Assembly: GCA_044892525.1 (NCBI GenBank)
Contig: CM097887.1
Span: forward strand, 80,826,397 to 80,890,396
DNA: 64,000 nucleotides
DNA from: Schmidtea polychroa
Lineage: Eukaryota
Direction of reading: 5' to 3'
Part shown: positions 1-64,000 of the stretch, piece by piece
Layout of the letters: each line of letters begins with the position of its first letter
Position numbering within the stretch: position 1 is the first letter of the stretch
Notes under the pieces: model-generated
Databases searched by the model: none
What the model was told of the DNA's origin: nothing
Seen by the model: only the letters and a program-made list of their open reading frames with translations
Made by a program: the position numbers and the translations under genes

Positions 1-102
1 ATGGAAATAAATAGTTACAAACTAATTAATTAAATAAAGGGTTGTTGACAACATTGATCATTTCTTTTAGAAAGCAAAATCACCGAGTTTGACAGTTGCA
101 GT

Positions 103-205
103 TAGAGTTGCCACACCTCCTACAATTTGGATATTTGTCCTACGTACTACTGTAGTAGGTTATTGATTTGTCCTACTTTGAGCCTCTCAACATGTGGCAA
201 CCCTA
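103..205. mobile_element. 103-bp hAT-type MITE
   Basis: TIRs TAGAGTTGCCACA / TGTGGCAACCCTA (12/13 match). 8-bp TSD GTTGCAGT at 95-102 and 206-213. Confidence 0.85.
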
Positions 206-944
206 GTTGCAGTAGCCGTTTGTCATGTCACGACAGTAGAATATGAAAGTTAGTATATTTGTTCAGAGATTTGAGAAATTTTGCTCATTGAACTATAGTA
301 ATTCATGTGAGACCCACACATAAAAGAAAATAAATTAGTAAAGAGCTTTAGTTATGGTAACCAACAGAAGGGGGCTTCATTGAATAAATAGATTTTGAAT
401 TTTGAATAATGTTTGAGCATCATTCTTTACCCTTGGTGAACTTAGGTAACATTTTATCGATTGAAATTATATTATTAATATTTTCAGAATTTTTGTATTT
501 GTTGTAGAAACATAAAATTTGTTATTAATTTGATTATCTTATTGAATAAGAACATTTATTTCAATGCGATTGCATCGGAAAAGGTTTCATAGATTAAATC
601 CAAAAGAGGAAGAGATAGATGTGTTATGTTTTTTCAACATTTCGTTAGCTCCCTATGTAACATAATAAAAATGACGTCCTGAGAATTTGTGTCACATAGA
701 GAAAGTATTTGTTTTAAAATCGATATGAAAATAAATAAAAATTTTTACTATTTTAATTAATTAATTAGGATATTTGTCACTCACTTACTTTGTCAGTGCC
801 ACTTGTTTCCATCTTTTACAAAATGTAAAGTTATTTCGACTTTTTTTGGAAAACAAATTCTAAAGTAATTTTGTTTAAAATTTGATTCCAATCTAACTTT
901 TAAATAACATGAAAAATAAGTTTTTTTGTTTTATTTTATGCTAG

Positions 945-3301
945 ACTGCGAAGGCTTTAAAAGAAGAATTCAAAAAAATGGTGATGGCGGATTACGGAGT
1001 GAGCCCGGAGAAAACCGAAGTTGTCGACACAATTCAACAGGTAAATTATTGGTTAAGTCGTTGTTATGGTTAAGTCGTGTCCTTTCTAAACTTTTGAGAT
1101 CAAGGCCTCTTTGATAAGAAGATTTTAATAAATTTCAATATTATATAAAATACAAGTTTTAGACTTTTAGACCCGCATTTCTCAATTAGTTTTCGAAATT
1201 AGATTCTTGATTTTTTGTGGCTCAATAATTAAATAGGTTTTCACTGAAATTTTAAGAAAAACTTTGTAGCATTAAGCCTACACTAATTTTAAGTGGGTAA
1301 ACATAATGTTTCTTATTTCCCTATAAATCATATTAAATTAATCAAATTCGCCAGATCTCACTGTCACATACTTACAACTGATCTACGTTTTAGTGTTCAC
1401 GTTTGGTTCTAACTCGGACTTTCTTCTTTTTTTCATCTTTTTAAATTAACTTTTTTCAACTTTTAACATGGTATTCGTTACCGAATCGCTACTGACCAAC
1501 TTTCTAAATTTCGTGACATCATTTATTTTATTTTTTATATTTTTTTTATTAATTCTAATTATTTTTTTTTAATTAAATATTTTAAATAAATTTATAATAA
1601 CTTAAACGCTAAAGGTGATTGTTTGCGCGAAAACAGTTTTTGTGTTTGGACTTTTCAGTCCGCAAAGGTGAATATCATTTTTCATACGCCATGTTTGGAA
1701 GTTTACAGATTTTCTGTGACCAAGCTTAAAAAGCAAGAGGCGTGATATTCAGTGATATTCAGTGTACCAGGAAAAGTATGAAAATTGAATCCGAATACTT
1801 ACCTGGAGCAAAAATAAATCTTCGTGTCTCCTACATAGTATTTATGAGAGTCAAAAGCTCGAAACTAGTCTACTATTGGGACTTGCACTGGGTATCACAA
1901 AGTTACGTTATAAACATTTTTGTAAGTCATCCGACAAAAATTTTTTATATACTAGTTTTATAAAATTATTATAAAATTATTATTTGATGTCATGATTAAT
2001 ATATTGACGTCCAGGGCTATTCCTAACAATATATTAGGCGCCCGCCCAAGGAATATTCATGAAATAATTTAGTGATTAGGTCAGTTTTTTGTTTAGTTTA
2101 TTTTAATTTTTTACGAAATTGAAAAGTTCTCGAATGTTATTTGCATTATTGTGGCTTAAAATGTTTTTCAATCCGGTAGCAGTGCAATTCATTGAATACA
2201 ATTCGAGGGGGGGGGTCTAGGTATGTCATTAATCATTTAGTTTTTTTTATTATTTTTGATTTTGTATATCTTTTTTAATTCTAAATTAATTCTGAATGAA
2301 TTCGAAATTTACATAAGTTCATGCATTGGTCACAAATTTGGGATGTGAGCTGTATTCTATTGTATACAACGTGTATTATACATGTACTTCAAACACAATC
2401 ACGTTAAGGAAGAATATCTGAAATTTTTAAGTCAGGGATAAATAAAAACATATTTGATCCCCTTCCTAAATTATGTTGAAATGACGCTTAAACATTTTAA
2501 TTAATGATAACAGTTTTAATCATTGAGTTCTGTAAGGTAGCATGGCTTATCAAACAGGGGAAGAAAAGAAACTGGCAAGTATTTTCCGAGTCGTTACAAA
2601 CTAGCATTGAATGTTGAAGTCTGCTTTAAATTAAATACTGTTTTATTTCGGGAACCACTTGATTGTAGTGCTGTTAGGGAGGGATCTTAGAATCTTTGAG
2701 TACACCCTCATACGAGTCAGATTGTTTGAGAATGCAGTCTAAAATGAATGCCATACTCCACTCAAAGCTAAACACTTGTATGAGTTGACCAAAATAATTA
2801 AATAATTTACCGTCAGTAAGTGTTAAGATTTCATTTGAAAATTTATTATTGTGATTATTATTTTATAACTATTGGTCTTGATGTGTGGGAAAACATTGGC
2901 TTTTAGTCCATATTTTGTTCAATAAAACTTTACAGTTTCATTGACAGGAGCTCCAATGCTGCGGTTTATATAACGAGACGGATTGGAAGGAGTCTCAATG
3001 GTACAACAAAGTAATAAATAAAACACAGCCCGTCCCAAATTCCTGTTGTCCATTAAATAATAAATGCTGGATGAAAAATAAGGAGAATATAAACAGAATC
3101 GGTTGCCTGAATATAGTCATTCAATATTTAAACAAAGTGTTTCTCATCGTAATATATGTCGTTTTTGGGATCATTTTATTTGAGGTATTCACATTATTAG
3201 TTGTAATGTTTCATGGTGGCTGGATGTTCATTTAGATGTTCGTGGTAATGTGCGCCTTCTGCGTGTACCGGCACAAGAACAATATGATGAAGAGGTTATG
3301 A
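945..3301 (+). CDS. Tetraspanin paralog A, 3' part (exons 945-1040, 2948-3184, 3236-3301; 5' exons upstream of the window)
   Basis: Phase-0 GT-AG exons read TAKALKEEFKKMVMADYG..VDTIQQ | ELQCCGLYNETDW..PNSCC..GC..TM4..FE | MFVVMCAFCVYRHKNNMMKRL*. These contain the CCG and PxSCC EC2 motifs. Exon boundaries match paralog B. Confidence 0.9.
1650..1925 (+). repeat. Dispersed repeat (copy 1) containing a hammerhead ribozyme relic
   Basis: Clear similarity to 4810-5050 (TTTTCATACGCCATGTTT, TTACCTGG, AATCTTCG, TTGCACTGGGTATCACAAAG). Confidence 0.75.
1835..1876 (+). ncRNA. Degenerate minimal type I hammerhead ribozyme
   Basis: ATAGTA-[TTTATGA]-GAGtcaaaagCTC-GAAAC-TA-GTC-TACTAT. Stem I is 6 perfect bp, stem II is GAG/CTC, stem III is the palindrome ACTAGT, and there is a GUC cleavage triplet. 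The core CTGATGA is mutated here but intact in the sister copy at 4988-4994. Confidence 0.7.
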
Positions 3302-4685
3302 GCTGGATGACTTAGCCATGACAATTCAACTTTATGAATTAAATGACGCATGATGTTTAAATATTGATTTTAATAAATTGATCATGAACCTATGAATATT
3401 ATTAATAAATATTGCTAGCCGTAAATATAAATGGGTCAAAGGTTGAAGTTCTGTCATTCGGTTTCAGAATGTCGATCAATAAATCTTTCTCGTTTCCACT
3501 GATTTTGGACGATCACGCATTGTGACTTGTTGTCTTTATTCTTTGATATTATACTAAACACAAAGGTCCTCTGTGGTAGTCATATTTTACTCATTCCTAT
3601 TCTATTATATGGAATTGCCTATCAAAATATTAAACAGTGTCACATCAGTTATTGTGAAGCTTCGCAAATTTAATCTATCAGTGATTTGCATATTTCATAC
3701 AACATTAATTTTATGTAACATTAGCGACCCTCCCTATGATGCATCAATTATATACGAGAAAACTGACGAGCATCTGACACATCAAAATTAACAGCACCTA
3801 ATAATATATACATAAGATAGTTTGTCCTAATCAGAAGAATTGTTTATTTCCTTGTTTTGAAAATGTAAGGGTCTTGGAAACGAGATTACACAATGTTTTG
3901 AAATAGGATAAATTTAGCTTTTCATCCTCTAATTATTTCACCACTTGAAATATGGGAAACTCTACCATAACAAACAATATGCGTGACTAACGATGCGGTG
4001 ACAGATGACCCAAATATGTTTAGATTTTCATTGTTACAAGTAATGTATACTATTAACAGAGGATGTTGACGCAGTCTCAGGACTTAGATGGATAAACAAA
4101 TAGTAAACTTTCGACTAAAATTTTGTTTTAATTTNNNNNNNNNNNNNNNNNNNNNNNNNNNNNNNNNNNNNNNNNNNNNNNNNNNNNNNNNNNNNNNNNN
4201 NNNNNNNNNNNNNNNNNNNNNNNNNNNNNNNNNNNNNNNNNNNNNNNNNNNNNNNNNNNNNNNNNNNNNNNNNNNNNNCAGTAGTATGTAGTGAAGACTC
4301 CAGCGCACTTTCAAGGTCATCCCAATTTCATGTCAAGATCAAATATAGACCAATCGAATCATTTTTTTTAAATTAATCATTTTTTTTTAAATGATGATTC
4401 CTAGCACAAAGATGAATATTAAAATGTATTTGTTGATAGTATTCTATTTAATTATTTAATTTATTACATTTTATTATATTTTTATTATATTTTTATTAAT
4501 ATTTTATTTTAATTTAATTACTTCTTTTTAGTTATTTTATTATTTTAATTACTTATGTTATTTATTATAGGGTATTAATTTTTCAGAAATTAAATGTTTT
4601 TCATGCGAATAAAAATGTAGTGGATTAATGTAATGGATTAATGTAATGGATTAAAATATTTTTTTACGGATGTCTATTAATAAAA

Positions 4686-5050
4686 TAAGATTAACATTAC
4701 AAGCTTTGTGATACCCAGTGCAAAAAAATATTTTAATCCATTACAAGTTAAAAATGATAAAGGTTCACGGATGCACTTGTAAACAGTTTCTGTGTATGAC
4801 GGTGTCTCCAGAGGCGAATATGATTTTTCATACGCCATGTTTAAAAGTTTGCAGATATTTGTTTCTGTGATTTAGCGAATTTGCAAGTGATGTGATTTAC
4901 AGTGTAGCAGGTAAAGTATAAAGTTGAATCAGCAATATTATATATTTACCTGGCGCAAAGAGAAATCTTCGCGTGTCCTGTATAGTACTGATGAGAGTAT
5001 ACTTTTGCGATTTGCACTGGGTATCACAAAGCTTGTAATGTTTATCTTAT
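4686..5050 (+). repeat. Dispersed repeat (copy 2) with ~40-bp inverted termini; retains ATAGTA-CTGATGAG but lacks the GAAAC half
   Basis: ATAAGATTAACATTACAAGCTTTGTGATACCCAGTGCAAA is the near-perfect reverse complement of the ~5010-5050 end. The body is similar to 1650-1925. Confidence 0.7.
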
Positions 5051-5180
5051 CTTACTTAAAACTAATTATCTAAATTTATTGGAAAAATGAATTATTAAAT
5101 GATAAAACACATTTTAATTAACTAAGTCAAATTATTCACAATACACTAAAACCTCGATTTGCGTAGTTTTCGAAGTTGCG

Positions 5181-5979
5181 TTGTTTTTGAAATTTAAAGA
5201 TCTTGCAGAAAATTGTGCAGTTCCCGAGTTGAAAACTTATTGTCAAACTCAAAATATTGTTTTTAAAATGTTGGTAGACGATATTTCAGAAAAAGTGAAA
5301 TTTGTTTTTATGCTACCAAACACGACGACATCCATCATACAACCGATGGATCAAGGTGTTATATCAAATTTTAAATGTTACTATTTACGACGAACGTTTA
5401 GTCAACTTATTGCATCAACTGATGGGGATGATAAGCCCACTATGAAACGGTTGTTGGAAAAATTATAAGATATTGATGTCTATAGAAAATATAAACCATG
5501 CATGGATGGAAGTAAACAAAACATGTATGAACGGAGTTTGGCGTCAACTATGGCCAGAAAGCGTAGATAAAGATCCAGAAGTTTACGTTGTACCAACTGT
5601 TCGTAGAGAAATTTCTGAATTCACTAGAGAAGCAAACTTTGAAGGCATGGAGGAAGATGATATTAATGAGATATTGATACCACATGATGAAGAACTTAAT
5701 AATGAAGATTTAATTTTTATAAATGTTGAACGTTCTTTGGTGGACGATATTAATACACCTGATATAGCTTTAGAAGAAAAACAATTAACGGCTCGTTGTA
5801 TTTCTAAAGCAATGCAACTCTTTTCACAGGCAATGGACATTTTTGTAGATAATGACACTGACAAAAATCTATGCTTAGCGGTTACGCGAACTATTGATAA
5901 CGCTATCAATTGCTATAAAGAAATTTATATGGAAAAGAAGCTGCAAGTTCAGGATTTTTGTATACAAAATCGACTGTAA
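5181..5979 (+). pseudogene. pogo/Tigger DDE_1 transposase remnant (frameshifted)
   Basis: FMLPNTTTSIIQPMDQGVISNFKCYYLRR matches the pogo FLPPNTTSxIQPMDQGVI motif. The downstream acidic helical tail is typical. Confidence 0.85.
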
Positions 5980-6626
5980 CTAAAAAGTCCAAGATATTTT
6001 AAAGTCTATATAATTTTTTCTATACAAAATCCAACCCTCGTTAAAAAATAAAAAGTAATTTAAGATCTATAGATTTTTGTACTAGAATTTATGGTCAAAT
6101 ATTTTGATTAATCAATGGCTATGTGAAATTTTGGTACTTATTTTAAATTAAAGTAAATTAAGGCAATATTTTAAAAATTAGTAATATATTTTCAATATTT
6201 TTAAAATATTATAAGAATTTTTTTCAAATTTCACCATTGATTTCTTTTCCATTGAAATTGTATTTAATAAAAGGTTTGACTATGAATCAGTAAATATATC
6301 GATGTTTTTGATATTTACGAATTTTCAGGACTGCCTTTTATAGGTGAATTTGATCAAACATTTTGGCAATAATTGAAGTGATGAAGTATATCAAATTCTG
6401 AAAGTAGATAAAAAAACAAAATCATGCCACTTATGTGATAGTTGATCATGAAAACACACAAATCATGGTAAATTCTATGAACAAGAACTTCAAATCATTC
6501 ATGCCCCTAATGTATTCAGAATTCAAAAGATTTTAAAAAGCAATAAAGATGAAAAATATAAACAATACTATGTTAAATTGCGTCTCCGTCTTGCACATCT
6601 GAAAATCAATTGATTAAATAAATATT

Positions 6627-7530
6627 ATGGTAGAAAACCAGTTTTATATGATTTTACCTAGTAATAGTTATACTCTTATTTTTCTTGATAATGAAGCTAG
6701 TAAATTTAATGTTGAATTTCTATTAACTTGGATGGTGAATGGAAAGTAGCTCTCGTGGACTTTACTATTGTGTATAATACTTTTCCTTATTACAGTAATT
6801 CATTGGTTCAAAGATTGCTGAAGAAATTAAATATTTCAGAATAAATAATTTAAATCGAACATTTGAAGTAATAAATTCAACAAATACTGCTGAAGTTGAC
6901 ATGTTGAATAAAATATATGAGAATTTAGTAGTTGTTTGTCCACGTGTTCCATTTAAAATTAATTTTCCAGATATTGAACACGCCAATAATTGTGTATTAA
7001 AATCAACATATATCATTAGTGAAAGTGATCATTTTCGAATTAAATTACAAAAATTTACAGAAGATAATATAATTGATCAATTTGCTATTATTATTAGTGG
7101 TGTTGAAAAAACAAAATTTGAACATTATTTCGAAGATAAATTATACTTCAATACTTTATCTGAAATACGAGGACAGTTAATCACAATTAATCCGACTCCA
7201 TTTAAAGATTTAAAAATTCAAAAAAATGAATTGGTTAAAATAAGTCTTGCTGATAACATTTCAGCAATAACCTTTGATACAAATTTAACAGAAACAATGA
7301 GATTAAAGAAACAAACATTTACAGAGAAAGAAATTTTTGGGACTAAAATTCTTTAATCATCATCAACAAATACTTATTTATTCCAATATTATTGAACCAT
7401 TGACTGTTGGAGATGTAAGAGTCCCGCTATTGAAATCTATTTGGATAAAAAAAATATGAACATGGAGAAATTATGCAATTAGAAATGAAGAATTCAATGT
7501 ACCTACCAATTTCTATTTCTTCTAATTTTT
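6627..7530 (+). pseudogene. Polinton/Maverick (adintovirus-like) minor capsid/penton-like gene, degenerate
   Basis: N-terminus MVENQFYMILPSNS..DNEASKFNVEF..NLDGEWKVALVD and C-terminal IEPLTVGDVRVPLLKSI match motifs I recognise from the Polinton penton family. Adjacent to pPolB. Confidence 0.7.
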
Positions 7531-9139
7531 CAGATATTTTTTATTTAATGTGCCAAAAAACAAAGGTCGTTTCTTAGTATGTCGCGAATGAAAAAAGTTT
7601 GGCAGACACTGAATTAGTTTTTAATTCTATCAAGGTTGAAGGATCAAATGATAGATTTGCTCACAAGGTATTAATCGAAACAATTAGAAATTTTAATGGA
7701 GATACTAAACGAATATCCTTAGATGGAATGGGGTATACGGAACATGATCTACTTATTACATCAGAAAAATTTATTTCTTTGATAGCACATTTAGGTAAAA
7801 TTAGTTTAAGATTCATCGATTCTTATCAGTTTGCCAATGATTCTTTGATAAAAGCTGTGAAAACTTTAAATACGTTACCTTTGACCAACTCTATCTTTAC
7901 TGGTAATATTGTTTCTGAAAAGAGTATATTTCATTACAACTTTGCTACTTCATTAGAAGTTCTTGAAACTACTAACGAGTTACTATCAATCTGGCAAGGT
8001 TTTATGGAGAGTCAAGAAGCTCAGGAGATTTGGATTGAAACTAGATGTGTAAATATGCTTGACTATATGATAATATACTTAAAACTCGTTTTTTTCTTTT
8101 GGCTTATTTCTTTTAACAATTCCGTTTGAAATTTATAGCTCACAATAGGTTAGAACCATTGAATTATTTCAGAATTCCTGGAATTTCTTGGTCTTCTTTA
8201 ATGTCGTTAGATGAACCAATTGAAATGATCACTGAAAACGAAATGTTTAGTTTTTATGAGGGTAGATGAGGTCTTACTTTTGTAAATAAACATTTTGTGA
8301 AAACTGATGAAAGCACTGAGCTGCTTTATATTCACACCAATAATCCTTACGGTTGGGTTTTAAATGAATAATTTACTTGTTGAGAATTTAGTTGGGTACT
8401 TGATGGATTTGATTTTATATTGGCTGAATGTTTGAATTTAAAACTTGAATCTTTGTCTTATGGATACACTCTTGACGTAGGTCTTGTAATTTCTTCTGAA
8501 CTTTATGATAAGTTGGATGATTTCCTTGTTGCAGCTGAAAAACTTAAACCAGTTGATTCAAAGGTAGAAAGATTGTTATTAACCCATTATCCAAAAATGA
8601 ATTGTGTTATTCATTGAAGGTTGTTAAAGTTATACTTGATACTTGGTGTTAAAGTTACACGTGAAAATAGAGCTGTAAAGTTTAAACAAACTCCTATTTT
8701 TAAAATATATATAGACACCAATACGGATTTGAGAGTTAAAAGTACAAATATTTTAGATAGAAACTATTAAAAGTTATTAAATGATAGTTTATATGGAAAA
8801 ACTGTGGAGAACTTAAACTGAAGAATGAATCTACGATTATGAACTACCCATAAAAAATTTGTAATATGTACATCAAAACCAATATTTGAAAAATCTATTA
8901 AAATGATGACAACTTGATTGCAGCCTTGTTAAATCCTGATTCTATATGTTTAGATAGACTAAGTTACATTGTACAATCTGCACTTGATCTATCTAAACTT
9001 CGCATGTATGTAGACTTGGAAAAATTTCGACAACAGTTTAATTGTGATATTAGTATTGTTGCTTGAGATACAAACTCTTTCGTTTTAGAAATATCTAATT
9101 AGAAATTAGAAAAAAGCTTTTCAGAAATGATTAAGAAAT

Positions 9140-9987
9140 TATTGGGTATTTCTAGCAAGTCGGTACTACTATCTGACTCCTTTGTGTTCTTTTCAAAATA
9201 AATAAACGACCCAACACAAAATCTTTATTTAACACTGATGCAGTTACACTTTTTACACTTTTTATTAGTTCAATCACACTTGATACAACCAGGTTTTGTC
9301 TGCACTTTTCAATTTGCTAACAAATCTCACGCAGGGATAGATCTTCCAACGGGAGATGTCCCTTTCTGGTACGTTCGATTTAAATTATTTAATTTCTACT
9401 AACTTTATTGTTTCCTTTTTCGCACTCGCCAAACTTCTATTTTCTTTTTCTTCGACCAACTGGCAGTTTTGTTTTCTTGCCAGTTGCTTTTATACCCACT
9501 TGGTTGACTTTATTTTGACGAATTAGTTTGGGTCTAACTTCCCCCCGGGCTTCCTCTTGTAGCTCTAATTCAATTTAAGGAAATTACCCTTTTTTTCTTT
9601 GACGGCTCGCGTCACTATTATTTTATTCGGCTAATTTAATTGCCTTCCCAAAATTGGATTGCTAAGTCAGGTTTTCTCAAATCGCTCGGGTTTTCCATTG
9701 TCTCGAGTTTCCCATTAGCTCGGGTTCTCCATTAGTTAATTAATTTTTAATTAATTTTTGTTTTTTGTAATTTATTCCTTTTAGGGACTCCCCATTGATT
9801 TTATTTTATTATAGTTGAACTCGTAAAATTAATTAGCATCCGCCCATACCAGCTTCCCCCGGAAAATATTCATTTTTAAAATTTTTTGATTTTTAATTAA
9901 TATTTTGTACTTTAAATTTTTATTTTGAATTTGGTGTTTTTATCGATTTTCACCTCATTTTTGTGCCTTTCCTGTTGAACCCTAACA
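9140..9987 (-). mobile_element. Solo LTR (848 bp)
   Basis: Termini TATTGGG...CCCTAACA (degenerate TGTTGGG...CCCAACA). 4-bp TSD AAAT at 9136-9139 and 9988-9991. Similar to 10282-10974. TATA and AATAAA motifs lie on the minus strand. Confidence 0.75.
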
Positions 9988-10281
9988 AAATGATTAATGA
10001 ACTTTTGGACACTTGGAATTATCCTACTGATCTTTATTCTAAAAAAACTTGATTCTGTTATAGGCAAATTTAAAGATGAGAGTAAGGTTGAAGAATATAA
10101 CGAGTGGGTATTCTTAAGACCCAAGTGTTACAGCTTGTTAGGTAAATCAAAATGTCTAAAAGCTAAAGGGGTTTCTTTAAAAGATATTAAACTGAACCAT
10201 AAATCTTATAAGAATTGCTTTAAAAAAAACTCAATTTTTTCTGTACTATCAATTTCGTATTGGTACAAAGAACTATCAATT

Positions 10282-10974
10282 TGTTGGGTTTTTATTTTTA
10301 AGTCGGTTCTCTCTCTGACTCCTTGTGTTCTTATTCAACCAAGTAAATTGAAACCCAACACAGAATAATTTTATTCAATCTTTATCACAATTAAAATTTG
10401 TCACTATTTGCATCTTTCTCTCAATATCACTGATCTCCTGGTTTCTGTGATTCTCTTTTCTCTTTTTCTATCTTCGACCAAATGGCGGCTTGCTCATTTC
10501 TGAGCTCTCTTTTTATATTGTTTCTGAAAGGCCAATTATCTAGAGAATCGCAATTGAGTATTCCCCGGGAATACTAAGTCAATATTTGAGGGTTTTCTAT
10601 TTGTTTTAATTTGTTTACCATTGATTATGGCTCAAAATATTCCCTCTTTCATCTTATTGCTCGGGTCTCACTGCGCATCGGGTTTCCATAGGTTCGGGCT
10701 TCCCATTGGCTCAGGCTTTCCAATACCGATAAATTCGTTTTAATAAATTTTCTTTTCGAGTTAACTTTCCATGTGAACAACTTGTTAAATTTTCATTATA
10801 ATTTCTGGACTCGTCTATCAATTTGGCGTTCAACCATATCCGATACCCACGTTCAATATTGATTTTTGATCTTTAGTAAGTTTTAATTAATTTTGCACTT
10901 TTATTGATTTTATCATTATTTGTTATGCTATCCTTTTATACATGAATTTTTTGGTTTTTGCGCTAATCCCAACA
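10282..10974 (-). mobile_element. Solo LTR (693 bp)
   Basis: Termini TGTTGGG...CCCAACA (perfect 7-bp inverted repeat). 4-bp TSD AATT at 10278-10281 and 10975-10978. Excision rejoins the pPolB frame. Confidence 0.88.
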
Positions 10975-11426
10975 AATTATATAGTTTCAATTCTAAAATG
11001 GCGTTTACTAATAAAGAGGATAAAAGGGTTTGGGTGGGTAAAAATAAAAGTTTTGTATATGGACATTTAAGGTTAAATAATACTAATGAAAACAGAGCAA
11101 TTAATGCAGAAAATTATGGTAAAAATGAAGATAACGTTGATGCAGATGGAGAAATTTAAGATACTGTTCAATAAGTATTAAATGAAAACAATCTTATAGA
11201 CATTAGAAGATGTCTTGCTTTAAGATGATGATGAAGATTTTTATTGAATAAACTTTGTATCTTTATTTTGTTTTTAATTGTTATTATTTTTATATATTTA
11301 AACTTTTGATAAACTATTTCAAAAAACCATACATTTTAAAACAGTCAGAATGAAACTCAATATATCGTCGCAACAACCCGTTGTGCACCTATAAAACATC
11401 GTCGCGGATATCTTATTTATTTATAT

Positions 11427-12354
11427 TTATTTTATTTTTATTTTATAAGAACGAAATATAGGTGCTTGCGTGAATTTAACTGCTCTATAAATTTTAACAA
11501 CCGTCGCACCGAGTGAAAGATAAAGTCTAAGAAGCCTCAAATGAAGAACATGGTTCTTCTTTGGCCAATGCGTGAGCATTAGCTTCGCAACTTTGGATTT
11601 CGGTGGACACATCTTTCCCGCAGCAATATGAAAGTCATTCAAGAAGTCATGCAAACATTCAGGTATAACGATATCAACTTCCATAGTATACCCATATGGA
11701 AGGTTATCAATATCATCATTCACACATTCAGAAAGTACAGTATCCAAATCATCATACACCCATACAAAGTCAGCATAAGGCAGATTTTGGCTTAAGGCCC
11801 AACCATACAAGTTGTTAATATCTATGTACAAGAGTTTTGTGTCTTCAGAACTAGCAACATAATGTTTGTTAATAAATGTTAACCCACCCCGTATCCCTCC
11901 TTCATAGAAATTGAACATTTCCATGTCCTGCAAAAGTTCTATGGGTTCCGTTAATTTGATTAGCGCTGAGGCCCATGACATACCGGGAATTCCATAGAAA
12001 TTAAGAGGCTCCAGACCATTGTAAGCAATTGCCTTTGCACGGAATTGCTGAAAATAGTCTGCGAGGAGAAACACGTCTAATTTAAGGTAAATTAACATGT
12101 AATCTAACATGTTATTGCAGTTTTGTTGAGTCCAAATAACTTGGGCTAATGCATACTCATCATTAGACACAGAATCCCAGATCGGAGGTAGCTCAAGAGT
12201 TGATTCCAAAACCTCAAGAGATGTGGCGAAGTCATAAGGAAAGATACCTTTGGTTCGAACAATTGCGCCATCAAAAACAGAAGAAGTTAAAGGCAGATGT
12301 GAAAGAGTCTTAACCGCTTTTGCTAAAGATGAATTAACAAAAACTGCATGCTGT
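11427..12354 (-). pseudogene. Polinton pPolB (copy 2), segment downstream of the giant-element insertion
   Basis: SSLAKAVKTL, FYEGGIRGGL, LLYIDINNLYGWALSQNLPY, KAVKF-type motifs. The first ~55 aa of the supplied ORF come from the LTR. Confidence 0.9.
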
Positions 12355-15300
12355 TGTTGGGCTGAGCCGAAGGGTAGCTGAGAAATCAGGTTAAACTTAA
12401 CTAAAGTAAAATAAAAAATAAAATAAATAGATTGACGAATAAAATAGAATAGAATATAAGAAAAAGCAATAATTAGAAAATAAGAATTAAAACAAAAAAT
12501 ATAAAAATAAGAACAATTAAAATAGGACAATAGAATGACAAAAAATAACGTAAAATGTAGTAGATAATAAGGAAATTAAGGAAAATAAATAAAAACACAA
12601 TAAAAATAAAGAAAATAGGAAGAAATAACTCAAAAACAAGAAAAATAAATTAAATTAATAAAATTAAGCGGTACTCAATTCTGATTGGTCCGCATAAACG
12701 AAAAATATCTATATAAGTAAACAGCAAACTCACTATAGTCAATGTTAAAACCAAACCAATTACAGGTAAGAAATAGTATTAAGTAATGTAAAATGTTAAA
12801 ACCAAACCAATTACAGTTACAGGTACTCGACAATCCAGAAAACCGACCGACACTCAGACGACTATTAGGAACAGTTCTATTGACAATTCATTCATATAAC
12901 CGATTTGATTAGTGTATATTTCGGCTCAGCCTTTGGAATCACAGAATTTTTCAAACAATAAGTAAGGATGTATTGCTATTGTAAAATTTGTTTTTTCAAG
13001 GATTAAATATTTTATTATATTAACGTAACTTTTGAATAAAAACTTCTCCATTCGATCTCAATTTTTTAATGATAATATAGTTCGTAAATTAATTTAAAGG
13101 TTAATGATATATGAATGTTTATGATATGTTTTGTCGTCGAACGTATTGATTGTGATAAAATTATTTTTGAGAAACGTGGAGTTGAGGAGACCCACGCCAT
13201 GGTGTGAGGAGCCTTCGGGAGCTCAGCCGGCGGGTGTGGATCTCTTCAATCACGCAGCTGACGTGGGCCGGAATGTGGGGGTTTCCTCACGGGTCCGTCG
13301 CTGAAGGAAGTAAAATGCTGCAAGCACGAGTTTAAAGTATAGAGGAATGCATTCAAATATTGAAAAGTAGAGCAATCTTAATTGAAAATGACTGAGGTGG
13401 CTACAAATTCTTATTAGACATCACACTCTGAAATTTCATCTGACATCAGAAATCGTATTCTTGCCTCAACTGACACTCTATCTTCTAGTGGCAAAATACT
13501 CTTCTATCAAAACTCACGTCAATAGAGAAACTGAGTACTAATATGTTCATTAAATGTAAAATCATAATATAGGAAGCATAAACGAAGATTTATTCAACAA
13601 AAATTTTAGTACTAATATATTTTTCAACAAACCCTTTAATTTTTTCATTTCTCCTGAAAATCCACAATAGCGGCAACATGAAGTTCTTTCTATAAATGAC
13701 TCTTTCGACCAATATAGGTGGAACTCTTTTGAATGAGTTGCTGTAAATATTCCACGAAATCACAACATCCAAATTGAAAACCGGAGGAAACTGCACATCA
13801 TGAGAATAAATTCCAACGTTCATGCTCGATGAGAACTAATCATAGGTAGCATATTGAATAACTGAAATAAATCCAACTCGCGGTATGAGACGATCAGCTG
13901 CAACCCGTTAACGTAGATAATGAGAGAGCAGACGAGACAAGTCACACGCATTGCTACACATAAATACACACTTACATATGCCGCATGCATTATTTTCCCA
14001 GTCAGCTAATGACGATGAGAACAAAAATTGAAGTACACGCACATGACATAATTATCTCCGATCGATATCTAACTTTCAGATTCATGTTGTTAATGAGTTC
14101 TACGAGTGAGCTATGCATTACCGGATGACTGTTATCAATTAGCTAGATTTCATAGATTAATTGCACCAGTAAATTCCATAACAAAAATGAATAGATCGAT
14201 TTTCAGGATAGGAATAAAAATCTAATCATACTCGAATCCTTAAAAATCTAATGGTAGCACAGTGATTGAATATGTTTTTTCGATTTTCATATACCAATAT
14301 GAATTACGATTTGAGGTAATTAATTTAAGGAGCATTCCCGCGGCACTAGAGAACTTTGTTTTTACGTTTTTTAAAGATAAATATCTGTATTCGAAAAGTT
14401 ATATGTAAAAATGAATATTAATTATTTAATTATGCAAACATTCTAATGTTTCCTAAACAATTTCTACGAAACCGATAATTCTAACGTTCACTGAGTCAAT
14501 ACATTTGCGAGTCATCTTTCACCTAAATATTTGAGAATCTCAGATAACAATAGGTAATGGATATTCTAAGTATAATCATAAACTTTTGGCAAAGTATTAA
14601 TCAGATGTTAATTTCTCTTGCAACCCCAAATAGACATCCAAGAATTCACTGAATGCAATTATAAAACACTATTTCTAACGGAACCATATCATTGACCTTT
14701 TATCCATTTTACTTAATTTTTCGAAATTAATAAATGATCATGTCCCATGCTGGTTTAGTAGAAATCGCTGATCTTAATTCTTATTCTCATTGTTTTTTCT
14801 TTGTTACAGTTATCAAAAATGTTGCCAAGCTCGAGGCCGTCGCTCAAACCCTGTTTCTCCTGTGCCGACAAAAACACCGTAATCCGAGAATTACAGGCCC
14901 AGATCGGTCGATATAAAAAGAAGATCGACGATCTGGAAGGTACATGGTTTAGCCCAGTACAAATGAAGGAGGTGCAAAAGAAATTGTACCGCAGCGAGCA
15001 TTGTCGCGATGCTTTGATAAGCGAAAGTAGAGCTCAGCGTAGCCTAATCAAAGAGCAGTCCGAAGCTCTACATAAAGTTTACGTTCAAGCCGCGACAACC
15101 CCGAAGATCGTTAGTATCCCGATTAAAGAAGCGGACAATATCTTCCCCGTCCACCATGAACCTTCATTTAGTTCACCACCCTTATCAAAAAGATCTTGTC
15201 GTGAATGCGTGGAGGCCGACCTCTCCCCCAGGCCAACGGACGTACCTACTCCCGGCACCGGCAAGGTATTGCCATCAACCACGACGTCCTCAGAAATCTT

Positions 15301-16103
15301 GTCTGCCAACCCTTCGAAACCTAAACGTCGCCAATTATCCAGAGCGGAGCGTAAGAAGCGTCAACGCGAACGAGCAATCGTCAAACAACGAGAACTATCT
15401 TCCAACCACCCAAGTACTTCGAATGACCCCCCCGTAACGATCGATCTAACCGTAGGGATCCCAGGGCGAATAATATCTGCCGCTGGCGTGACTTGGGAGG
15501 AGAATGCCTCCGAGGTTTTTGATCTAGATGAACTATTGGCGGATGCAGAATGGGAGAAGTGAGAATCGCAACACAATACAACCGTGCAGAGTGTTAATGG
15601 ACAAATAAACTATCATGACTCCTTTTCCTCTTAATCCATTTTCCACTAAGTGTACTCGTTATATAGTGCCATAATTATATAGTGTATTATGATAATAGAA
15701 TAGAGAAATTTGTGGGTTATTTCTTGTTGTTGTTTTGATTTAAATAGTTGTTGTAAAGGTTTAGAGTAGTGTTCACAAAGTGATCCATAAAGCGAGAGTA
15801 AATTTTGAGTCCGAGAGGCAATAGTCAATTTTGTGTCAAATTATGGGACAGGGTAGAGAGAGAATCTGATGAGGTAAACAGACGTAAGTCCTTCCATCGG
15901 CAGTCAGCAAGGGAAGTCGAGGCCTCAGTAAGGAGTAGGGGCACATTTCCAACGTGAAGCAATTCGCGGGTGCTATGTTGGAGAGTAAGTTGTGCGGGGT
16001 CCTGCTCCGGGTTGACACGGGCGTATGTAGCGTGATGATATGGGCACGCATCCCCTAGACAAAGATGTAGATTGAGCAGAGTCAACCGAGCGCTACCCCA
16101 GCA
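12355..16103 (+). repeat. 5' LTR (3,749 bp)
   Basis: Direct repeat of 38828-42618. By eye I counted 7 substitutions and 3 indels (11, 32 and 1 nt). AATAAA at 15604. Confidence 0.97.
14734..15562 (+). CDS. LTR-encoded ORF (~258 aa if a 52-nt intron 14758-14809 is spliced); putative nuclear regulatory protein
   Basis: 253-codon open frame intact in both LTRs. The upstream ATG joins in phase 0 through GTAGAA...CTGAT..polypyrimidine..CAG. Contains CxxC plus coiled coil, a basic KRRQ..RKKRQRER tract and an acidic-aromatic C-terminus. Confidence 0.65.
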
Positions 16104-16110
16104 TAATCTT

Positions 16111-16129
16111 TGGGGGCTCAGCCAGGATT
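16111..16129 (+). promoter_or_regulatory. Primer-binding site, tRNA-Pro-like
   Basis: TGGGGGCTCAGCCAGGATT versus the tRNA-Pro complement TGGGGGCTCGTCCGGGATT (3 mismatches), 7 nt downstream of the 5' LTR. Confidence 0.75.
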
Positions 16130-16393
16130 AATATGGAATTTCTGTCGAATAATGTGAATTCACCGGGATTATCGATTTCAATTAGTGGGCGAATGCAAAT
16201 TGACTAATGCCTATCGAATCTTATTATAAATCACGATTAGAAAATAATAGAATTAAAGATATAAATAAAGTAAATAATAGGGAAATAGGATAAAAATAAA
16301 ATAAATTATAACGATTTAAAAAGAAAAATGTTTGATGAAACAACCATTAATTAGCTGTATATTATTAAAATTTTTTTTCTTTTCTCAATAGAC

Positions 16394-16879
16394 ATGACGG
16401 AATTCGCAGAACAGATGCAACAATTAATTAATTTCATTAATATAGAAAACGACCCTATTAAAACACTCATACAAAAAAGAAAGCGAATCAACAGCATTCT
16501 ACTCCAAGCAATCGGACACACACCAGTCGTACCTAATCACGTGTTATTGGCCGCAGGTTTAAGCCACTCAGATGAAAAGATAAATCACGAAACAGTATAT
16601 CAATGGTACCTAAAACGACTAAAAAACCCGGCCCTAAATCTAGAATACGAGCGACTAAAAGATCAACTACATACAATATCAGAGGCAATCGAACAAAAGA
16701 TACAAGAGAAACTCACCAAATTGCGAACCTGTCTGTCTTGCAATCTTCGCCCTATACGCATACTATTCTTACCTTGTGGACACCTCAGTCATTGTGAAGA
16801 ATGAGTGAAAGATCTGAAACGATGTACAATATGTAAAAATGGGATAAAAGAATCCCATATGGTTTATTACGGTGATTAA
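16394..16879 (+). pseudogene. IAP-type C-terminal RING E3 ligase ORF without BIR; premature TGA at a Zn-ligand Cys codon
   Basis: CLSC..ILFLPCGHLSHCEE*VKDLKRCTICKNGIKESHMVYY continues in frame past the stop and aligns with the cIAP/XIAP pattern CxxC..FxPCGHxxxCxxC..CPIC. Confidence 0.85.
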
Positions 16880-17435
16880 AACGACTAACCAGATGCAGTG
16901 ACGTATATGCGCACTAAATTGATAAAAGACCTTTGAATACGAACATATGTACTTTTAAGTGTGAAGTAACTTTAATGTTTAATTTTAGTCTCAGGATAAA
17001 TAAAAATTTTTTTTGTTATGAATTAGATATTTTATCTCTTTTAATTACATCTTTGTTTATGAGATCGAATGGAGAAGAATAAAACTAACGTGGAATTAGT
17101 CCCAATATAGGATATAAGAGTACAAACCGAGCCACCTTCGGGCGGTACGTTCTATCATAAGACAAACCAATTGGGAGGGGATAACTGATCAACCCAAGTA
17201 AGAAGCGTAGGGCGGGGTACCATCGCAAATGATGAGAAGTTTCTACGACATGACTGATCACCATGCCAATGTAGAAATGGATCATCGCGATCGTCGTGCG
17301 TTTTGAGCAAGGGGGGAAAGGGGAAACACTCTCAAGCGGTAAAGATTAAGTCGACAAATTAAAAGTAGACAGAGAAAATGGTAATCTTGAGTAAAAGAGG
17401 AAAAGAGAAGCAGAAGCATGCAAAGTGAGGAATAT

Positions 17436-17962
17436 TAAAGCCGAGCTGTTAAGTAGTCCAGCCGGTCAAGGAAAATGAAAACTGAGCTGTGAAAAGTCCA
17501 GCCAGTTCGGAGATATTAAGATCGAGTTGTTGAATAGTCCAACCGATCAGAAGGAAGAAGATTGAGCTGTTGAATAGTGCCAGCCAGTCGTAAGATCGAG
17601 TTGTTGAATAGTCCAACCGATCAGAAGGAAGAAGATTGAGCTGTTGAATAGTGCCAGCCAGTCGTAAGATCGAGTTGTTGAATAGTCCAACCGATCAGAA
17701 GAAAGAAGATTGAGCTGTTGAATAGTGCCAGCCAGTCGTAAGATCGAGTTGTTGAATAGTCCAACCGATCAGAAGGAAGAAGATTGAGCTGTTGAATAGT
17801 GCCAGCCAGTCGTAAGATCGAGTTGTTGAATAGTCCAACCGATCAGCAGGAAGAAGATTGAGCTGTTGAATAGTGCCAGCCAGTCGTAAGATCGAGTTGT
17901 TGAATAGTCCAACCGGTCAGAAGGAAGAAGATTGAGCTGTTGAATAGTGCCAGCCAGTCGTA
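17436..17962 (+). repeat. Tandem array of six 74-bp higher-order units plus degenerate leading subunits
   Basis: ATCGAG recurs at 17521, 17595, 17669, 17743, 17817 and 17891. Each unit holds two GAGYTGTTGAATAGT subrepeats. Confidence 0.95.
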
Positions 17963-19326
17963 AAGGCCTAGAAAAGCGAGAAATAGCAGTTAAGCTGCAA
18001 TGAGATAATATTTAAATTAATAGCGAAATGGAATATTAAAGCTAGCTAGAAACAAATTGAATGTAATTACGAAATTTGAGTTTAGAGAGGAAATAAACGA
18101 GCTCGTGGAAAAGATGATGGATTATAGTGAAAAAGGGAGGGGAAAAAGGAAATGAATTAAAGAGATAATGGATAATAAAGAATAGGTGAAATGATGATAA
18201 TGAGTAGAAGAGGAAAGTAACTAACTAATTAAAGGGATCCCAGTGAAGTAGAGAAACTCTACGGAATATTTTTTTTGGTTAAACCGGGAAAATGCATTTT
18301 TATTGGTTCCAGAGTAGAACCGAGTGGGATAATAGTAAATATGAAAAGTAAAATAGCGGCAACAGCGCAAAAGGAATAAGAAAACGAAGGGGGGTAATAA
18401 GCAGAGACCGACAACGACCTATTTATACTATAATTGATAAAGATAGATAATTATTTTGACTTTATAGATAATTGTTACTACCCCATATAGATAATTTAAA
18501 ATCGACGAAAAATACGGGCTGATGGGAAATTATAACCCGCGGAAAAGAGTTCACAAAAGATAGGGAAAAACAAACAGAAACCTAAAAGGTGTCTGTGTTT
18601 GAATGTTGCAGAAAGAATGATGAAGTCGTGTAAGCAGATGCAACACGAGATCATTTTTTCATTTTAGATATCAAACCAAGCCAGCCAATCAAGCCAATCC
18701 AGAACCTGCACAAAAGGAATTCGAGGAAATCGACAATCGACCAAGAATAAATCCATTCAGAACCCGCACCGAGAAACACAGCAACCGGAAGACTCCAGAA
18801 CGGAAGAAGATACAGATAGCGACATCTCCAACTTCGAACGAATCACCGATATATTCAACCTCATAGTATTAGCAGCCATCTGTCAAGGACTAGTAAATCT
18901 CCTCAGAATCGCAGTAGCAGACTCATACCGAACAATTTACGAAGGAAACTTCATCAGAACCCAATCCACCCAATTCAGTAGCCGCTAATTACAAGGAAGC
19001 GTAAGAAAAGAATCACGGATAAACCTCATCTCAGATCATCAAGTAAGTCAGGCGACGTATTATTTTCAGGAGACGAATTACAACAACTCAAAAGAGGACG
19101 ATCTATTAAACATCAAAGAGGAATATCACAAGGAGCAAGAAGAACCAATCAAGTACCCATATTTGACCAAGAAAATCTCGGATACACCCCTAGTCGATCT
19201 CGAAGCAGAGAAAGTCTGTCCGATATCACTAATAGTTTAGCAACGTCAACCGAAGAATTATCAGCCCAAAGTTTAGTCACATCGTTAGACAATTTAAAAG
19301 AAACAGACGAATCTAGAACACCAATC

Positions 19327-20841
19327 ATGACGAATGTCGTAAAAACCGACGAGTATAAAGAGAAGTTTAGAGGAGAACCGTTCAATGGAAATGCAAACAA
19401 GTTAGCAACGTTTATAACTAATTTTGAAGTTTATATCACGGTGTGTGGATGGACACCCGAAGCAATTAGCAAAAGGATGCCGTTGTTTTTGTGCGATAGC
19501 GCATTAGAAGTATATTTAGAAGCTAAAGAGAGAGATACGAAATTAGAGAAGTGGGAAGATATCAAAACATTCTTGAAGAAAACCTTCGGAGCCAGTAAGC
19601 CAATCAACCAGGCGTTGGGCGAACTAGCAAATAGGAAACAAAGAGCAAACGAATCGATAACATTATATGCCAGTGAATTACGGAGATTAGCGAAGAAAGC
19701 AATGAATGGAAAATTACCCGAGGAAAATCTGATCGGCTATTTCATAGAGGGATTACGCCGAGAAGAGGTAAGAGCCTCAGTAGGCTGTCAAATGTGCAAA
19801 ACGTTAGAGGAAGCCATAGACTGGGCTACAAGATGCGAGCTCCACCTTCCAGTTCAAATGAATATTATGCAAGAGGATGGGAGGATAGCGACAGCAATAG
19901 CGAAAGCAGATACCGGAGATAACAACAATCAGGAACCGAAAATGAACCAATTTATACCAGGAGCGCATCAAATTTTCAAACCACCACAAGGACGATCAAA
20001 TGGGAAAAATGGTAATCGTAACAACCTGAATAACGAGAACAACTTTAATAATCGACGAAGTTTGAACGATAACAAGCAATGCCGAACATGCGGTAAACCA
20101 GGACACTGGGACAGAGATTGTTATAGAAATGCAAATTGTAATCGTTGCGGACGGCGTGGACATACGGAAAATATATGCCAATTGAGAGGTTGTTTTAACT
20201 GTGGTCAGCCAGGTCACATCTCCAGAGACTGCCGAGAAAGGGGCCAACAACAACGACCGCCACAGCGAAATACTAATTATGTATCGAATCCGCAACGACA
20301 AAGTAACCCTGGTGAAAGAAAACAAATGAACGTTATGCAGGAAATCTCACAAATGAAACAGATGATGCAACAAATGATGAGACCAAGACAAGAACCAGCA
20401 CCACATCAAACCCAGAATATACGTATGATGAGGAGTACCGAAAATCTCAACAGTTATGAAGTACATCAACATGTACAAGAATGGCAAAGACTACAGGCCG
20501 AGGAAGAGAGGATAAAACAAGAACGCAACCAACAACGACAAGAACAACCATTGCGAATAAATATGATGAAGTTAGTAAAAGACATGAAAAGCCAGTACTG
20601 TTACAATTACGGGAAAAACCCAAGGGTAGTACCCATGACTGAACCAGAAAAGGTAAAAGAAACAACAACGGAAATGAAAACAGGGAATTCAACCACGATC
20701 TTAAAAGGGAACCAGAGAATTCAGAAAATATTCTGGAAAAAGATAAAAGATAAAATAGAAAAGAAACATGAAGAAACGGAAATAAGAATAAAAGAGGAAA
20801 ACAACCAAAACAAGGAGCAAATCAGTCAGCTAAACCACTAA
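19327..20841 (+). CDS. gag: Gag: capsid domain plus three CCHC zinc knuckles
   Basis: Retrotransposon gag-like N-terminus (PFNG..FITNFE..W..MPLFL..ALEVY). Knuckles CRTCGKPGHWDRDC, CNRCGRRGHTENIC and CFNCGQPGHISRDC. Confidence 0.95.
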   Translation: MTNVVKTDEYKEKFRGEPFNGNANKLATFITNFEVYITVCGWTPEAISKRMPLFLCDSALEVYLEAKERDTKLEKWEDIKTFLKKTFGASKPINQALGELANRKQRANESITLYASELRRLAKKAMNGKLPEENLIGYFIEGLRREEVRASVGCQMCKTLEEAIDWATRCELHLPVQMNIMQEDGRIATAIAKADTGDNNNQEPKMNQFIPGAHQIFKPPQGRSNGKNGNRNNLNNENNFNNRRSLNDNKQCRTCGKPGHWDRDCYRNANCNRCGRRGHTENICQLRGCFNCGQPGHISRDCRERGQQQRPPQRNTNYVSNPQRQSNPGERKQMNVMQEISQMKQMMQQMMRPRQEPAPHQTQNIRMMRSTENLNSYEVHQHVQEWQRLQAEEERIKQERNQQRQEQPLRINMMKLVKDMKSQYCYNYGKNPRVVPMTEPEKVKETTTEMKTGNSTTILKGNQRIQKIFWKKIKDKIEKKHEETEIRIKEENNQNKEQISQLNH

Positions 20842-22107
20842 ATGCTACAAGAATTGGAATCAGAAGAAACAACGATATTTGAAAGAAGGAAACTAAAGCG
20901 AGTACCACGGATGAGGAATCTGCGAATCAACATGATGAAAAGGACAGAAGATGCGACATTGTCAGACGAAGAGGAAGACTATGTGAGTAGTTTGGGTGGA
21001 GAAATACTACAGCTAAACGAAACTAGCGAACCTCCAAAGGGGGAAATCAAAGAGGAAGAAAGCGAAAGCGAGATAACCAGTGAAAGTGAAGACGAGGATA
21101 TCGAATTAAAGTTGAGGAAAGTGAGGGAGGAAGCGATAAAACAAGTAGCTGAAATACTCCCGGTGGTAGTGAGAAACCAAGAGTTCATCGATGTAATACC
21201 ATTCAGGCGATTCGTACAAAAAGTGATGAAATTGGAAAGAAACGAGAAAGATTTAATACCAAGCGAAGAAAAGTTGATAATAAAAAAGTATATGGAAAAA
21301 ATGAAGCAGGTCGATACCACTCGATATGTAATAAAAATCGGAACGAGTAAAGGACTTGAAAGGATATGGATTAAAAACACAGTCACCGACGAACTTTTCG
21401 ATTGGATACGAGAGCACTTAGGTAGCTCGAGGAAAAAGGAGTACCTATACCAATATCAAGGAGAGCAAGTTAAACCAGATATGCACTTAGTAGACGCACT
21501 GATCTGGCCAGGAGAAACGCAAATACTAAAGTTGCACAAAGAAAAACAACCAGCCAATCTTTACGATTGGGCTAAAGATGCCAAGGCAGAATATGATTTC
21601 AATATCAAATTGAAATTAGAACAAATAAAACAATGTACTCTGAGACGAAACCTGGACAAGCTGATCAAGCAAATTCAAGAACAAGTAGAAGACAACTGGG
21701 ATTTACTCATTACCGGACGAGCCCCAGCCATATACGAACTAATGAGCCGATTGCGAGATACAGAATTGCTCCGAATGAGTGATTGGAGAACCATAAATTT
21801 GATTCACAAATATGGAAGGTTAAAAGAAACCCAGCCACAGAAGTTAGAAATAACCATATGGTTACCGAACGAAGAGAAACGACGAATAAAAATGAGCAAT
21901 CAGAGTACAGTGGATGATTTGGTATCAAAGATAAACCAAGAGATAACGGAAAAGGTACGTAGCGAAAGTAGTGATGGTATGGTAGATGATGTAGTCATGA
22001 TGTACGATAAAATAATATTACGAGCGGAGGACGACACCTCGTTGAGCGAAATGGGTATGTGGGACGATCATCAGATAATCAGGATAGTACCAATGGATGA
22101 ATTTTGA
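20842..22107 (+). CDS. In-frame continuation of gag after a single TAA; two predicted ubiquitin/SUMO-like beta-grasp domains
   Basis: RYVIKIGTSKG..YLYQYQGEQVKPDMHLVDALIWPGETQILKL (21322-21540) and LEITIWLPNEEKRRIKMSNQSTVDDLVSKI..MMYDKIILR..TSLSEMGMWDDHQIIRIV (21838-22090). Confidence 0.6.
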   Translation: MLQELESEETTIFERRKLKRVPRMRNLRINMMKRTEDATLSDEEEDYVSSLGGEILQLNETSEPPKGEIKEEESESEITSESEDEDIELKLRKVREEAIKQVAEILPVVVRNQEFIDVIPFRRFVQKVMKLERNEKDLIPSEEKLIIKKYMEKMKQVDTTRYVIKIGTSKGLERIWIKNTVTDELFDWIREHLGSSRKKEYLYQYQGEQVKPDMHLVDALIWPGETQILKLHKEKQPANLYDWAKDAKAEYDFNIKLKLEQIKQCTLRRNLDKLIKQIQEQVEDNWDLLITGRAPAIYELMSRLRDTELLRMSDWRTINLIHKYGRLKETQPQKLEITIWLPNEEKRRIKMSNQSTVDDLVSKINQEITEKVRSESSDGMVDDVVMMYDKIILRAEDDTSLSEMGMWDDHQIIRIVPMDEF

Positions 22108-22146
22108 ACAAGAGACGTAACGTATCAAAAAGAAATACGAGACCGG

Positions 22147-23523
22147 ATGAAAACGTTATATCAAAAATCTACAGAAATAATTGAAATTCACCAACAATGG
22201 TTAAAAGAAAAGGAACTACAAGGAAAAATCACGAAACTAAGTACCAGATCCTGCAGACGAACCCCATGGGAAAGAGAGTGGAATACAGAAAATAAGGAAT
22301 GGGAAATCCGGAAAGGAATCTTCGTAGAAACAGACATTGGTGAGACAGAAAGTGAATCGGAGGAAGGAGAAGAGGAACCTCCAGAATATGAAGAGGAAGC
22401 AAGGGGACAGACATCAGATGACGAGAGCGAGACGGATGTCACATCGGAAAGCGAAAATGAAGCGAGACATATTCATGCAATGAGGAAAAAGGAACGTGAA
22501 TATGCCGATATGGACGGCGAGGAAGCGATAGAAGCAAGAGAACGAGAAGAGAAGGAAAGATATAAACAGTTAGGCGATATCTTAGCAATGGGAGCGAAAA
22601 ATCAAAAACGCCAAGTAATAGCATTGGCTAACATCATCCTAAAGACATCAGAGAATATCCACAATCTGAGAGAAATGGCGAAAACAATAGAGGAATACCG
22701 GAATATAATGAATGGTATCCAGAACAGCTAGAACAAATTACTCGAAAATGGAGAAATCAGGAATGAGCACAAGACACCCAGGAGAGGTATCACATCCGAA
22801 TCAAGTATCCGGACAAGAGCATCGAAGAACTAGAGGTGCATCCAACAACAAAGGTTAGAGAATTAAAAAAAGAAATTAGCATATGAAACTCCATTCCATC
22901 TGCAACTATTCGGAAAATCACTAGACGATAATGCAGACGTCGGAATAACACCCATGAGATTGGAAGAGACGAATGTGTTAACAATGGCGGAAACGTTGGG
23001 AAAACCGTTGAAAAGGAAAAGCAAAAATAATAAACCAACTAAAGGCAGTTTGAGTACTCCAAGTCCGAACAAAGCACCAAGTAAATCTAATGAAACCGAA
23101 GAAGTTGAAGAGATAATCCTGGAAGATAGCGACGATGAACCAGGAGAAAGATCACCGCTATTAGTGAGATGGCCGACAGGAGCCGAAATGTGGACTAACA
23201 ACCAACCATCAACAAGTTATCAACAACCAACAAAATTGAACATCGAAGAAATCATCGACAATACTACGGAAACCGAAACGGATGAACAATTCAAGAAGCA
23301 AAGAGAACCAACAAGAATAACACCAGAAGGGCAAACTGATAAAATAATAGATGAATGGAATGAGTGGCTGAGAAATAACGATAGCTCATTACCCAGAACG
23401 AATAACGAAAGAAATCCGAATTACGAAAATACCAGAGAAGCCGGAGCGATGATGGAAAACGGGCAAAAGGAAGACCTAAGAAACAAGGAGAAAAGTCTGA
23501 GTTCAAAACCAAGGAACAATTAA
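22147..23523 (+). pseudogene. Disrupted polyprotein segment: acidic region, a third ubiquitin-like domain (22785-22985, frameshifted in an A7 run) and a low-complexity linker
   Basis: 22147 is in frame with the previous ORF. Removing one A at ~22870 gives YHIRIKYPDKSIEELEVHPTTKVRELKKKLAYETPFHLQLFGKSLDDNADVGITPMRLEETNVLTM, which is ubiquitin-like. Confidence 0.6.
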
Positions 23524-23546
23524 AGCAAGAACAAGGGGAAGTTCGA

Positions 23547-26500
23547 TTGGAAAAGTTAGATAAAATAGTATGGGATCTAAAAGAAGCTCAACCAACGATC
23601 GAAAGAGGAGAAAAATGGATACGAGAATTGATCAAAGATATGTTAATAATAACAAACCCACAACTTAGACGTTTGTGGCAACGGAAAGTAGCGAGTGTGG
23701 AAGCTAGACAATTATGGCACATCGTATCAAGGATAATCCCAAAGTTAATCAAAGAGAAAACGAAAACCACCAAAACGGATTGGGATGAAACAAAGAGAGT
23801 GATTGAACAGCTCACGACAAATGCAAATGATGACGAACATCATCTAGTGGTAATCACTTATTTGATGTATAATTTGATGGGATTAGCTGCAAGGAAAATA
23901 CCTAATAAACAGTTCGCAAATCACGTAGAAATGACAGTGTCAGTCATAGAAAACACTATTGAACCACATATTATCCGTGCCGGAGGATGGAAAAGACTTA
24001 TACAAGCGCCACGAAAAAACGAACAGGAAAGGTCAATGCAAGTTAGATTGAAGAAGTTGCTGAACGAGCTTGAATGGGAATTACCAATGAAAGATCCAGC
24101 CAGTAGAAAAGCGTCAATAAATTCGTTAATGATGACTATGATGATATGGATGTTGTGCACAAGTGGGGCAACGAGTTTTACCATCTACGATTGTGATAAT
24201 ATGATAATGAGAGATAAATACTCATTGAGAGATATAGAAGAATGCAGACAAGCATCACCCAACAAATTGGACATAGTAAAAACAAAAGTTACCTACCATG
24301 TATATCAAGAATCAGATTTCATCAGAACGCAAGCAAGAGAATGCGTTGTATCAAAAAAGGTACTCGCGTATTATTGCGGGCAATATTCGTATTCAACTCT
24401 CATACTACCCGGTCTAGATAAAGAAATCGTATCAATACAAAGAGAGGACTGTAAAGAGCTATTTAGAACCGGAGCGCTAAAAATGCATAACGGAGTGACG
24501 ATACACGGACAAACCGGAATGATAAAAACCGAAAGTGTTTATGTATCCGGAAAGGTGAAATCATCAGATGGGTCATGTAACGGAGGTACGTATACAATCC
24601 GAGGGGAGGTAATATCGGGAGTAGTAGTGATCGAGTCCTATACGGTTGAATTAAAAGAATACGAAGCGCAATTTGACGCAAATAATTACCAAATGAAAAC
24701 CAACCCGGCATGTAGGGCTACAGAAAACGTATGCAAGACAGGAGTATCAACTATAATCTATGAAGCTAACACGCAAAAATGCCGACTCCAATTGTTAAAA
24801 AGTGCTTTGTTTAATGAAGTAAAAGGGGAAATTTATGAGAACGAAAATGACGAGGATGGAAACGAAAGAGTGAGAATGCGAAATGGAAAACCAATGCCAC
24901 CATCTCCCAGAGAAAAAAGACTCTCAACGCAGAAAACACCAACAACACTAATCACCGACGATCCAGATCTAGGTATGAGATTTATCAAAGAGAAAGAAAC
25001 CACCAAATGCGACAGTATAGTATATAAAACCAATTACGCGGGTATCTATATGTCGAGACAAATAATCGATAGAGCAGTGGGAAAGATAGCAACGGAGGAC
25101 GTAAAACTATACTTATATGCAAATAATAAAATGGACTTTCTGTTTCATCGCGGACAGACGACGTTGCAAAAAGTATATTACGATCTTATACAAAACGATT
25201 GTTCGTTGAATAAAGAAATACTGAAAACAAAGCTGGCTATTGCGATAACGCACCCAGATAACACGATGCCATCACTCCCATTACCTGATGGACATTTTGG
25301 TAGAATGGTGGGAGAAGTGATGTACACATACCAGTGTACCAAGACGTATGCACGAATGCCCGAAAAATCCTCACTACCCGAAAAGAAATGTGCAAACGAA
25401 TTAGAGATTCGTTATAAAGGACAAAATCGATTCGTCCAACCAGTCACCAGAATTACGAACCCAGTAGGCTTCTACCCAAATCTATTTAACTGTTCTAATG
25501 CGTACGGACCATTGTATGAAAGACCCGATGGGAAATGGATAATGTTACCAGTAAAAACCATAACAGAGGAGCCCAAGAAATTTGGATTAATAGAACTCGC
25601 CACGGAACAAGTCTTCAAACCCATTGACGTATCAAACGGGGGTATGTATGCCCCAGAAGATTTAGAAATAGCTCGGCTTAACGTATTATTCCCCGCAAGG
25701 CGAGAATCTATATTGTCAAACATGGTCACAATAACTGGGGGAACGAATTACCAATCAGGCCCAAACTATGAACTACTGCTGTCACCAGACCATTTCCAAC
25801 AAGCAACCTCAAATATGATGAAAGCAATGTGGGGAAGATTCTTAGTTTTTGGACAAATGATGGCCGGAATATTGGGGATCATACTCATAATTCAGATAGT
25901 CAGAGTAATACTAACACAAATGTTAGCTTGTTTTGATATATACAAGAGAGAAAAGAAAGTAAATTGGAAAATGATAGTAGGATTTCTACCATTCCTAGCT
26001 AAAACCATGGTTTTACATGGTCACTCAAAAGACATTCATCGGATTAAGCGATTGATCAAAATACTAACAAAGATTAAAGGAACCGACGAGGAAGTAGGCA
26101 GACGATTCCGGAAAGTAATGTACGATGAAGCAACAAGACGACAACTGAAAAAGAATAAGCCAAAATTTTTGGACCGATTCAGAAGTCAATCATCTAACAG
26201 CGATAGTGACGACGATGATAACGGGAACGATAAATGTCTATATCCAAACAGAAACCCAAACGAAAAACCAATGGAAACAGCACCATATTGGGAAAAGGAA
26301 AAGACAAACACCTGGATCGCCAATGGAAGCTATATACCACCGGATATCGTGGGACCACAAGCAGCTTTGACCATGACACAAAATATGTATCCGCAATTAC
26401 CGAGTCAACCCGGTATGCATTATATGCCAACGCGACGTACCAAAAGCGTAGATCAAGCAGATGACGTACGAACAATAGCAGCAATGAATTCACCTGGAGG

Positions 26501-26993
26501 TCCAGCAGTGACAGTCATGATTCAAATCAATGGTAAAGAAACCAATGCTATGATAGACACAGGAGCTAATGTATCAGCGATAGCGATTAATCAAATTCCC
26601 AGTAAGCACTGGAAAGATATCGAATCAACCACAATCCACATCATAGCATGTAGTAAAGAAACAGTGGACGTGGTCGGAAGATGGTGGACTACATTGAGAT
26701 ACCAGGACAACGAAATTGAAACGTATTTGGCAGTAATACCAAAACTTAGCGTACCATGCATAATCGGAACGGATTTGATCCCAGAATTATTAAAAGAAGT
26801 GGTAATTGACTTAACAACCATGTGCCTAAAAGACAGAACAGGCAGAATATGCAAAATGAATGCCATAATCAGATGTCCAGAGAAAATTGTAGTACCAGCA
26901 AAATCGCAGATGATTTGTCAAATAAAAGTGGATACGGGTATGGAAGGAGAAGTTATCTTTGAGCCAAGCAAATCATTCGAAAAGCGACGATAG
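23547..26993 (+). CDS. env: Polyprotein segment: Bcl-2-like domain, internal signal peptide, chuvirus/gB-type envelope glycoprotein with TM, then aspartic protease
   Basis: BH2-like IEPHIIRAGGWKRL; hydrophobic LMMTMMIWMLCTSGATS; FTIYDC..YSLRDIEEC..C..YYCG Cys pattern; TM FLVFGQMMAGILGIILIIQIV; protease MIDTGANVSAI..CIIGTD. Confidence 0.8.
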   Translation: MEKLDKIVWDLKEAQPTIERGEKWIRELIKDMLIITNPQLRRLWQRKVASVEARQLWHIVSRIIPKLIKEKTKTTKTDWDETKRVIEQLTTNANDDEHHLVVITYLMYNLMGLAARKIPNKQFANHVEMTVSVIENTIEPHIIRAGGWKRLIQAPRKNEQERSMQVRLKKLLNELEWELPMKDPASRKASINSLMMTMMIWMLCTSGATSFTIYDCDNMIMRDKYSLRDIEECRQASPNKLDIVKTKVTYHVYQESDFIRTQARECVVSKKVLAYYCGQYSYSTLILPGLDKEIVSIQREDCKELFRTGALKMHNGVTIHGQTGMIKTESVYVSGKVKSSDGSCNGGTYTIRGEVISGVVVIESYTVELKEYEAQFDANNYQMKTNPACRATENVCKTGVSTIIYEANTQKCRLQLLKSALFNEVKGEIYENENDEDGNERVRMRNGKPMPPSPREKRLSTQKTPTTLITDDPDLGMRFIKEKETTKCDSIVYKTNYAGIYMSRQIIDRAVGKIATEDVKLYLYANNKMDFLFHRGQTTLQKVYYDLIQNDCSLNKEILKTKLAIAITHPDNTMPSLPLPDGHFGRMVGEVMYTYQCTKTYARMPEKSSLPEKKCANELEIRYKGQNRFVQPVTRITNPVGFYPNLFNCSNAYGPLYERPDGKWIMLPVKTITEEPKKFGLIELATEQVFKPIDVSNGGMYAPEDLEIARLNVLFPARRESILSNMVTITGGTNYQSGPNYELLLSPDHFQQATSNMMKAMWGRFLVFGQMMAGILGIILIIQIVRVILTQMLACFDIYKREKKVNWKMIVGFLPFLAKTMVLHGHSKDIHRIKRLIKILTKIKGTDEEVGRRFRKVMYDEATRRQLKKNKPKFLDRFRSQSSNSDSDDDDNGNDKCLYPNRNPNEKPMETAPYWEKEKTNTWIANGSYIPPDIVGPQAALTMTQNMYPQLPSQPGMHYMPTRRTKSVDQADDVRTIAAMNSPGGPAVTVMIQINGKETNAMIDTGANVSAIAINQIPSKHWKDIESTTIHIIACSKETVDVVGRWWTTLRYQDNEIETYLAVIPKLSVPCIIGTDLIPELLKEVVIDLTTMCLKDRTGRICKMNAIIRCPEKIVVPAKSQMICQIKVDTGMEGEVIFEPSKSFEKRR

Positions 26994-29900
26994 TTACCCC
27001 TCGCCAGAGAAATAATAACAATAAACCCAGAAGGAGTGATACCGATCAACATCACAAATTTTGAAGAGGAAGACAAAATCATCTACGAAAATGAAAGATT
27101 GGGAAAATTAACTCCAATGATCAATATCGAATTACCAAAAGTGACCAACGAGATGACCAAAGACGACGAATTATGGACAATCGACAGTACATTGTTAACG
27201 GATGCTGAAAGGAGAAAATTGCACCGATTATTAGTAGAATATAAAGATATATTCGCCATCTCAGATTTAGATTTGGGTACATGCGATCAGTGCTCGAAGT
27301 GGAACAAATTATGTGCCGGGATAGGCATGCTGTGGCACCCGGGATTCCAGGCTTTTATGCAGAAATTTTCAGTTGGGGGTGTTGCAAAACTTTGGGGGGT
27401 GTCCAACAATTTGGGGGGGGGGGTGTCCACTCATTTAATCATAAGTTTCAGGGGGTGTACCTGTTTTAATGTGGGGGGTGTCAAACAATTTTGGGGGGTG
27501 GGTAAATCCCTGCGGGATTCTCATTTTTAACCAAGCAAAATGACAGAGATTTTTTGCATGTGTAAATTTGTCTGATAAATAATCGGGGTCACAGTATAAA
27601 TAACTCAACAAACAACTTGCTGGTTTAACTAAAATAAATAAGAGAATATACCTACCTATCCATTACTGCTGCTTGGGAAATTCTTAATTGAATAGAGAAT
27701 AGAGAATAAAGAATATATATATACATACATATATGGATGTACTATGTGTGACCTTAATTGCAGTATTTGTGTGCCTATAAAATGAAATAAGTACCGGGAA
27801 ATATGAAATGAAGTGCCGGGATGCAATTCCGCCTACATAATCAATGCCGGGATAATATCCCGGCTATCCCGCCTCACTTCGAGCACTGCATGCGATGTTA
27901 CCCTACATGCAATACCACTCATAGACGAAACCCCAATTGCATTGAGACCATACAAGCTAGCAGAAATGCAAAAAGAAATAGCCGAAGCAGAAGTACAAAA
28001 AATGTTAGACGCAAAAGTGATCGAACCAAGTTGCTCACCTTGGCAATTCCCAGTGGTCATGGTGAAAAAGAAAGATGGCACCCAACGATTCTGTATCGAT
28101 TATCGAAAGTTAAACGCAGTAACCAAGAGAGATACCTATCCATTGCCGGACATCAATGAAATGTTACTCATGTTGCAAGGGGCAGCATATTTTACTTCTT
28201 TAGATTTAAAAAGTGGATACTGGCAGATTAAAGTCAAAGATGAGGACAAAGAGAAAACAGCTTTCACGTTGGGACGAGATCTATATCAGTTCAGAAAAAT
28301 GCCATTCGGACTGACCAACGCACCAGCATCATTTCAAAGGTGTATGAACTTTGTCACTCATGGAATCAAACAATGTATGGTATATATTGATGATTTGTTA
28401 ATCTATTCAGCGACATTCGAACAACATCTGGAGGATATCCGAAATGTATTTATTCGATTAAGACAATGGAAACTCAAGCTCAAACCCTCAAAATGCGATT
28501 GGGCAAAGGAAAAAGTCACGTTTTTGGGACACATAGTGTCAGCTAAAGGAAAGGAGCCAGATCCAAGAAACATTGAGAAAATAAAAACATGTCCAGCACC
28601 GAAAACTGTCACCCAAGTTCAGGAATTTCTAGGATTATGCGGATACTATCGCAAATTTATCAAAGATTATGCAGGAATTGCAAAACCAATCCAGGAATTA
28701 GTAAAGAAGGATATTTCGTTCATTTGGGGGAAGGAACAACAAGAGGCGTTTGAAACGCTGAGAGACAAACTAATCGAAGCACCTATCCTCGTACACCCAG
28801 ATTTCAAGAAGCCATTTCTATTGGCAACGGATGCAAGCGGGTACGCGGCAGGCGCGATTCTGGGACAATTAGACGATGAAGGAAAAGAGAGAGTAATCGG
28901 GTATTACAGTCGAACATTCAAAAAGCACGAGAAGAACTATTCGGTAACAGAACGAGAAGCATTGGCTATAATACAAGCTATCAAACACTTCCGATATTTA
29001 CTATGGGGACATGAGATATGTATAACCACAGATCACCAACCATTAATGTGGTTAGGGCAACATAAAGAAGCGTCCAGTAGACTGATGAGATGGGCCATGC
29101 AATTGCAAGAATACTCCCCATTTTTAAAATTCAAAGCGGGAAGAGCAAATGCCAACGCCGATTGTATGTCAAGATTTATTTTTCCAGATTTGGTGGATTC
29201 AGAAATGCAACGCATATGCTTAATAGTAGCGGAAGATTTAGATTTCTGTCAATTGCGAAAGGACCAACAAGAGGACGCAGAATTAAAACAAATTATCGAT
29301 TATGTAAAAACCGGAAAGACGGAGGTATATGCGAAAGATCAAAAATTAAAAGAACATATGGATAAACACCGACACCGATATATTATAGAGAAAGATTGGT
29401 TGCTGATAATGGATGGGGAAAAACGATTAATGTGTATACCGGAAAACCGACGAAAAGAGTTACTAACGCAATATCACGATGGGAGATTGGGAGGACATAT
29501 GTCATCAAAAAAAGACGTTAGCAAGAATGAAACAGAAATATTTTTGGCCAACCCTAACGGAAGACGTAACCGAATGGGTGAAAAACTGCCTAACCTGTGC
29601 AACAAGGAAAAACGCTGGATCGAAATGGAAAGCACCTTTGACGCCAATGCCGGTACCAATAGAGCCGATGACAATGATATCAATGGACATAGTTGGTTAT
29701 TACCGGAATCGGATCGAGGAAACGTTTATATTTTAGTGATTACAGACTTTCTCACGAAATTTCCAGAAGCATTCGCGATGCCAGACCAAAAAGCTAAAAC
29801 AATCGCAAAAATCTTAGTCGAAGAGATATGTTGCCGTTACGGGACACCGAAGCAAATCTTGACTGATCAAGGAACTAATTTCATGAGTGAGATAATGAGC

Positions 29901-30236
29901 GAAGTAACAAACTATTTCAAAATCGCAAAACTAAGAACATCTCCATATCACCCTCAAACCAATGGGATGACGGAAAGATTTAATGGAACACTTATACAAA
30001 TGTTATCAAACTACGTCGATCGTCACCAACGAGATTGGGATGAATACATAAATCTATGTCTTATGGCTTACAGAATGTCAATTCATGCATCAACGAAAAT
30101 GAGCCCATTTAAATTAATGTACGGGAGAGAGTGCAACTTGCCAATGGACCTGGAATACCAACCACCGATATCGCAATACATGGAGATAGATGATTATGTT
30201 TCGAAATTCAAAGAAAGAATGCAGGAGATTTGGTAA
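26994..30236 (+). pseudogene. pol: pol (RT, RNase H, integrase core), in frame with the protease across a TAG; disrupted by a MITE and two compensating frameshifts
   Basis: RFCIDYRKLN, LDLKSGYWQI, MPFGLTNAP, YIDD; TDASG, EREALA, TDHQPL; integrase TDQGTNF, YHPQTNGMTERFN. MITE removal gives DLGTCDVTLHAIPL in frame. The zinc-finger CxxC sits in the alternative frame (29479-29736). Confidence 0.97.
27288..27888. mobile_element. 601-bp hAT-type MITE inserted in pol
   Basis: Perfect 14-bp TIR CAGTGCTCGAAGTG. 8-bp TSD CATGCGAT (27280-27287, 27889-27896). Subterminal GCCGGGAT repeats. Confidence 0.95.
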
Positions 30237-33200
30237 ACTGCGGGATTAAATATCAAGTTCTACCAAGAAAGTTATAAAGATTTACACGATCGAAAGAAAA
30301 ACGTGAAGCAACATACGTTTCAAACAGGCGATTGGGTGATGATCGAGACCCCAGAATTAATTCCCGGAACCACAAGAAAGTTACAACGGAACGGAAAAGG
30401 GCCATATGAGATCGTGTTCGTAGGCGAAACCAATGTAAGAGTGAAATTGGTAAATAATCCATTCACCAGGCCAATATACGTAAACGTGGCACGATGCAAA
30501 TCAATTCCAAAAACAGCCACCAGTCAACCAGAAGGCCGTACATTAACCACACGTTCGCAAACCTACAGAATGAACATGATGCAACAACTCGCAGAACCTA
30601 TCACTGGACGATTGGGCATACAACCATCGGAAGCTGAAAAAATCGTACGAGAGGTAAAGATAAAATTACCCGGATGGGCAAAAGATCGATTAGATTTCGA
30701 AATATTAGGAGGATTATTGACGATGATCGAAAACTATGCAAACAGAGAGAGGACACATCCGTTATTGCGAGTAGTTAAAAGTCAATGGCCAATATTATTT
30801 ACAATAACAGATCATTATGGAGACACACCATTACACAAACTCATGAAAGTAGGTAACAACGAGCAAATACTAGAAACAATAGAAGCATTTCACGACTGCA
30901 AGCGATCAACAGAACAAGAAAACAACCAAGGCTACACACCATTAATGATAGCAGCAAACAGAGGCAAAATAAAAGACATTATAACCGCATTACTTGATAC
31001 TGGATCAAAAATAACTACACAAGATCACGAGCGGAAAAACGCACTACATCATGCTATCGAAGGGAAAAGTACCGAGGCGTTCACGTCGTTGATGGAACTA
31101 CTATCATATGAGGACAATCAAGAAGTCGGAAACATGTATGATGGATTATTAACAGCGATCAAAGAGAAACTGACAACAATTACCGGAGTATTAATCACTT
31201 GGAGAAACCCAATTAAAAATAATTATATGATCAACGTAAACGAAGCATTCACGAGAGGAGAGAACACGCTTATGAGAGAAGCTATGAAAGGACATCATTT
31301 ATTCGAAATCCCGAATCAATTACTAGAACGAGGAATAACATTCACAAATCATAAGGATGAGCAGTTATTAAAAAAGCGAATTGACACATTCGAAAAATCA
31401 ATATTCCAATTCATTACTCAGGTACGAAATAAATATTGGGAAACGGTAAGTGTGTTATACATGATGGACACGATGAACAACATCCGCGAGAATTACCTAG
31501 ATATTATTCAAATACTTACCGCAGAGGAACGAATCAATAATCCAACCGGAAAGAAAATGAAAATAAGGCATGGGAAATCAAGAGAACCAAAGTCGCAAAC
31601 GAACCAAACGATCGCAAATAAAGTCATCGAAACAAATTCAATGAGTGTAGATCAAAGAGCAATAATATGCAAAGCGAAAGAAGTGTTCTTTGAGGAAATG
31701 CTAGAGCTCTCAGATGAAATAATAAAAACCGTGCATACATATGCAAGAGATCAAACAACGAATTTGGACATCGGTAAAATCAAAACCTTCTTGCCCCCAG
31801 CATTTACGATGGTAACGAAGGATTCCAGAACACCACTACAACAGGCAATATTAGCAGCGAAAGAAAATAGAGCAATAACGATCATGAGAATCCTTAGGGA
31901 TATGGGCGAGGAAACCAACACGAAAAATGAACAAGGCGAAACCGCCATGATGTATGCAGCTATAACGAAAATACACCCAAAAACACTCCACATACTACAT
32001 CAATCAGGATCGAGACTAGACGAAAAGTCAAACGAAGGGAACTCCACTATGGACTGGGCAACCATACAGCCTAATTTAGAAATGATCAGATTTATTTGCA
32101 AAAATGCGACAAGAGAAGAAGTTGAAAATATATGCAAAAACACAGCTCAATTTCAATGGAATACGGTACGGAAAAATCTAGAAGCAATGAAATTATTATT
32201 AACATGGAGAGTACCACAAAATAATAAATATGCGATAAATGTAAACGAATTCTACGAAAACGGAGAAAACGCGATGGTAAAGAATACATTAACTAAAGGG
32301 GGGACACCAAAAATTATTTTAATAGTACTAAACAGAGAAGACCTCAAATTCACGCAAAATCAGAACGAGCAACAACGAATTGGGAAACATCGTCGTATTC
32401 AAATGAGAGAATTAGTCAAAGAATGGAATAGAAAGAGACATGCTGCGACGGGTAGAAAAGAGTTTGAATTCGAAGCAAAGTTAGCAAGGAACAGAGTGTT
32501 AACAGCATATCGCAGATTATTGAACGATATAAATGTCGAGGACGACATTTTAAACGACAGCGGGGGAGATAAACACGATGACAATGACGGAAAAGGCCGA
32601 AAAGAGGATAAAGGGAAAAGAGAACCGGAAGAGGATAAACCGGAAAACAAGGATTCGGGTACGAGAAGAGAGGGAAACAGCCCGGGAACCAAGACCAAAG
32701 AGGAGGAAAAACCGAATAATGGAAAACAGAGGGTATGCCTACCTTTCACTAACAAAGAAATAGAAACAAATATGATCTTAATGATAATCATGCTAACCAT
32801 GATAGAGTTAGTAACAGCTCATGGAGGGACGAGAACGATAAAAGAAACCAAAGAAGCGGAGAATCAAGATAGCAAAGAGGAAGAACTAAAACAAGAAAAG
32901 AAAAAGCAAGCACAAGAGCAGCAGTGGGATTTAAAGGAAGAATGGGGCCTAAAGGAAAGGTGCATACTAGGAAGATGTATGTCTAGAGCGTATCAGAGAT
33001 TAGTACTGATAAATGAGGACACAGAACCGATAACAGAAGTAAGAATACAAGAAGCATACCGAAATCGAGACGGCAAGAGAATAACGAACGTTAAAGGAAA
33101 AGAGGTGCACCTAGGAAAAGGAGGTGAAGTAGTAATAACGCAGCTCCAACCAAGAAAAGAACACAAAGTCTGTATTTCAAGATTAGGACCAGGTGAGAGA

Positions 33201-33773
33201 TGCCATCAATATGTTACGCAGCAGCAGCCCCCGAAAGAATACACGGTTTGTATCTGGAGGAACGAATCAAAAAGGGAATGCCGACGATACCCGGGGAAAA
33301 GAGGAAAGAAAAGAAAAAACCACGACGAAAAGGACGAAGGAGGAAAGCACAAGAAAACCGGCGAGGAAGCTCAGGACAACTATGTTTCGGAGGAAGAGAT
33401 GGAAAAAATACAAAAGATGGCAAAGGAGGGTATGAACGAGGAAATAACAAGAATACGAGAGAGGATGAAAGGAAATGGCAAAAGAGGAAACGAGAAAAGT
33501 ACAGAAGCGATATCAACATTAACAAACAAGGAAAAACCAGAGAGTATAAGCGTGAAGCAGATGATGTGGATCAGCGGGATAATAATAACAGGGGCATTCC
33601 TAATCATAACGGGGGGAACAATAAAAATAATTAAATATAAACGACATCGCGGAGAACTAGAGATGACCCGAATCAGAAATTTCCAACATCGAGTGAAACG
33701 ACCAAGTGATATCAAACAAGAACAGTGGGTGGAGGCCTGGAACGCTCAGCGCCCTCCAAACTCACGTATATAG
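30237..33773 (+). CDS. Integrase C-terminus (GPY motif) fused to two ankyrin-repeat blocks and a predicted type I membrane protein
   Basis: In frame with pol across a TAA. GDWV..KGPYEI; ANK motifs GDTPLH, GYTPLMIAA, KNALHHA, GETAMMYAA; hydrophobic MILMIIMLTMIELVTA; TM WISGIIITGAFLIITGG. Confidence 0.85.
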   Translation, partial: TAGLNIKFYQESYKDLHDRKKNVKQHTFQTGDWVMIETPELIPGTTRKLQRNGKGPYEIVFVGETNVRVKLVNNPFTRPIYVNVARCKSIPKTATSQPEGRTLTTRSQTYRMNMMQQLAEPITGRLGIQPSEAEKIVREVKIKLPGWAKDRLDFEILGGLLTMIENYANRERTHPLLRVVKSQWPILFTITDHYGDTPLHKLMKVGNNEQILETIEAFHDCKRSTEQENNQGYTPLMIAANRGKIKDIITALLDTGSKITTQDHERKNALHHAIEGKSTEAFTSLMELLSYEDNQEVGNMYDGLLTAIKEKLTTITGVLITWRNPIKNNYMINVNEAFTRGENTLMREAMKGHHLFEIPNQLLERGITFTNHKDEQLLKKRIDTFEKSIFQFITQVRNKYWETVSVLYMMDTMNNIRENYLDIIQILTAEERINNPTGKKMKIRHGKSREPKSQTNQTIANKVIETNSMSVDQRAIICKAKEVFFEEMLELSDEIIKTVHTYARDQTTNLDIGKIKTFLPPAFTMVTKDSRTPLQQAILAAKENRAITIMRILRDMGEETNTKNEQGETAMMYAAITKIHPKTLHILHQSGSRLDEKSNEGNSTMDWATIQPNLEMIRFICKNATREEVENICKNTAQFQWNTVRKNLEAMKLLLTWRVPQNNKYAINVNEFYENGENAMVKNTLTKGGTPKIILIVLNREDLKFTQNQNEQQRIGKHRRIQMRELVKEWNRKRHAATGRKEFEFEAKLARNRVLTAYRRLLNDINVEDDILNDSGGDKHDDNDGKGRKEDKGKREPEEDKPENKDSGTRREGNSPGTKTKEEEKPNNGKQRVCLPFTNKEIETNMILMIIMLTMIELVTAHGGTRTIKETKEAENQDSKEEELKQEKKKQAQEQQWDLKEEWGLKERCILGRCMSRAYQRLVLINEDTEPITEVRIQEAYRNRDGKRITNVKGKEVHLGKGGEVVITQLQPRKEHKVCISRLGPGERCHQYVTQQQPPKEYTVCIWRNESKRECRRYPGKRGKKRKNHDEKDEGGKHKKTGEEAQDNYVSEEEMEKIQKMAKEGMNEEITRIRERMKGNGKRGNEKSTEAISTLTNKEKPESISVKQMMWISGIIITGAFLIITGGTIKIIKYKRHRGELEMTRIRNFQHRVKRPSDIKQEQWVEAWNAQRPPNSRI

Positions 33774-33933
33774 AAAGGAATATGACTGTATATAATTGTA
33801 AAAAGTAAGTATATCTTATGTATATAACAGTACTATATCTTTATATAAGCGCGGTATCAATATTATACAATAACGGGAATCATAAAATAAAATTAAATTT
33901 AGATAAGAGTTGAAAAGTGTATATAAATTAAGA

Positions 33934-34293
33934 ATGGAGCAAGGAAATAACGAAATGAACCACAACACAGTAACCGAAGAATTATGGAAGCAACAATGTG
34001 CCGTATTAGCACAATTAGTGTCTAATTTGCAAGAACAAGGATTGACGATGCAGAAGAACCTAATCGAGAGTATGAACAGATGATTTAGTTATTTAAAAAT
34101 AATCGAAGACCAGAGGTTAAAAATCGAACAAATGCAAAGAGAAATGGAGAGGATAACCCAATATAGCCGAAGACAGGAAATTGAATTGGACAGAATGATG
34201 GAGGAAGCAGAACAGACAGAAATAGAAGACTGGTCAGAATGGCTAATGAGTAGAGAGGAGGGCGGACACGAAGCCGACTCTTCCAAACCATAA
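33934..34293 (+). pseudogene. Short coiled-coil ORF (119 codons) with an internal TGA
   Basis: ATG at 33934, single TGA at 34081, frame continues in the same E/Q/R-rich helical style. Absent from the supplied ORF track. Confidence 0.55.
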
Positions 34294-34378
34294 ACCAAAC
34301 CTAGCTTAAAATGTAAATAATTGTAAATAAAATATCGAACCTGTATCGATAAGAACTATATGTATATATAATTATAGA

Positions 34379-35767
34379 ATGGATAAACGACAAAGAGAAG
34401 AGTTCAGAGAGATTGTCGAACAAGTCCGAAAATCTACAACGATCAGAATACACAAACATGTTATGTGCGGAATATGTGAAAAGTTGCTAAAAGAACCCCA
34501 CCAAACCCTATGTGGATGCAGATTATGTAAGGAATGTATCAGTGAAGCAATAAAGAATAGACCACAGTGGTGCCCGGTGTGTAAAGAGACATTAATATCG
34601 AGTTTAGAAGACACTAACGAGGATAAAGCCGCAGTGAAAGACATGTTAAACACCAATCTGGGATGCAAAAATACCCCATGCGAATGGAAAGGAGTAATAT
34701 GGAAAGTAGTGCAACATATGGGAGAATGTATGTACAGAATCGGCCAGTGTGAAAGGTGCCATAAAACCATTCGAGCAAGCGAAGAAAAAGAGCATCAAAG
34801 CCAGTGTGAAGAGAGACTAGAAAGATGTAAACATTGTGGAGAAATAGATACGTGGAAAAATCTCACCAGCAAACATCACAATGTCCAAGAGGAAAAGGTA
34901 TGTGCAGAGTTCAGTGGGGAATGCCCGAACGGATGCGAGGAAGGGAGAATAATAAAAATAGCCCAACACCTAAAGGAATGTGAAAGGAAAAGAATGACAT
35001 GTGTACTCGGTAAATGGGGCTGTCAGAAGCTACTACACCGAGGAGAGTTACCACATCATTTAGTAGAAAATGCTTCAACCCACGCAGAAATGTGGTCGAC
35101 TGCGCTACAAGAAAGTGAAGAGAAAGTAAAACAAATGGAGATAGAGATAACATCGTTGAAAGTGTTAGTCAAAGAACTACTAGAAGAAAGAAAAGCGTTC
35201 GAAGAAGCCCGAGCTAACATAAAGATGCAAATAAATCGTATAGAAATCAGCAATAATCAGGCCAAGGTGCTACATCAAAAGATAACTGAGATAAATCTAA
35301 ATGAAGTAATACCAACAGCACCCTACGTGTGGAAAATAACGGGAGTAAAAGAAAGAATACGAAAAGCCAAAACCGGAGAAGAGACAAAAATAACGAGCCC
35401 CGCATTCCAGTCTTGGAAAAATGGGTACAAAATGAAAATGAAGATATATCCCAACGGGGACGGAACCGGATTAGATACAGACTTTTCGATTTTCTTTCTG
35501 TTATGCAAAGGGGAATACGACGAAATAATAGAATGGCCGTTCCAGGCAAAGATCGATATTGCACTAATGAATGACCGAAGCATCCACGAACAAAGCTTCA
35601 AGACAACGGGAAACCAAATGTGTTACCAGAGACCTACGGAAGAAGAAGGATCAGCAACGGGAGCGCCTACGTTCATCCTACAACAAAAAGTAGAGGATAT
35701 GGCGAGAAATGACACAGTATATATCAAGATGACTGTGAGGAAAGAGGGGAAGGGTAGAACGGAGTAA
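34379..35767 (+). CDS. Intact, intronless TRAF (RING, TRAF zinc fingers, coiled coil, MATH domain)
   Basis: CGIC..CGCRLCKEC..CPVC RING; Cys/His fingers; MATH YVWKI..SPAF..GYKM..IYPNGDG..FSIFF..GEYD..WPF. Confidence 0.95.
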   Translation: MDKRQREEFREIVEQVRKSTTIRIHKHVMCGICEKLLKEPHQTLCGCRLCKECISEAIKNRPQWCPVCKETLISSLEDTNEDKAAVKDMLNTNLGCKNTPCEWKGVIWKVVQHMGECMYRIGQCERCHKTIRASEEKEHQSQCEERLERCKHCGEIDTWKNLTSKHHNVQEEKVCAEFSGECPNGCEEGRIIKIAQHLKECERKRMTCVLGKWGCQKLLHRGELPHHLVENASTHAEMWSTALQESEEKVKQMEIEITSLKVLVKELLEERKAFEEARANIKMQINRIEISNNQAKVLHQKITEINLNEVIPTAPYVWKITGVKERIRKAKTGEETKITSPAFQSWKNGYKMKMKIYPNGDGTGLDTDFSIFFLLCKGEYDEIIEWPFQAKIDIALMNDRSIHEQSFKTTGNQMCYQRPTEEEGSATGAPTFILQQKVEDMARNDTVYIKMTVRKEGKGRTE

Positions 35768-35923
35768 CCCATCGAATAATGTTGTATATACTAATCTGTA
35801 TATATCGGTGTATATATCCAATAACATATTATATAATAATAGTATGAAAAACCCTAAATACGAAAACCCAAAAATGATGCGAAAATTTCCGAAAAAACAG
35901 TAACTAATGAATAAAAATTTTCC

Positions 35924-37015
35924 ATGATAAAAAGATTAATAGATATCTATGATTTAGAAATGACACAAGAGAAAATAACCGAAACTACGATAGCCCCAAC
36001 CAATATCAACAAGACACAAATTCCCCGAGAATATAACGAAAAATGGAACAAAGTAATGTTCCAACTAACTAATCTCACCCGAAATCACATCGAAGAAGCT
36101 AGAGAGGATGAGAACAGTAAATATCAATGGCTAATACACAATTTAAGAGAGGAAGCAGAAGCATGTAAAAGAGCATCAAAATGGGCGTCATTAGAAAATA
36201 CCCGCCAAGAAGCACACAGCCACTACTTGAAACAGCTAGTGCAGGAAGCTAGAAAGAGACTCACCGATGAGAACACCAAGCGCGAAGCGGAAAAGCAAAT
36301 AGAAGCGAGGAAAATGATGCACTTAGTGGCAGAAGCGAGAAAATGGAAAAGGCAAAACAGTGAAATGAAAAAAGAAATGAAAGAATTGCCCATGAGACTC
36401 GGATATGAAAGTGAACAGGGCAAATGGGAGGAGAATTTAATAATAAAAGAAGAATTGAAACGGTTGAGAAAGCTCGCCGCCGGTAGCCAAACATGGCAAA
36501 CAAAAGCCATGGAATTTGAGCGACATTTGGCAATAAAATGCGACATAAGAGAGCACGAGAACGCCGCAATGGAAGAGATGATAACCCAACAAGCAGGACG
36601 GGTTGTAGAATTAGTGAATCAGGTCGTAGAGATGAAAAGAGACCTTAATGGATTACAAGGATCGCTGGAACAAAGAAACATGGTCCTAGCTGGAAAAAAT
36701 AAAAAATTAGAAAACGAGAGGAAAATGTATACCGAAAATATTAAAAACTTAGAAATAGAAATTGAAAAATGGAAGGGCGACGAGAAAATCAAGGCCCTAG
36801 ACAGACAAATAGAGGTGAAAGACGAAGAGACAAGGTATCTCACCTATCTGCTCGACGAAGAGCTGAACATCACTCGAGCTCTAAGAGACGAAATTAATGA
36901 GTTGAGAGCCCAAATTCCCCAATATTACATACCATATGACCCTATTGCTATCCAGCTACAGGCATCGGTCGAAAGCGATGAGGGATACGTGGGCCAGGAG
37001 GAAACCTTCGTATAA
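35924..37015 (+). CDS. Coiled-coil protein of unknown function (363 aa)
   Basis: Long intact ATG ORF with E/K/R heptad character and the same A-rich codon style as the element. Confidence 0.7.
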   Translation: MIKRLIDIYDLEMTQEKITETTIAPTNINKTQIPREYNEKWNKVMFQLTNLTRNHIEEAREDENSKYQWLIHNLREEAEACKRASKWASLENTRQEAHSHYLKQLVQEARKRLTDENTKREAEKQIEARKMMHLVAEARKWKRQNSEMKKEMKELPMRLGYESEQGKWEENLIIKEELKRLRKLAAGSQTWQTKAMEFERHLAIKCDIREHENAAMEEMITQQAGRVVELVNQVVEMKRDLNGLQGSLEQRNMVLAGKNKKLENERKMYTENIKNLEIEIEKWKGDEKIKALDRQIEVKDEETRYLTYLLDEELNITRALRDEINELRAQIPQYYIPYDPIAIQLQASVESDEGYVGQEETFV

Positions 37016-37127
37016 GGTGATTAAAAAGATAAAAAACTAAAAATCGGGACGTTTACCCAAACAAAAAAATTAAAGTATTGTAAAAGTATTCAAGGGACTG
37101 TAACCCAAACTATTAAATTTTATATAA

Positions 37128-37898
37128 ATGTATATGTATAAGTCGCACTATAGCGCACCATTAACTGTACATATTATAGATATGAAAATCGAGGAAATAA
37201 TAGAAATTATGAGCGACGTAGAAGAGGGAGAGATTGAGGCAGAAACAACAGAAACACAAACGTTAAAGGCCGAGTTACGGGAAGAGAAGTACGAAAACGA
37301 GAGACTAGTAAACAAATATATAGAAGACCGAAAAATGATTAAAATACTAAAGAAGGAGTGCGAAGTGCTAGGAGAAATAAAGAGAGAAGCCGAAGAGAAG
37401 AATGAATGGCTGCAAGAACAACGAAAACGAGGAAGAAATTGGGAAAAGATTGCAGAGGAACTATGGCAAGAGAGGGCAAGCTTCAAGGCAGAAGAAGTAA
37501 TCCAGGATTATTGGAAAACAGAGGCGAAAGAACGCCAAATAACTATAAATAAATTAAATCGACAATTGGAGGAAAAACAACGAGAAAATGAGGAAATGAA
37601 GAAATGGATTCGCAAATACCAAGAGATCGAGAGAAAACAACAACAACAACAACAACAACGAAACCTTTCGCAGGAAAACGAACAAGATTTCCTACAAATC
37701 GAACTAAAAAGGAATCTCGATAAAAAACGGGAAGAAATTAGAAGATTGAAAAAGGAGATAAGGCACATGAAAAGGGAGGCCCGCGAAAAGAACAGACAGT
37801 TGGAAATGCTGCCCGAGTTAAGACACATAGTCATTAAAGCGGAATCCACCCTGATGAGGGTCGCCGAAAATAATCCCAAAGGAGAACCGCTTAACTAA
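37128..37898 (+). CDS. Coiled-coil protein of unknown function (256 aa, polyQ)
   Basis: Long intact ORF, E/K-rich helical, with a CAA repeat. Confidence 0.65.
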   Translation: MYMYKSHYSAPLTVHIIDMKIEEIIEIMSDVEEGEIEAETTETQTLKAELREEKYENERLVNKYIEDRKMIKILKKECEVLGEIKREAEEKNEWLQEQRKRGRNWEKIAEELWQERASFKAEEVIQDYWKTEAKERQITINKLNRQLEEKQRENEEMKKWIRKYQEIERKQQQQQQQRNLSQENEQDFLQIELKRNLDKKREEIRRLKKEIRHMKREAREKNRQLEMLPELRHIVIKAESTLMRVAENNPKGEPLN

Positions 37899-37936
37899 AC
37901 ACCACTAAGACCAATTGTAAATATAATGAATAATAA

Positions 37937-38596
37937 ATGTATAATAGTACAATGCAACGCGGAGTGGCGATAATCATAATAGTAGTGATGCATCTGATGG
38001 AAAGCCAACAAACCAATACCCAACCGAAAATTGTACGAGATTTCCGAAATCCGAACCAAAAATCCATACAAGAGTCCTGTCAATGCTCATACCCCAATGC
38101 AATAAAAGCCAACATCATCCAAAATCTCCAATCAGTCCAATCATATGTCAACAACATCAGAATGATATGTAAAAAGAACCCCATGTGTAAAATATTAGAT
38201 AAACGAATACTCGAACAAATCCAACAATTCGACCAATTGAAGCAACAAGTGCACCAAGAAGATCTTGGAAATCTCGCAGGAAGTACAAAAACACCTCCCG
38301 AAATCAATGACACCCATTATCTCATATATGTGGTGATCGCAGAGACCCTCCTCCTATGTCTACCAATACTCATGAAAATTTACGAAGTTAGAAATAGATG
38401 TAGAATCTCGACATCAATAAGAGTAACCTCGAACCAAAATCCTCAAGAAGTGCCCCTGACAAATCTTAACCCAACCCCATTCCGACCTTGAATCCCGAGT
38501 AACCAACCAATCCAGCCGAATGCTAACAGTCAGACCTATCTCAACATCAATACCCAAACCAACCAACAGCCGCCAGCAGAAGCAGCAAATGGTTAA
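37937..38596 (+). CDS. Small predicted type I membrane protein (signal peptide, Cys-containing ectodomain, TM); probable premature TGA at 38489
   Basis: GVAIIIIVVMHLMES signal-like segment; TM YLIYVVIAETLLLCLPILM; the frame stays open for 34 codons after the TGA. Confidence 0.6.
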
Positions 38597-38827
38597 CAGT
38601 TCATAAACTCTAACTCAAACATTTGTGTTATTATATGTGGAAACTTTTATTGTATGTACAAACTATCACCTTAAGTGATACTTGCTTGGTCTTGATTTGA
38701 CCTATATCTTAGAATAAAATTTTTTTTTATTGTAGTATAATTGTTTCGATATATCCTTTTTATGAATGCATGAATTAAGATAACTATGCAATTGCGGGAC
38801 GCAATTTTGATGGGTCCCCGAGTGATT

Positions 38828-41800
38828 TGTTGGGCTGAGCCGAAGGGTAGCTGAGAAATCAGGTTAAACTTAACTAAAGTAAAATAAAAAATAAAATAAA
38901 TAGATTGACGAATAAAATAGAATAGAATATAAGAAAAAGCAATAATTAGAAAATAAGAATTAAAACAAAAAATATAAAAATAAGAACAATTAAAATAGGA
39001 CAATAGAATGACAAAAAATAACGTAAAATGTAGTAGATAATAAGGAAATTAAGGAAAATAAATAAAAACACAATAAAAATAAAGAAAATAGGAAGAAATA
39101 ACTCAAAAACAAGAAAAATAAATTAAATTAATAAAATTAAGCGGTACTCAATTCTGATTGGTCCGCATAAACGAAAAATATCTATATAAGTAAACAGCAA
39201 ACTCACTATAGTCAATGTTAAAACCAAACCAATTACAGGTAAGAAATAGTATTAAGTAATGTAAAATGTTAAAACCAAACCAATTACAGTTACAGGTACT
39301 CGACAATCCAGAAAACCGACCGACACTCAGACGACTATTAGGAACAGTTCTATTGACAATTCATTCATATAACCGATTTGATTAGTGTATATTTCGGCTC
39401 AGCCTTTGGAATCACAGAATTTTTCAAACAATAAGTAAGGATGTATTGCTATTGTAAAATTTGTTTTTTCAAGGATTAAATATTTTATTATATTAACGTA
39501 ACTTTTGAATAAAAACTTCTCCATTCGATCTCAATTTTTTAATGATAATATAGTTCGTAAATTAATTTAAAGGTTAATGATATATGAATGTTTATGATAT
39601 GTTTTGTCGTCGAACGTATTGATTGTGATAAAATTATTTTTGAGAAACGTGGAGTTGAGGAGACCCACGCCATGGTGTGAGGAGCCTTCGGGAGCTCAGC
39701 CGGCGGGTGTGGATCTCTTCAATCACGCAGCTGACGTGGGCCGGAATGTGGGGGTTTCCTCACGGGTCCGTCGCTGAAGGAAGTAAAATGCTGCAAGCAC
39801 GAGTTTAAAGTATAGAGGAATGCATTCAAATATTGAAAAGTAGAGCAATCTTAATTGAAAATGACTGAGGTGGCTACAAATTCTTATTAGACATCACACT
39901 CTGAAATTTCATCTGACATCAGAAATCGTATTCTTGCCTCAACTGACACTCTATCTTCTAGTGGCAAAATACTCTTCTATCAAAACTCACGTCAATAGAG
40001 AAACTGAGTACTAATATGTTCATTAAATGTAAAATCATAATATAGGAAGCATAAACGAAGATTTATTCAACAAAAGTTTTAGTACTAATATATTTTTCAA
40101 CAAACACTTTAATTTTTTCATTTCTCCTGAAAATCCACAATAGCGGCAACATGAAGTTCTTTCTATAAATGACTCTTTCGACCAATATAGGTGGAACTCT
40201 TTTGAATGAGTTGCTGTAAATATTCCACGAAATCACAACATCCAAATTGAAAACCGGAGGAAACTGCACATCATGAGAATAAATTCCAACGTTCATGCTC
40301 GATGAGAACTAATCATAGGTAGCATATTGAATAACTGAAATAAATCCAACTCGCGGTGTGGGACGATCAGCTGCAACCCGTTAACGTAGATAATGAGAGA
40401 GCAGACGAGACAAGTCACACGCATTGCTACACATAAATACACACTTACATATGCCGCATGCATTATTTTCCCAGTCAGCTAATGACGATGAGAACAAAAA
40501 TTGAAGTACACGCACATGACATAATTATCTCCGATCGATATCTAACTTTCAGATTCATGTTGTTAATGAGTTCTACGAGTGAGCTATGCATTACCGGATG
40601 ACTGTTATCAATTAGCTAGATTTCATAGATTAATTGCACCAGTAAATTCCATAACAAAAATGAATAGATCGATTTTCAGGATAGGAATAAAAATCTAATC
40701 ATACTCGAATCCTTAAAAATCTAATGGTAGCACAGTGATTGAATATGTTTTTTCGATTTTCATATACCAATATGAATTACGATTTGAGGTAATTAATTTA
40801 AGGAGCATTCCCGCGGCACTAGAGAACTTTGTTTTTACGTTTTTTAAAGATAAATAACTGTATTCGAAAAGTTATATGTAAAAATGAATATTAATTATTT
40901 AATTATGCAAACATTCTAATGTTTCCTAAACAATTTCTACGAAACCGATAATTCTAACGTTCACTGGGTCAATACATTTGCGAGTCATCTTTCACCTAAA
41001 TATTTGAGAATCTCAGATAACAATAGGTAATGGATATTCTAAGTATAATCATAAACTTTTGGCAAAGTATTAATCAGATGTTAATTTCTCTTGCAACCCC
41101 AAATAGACATCCAAGAATTCACTGAATGCAATTATAAAACACTATTTCTAACGGAACCATATCATTGACCTTTTATCCATTTTACTTAATTTTTCGAAAT
41201 TAATAAATGATCATGTCCCATGCTGGTTTAGTAGAAATCGCTGATCTTAATTCTTATTCTCATTGTTTTTTCTTTGTTACAGTTATCAAAAATGTTGCCA
41301 AGCTCGAGGCCGTCGCTCAAACCCTGTTTCTCCTGTGCCGACAAAAACACCGTAATCCGAGAATTACAGGCCCAGATCGGTCGATATAAAAAGAAGATCG
41401 ACGATCTGGAAGGTACATGGTTTAGCCCAGTACAAATGAAGGAGGTGCAAAAGAAATTGTACCGCAGCGAGCATTGTCGCGATGCTTTGATAAGCGAAAG
41501 TAGAGCTCAGCGTAACCTAATCAAAGAGCAGTCCGAAGCTCTACATAAAGTTTACGTTCAAGCCGCGACAACCCCGAAGATCGTTAGTATCCCGATTAAA
41601 GAAGCGGACAATATCTTCCCCGTCCACCATGAACCTTCATTTAGTTCACCACCCTTATCAAAAAGATCTTGTCGTGAATGCGTGGAGGCCGACCTCTCCC
41701 CCAGGCCAACGGACGTACCTACTCCCGGCACCGGCAAGGTATTGCCATCAACCACGACGTCCTCAGAAATCTTGTCTGCCAACCCTTCGAAACCTAAACG

Positions 41801-42618
41801 TCGCCAATTATCCAGAGCGGAGCGTAAGAAGCGTCAACGCGAACGAGCAATCGTCAAACAACGAGAACTATCTTCCAACCACCCAAGTACTTCGAATGAC
41901 CCCCCCGTAACGATCGATCTAACCGTAGGGATCCCAGGGCGAATAATATCTGCCGCTGGCGTGACTTGGGAGGAGAATGCCTCCGAGGTTTTTGATCTAG
42001 ATGAACTATTGGCGGATGCAGAATGGGAGAAGTGAGAATCGCAACACAATACAACCGTGCAGAGTGTTAATGGACAAATAAACTATCATGACTCCTTTTC
42101 CTCTTAATCCATTTTCCACTAAGTGTACTCGTTATATAGTGCCATAATTATATAGTGTATTATGATAATAGAATAGAGAAATTTGTGGGTTATTTCTTGT
42201 TGTTGTTTTGATTTAAATAGTTGTTGTAAAGGTTTAGAGTAGTGTTCACAAAGTGATCCATAAAGCGAGAGTAAATTTTGAGTCCGAGAGGCAATAGTCA
42301 ATTTTGTGTCAAATTATGGGACAGGGTAGAGAGAGAATCTGATGAGGTAAACAGACGTAAGTCCTTCCATCGGCAGTCAGCAAGGGAAGTCGAGGCCTCA
42401 GTAAGGAGTAGTCCTAAGGTAGGGGCTCACCTGCTTACTGGAGTCTCGCCGGCATAGCACATTTCCAACGTGAAGCAATTCGCGGGTGCTATGTTGGAGA
42501 GTAAGTTGTGCGGGGTCCTGCTCCGGGTTGACACGGCGTATGTAGCGTGATGATATGGGCACGCATCCCCTAGACAAAGATGTAGATTGAGCAGAGTCAA
42601 CCGAGCGCTACCCCAGCA
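38828..42618 (+). repeat. 3' LTR (3,791 bp)
   Basis: Direct repeat of the 5' LTR. Ends CCCAGCA followed by the TSD CTGT. Confidence 0.97.
41207..42035 (+). CDS. 3' LTR copy of the LTR-encoded ORF
   Basis: Identical to 14734-15562 except for one S/N change. Confidence 0.65.
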
Positions 42619-44119
42619 CTGTCAATAAAACGAACAGGCGATTTGATAATATACGCGATGAGAGAGATAAATTTTTCTGTAGTGGTGGGAATAATATTTA
42701 ATTCCCAAGAAGGAAAATTTTTCAGACCATACTTCAATGTAAATCATACCCCTCGAATTATGAAAGACAACAGGTAACTGTTTCTGAATTCGCCGAGACA
42801 CATTAGATTTCCTACAAGCAACACCTAAATACTTACCTGAGAAGTTGCAATAGTCCCTAACTCTATCTACAATAATTTTTTTACAAAGGTAACCGGTTCT
42901 GGAATATCTATATGCCCGCTGTTAAACGAAAGACAAAGTTTGAATAGGTTTACGCCCATTCATTTCGTAATATGGCAGGACAATTGTAACACCAATTTCC
43001 TCCACCTTACGAAGGAAAGACAGCACACAATCATCACCAACAAACTCGTAATAAAATTTTGTATTGTTATAGTTATTAATTGATACATTGCCTGCTGTCA
43101 TTTGCAAGTGTTTTTGATGATGGGTAATATCTTCAGGTAAAATTGCATCAAAATCGGCATATATCACGAATTGCGGGGTGATTGTCTCGGAATAATCTTT
43201 AAATAATAAATTTTTCTTTTTAAGGAGTGTATATAAAGTAGTACCAATCTGGTTCTTATTGCATAGTGCAACATGCACATTAAATGTTTTTTCATGTCGA
43301 AAACTATTGAGACAATAAGGAAACCATTTTACTCTAATCCAAAGGTGGCAGGAACTACTGGGGTGTGAGTTCATTAATTTTTATAAATTAAAAACTGCGG
43401 TATAATGGAAATTATCAACGTCTTCCAATAAAAGTAAGTATATGGGTTCACACCTATAACCTTAGATCGGTGAATGATATCTAATTGAGGATGATGTGGA
43501 ATATAATTATCGTCAACTATATTTTCAAAAGGTTTAGCTTGGGTCTTTCTATAAGTTAATACATTAATTGCCAAATTTAATTCCTTATTTTTCAGCTCAA
43601 ATTTAGGAATATCACATAATTTCATTGGACAATCGGAATCGGGATCAAAATTTCACTCGTCGAGATAATTTTCATAGGAACTAACTTTATTTCTATTTAT
43701 ATGTACAATATTACGTTTTAAAAGTGCTAAAATACTATATATAAAGCACATGTGATCGGTGGACGTTTACAATAACTCTTTTTGGATTAATGCTGATGGT
43801 GTGGGGATATAACTATGGCCAGCTAGCCTATTCATGTGGTATATTTATTTAGAATAAAGTCTATTTCTTTAATTTTAACTACCCGCCATCCGATTCCTAA
43901 ATATGTAAATTTTTCTATTTTATTATTTAATCTGGTGATTCCATTAATTAAAATATTTTCTGAAAATACTTTGGCGCTATTAGAGAAAAAATTATCTCTA
44001 ATTTCCCCATCTTTCTCGAATTGGATTAAAACGGTGAACTGAATTTTAACTGGGCCCATACCTTTGATTTCGGCAATTAATTTATTTATAATCTTATTTG
44101 AAAGGGAAATTTGCACCAA
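42619..44119 (-). pseudogene. Polinton pPolB (copy 2), N-terminal/exonuclease segment upstream of the insertion
   Basis: IEKFTYLGIGW, GYIPTPSALI, PQFVIYADFD and ...KSPVRFIDS, which joins MQF on the far side of the giant element. Confidence 0.88.
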
Positions 44120-44700
44120 GTTATCCTTTGTATTCTAAGAGCTTGGATTCGGTAATAGGGAAGTTTAATGATGAGAGTAAAGAGCTGGGCTATAACGAGT
44201 TGGTTTTCTTGCGCCCTAAGTGTTATAGTTTGTTAGGAGATAAGGCAATACTTAGGGCTACAGGATTTCAGTTAGAGAACACTGAGATAGGGCACCAGTC
44301 TTATTTAGACTGCTACAACAACAGCGTAGTATATACGGTGCCACAAACGAGAATAGGGACTCACAATCATCAGCTCTTTACTTTTAAGAATAATAAAATA
44401 GCCTTGTCGATCAACGATGACAAGCGGCTATGGATGGGTCCTAATACCAGTCTAGAATATGGACATTTTTAGGAGTCAATGTTCCAGATGTTCACCATGT
44501 ATTTGAAGTTGATCCACGTTTTGGCGGAATGAGCCCGAGCTTTGATGATGATGATTGAGATGAATCACAGAACAATAGATTTGAAGTTGGTCCTCTTTTT
44601 GGCGGAATGAGACCAAGCTTTTGTGATTCTAATGACAATATTGACTCTGATGTAAATAATGATGTAAAAATTGATAATGACACTTTTTATAATTTGCAAT
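44098..44700 (+). pseudogene. Polinton pPolB C-terminal fragment (copy 3) with a probable acidic tail
   Basis: DSVIGKFNDE, LRPKCYS, KIALSINDDKR, YGH. Confidence 0.85.
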
Positions 44701-45029
44701 AATAATATTGATAATAAATATTAAACTCTATTAGTATCTAATGATGGAAAAAGTAATATGGTTTAAAACATTTTATAATGTGTATTTGAAAATGAATGTT
44801 GCAGTGAGCATGCNNNNNNNNNNNNNNNNNNNNNNNNNNNNNNNNNNNNNNNNNNNNNNNNNNNNNNNNNNNNNNNNNNNNNNNNNNNNNNNNNNNNNNN
44901 NNNNNNNNNNNNNNNNNNNNNNNNNNNNNNNNNNNNNNNNNNNNNNNNNNNNNNNNNNNNNNNNNNNNNNNNNNNNNNNNNNNNNNNNNNNNNNNNNNNN
45001 NNNNNNNNNNNNNNNNNNNNNNNNNNNNN

Positions 45030-46602
45030 CCTTTTGCTGCAAATAATGTATTTAATGAAAGAATTTTCGACTATACGATAGTCCTTGTCAATCTCCTGGA
45101 ATTTAGCAATGTTCTTCCCCAAAATACCTTTCAATCTTTCTTTGATTTCCTTTCTCTTAATTCTCATTGGTTGTAAATATAATGAATTGTTTTACTAAAA
45201 ACTTTTAAAATTTTTTACATTTAAAATTTCAAAATGACACAAACTAAAAATTTTTAAATTTTTTTACAGCTTCTATAATTAGCTTCTAGAAGCCTAATAA
45301 AATATTTGAAAATATTTTAAATAAAGCCTCCAATAACTACTTATATATGCTATTTAAATATTTCAATAAATGTGTCAATTTTGATTTTCAAACCCTATTT
45401 TTTAAAATTTTTTTTTATATTATTCTAATTATTACTTTTTAATTTATTCTATTTTTTTTAATTTCTTTATATATTGTCAGTTATTCTCAAAGTCAATGAC
45501 AACAGATCAAATTCATGATTTCATTGATTTCTTCTTTAGTGTTGATCTTTGGCTGTCTGTTTATGATGAGAATTGCTTCTTTGATTCTGACATTTTTCTT
45601 AACACAAAAATTAACACAAAAGAATCAGAAATATTTCTATCTGAATATCCCATTCATCAGTGACATACTCGACTTCAAGATCCTGAAAGAACTTAAACGT
45701 ACCGGTCTTCCAATTCGGATAGCACATAAATCTTGGACATTGAGAAGGGCTCTGGCAGGCAACATAAATAGAGAAAACAATTGCACAATGAAAAACTGCC
45801 AGACACCGAAAGATATGTGCTTTAGAAAAAACATCGTCTATTGCATCACGTGCAATGTATGCAATGAAATCTACATTGGAAGTACCCTCAGGACATTGCA
45901 CCAAAGAGTTAAAGAACATCTAGATCCTGGTGGAACATCCTCGTTGGGCAGACATCTCCGGCAGTGTCAGCCAACAGAAGAAAGAAAAAATATTTCAATA
46001 GAAATCATAGCTAATGGAAACATCCAAAAGAAAAATGTCAGAATCAAAGAAGCAATTCTCATCATAAACAGACAGCCAAAGATCAACACTAAAGAAGAAA
46101 TCAATGAAATCATGAATTTGATCTGTTGTCATTGACTTTGAGAATAACTGACAATATATAAAGAAATTAAAAAAAATAGAATAAATTAAAAAGTAATAAT
46201 TAGAATAATATAAAAAAAAATTTTAAAAAATAGGGTTTGAAAATCAAAATTGACACATTTATTGAAATATTTAAATAGCATATATAAGTAGTTATTGGAG
46301 GCTTTATTTAAAATATTTTCAAATATTTTATTAGGCTTCTAGAAGCTAATTATAGAAGCTGTAAAAAAATTTAAAAATTTTTAGTTTGTGTCATTTTGAA
46401 ATTTTAAATGTAAAAAATTTTAAAAGTTTTTAGTAAAACAATTCATTATATTTACAACCAATGAGAATTAAGAGAAAGGAAATCAAAGAAAGATTGAAAG
46501 GTATTTTGGGGAAGAACATTGCTAAATTCCAGGAGATTGACAAGGACTATCGTATAGTCGAAAATTCTTTCATTAAATACATTATTTGCAGCAAAAGGCT
46601 TA
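45030..46602 (+). mobile_element. Penelope-like element fragment: GIY-YIG endonuclease end, pLTR, start of the next ORF (46461), with a ~570-bp inverted copy
   Basis: NIVYCITCNVCNEIYIGST..RVKEH..IKEAILI..PKIN. 45030-45600 is the reverse complement of ~46028-46597. Both ends run into N gaps. Confidence 0.85.
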
Positions 46603-47147
46603 NNNNNNNNNNNNNNNNNNNNNNNNNNNNNNNNNNNNNNNNNNNNNNNNNNNNNNNNNNNNNNNNNNNNNNNNNNNNNNNNNNNNNNNNNNNNNNNNNN
46701 NNNNNNNNNNNNNNNNNNNNNNNNNNNNNNNNNNNNNNNNNNNNNNNNNNNNNNNNNNNNNNNNNNNNNNNNNNNNNNNNNNNNNNNNNNNNNNNNNNNN
46801 NNNNNNNNNNNNNNNNNNNNNNNNNNNNNNNNNNNNNNNNNNNNNNNNNNNNNNNNNNNNNNNNNNNNNNNNNNNNNNNNNNNNNNNNNNNNNNNNNNNN
46901 NNNNNNNNNNNNNNNNNNNNNNNNNNNNNNNNNNNNNNNNNNNNNNNNNNNNNNNNNNNNNNNNNNNNAATATCTTTACCAATAATAATGTTAATAAATA
47001 TAGCTATAGCTCATTCAAAGGGTCTTGCAGTGGGGTGTAACATGAGCTATCGTTTTATAAAATCGGATGATGGGAACACTAGTTTTTGGGGTGCCAAAAT
47101 GTAGGACTGCGACAGATCACTAATAATATTTTGAAAAATAATAATTT

Positions 47148-47265
47148 TGATGACTCATCGGATGAGTCAGTGTCTTTGTTCTAAAAATATGATGAGTCAT
47201 TGGGTGAGTCAGTGTCTTTGTTCTAAAATGTGATGAGTCATCTGATGAGTCATTGTCTTTGATCT
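47148..47265. repeat. Short tandem repeat rich in TGA(G/C)TCA (AP-1-like) motifs
   Basis: Six TGASTCA sites, including the palindrome TGACTCATC-G-GATGAGTCA; ~40-bp period GATGAGTCAgTGTCTTTGTTCTAAAA. Confidence 0.75.
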
Positions 47266-47309
47266 AAAAAATTTACCTGTGGGGGAGGGGAGGGGTATGT
47301 GATCTGGCG

Positions 47310-48500
47310 GAGTCCTGATTTGGTTGTGCCCAATCCATCTATTTTCTCTTCTTTGGATTTATCTAAAGCTTACTATCAAATCCAAGTTGAACCAGTTCAT
47401 CCCAAAAACCGCTTTAATAACACCGTTTGATCTATTTGAGTACACATTTATGCCTTTTGGATTACGCAACGCGTCACAGACATTTCAACGTCACATTGCC
47501 ACGGTGTTGTAAGTCCTTCAACGCCAAGTTACTTATGTTGATGACATTATTGATGCGTCTTCAAATATTGATAAACATAAGAATGACCTTTGCGAAACTC
47601 TATCTTGTCTTAACAAATATAATCTCCAACTTAAAATGGAACAATGCTCATTCTTTACATCGACAGTAGCTTTTCTGGGCTACTGAATCTCCCCGAGCGG
47701 TATAAAATCGCTTGAATCAAGATTAAAACCAATTAAAGATTTCCAAAGACCAGAAACCGTCACTGCCTTCATAGCTTCTTAGGAACTGTCAATTTTTGTA
47801 GGAAAATTAATCCAAACCTTTCACTATTAATAGTCCTTATTAACTATTCTGTCGCAAGGTCCGTAGAGTGTCAATATTCGCTGATCAGAAAACGCTGTTA
47901 GGGGTTTTCAGCTAATTAAAACCAGCTTGTCAGACATCGTCACACTTTATTTTCCAAATTCAAAATTACCTGCTAAACTTACAATAGATGCGTCAAATAT
48001 ATCTATTGGCGCAATTCTAACTCAGTTAAGAAATCATACACCTTGAATTTTCTAACAAAAGTTAAATTCCGTTCAAACTCACTACTCCACTTTTAATCGA
48101 GAACTTCTCGGACTACACCTTGCGGTCAAACATTTCGAACACCTACTCATAGGCAGAAAATTCACAATCGTCACAAGAGCGATCAGCTACCTCTCCGAAT
48201 TCTACATAAAAATCGAATATATTGCAGGTGCAAATAACTTAGTGGCAGATTGCTTCTCTTGCATCAAAATCTGAAACATCTCATTCAAGCCTCTGTTTAA
48301 CTTTTAGCACCACACAATAACCTGATAGATCAAAAGGAATTGAATACATTTAAAAACAACCAAATTCTCCGCGCTGACATACTCTCATACTCTCACAGAA
48401 TGTCAATAACCAGTTCTGGAGAAAGCAATTAGACCACTAGTATTCAAGGCAATTCACTAAATTACTCATTGTGGCGTCCGAGGAACCTCAAGGCTGTTTC
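47310..48500 (+). pseudogene. Degenerate Ty3/Gypsy pol remnant (RT/RNase H)
   Basis: KTALITPFDLFEYTFMPFGLRNASQTFQR, YVDDII-like and DASNISIGAIL motifs, with many stops. Confidence 0.85.
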
Positions 48501-49179
48501 TGTTTGGTTGAATGTTGTTCTGATTAGGTTTACGAATGTCCCTTTAGAGCCATAATGACATTACAAATGTACACTAGTAACCATGATAATGAACTTATGT
48601 TTAGCCCTAACGCTAAACTTAAGCAATTTTAAATCATATATAACTCGAGTCTTAATTTTTTAATAATCCAGTCATTCTGTGAATAATCTGCAAAAATAAA
48701 GTTATTGGAGTGACCTTGATTTTTTATGTTAATTTTATATTTTAATTTAATTTTTAAAAATTTATTAAATATTTAATACAAATTTTGATTAAAAATAACA
48801 ATAAAATTTTTTCAAATTTCACCACTGATTTCTTTTCACTTAAAAAAGCAGTCCCGAAAATTCGTGAATATCAAAAACATCGATATATTTACTGATTTAC
48901 TGAGTCAGGCTTATTTAATAAAAACAATCAAATTGAAATAAAACTGTTTATTTAAATGTCAAGGTCAAACTAAAGATGAAATACAATATATAGTTTTATA
49001 ATGAAAAATATTTTTTGTTTATTTGCATCAATTTCATCATTTCACAAACAGCCTTGCATTGTTTTGATTGAGTAAATTTCAGCCTATCGGAATCTGAACA
49101 AATTCAACAATAGACAATTGTAAGGATTGATAATGATTATATTAGCCATATTCATCAGTATTTCTGACATTTCAGTCAA

Positions 49180-52100
49180 ATGGCTATCGGTTGTGGTCCA
49201 AAAATTGCAAAGATTTTGCTTATTGTTTTTAACATCGCCTTTTGGGTATGTTATTGTATGATTTCTGAATCATTTTTGTTTAACTTTCCAGGCGACTGGG
49301 GTGATCTTGATCGTGGTGGCATCAATCTATATGGCAAACGGAACCATGAAGTATGTCGATGAGATACTCGACGCTTCGACAAATCGAAGCATTCTTATCG
49401 GAATACTGGTTATTGGAATTGTCATTTTCATCATAGGATTTAGTGGATGTTGCGGAGCGATTAAGGAAAGCCGAATGCTATTGGCCATTGTAAGATTTGA
49501 TGAGTTTGCAATTGAATGTAATTTGCTGTAATTTTCAGTACATTATTCTCGTCTGTTGCATTATTATCGTTGAGGTGGCATTCGGTATATTAGCGATTGT
49601 GAAACGGCAGCCGGTGAGTGGATAATTATTTGAGAAAATTGATAACGATGTGTTAGTTTGTATATTGGTGTGTGCATGTGTTTGTATTTAGTGTTGCTTT
49701 GCAATGAGATGTGTCGATTGTGACTATCGATTGCGGGTGTTGTGAGTACCAAGTCGCGGGGGATTGATAGGGGGGTATGTGACCAGGGTGTCCAATCAAT
49801 AATAAGAATTTGTCGGCATTCACTGATGCATTGCTGACTAATTCTCTATTTACTTTTAACGTCAACATTATATTATCACATGACTGATATTTGACGCGCT
49901 TTATTTAGAAATTCAACTGACTCCATTTGAGCATATCTTCATAACATCTGTTGTGACCGAGTAAGCTGTAGGTCATTTTAAGAGAACTTGAAAAACTCAA
50001 TTCAGTGTAAAATATAAATAAAATATCTGTATTTCAATTAGATAATTAAACTTTTTGATAATTATAATATTGCAAAAAGACGAATATTTAGGGGCGTTTT
50101 CCTTTTTTCCAATTTTATTGATTTATTTTTGCGAAATTTGATTGGTCGAAATTGATAAATTGAAATTAGACTTGATATAAAACATTTAAGATCGATAACG
50201 ATCTGACTTATCTTTCATGCATTTGGATCAATCGTATAACTGTCTTGGATTTATTTTTTTCCTGATGATGGTTTATTAGAAAAATTCTGGCTGTGCATAA
50301 TTTATGTTAGTAAAATGATTCTACTAATTTATCCTAACGTTGTAATTATTGATCAATGATCTTTTTCTATTATTTCTATTAATACTTATTTGCTTTTTAC
50401 TTTGATATGATTAAATAATTGCACATAATTATGTCATATTTTCATTATTGGGGAATTCGTTCGAATTTCAATCGAAATCCAATAAATAATACTACTGATT
50501 ATTGGAAACTGGGAATATCTAATTTGCCAATTGCAATCGTATTGAATGTGGAGTTGTCCAATAGTAGTTCGATATCAATCTAATTTTGACTGCATCAGTA
50601 TGAGATTGTGAATATAATGATTTGATTGGTTAAAATGTTCCCAAATGGTTTCCAATGATATCTCCAACATTCAAGGGACCTCTGGAAAAAGTCACTTGAT
50701 ATTTGTAGTTTTACTCTTTAATATTTTGATGAAAAACCACATTGCATCACCTGAGGGTCAGATAGAATTCAACGTTGTCTACAGCATTCGTTATTTGTTA
50801 GGTACATGACGGTTTTTCCTTGTATATTTCTTTGGAATTTCATTGGAATAATTTATCGGTTGTGAGTTCTATAGTTTGCGGGCAGTCGAGATAGAAGGAG
50901 GTCTAATTTTTGTATTTCCTTTGCTTTTCGCATAAACAGGCTTTTATACGATTTTGAATAATTATTGATATTTGCGGTCTCGCATCAGCGCATATAAAGT
51001 TACCATGAAAGAAATTGATATTTAAGGATACAGCTGTCCAATGCTTCGTTTACTCCCAGACATGTGAAACATTTTTATCTTATCAAATTATTCAGTACTT
51101 ACGTATTAACGCCACCGCAGCTACAGATTTGGCGGTTTTTAATCATAAAATAAAACACTTTATTTAAAAAAAAGTAGTCAATCGGATTTCGGTGGGAAAT
51201 GGGCCGATATAGAGTTGCATATGAACTCTGATAAATAACTCTGTCCACCTATGTCTCTTGTTCCTCAATTTAGCACTGCCCCACACTCTTTCAACTGTTT
51301 GTATATGAACGTCTGTATCAGGATCAATAAAATTATATTTATGATTAACTTTAGCATGTAGGAATCATTCTTTCTATTCTATTTGTTTGGTAACCTTTCC
51401 ACTAGAATAAATTGTACTACCATCTGCAATGTTTTCAATAATTTTATCAAGTCGGGTAGAGCCAGTTCTATTAGGAACAGTGACAACAAACGAATCTTTT
51501 GTTTCTCTACATATACCACTAAACACCCACTGTTGGGATAATACTCGACCACAATTATTTTTACGTTTATAGTAAACAAACTTTCATCAATTTCCACAAT
51601 GCAATCTGGTCCACCTAACTTTTTATTTGGTTTATTCTCCATATCCGAGACACATAATTCACGCATGTAATTGTTCCAATCTAAAACAGTTTTATCCGAT
51701 AAATCAAGTTGCTTTTCAGGAAATTTAATCGACGTCAACTCCTCGTACCAGGAGTATATGAATCTCAAAGATGAAAAAAATGGAATTCTGCTTCCCTCAA
51801 ACCAGTTGTATTTTCTAAGTCCCACTTACTGATTATATTTCCTAACCTTACGTTTACCAAAATAAAGTTTCATGTCATTGGAAATTGTACATTTTCGTTT
51901 TTTTAGTAAAATATTTCGCTCCTTAAAAAATAAAATTGCATCTTGTTCTGTTTTTGGCAAATCCCAAATACTCATATCGTAGCACTAAAAATGGCGTCAA
52001 AAATCACCAAACAACAAAGCAACAAAGAACAACAAGATTGTGGTGGCGTTGTGGTGGCGTTAATACGTTAATTCTGAATCTATTTTGTCAATTAAGCGTG

Positions 52101-54756
52101 ACAAATTGTGCCGATAAGTCAGTATTAAATAAAATATGTATGTTTATATAAAAATGGAATCCAACTTGGAAAATCTTTGTTGCAGTTGTTAAAATATTCC
52201 TTGACAAAATACAAAACCAAAAATTATTTGGAGTTAGTTGTAACTCTGGTGAAGAATTACATGGAAGTGCTTATAAAAGTTAAAGTCCTTGATCCTTTAT
52301 TTGATATATTCAAGGAAATTAGAGCGTATTAAGAACAACGCAAGTTATTGATATTTGAACGTCGCTACTAACTCAGTGGATTTAAATCTTGATGAAAGGT
52401 TATTTTAAGGCGAGTGCACATTTTAAAATATCACTGACCACACCATTAAAGCAATGTTTGTATGAAATTACGATCATTTTCTTTTTTTGGAAGTATAACC
52501 CAAGAATAAGATTCATTGTTACAAATTGAAAATTTTAATAAACTTTGAAATTGGTTTGTTTGTAACATAAATTTTCAATTTCATATACGAAAAGATAAAC
52601 AACATTGTGGCGCCCGAGGGTCAGGTAGAATTTAATGTTGTCTACAGCAGACGGGTGACAAAGGTTACAAGTACCAATCTGGTTATATCGATAAATAATT
52701 TTTTGCACCCACGTCAACATAAAATGCTGACATTTGCTTGTTTTGTGAATGCAAAATTCTGCTATGATAATGTTTAAATGTTATTCTAGTCTGTCATTCA
52801 CTATTATATGTGCTTTTATTATACCACACATTAATCACAATATCACAATAATAATAATATTGTTAGCAAATATATTGCTATTCAATAATTATTTAAGATA
52901 TTCCAAACCGGAACAATAAATCCTATTAATACTGATCCTATTACTCCTATTTATAGTAGTTACAGGGAGTGGTGAGCTGTGCAAAAAAACGACAAAGGGC
53001 TAGCAAAAAAAAATTAATATTTTCATTTTACGAAAAAAAAAGTTCTATATTTTGCGTTTTCCCATTAAAACAATAGAAATGTTAATTTGAAGTGAAGCGC
53101 AACTCATCTTTTAGGTCGAAAGAAAAGGAAACGCTAAGCACTTATAATTAGAGGAAAAGTATTGTGAAACTATGTACCAAATACATTCGGAAACACAACA
53201 GTAATTTTCCCCAGGAAACCTTGCCAAATTGTAATAATTTTTTGGAAAAAATTGACTATTGGGATGATTGTGTTTTGGTATAATTGGGATCAAAATTGTA
53301 AAATTTCTTACATATAGTAACACATTACTTAACATAAGTTTTACAAATTATAATGCTAGTGAATGTTCTGTACACACAAATGCTGAACATTTATTACATA
53401 GTTTTCGACATTTGCGATCTTGTTTACGAGTACAAAATGAACACCTACCACTTGTATCAGCCGTTAGGGTAAATTTGTATTCCAAACAGAATCTTTACAA
53501 TAAATGCGAACAGGATTCTTTTTTGTGATGAAATCGATTCAATGTGATATTAAATTATCACAATTCAAATAACTAAATGGCGAATACAGTAGGTTATAGA
53601 TTTAACAAAAATTTTCTAAAAAAATATGATGCTGGGATACACAATTACTCCATCTGGTCTTAGGAAAGTTAATGCATAAAATATTCGATTTATTATCATG
53701 ACTATAAGTTCCATTTGTCATGCGAAGAATTTGTAGTAATGAATCAGCATCAGTTGCAATAAGAACAGAATCCATTAACTTGCTTTGAAGTGCCATAAAT
53801 GAAAACAAATTCAAGTATACTTCATTCTGTAAATTTTGTTTATTACCTAGGAATTTTATACGGAAAACATAGTCAATTCAAAGCCAGCCAATATCTCAGA
53901 TGGGTAAAGAAATCACAGGATCTCAAATGGGCATATAGTGATCCAGTCATAAATAATAACTAAAGAAAGAGTTAGAATTTCTTTTTGTCAACGGCACATT
54001 GTGATGGGTTTGGAATTGTTTTTTGGTTTATTTCATTTTCTAAAGAATAAAGTATATTTGAATTTGTTTCGAAACAGTTTTCGGGACGCCAATAAATGAG
54101 GTAAACACCGGGACCTCTGACAACACTAATTATAGTCGTAATGAAAATAAATGAAATGTTAAAATTATTATTATTATTACTGTTTCTGATTATATTGTTG
54201 TTAATTATTATTAATTGTAATTATTTCCGTAATGTCAAATTCACATTTTCCATTGTCATTACTAGCTAGAAGATGCAATAAAGAAAGACTTCACGAACAC
54301 ATTCCAAAAGCTTTACGGCAACGATACAACAATCACAGTCAGTGTTAACAATTTGCAGCAAGTATTACGTGATAATCAAACTTTCGTATTTTTAATTTGT
54401 ATTTAGTTTATTCCGTGTTGTGGAGCGACACAACAAGTGGACTGGATCCAGTCCAATTGGTATAAAAAAAATAATTCTCAACCTATCCCAAGTTCATGTT
54501 GTAAGGTGATCACAGATCATTGTTGGGTGCCCGGTAATGGCACTTCGTTCACTGAGGGCTGCATTCCAAAGATTGAAGAATACGCTAAGAAATTTTTCCC
54601 CGTCATAATTGGAGTTGCACTTGGCATAGCCTGCTTTGAAGTATGTATTAAATGTAACAAGTTATGTCTATTATTAAAATTTTCATTCAGATATTCGTAG
54701 TAGTCTGCGCGTTTTGTGTGTGTCGGAATACCGTGAGCCACCGCCAGCGTGTTTAG
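49180..54756 (+). CDS. Tetraspanin paralog B, 244 aa (exons 49180-49245, 49292-49489, 49539-49613, 54266-54361, 54407-54640, 54691-54756)
   Basis: All junctions are GT-AG and phase 0. Four TMs, GCCGAIKES, EC2 CCG, PSSCC and GC motifs. Confidence 0.93.
51090..52078 (-). mobile_element. Merlin (IS1016-like) DNA transposon remnant inside tetraspanin intron 3
   Basis: Perfect 16-bp inverted repeat ACGTATTAACGCCACC near both ends. KLGGPDCIVEIDESLF, HIQTVERVWG and SYLSEF motifs. Confidence 0.85.
53105..53330. repeat. Dispersed repeat with an inverted copy at ~56972-57160
   Basis: GGTCGAAAGAAAAGGAAACGCT..GATCAAAATTGTAAAATTT is found reverse-complemented with few mismatches. Confidence 0.8.
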
Positions 54757-54851
54757 GGTATTCCCATTAAATGTTCACTTTTCTAGTGTCACTTTTACCT
54801 AAACTCTGAATCCTATAATTATTGCACATCTTTGGGCTGCAATGCTATGTA

Positions 54852-54922
<71 letters not shown>
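54852..54922. repeat. (TAT)n microsatellite
   Basis: Direct reading. Confidence 0.95.
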
Positions 54923-54923
<1 letters not shown>

Positions 54924-55426
54924 CATCATCAGTATTGCGTTCTCTATATTTAATATTATTTTCTTCTGTATGTTGATGTGTTATTCATTCGATTATGTAA
55001 TTATTATTTAGTTGATTGATAATTAAATTAAATGGACGGAAAAATTAACATTTTATTATTCCAAGATGTTGTCTACCGTTATTAATTTAATGATCAGATA
55101 TGGAGAATAGAATAATTATTAGTATTAATAGCGAGGATATGGAAAGTAATATAAAGTAACAACAAAACCTTCCCTTCATCCATATTATTCCTTTCTCACT
55201 ATATTAATTCTATTCAATGGGTTTTATATACACTTCAAAAATAATGGTGGAGTTGTGGTGGTCAGTCATTTGGGGCTAAATTAGTATGGACAATAGATAA
55301 AATATTTTAAGGATTTAATAATTATTAAAAATAGGATTTTGAAAGAGGAAAATTAAAAATAGTAATTAATTAATTATCAAAAATTTGTATTAATAAAATA
55401 AATTTAATATGAACAGTGAGAAAATT

Positions 55427-55714
55427 TTAGAAAGAAGACGACAAAAGATAACAATGAAGGAACATAAGATTAATTGGTAAAATATACTTATTAAATTCCA
55501 CATCTTTGTACAAAAAGTTTATGGTATTTTTGACATTAAATTTCATTGAATACGACTCTCCTGATTTCGGAATGTTTGGATATTTAATTGTGGTGGTGCC
55601 GTCCCCATTATTCAAGCACAATTGCTGATTTGAACTTGAAGTATTCATTGACTGCATGTCCTGTGATCTGAAGAGGGGTTGGAGTATCAGCAGCAGCTTT
55701 ACGAGATTTATCAT
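55427..55714 (-). CDS. Possible first exon of a small secreted host protein
   Basis: ATG with a hydrophobic N-terminus (MINLVKLLLILQPL) and ordinary composition. I could not build a consistent splice model. Confidence 0.25.
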   Translation of the reverse strand: MINLVKLLLILQPLFRSQDMQSMNTSSSNQQLCLNNGDGTTTIKYPNIPKSGESYSMKFNVKNTINFLYKDVEFNKYILPINLMFLHCYLLSSSF

Positions 55715-58007
55715 TTATAATGTACATTCGATATATAGATGATCCAAAAATTATTCCGATTCCAGAGTTATCAGAACATTTTTATTGATTAAAAAGATAA
55801 TTGAAAAAAGTTGATACATTTGTATATTAAAACAATGTATTTCAATTTTTTTAATTTAAATATGTATTTACCTCATTTTTTATTGTTTCACCTGCACTGG
55901 AGAAAATATTCAAGAGAGATCAAATTAGGAAACGTTAAAACAAATTTGTTCCAAACGATCGCGCAAATTTCGGGAACTCCCACCAATTCTCGTATCCTTT
56001 CATCAAAGATCAGTGCTGAGATAACCAAATAAACCCAGCATGTGGCAAGTTTAATTTGTAAAGACGGTTTGAATAATCGATTTCTATCTTAAACTAAAAA
56101 TAGTTTTAGCAGGAGGTTTACTAATAGTTGTACTAATAGTTATCATTTATTCTTAGTTGTGATAAAAAAAAGAAAGAGTAGTTCCAGAAAGATGAGTATC
56201 ACATTTTATGTACATAATTGTATTATATGTTGGGTATTTCATATTCCAATACTGGCAGGGAAATTACCATGGGATAGATAATCTAAGTTATTAAAAGAAT
56301 TGCCAAAAGTCAAAGTAACTAGATTCGTGACTATTGATATGTCGCTACCAAGTAAATGTAAAAATCAAAGCACAAAGAAATATTCCAACATACCCCAGTC
56401 ATTTTTAACTTCTCTCAGCACTTTATAAAAATTCGTTTAAATAATATGATCGCGTACTTTACTTCAATGAAAATTGAAATTTACTCATGACCAGAGTAAA
56501 GACAAGTAACATAAATATATTTTCCGTTCTATAAAACTTTTTGTATGATTAATAATTATTTTATAACTCTTAACTTCTCACACTTTAACATTCAATTTCA
56601 TCAACTTCCTGTTGTTTTCCGGTTACACATTTCTCACCATATGATGTCTGGTTTATATAAATTCCAGTAAGATTACTATTAACTCCAACCCCTCATGTTC
56701 TTGAATCAAAAAAATTAAACTGTAGTGATATTACGTAATGATTGCTGGAATTTGTTTTAAACAAATCCGCGATAGCTAGTAAATACATTAGAATTATCAA
56801 CGACAAAAGGTTTATTAACGTGTATCAGTTATAAAAACCGCAACGTAATATATGGAACACAATTATGATGTAAGATCTCGCAGGTCATCATAAAAAGATT
56901 TTAGCAATCAATACGTCATATGACTTCAAAATCCAAATAATATTGAATGTTTAATAAACTCACAACAAATTTTACAATTTTGATCCCAATTATACCAAAA
57001 CACAATTATCACAATAGTCAATTTTTTCCAAAATTTTTTTACAATTTGGTAAGGTTTCCTTGGGAAACTTACTGTTGTGTTTCTGAATGTATTTGGTAGA
57101 TAGTTTTACAATACTTTTCCTCTAATTATAAGTGCGTAGCGTTTCCTTTTCTTTCGACCAAAAAGAAATTTTGACTTTTAGAAAACGAGATGAGAAATGG
57201 TTTCCTTAGGAAAACCAGCTTAATCTGAAAGGATAATCTCTGCTTGTCAACTTTAAATTTTTCAATGTCAATTTGCTACCTGCTTCCACTTTTCCCATGA
57301 AATATCTTGATTTTTACTTACACAATTCAAGAAATTTTATTTTAATTAATTAGCCCAATCTTGGTGAATTTAGTGGCTCATTCAAAGCACCGTAACTCAT
57401 GAAATCGAGAGACCCATTCTTCCTCCAGAAATTTATTATTGCTCAAATATATTTAAAGAAGAAAACGAGTATTTATTGACAAATTTCATTTGCAGAATGC
57501 ACCAAATCTTAATATAAAAAAATATTTTAAAAAGTTTCAGTAAATTTTAATATATTTTTAAAAATAGTTTGTCATCAGATTTTGTCATAGGATAATCTTT
57601 TTGAAACTATTGTCAATTCTTTGTAGACATTCAAACTTCGTGGAAGAGGGTGAGCGCATTCATCAAAATAAGAAATTACCTTAACGAAAATTAATAAATT
57701 TCCAGAATATTGTTAGTAATACTATTTTTAAATTGAATGACATCTGCAATTGTGGTGAGAAAAATTCATCTCATTATATTTGTCAGACTTTGTTACAGAG
57801 GTACCCCACGTAAATGCAACCAGCATAGCGAAGATAAGTCGTTGGTACCCCCTTCAATCTGGTAATGTAATGAGTGAATAATATTTGTCTTGCTCATTCT
57901 ATTGTGATTAAAATTATTTATTATAAGATATCTAGTAGAATAATCAATGAAATATTAAATGTTAATTAAAAGATTGAAAATTCGTTTTTTTACTCAAATG
58001 AATCCAT

Positions 58008-58034
58008 AATAATAATGATAATAATGATAATAAT

Positions 58035-58097
<63 letters not shown>
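58008..58097. repeat. (AAT)n microsatellite
   Basis: Direct reading. Confidence 0.95.
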
Positions 58098-58098
<1 letters not shown>

Positions 58099-59599
58099 TT
58101 GAGATCTCAAAATTAATTGATTTCTCAAACTTCAATGATGGTTCTTATATAAATAATCAACAACAAGTCTGTTTAATCTGTGAATACAATTAAATTAATT
58201 AATTAAATAAATAAAAGTTAAATAAAATATTAAATGAATGTTTGTTGAGGTATGTGATATGCAAATTCGTGATGCTTACATTACTCAACGTTGAATAAAA
58301 ATCATCGTGGAGATTTCTTTAAATATTGTAAACAAATTGCATTGTTTATGAATTTAATAAATATTAGTATTTTATTATGGATGTTATAAATACCAAAAGT
58401 ATAACAACTAACATTCCATAACATAAAATTACCAAATAACAATTAATTCATTCAGTTCACTAACTTGATAGGTAATTATTTCCAAAATTTGAAAAAAAGA
58501 TGCTTGTTTTGTCGTTGTTATTATGTTACATTATTCGTGCTTAACTCATTACTTCCCATACCTTTCATTTTTTAAAAATCCGTAGTGCCAACGGCAAAGC
58601 TTGAATATACAAATAATTGAAGTTGATAAATGAATGTTTAGATTGTTGATAAATTACTAACTTTTAATTCATATGAATTCTTTTATTAAATTCACCGTAT
58701 TTTTTTACAATTGGTTTTTAATGTTGGGTTGCTTGAAAGCAACAATTGGAGTTAAAATTTGAATAGAACGTTTTTGTCTGATTTATTTTATTTAGACATT
58801 TTCCAGCTTATCTTAGAAAGGTCGCTTCCTATTGGAATAATTTTTGGGCGAATAGATTAAGTTTAGTACGCGTATTTGTACTTGTTTCGTTTAGTAATAA
58901 AAATTTTAATTAATTTTTTCACCGACTAAAATATAGATATTTGCTATCTAAAAATCTAAAGAACAATTGATTGAAGATCTGATGGCAAGTCATAACGTGT
59001 CGGGACACAGATTTTATGAGAATAGGAAACTCGGAAGATTTACAGAAATCCAAGGACGAGGATTCAATTATTTCTGACAAAGCTCGCAGCAAGTATTTTG
59101 CACCTGATTGTGGAGAATGTCTATCTCGGTTATCCTATAATGAAGATGTTGAAAATTTTGTTCTTTTCCTTCAAGCTTATCGATATAGGACAGTGGATAA
59201 AGATTGGGACTACCGGACAGATATTTTTTATTGAGCTGTGATTTTGCAGTTTGTCCTGATGACAAAGATGATTTTACCAAAAAATTAGAATTTTTAACAA
59301 GCTCGGATTGTAATATTTTTGAATAAATTAATATTTTTTCTTTAAAAAAAATTTCATTTCTTTTTCACCTGCTTTAAAATTATTAATTTTATATTACGTG
59401 TTATTAACGATGTTAACACCTTAAACGTGACATTAATGTTGTCTGAAAATAATATTAGAAATATTAATTACAGAATATATTAATTATTTCTATATTTTTA
59501 TTTATATGTACCCAAAAAATATGAACACGTCAATAAAGAAAATAATATTTACATAACGACACCAAAATAAAATAAGTGTTATTTACTCAGGCCGATATT

Positions 59600-60189
59600 A
59601 TAAGCTACTTTCTTCGTAAAAATTTTGACACCGTTTGGTACCTTATTTACTGATCTTGTTTTCTTATTACTAAGCAAATTACCAGTAAACAGCATAATTC
59701 AGAAAATTGTGAGAAACAAAAAGTGTTCCTCGGTTTGGGTTTTAATAACAAAATGTTCATGCTTTTTTGATAAGACCCTACCCAAACCAGTTAGGTTAGA
59801 CCATGATAAAACGCCTTGCTTTAGCCATGATCATCAACAAAGCCCAGGGACTTCCACTGAAAGTTGCAGAAGTTAATCTGGGGAGCCCTGTTTTTCACAA
59901 GGTCAACTTTATGTTGCTTGGTCCATTGTTGGTTCAGCAAAAAACCTCTTTTGGTAGAATAAAAAATCATTGCCTATCAAAATGCACTTTCTTAAAATTT
60001 AAGGTTGACAGAATCATTTTAAAATGTATTAATATTACGTTTTTTTTGTAGTTTTAAAATGTTTATAACATGTGATAGATATTTATAAAAAATAAATACT
60101 TTTAGAAAATAATGTGCGTTTTTTCTTAAAGAAAAAAACTTTACAACACAACTTATATTGCCCCGGGCAACGCCGGGTACCCAAGCTAG
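59600..60189 (+). mobile_element. Helitron 3' end with a PIF1-helicase remnant
   Basis: RLALAMIINKAQG (consensus RLAFAMTINKSQG). Hairpin CCCGG-GCAACG-CCGGG at 60162-60177, then CTAG|T at 60186-60190. Confidence 0.88.
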
Positions 60190-60680
60190 TTATAATAATA
60201 ATATTAAACCTTTAGATCCGAGATGTGGATAAATCCGACTACTATTGAATTGACCTTTGTTTCTACTTTTAACAACCCTTCGGGGAAAAAATTATTTTAA
60301 CATATACTGAATGTATTATGTTCACTTGGTCGTTTTACGCGTGTTTCAAATTTTCAAATCACAATTATATCTTTAACTTTTTTTGACGGATAATTGACAC
60401 ATTTCCTGACTTTTTATGAAATTTAATTCCGCACTTAAAGCGTTTATAATAATAATAATAATTGAAAAACGCCAACTAAGTATATAAAACAACATTGCGC
60501 TGTATATTTCGAACGCTTTTCAGTCTTCAGACTGCAAACCACATTAATAACTATTAACTGAAAAATAATTTATTTAAACGAATAAATCAATAATAATCGT
60601 CTTCAAACTGTGTCAAAATATTTCAAATAAAAATTTTTTATTTATAAAAACTTTTTTAAATCATGTAAAATTCTTTTTAA

Positions 60681-60762
60681 CCCTTTCGTGGACGCACTTT
60701 TTTAGTTGCTGTAGTATGACGCAGTAGTATGACGTGTATACACGTCATTGTCCATTAAAGGG
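60681..60762. mobile_element. 82-bp piggyBac-type MITE
   Basis: TTAA on both sides. TIR CCCTTTCGTGGAC / GTCCATTAAAGGG (11/13). Confidence 0.75.
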
Positions 60763-60899
60763 TTAAGAAACACAAAAACCATTATCATTATTTCAAAACA
60801 ATTCTCAAACTAAAATTAAATCAAAAATTAAAATTAAAAAATTTTCGTAAACCTTTTAGAAAACAACAAAATTATACCAAACACTTAATATTCAACAAT

Positions 60900-61991
60900 C
60901 AACATTACATTTTTAGGATTTAAAGATCTTATCAACAAGGCCTCACAAATTACTCGTTCTCAATAATTACTCAAAGTTTTCTCAATGATATTCAAATCTG
61001 AAATACCTATTTTTACTGATACACTTTCTAATATGATCATTAATTTTAGCCAATCTATTCACTATTTAATGCTCAAGAAGTAAAGTGCTGAGATGTCTGA
61101 GATGACATTACACCCATTGCATGAAAATTGATACAAGAAATCAGAATTTGGAATTTATTAGAGAATATTATACTAACTTTGCAAGATGTGGAAACAATCC
61201 TAAACTGAGTCTTGTCTACATGTTAGAGGATCTTGTGCCTCAATTCTCTGAAGATCTCTGAATAAGGCAGTACCAAAACATATTTCGGCTCTGTGTAATT
61301 AGATCGATTTTGTCACCATCCGAACTTGACAATTTCAGAATCAATGGGTTCTTTACTTTCAGACGTTCATAAACAAAGAATTTAAGAATTCAACACCTAC
61401 TTACCAATAGTCTCTTTCACATCCGATCAAGAAAAGATTTAGATTATCCATTTTTAAGTAACAACACCATAAGAAACAATCACCATATTTTGCTATAATT
61501 GAATTCACAAAAGCTCTCCGCCATAGTATAAAGACCAGTATCAATCACTTTTCTGTATTTTCCTCTCTCATAATTTTACTCCTTTCTTTGAAATTCTAAA
61601 AATCAATCGATGACATTTCTCTTCACACTTGAATTTCATATTTGTATACAAATCATTCATATAATCCATAAAAGGCCTTACACTTTCCCGACTTAAAAAT
61701 ACCAAAAAAATATCAATAGCATACCGTCTAGTACAGTTGGAAGTCATTATTGGAGTTAATTGAGTACCCATCCGCCTGTTTATACCACACATTATCAAAA
61801 TGAAAATCCACATTCGAAATTGCAAATTCAAGTAATTTACGAAATGCAAACTCATCAACTTTTTCATGTTCAAAAACATTTTCTTTCCACATCCTGCGAC
61901 ATAAATCAATCATTTCCACTAATGACACATTCGTGTAAAGACTACAAACGTAAAATGAAACCACAAATTTATCTGTACTCTTATTATTCAA
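60900..61991 (-). pseudogene. Degenerate Penelope-like reverse transcriptase
   Basis: VSFYVCSLYTNVSL (SFDVxSLFTNVP), F.FDNVWYKQADG and RYAIDIF (RYVDDIF). Confidence 0.75.
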
Positions 61992-62417
61992 TTATGCAAT
62001 AAACGTTTGAATTATTCATACATTAGAAATCTGAACTTATTAAAGGTTTTAATACCCCATCCAAAAATAGTTGTTAACATAATTAGGAGCATGGGAAAGT
62101 GATAAGCGATCGAAATATATAGCGTAATTATAGAGTAANNNNNNNNNNNNNNNNNNNNNNNNNNNNNNNNNNNNNNNNNNNNNNNNNNNNNNNNNNNNNN
62201 NNNNNNNNNNNNNNNNNNNNNNNNNNNNNNNNNNNNNNNNNNNNNNNNNNNNNNNNNNNNNNNNNNNNNNNNNNNNNNNNNNNNNNNNNNNNNNNNNNNN
62301 NNNNNNNNNNNNNNNNNNNNNNNNNNNNNNNNNNNNNNNNNNNNNNNNNNNNNNNNNNNNNNNNNNNNNNAAATAATTTAAATTCATTTGTTTTGATAAG
62401 ATTCGGTTTTGTTGTCA

Positions 62418-64000
62418 TTATTTTGTCGGTTTCATCAAATTTTGTGGCTTATCATTAAATTCCTCAATGATCCATTTCTGCATTGTGCTGGCCGAAGAGC
62501 ATTTACTTACAAGCAACTCTAGAGATTTTGAATTGATCTTAAGGCATTTTTGAGAAGGAATGTTGATAATATTATGGGAAGTGGAATTGTATTCCCATTT
62601 CTGATTTGGATTCTTGAGATCGCATTGACTCAGTATTAGACTTTCACTGGAGTTGGTATAATCAAAGCACAAATTTCTCCGACCCGGCCGAATCTCAAAA
62701 TCAGAAGTAAAAGAAAATCTTTTTTCTTTATTCTTTTCCAATTTCCCAATCTGATTGCATTGGTCAATTGCAACACGATCACCTTGTTTTTTATATTTTG
62801 AATCAACACAAATGCTGTCATCGGATTCCAGTATAATGGAACAATTGAGTTTCTCGGAAACCGGTAAAGGGGGATACAAATAAAGAATATCATATGCAAC
62901 ATTTTGCATAAACCAATCGAAGGACTTACAGTTCAGTTTTTGCCTTAATTTCTTCTGATCACTTATATCCCCACAATCAAATGAAGAATACTCCTCTAAA
63001 TGTCTTTGGTAAATGAATTTCTTCCAATTGTCCATCCAAATCTCTGCAATTCTCTTATAGTTTTTTTTTATATTTATGTCTTCTTGCTGAAAATCGAATG
63101 AATAGGTATCCTTCAATACACATCTGATTCTAGAACACGGAACATTCAGCATTCGTCCACCACACATCCAAATTTTAAATGACAATTCAAACTGTTCACC
63201 TCCCCAAATTCCTAAGCCTTCATCGTACCCTCCAAGTTCCCAAAACCAATTTCTGCTAATAGCAAAAATTCTACCCTGCATTATTGGATTATCAAAAGAG
63301 TCCTCTGGGTCTGTCTTATTATTTGGCAATCGAGGTAGTCTTTTGTAATTGAAATTCCAATCAAATGCTCCTCTCGTTCCCTCATCATGGGAATAGAGAA
63401 AAGAGTCAGTATCATTTATGTCAATAAACGGACAAGTTACAGTTTTATAGTTCTTTTTGATAGGTTCTAATAATGGAGGCAGCCAATTAACTCCAACTAT
63501 ACAATGCGAATCCATAAAGATCAATACCTCTCCTTTAGCAAGTTTTGCACCTAGTAATCTCGCTTTTATAAGACCATCTCGATTTATTTTTTGTATCACT
63601 CGAACGTTTTTAAAATGCTGAGAAACATAAGAATTTATTTTTGATCTCATATCCTTTTTTTCAGTGTTGTCATCTATTATTATTATTTCTTTGATTGACC
63701 GCCGTGGCGATCTCAACAATAACATGCGAGTTGTTCGCATAAGACTTTCCCAATCGATATCATAAAATGTTATGATAATTGATACAGAAGGTAAAGTTTT
63801 ATTGTATCTCAGCCATCGACATTTTGTTATTCTCAGTTCGTTTATGCTGCGATAAAGTGACTCTTTCTCTACGTCGAATGAATCGTTGTAACGGAGAGTT
63901 GTCTTCATTCCTTTCGTTGTTAGATCATTATTAACTGAATTTCTTACATTTTCTTGATTGGGTAAGTCATAATTTTCACGTTTGATTTCTTTTTTTGATA
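62418..64000 (-). CDS. GALNT: Polypeptide N-acetylgalactosaminyltransferase-like protein (GT-A plus ricin-B lectin), intronless here, N-terminus beyond the window
   Basis: LPSVSIII, GLIKARLLGA, FMDSHC (DxH), WLPPLL, WGGEQFELSFKIWMCGG and Cys-rich lectin repeats. The frame stays open upstream of 63908 to the window end. Confidence 0.92.
   Translation of the reverse strand, partial: SKKEIKRENYDLPNQENVRNSVNNDLTTKGMKTTLRYNDSFDVEKESLYRSINELRITKCRWLRYNKTLPSVSIIITFYDIDWESLMRTTRMLLLRSPRRSIKEIIIIDDNTEKKDMRSKINSYVSQHFKNVRVIQKINRDGLIKARLLGAKLAKGEVLIFMDSHCIVGVNWLPPLLEPIKKNYKTVTCPFIDINDTDSFLYSHDEGTRGAFDWNFNYKRLPRLPNNKTDPEDSFDNPIMQGRIFAISRNWFWELGGYDEGLGIWGGEQFELSFKIWMCGGRMLNVPCSRIRCVLKDTYSFDFQQEDINIKKNYKRIAEIWMDNWKKFIYQRHLEEYSSFDCGDISDQKKLRQKLNCKSFDWFMQNVAYDILYLYPPLPVSEKLNCSIILESDDSICVDSKYKKQGDRVAIDQCNQIGKLEKNKEKRFSFTSDFEIRPGRRNLCFDYTNSSESLILSQCDLKNPNQKWEYNSTSHNIINIPSQKCLKINSKSLELLVSKCSSASTMQKWIIEEFNDKPQNLMKPTK

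Follow-up and report, generated by a model that had tools for sequence, protein, structure and literature searches.

Why would a giant retroelement carry a complete gene for an animal signaling adaptor, and is such a gene a quirk of one insertion or a component that the element lineage maintains? The question is raised by a TRAF gene that lies inside a provirus in the window, by which we mean the whole 64,000-nt stretch of planarian DNA analyzed here. The first-pass annotation of the sequence had proposed a retro-captured adaptor, adjusted to the composition of the element and possibly still expressed from a dead copy. We compared the gene with its sister copies, with a second element family and with host TRAFs. 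The features that enter the comparison are collected in Table 1.

The TRAF frame of 462 codons is free of stops and introns on the plus strand, as first described, and the four TRAF modules that had been read from the letters are recovered, the zinc fingers by ligand spacing. Its RING matches Pfam zf-C3HC4 slightly below the curated cut-off (E 4e-4), and residues 23–155 match solved RING–zinc-finger pieces of TRAF6, TRAF5 and TRAF2 (phmmer, E 5e-15 to 1e-8). The zinc-finger array was recognized by its Cys/His spacing, which aligns with that of host and second-family TRAFs that do match Pfam zf-TRAF; the window protein itself gave no match to this family. The coiled coil (TRAF-N) is a single helix in front of the MATH domain and aligns with the coiled coil of TRAF3, and the MATH domain matches Pfam with an E-value of 5e-25 and has TRAF3, TRAF1 and TRAF2 as top PDB matches. 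An AlphaFold model derived from a 24-row alignment (mean pLDDT 79.9, pTM 0.38) folds into a RING followed by zinc fingers in an array, a helix of 73 residues and a beta sandwich, and Foldseek finds its best matches in domains of TRAF1, TRAF2 and TRAF3 (E 4e-15). A word-indexed homolog search and a search of a phage collection returned no match.

Eight cysteines serve as zinc ligands in the RING, the usual histidine being replaced by cysteine as in planarian host TRAFs, and these ligands are invariant across 52 element copies, single-copy changes aside. The replacement occurs in 19 of 112 RING matches among stored proteins; being common to host TRAFs and echinoderm TRAF3-like proteins, it was rejected both as an element novelty and as a strict planarian marker. 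In codon use, the gene belongs to the element, as had been noted from its A-rich style: its four-fold sites (A 0.49, T 0.10) resemble those of the element's gag, env, pol and ank regions (A 0.50–0.53, T 0.11–0.13), unlike those of a host GALNT gene (A 0.35, T 0.36) and of host TRAFs (T 0.26–0.41).

The carrier is a Burro-type Gypsy element of 30,264 bp with LTRs of 3.75 and 3.79 kb, flanked by a target-site duplication. Along its polyprotein, Pfam identifies Gag with CCHC knuckles, a ubiquitin-like stretch, a Bcl-2-like stretch (a weak match, E 0.017), a Monjiviricetes-type fusion glycoprotein, protease, RT, RNase H, integrase and ankyrin repeats. According to the parts available of their description, the giant Gypsy-like planarian elements Burro1–4 and GYPSM1 have in common with it a length of ~30 kb, multi-kb LTRs, a Gag with CCHC knuckles, Bcl-2-like and ankyrin regions and an env-like glycoprotein placed in frame after gag and before pol (PMC6431247). 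The ORF within the LTR has a counterpart of 247–261 aa in nine of ten sister left ends fetched; an acceptor-like tract lies 9 nt upstream of it, and it is kept in LTR variants that are only 65–70% identical in DNA. A tandem array of a 74-bp unit occupies 17443–18034 in the 5′ leader and is also found in sisters. No tRNA gene was found in the 64-kb window.

Table 1 Features of the TRAF-bearing element and of the second-family cassette (positions in the window unless a locus is given)
Feature	Position	Strand	Basis or remark
4-bp target-site duplication CTGT	12351-12354 and 42619-42622		
5′ LTR (TG...CA)	12355..16103	+	7 mismatches and 3 gaps against 3′ LTR
247-aa ORF within LTR, no Pfam family	14819..15562; second copy 41292-42035	+	
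5′ accessory ORF, IAP-type RING	16394..16804	+	Pfam, sisters; cut short by a stop within the RING
Broken Burro-type polyprotein	19327..33773	+	Pfam; sister comparison
~600-bp non-coding repeat inserted in pol	27288..27888	.	not in 10 sisters compared
Small accessory ORF	33934..34293	+	119 codons in 36/39 sisters; stop private to window copy
Doubled TGTAAATA motif ending in AATAAA, putative poly(A) signal	34312..34331	+	19 nt past small ORF stop
TAG one base before TRAF start, putative 3′ splice acceptor	34375..34377	+	
Full-length TRAF ORF, 462 aa	34379..35767	+	ORF listing, Pfam, phmmer, structure matches
RING, aa 30-68	34466..34582	+	Pfam, phmmer, alignment
Zinc-finger array, aa 96-235	34664..35083	+	alignment, phmmer
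Coiled coil, aa 232-304	35072..35290	+	predicted structure
MATH / TRAF-C domain, aa 316-453	35324..35737	+	Pfam, alignment, structure match
Open coiled-coil-like accessory ORF	35960..37015	+	start conserved in 40/40 copies
Open coiled-coil-like accessory ORF	37128..37898	+	
Open accessory ORF, hydrophobic stretches near both ends	37937..38491	+	membrane-protein-like by inspection
3′ LTR	38828..42618	+	LTR pair comparison
Second-family cassette: small ORF, TRAF 474 aa, BIR-RING 392 aa, two coiled-coil-like ORFs, 328-aa ORF with hydrophobic start	L129:2026-8980, G000:C1		

For the comparison with sisters, 10 kb around each of 39 sister copies was fetched. The window polyprotein contains four premature stops, common to 0/8, 0/9, 0/10 and 0/35 sisters, respectively, and about five frameshifts; together with the ~600-bp insertion they leave gag-pol of this copy dead, in agreement with the earlier description of a dead provirus. 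For the repeat itself we count 996 first-look candidates in the genome. A non-autonomous lineage that has lost gag-pol and kept the TRAF is unsupported, because none of the sisters has any of these premature stops. The earlier statement that neighboring ORFs carry stops applies to the upstream side (polyprotein, small ORF and 5′ RING ORF) and fails downstream, where three ORFs are open.

An intact frame amid broken neighbors had been taken to hint at upkeep or expression of the TRAF, an argument that the numbers do not bear out. At the lesion density of the window copy (10 lesions in 13.8 kb, a count entered by hand), the probability that the 1.39-kb TRAF frame carries no lesion is ~0.37. The codon changes private to the window TRAF comprise two non-synonymous and no synonymous ones, numbers too small to prove neutrality, and one of them affects MATH residue 368, which is nearly invariant in the 24-row alignment and differs in the window copy only. 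Most likely, the window copy is a dead insertion, and its TRAF frame has simply not been hit yet. That it still expresses the TRAF and is kept by host-level selection, as a domestication in progress, appears very unlikely to us: in its favor, the TRAF keeps its frame, its start and the acceptor-like AG, neither LTR is damaged, the three ORFs farther downstream have no stops, and 24 private substitutions in 9959 positions predict ~18 LTR mismatches where 7 are seen, as would fit a once-transcribed defective parent copied in trans; against this reading stand the lesion probability, the private changes with their hit at a nearly invariant position, and the density of broken frames across 40 copies, which is similar for the TRAF (6/40 in 1.4 kb, ~0.12 per kb) and the end of the polyprotein (24/40 in 5.4 kb, ~0.17 per kb; both calculated by hand).

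The deficit of LTR mismatches (7 versus ~18, calculated from the internal region 28379–38378) could stem from a trans-copied defective parent, from LTR conversion or from unsampled sisters. Compared with those of ten sisters, the LTRs (12355–16103) show patchy identities of 65–89% in most cases and 95–97% in two, with 92–97% in internal regions. Because the LTRs differ far more between copies than the internal regions do, the comparison suggests LTR swapping between copies.

Is the TRAF confined to this insertion, as the first-pass annotation had considered? It is not: all 40 scored DNA matches to the TRAF are full length with 93–100% identity, the genome holds 359 first-look candidates, and a 26-nt pattern at the TRAF start has at least 248 exact matches (reversed control 0). 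The full TRAF is therefore cargo of the family in hundreds of copies, not a quirk of the window copy. A genome search with a host TRAF led to 91 places; among 20 picked for diversity, 19 are element TRAFs and one is host-type, and in all 19 the ankyrin region and the downstream ORFs adjoin. The element TRAFs fall into two classes ~70% identical, with saturated synonymous sites and 33 of 36 Cys/His positions kept (L106 was omitted from the divergence calculation on account of a one-codon gap). Of the 40 close copies, 34 have an open TRAF frame, whereas 16 are open over the final 5.4 kb of the polyprotein; both shares are biased upward because the 40 copies were best matches.

The dN/dS comparison that had been proposed for the gene yields purifying selection on the family. 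Over 780 non-independent pairs, TRAF pN/pS is 0.14, like pol (RT/RH 0.08–0.14 per bin; the overall RT/RH and ANK means are inflated by unmasked non-homologous flanks, which were masked for the following test), and all modules are constrained (RING 0.09, zinc fingers 0.16, coiled coil 0.15, MATH 0.11). TRAF variants shared between copies have a w of 0.12 versus 0.27 for private variants (Fisher p 1e-4); the corresponding values are 0.08 and 0.26 in RT/RH, and a like contrast is seen in ANK and ORF 35924. Therefore, selection acts on replicating element lineages. We assign next to no probability to the TRAF being neutral passenger DNA: only the window copy's own drift speaks for it, and at the family level it is refuted by a TRAF pN/pS of ~0.1–0.14 at every depth with pS > 0.05 and by retention of the gene in two families that share 29% identity in their TRAFs and 42% in their Gags. 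As for neutral evolution, named earlier as a refuting outcome, purifying selection thus holds for the family, and its sign is missing in the window copy (two non-synonymous private changes, no synonymous one).

The second family is Burro1-like. Read from two fetched copies, its cassette consists of a 4791-aa polyprotein that contains a MATH domain, a small ORF, a full TRAF of 474 aa and, directly adjoining the TRAF, a BIR-RING (IAP) gene. This TRAF is 29% identical to the window TRAF and occupies the same place in the element, downstream of the polyprotein. It is open in 20 of 20 loci, with 338 candidates in the genome. Both marks of Burro1 sensu stricto, MATH in the polyprotein and a BIR gene, are present in the second family and were not found in the window element. 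Its 40 best TRAF copies are ~100% identical; the burst of this family is therefore, by sequence identity, very recent.

Where did the TRAF come from? A full-length tree of 31 rows unites the two accessory TRAFs with a support of 100/97 and nests them in a larger clade (100/99) that also holds host single-exon TRAFs, Dendrocoelum TRAFs and unnamed proteins; the phylogeny against host TRAFs, proposed earlier as a check, thus places the element TRAFs inside the triclad TRAFs. In a 46-row tree of MATH domains, the accessory TRAFs join the MATH of the second family's polyprotein (93/94). Both trees were calculated under LG+G4 from rows hand-picked out of 135 and contain long, compositionally odd branches. 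A mixture-model tree without the second-family TRAF supports the triclad clade with 86/91, and a quick 135-row tree does not join the element MATH and the Burro1 MATH. In a library of 1.84 billion proteins, the best full-length matches include Dendrocoelum TRAFs at 28–32% identity. These trees make it likely that the TRAF was captured once, long ago, from host TRAF genes. Burro elements reportedly occur in Geoplanidae and Dugesiidae only (PMC13465017, from the portion available), and the host TRAF lineages have Dendrocoelum members; the direction of capture was therefore likely from host to element. The trees single out no host TRAF as the donor.

The host single-exon TRAFs (L051, L054, L055, L059, L064 and L107) resemble the element TRAF in length (~450–470 aa), architecture, Cys-for-His RING, single frame and tree clade, as do Dugesia japonica TRAF-2-like A and Dendrocoelum TRAF-2/4/5. 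The host frames span 454–476 codons; L059 is single-copy and groups tightly with a Dugesia japonica protein. Planarian host TRAFs differ from the window TRAF in their host codon use and are 27–34% identical to it. The proposed retro-capture is supported with respect to host origin and compositional assimilation; the intronless state had to be rejected as proof of it, because the host TRAFs closest to the element gene likewise have a single exon, so that a lack of introns alone does not demonstrate retro-capture. A search for a spliced retrocopy of the TRAF message found none, its two matches both being ordinary elements.

How would a gene at this position be expressed? UGUA combined with AAUAAA is a 3′-end signal. 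The TGTAAATA doublet ~60 nt upstream of the TRAF occurs once in the 30-kb element and nowhere in the rest of the window, and the same doublet precedes the second-family TRAF (29% identical), which also has an AG shortly ahead of its start. In the second family, all seven TGTAAATA motifs in 10 kb sit in spacers shortly past stop codons. At the other end of the spacer, a YAG stands 1–2 nt before the TRAF ATG in 58 of 58 copy stretches of both classes, one variant being CAG. An acceptor-like AG precedes four of six accessory starts in the window (p 0.03) and five of six in the second family (p 0.01), a modest tally for which the interval had been widened from 1–2 to 0–3 nt after the second family was seen. 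Since the gene stands behind the polyprotein stop, it needs its own message, and these signals make it likely that the TRAF is made as a separate spliced, polyadenylated message. Such a message would be formed either by splicing from the LTR leader or by trans-splicing of a spliced leader, a mechanism that serves operons in flatworms (PMC8629364, in the part available). Alternatively, an internal promoter with forkhead-like sites may drive the TRAF.

The sequences show the domain content, the number of copies, selection acting on variants that copies share, an equivalent gene at this place in the second family and conserved spacer signals. We consider it probable that the full TRAF is Burro cargo under purifying selection, captured once from the host, expressed from its own spliced message and acting as a pro-survival trimeric adaptor and ubiquitin-ligase scaffold. 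By analogy with TRAF2/3, the protein would trimerize as an adaptor and RING ubiquitin-ligase scaffold; by analogy with the Bcl-2-like and IAP cargo, it would tilt host death and immune signaling toward survival of the cell that replicates the element, acting beside the Bcl-2-like cargo and, in the second family, the BIR-IAP. The constraint on all TRAF modules (pN/pS 0.09–0.16) counts for the adaptor role. As far as the accessible parts of the literature report, the BIR-RING of Burro1 guards stem cells from apoptosis (cited in PMC13465017), and host traf-2A/B are required for tissue upkeep (PMC8807557, PMC7586133), their RNAi leading to head regression and delayed regeneration (PMC8807557). Against a survival role count the peptide-groove residues, which depart from those of TRAF3, the lack of a BIR-IAP after the TRAF in the window's family and the viral precedent, the only solved viral TRAF compared, which promotes apoptosis according to the part of its description available (PMC3352826). 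As for the binding to the IAP-RING that had been proposed as a check, the RING ORF gave no BIR match in Pfam and is cut short in the window copy, and the textbook TRAF2–cIAP contact is therefore unavailable within the window's family.

The peptide groove bears on a different reading, in which the element TRAF is a decoy that co-assembles with host TRAFs or takes their partners and so damps JNK/p38/NF-kB immune signaling. We mapped onto the element TRAF, by alignment, the positions that we take to face receptor peptides in TRAF2/3. Position 355 is Lys in place of Arg in 43 of 52 copies and the serine triad 413–415 is missing, so that the groove is unlike that of TRAF2/3 and partly unlike that of host TRAFs; groove positions 408–414 differ between the two element classes, and the identity to any host TRAF is only ~30%. 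These points favor a decoy. However, the RING and zinc fingers remain complete and strongly constrained (pN/pS 0.09 in the RING), whereas classical dominant-negative TRAFs lack the RING, and the share of variable sites in the groove does not exceed that in the rest of MATH (7/18 versus 53/127, p 1.0), on which ground diversifying selection on the groove was also rejected. On balance, we hold a decoy to be unlikely.

Still more improbable, in our estimate, is a service to the element's own life cycle, such as ubiquitin-dependent particle assembly, trafficking or protein turnover, in place of host death signaling. Such a role would suit an element that has, besides the TRAF, another RING gene, a fusion glycoprotein, a stretch resembling ubiquitin and ORFs that look like membrane proteins, and the second family has a duplicate MATH within its polyprotein; the co-cargo (Bcl-2-like stretch, BIR-RING) points instead to apoptosis control. 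We retain the survival-promoting adaptor as the preferred reading.

How does this gene relate to known systems? A TRAF-C domain on Burro and a virus-encoded TRAF are already known from the parts available of PMC6431247 and PMC3352826, respectively. MATH_TRAF_C is named for Burro1–4, and a Dugesia tigrina element has it in an upstream accessory ORF (PMC6431247). In contrast to the Burro1–4 description, whose available part gives a MATH_TRAF_C domain only, the window TRAF is a whole RING–zinc-finger–coiled-coil–MATH gene downstream of the polyprotein, and the window's family has no MATH match in the polyprotein pieces scanned and no BIR-IAP found after the TRAF. Burro1 B-IAP (cited in PMC13465017, as available) is likewise a death regulator of host origin that an element of this kind carries as an accessory gene; the TRAF is a different protein, and the place after the TRAF holds a BIR-RING in the second family and none in the window's family. 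Megalocytivirus ORF111L shares RING, coiled coil and MATH with the element TRAF but differs in its length of 296 aa, its fish DNA virus genome, its closest relatives among fish TRAFs and its pro-apoptotic action through TRADD (PMC3352826, from the excerpts available); it is an independent TRAF capture. Vertebrate TRAF2/3/1/5 provide the best sequence and fold matches of the element MATH and coiled coil and differ in the RING His, the groove Arg and the serine triad. They also have more zinc fingers. In the literature searched we found neither the full-length TRAF gene nor the selection on it, a common origin of the gene in both families or the spacer signals; Grohme 2018, Jurka 2007 and Lee 2026 may cover the ORF.

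The window copy itself is ordinary. What matters is that strong selection has preserved a complete signaling adaptor of animals in a lineage of LTR retrotransposons, on both sides of a deep split between families. Provided that it is expressed, the TRAF would extend the reported anti-apoptotic mutualism of Burro1 from a caspase inhibitor to an upstream signaling hub. With public data it can now be tested what share of the expanded TRAF/MATH transcripts of planarians (PMC6109357, in the part available) is Burro cargo. The same applies to the traf, ankyrin and E3 transcripts degraded by SMEDWI-3, which share domains with Burro cargo: among SMEDWI-3 targets, ankyrin repeats, E3 ligases and zinc fingers of the TRAF type are over-represented, and the main text, in its available portion, does not mention Burro (PMC6824462). 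Tentatively, and with more doubt than confidence, one may go further and propose that Burro runs a captured TRAF–IAP–Bcl-2 survival module from an operon-like cassette with a poly(A) signal and an acceptor for each gene, signals that are conserved across families 29% identical in protein, and that its hundreds of TRAFs outnumber those of the host, feed the planarian TRAF expansion and the SMEDWI-3-degraded transcripts and aid stem-cell survival. The elements cannot explain the whole TRAF expansion, because the host has its own intron-containing tandem expansion in a separate clade. An origin of that host expansion from the element was rejected on its separate position in the best trees, although an AU test did not reject it (p-AU 0.22). 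The host tandem families, with repeated short internal exon-like units, lie at ~3–5 Mb and 115–121 Mb of G000:C2 (L050–L078).

Elsewhere in the window, a single-exon gene resembling polypeptide GalNAc-transferases, with host codon use, occupies 62418–63908 on the minus strand. Inverted repeats of 787 nt, partly N, at 44814–46814 surround a 206-aa ORF (45515–46135) that is GIY-YIG-like by eye. On the two sides of the element, at 6901–12110 and 42922–43374, lie ORF pieces that by eye resemble type-B DNA polymerases and that may represent a Polinton-like remnant.
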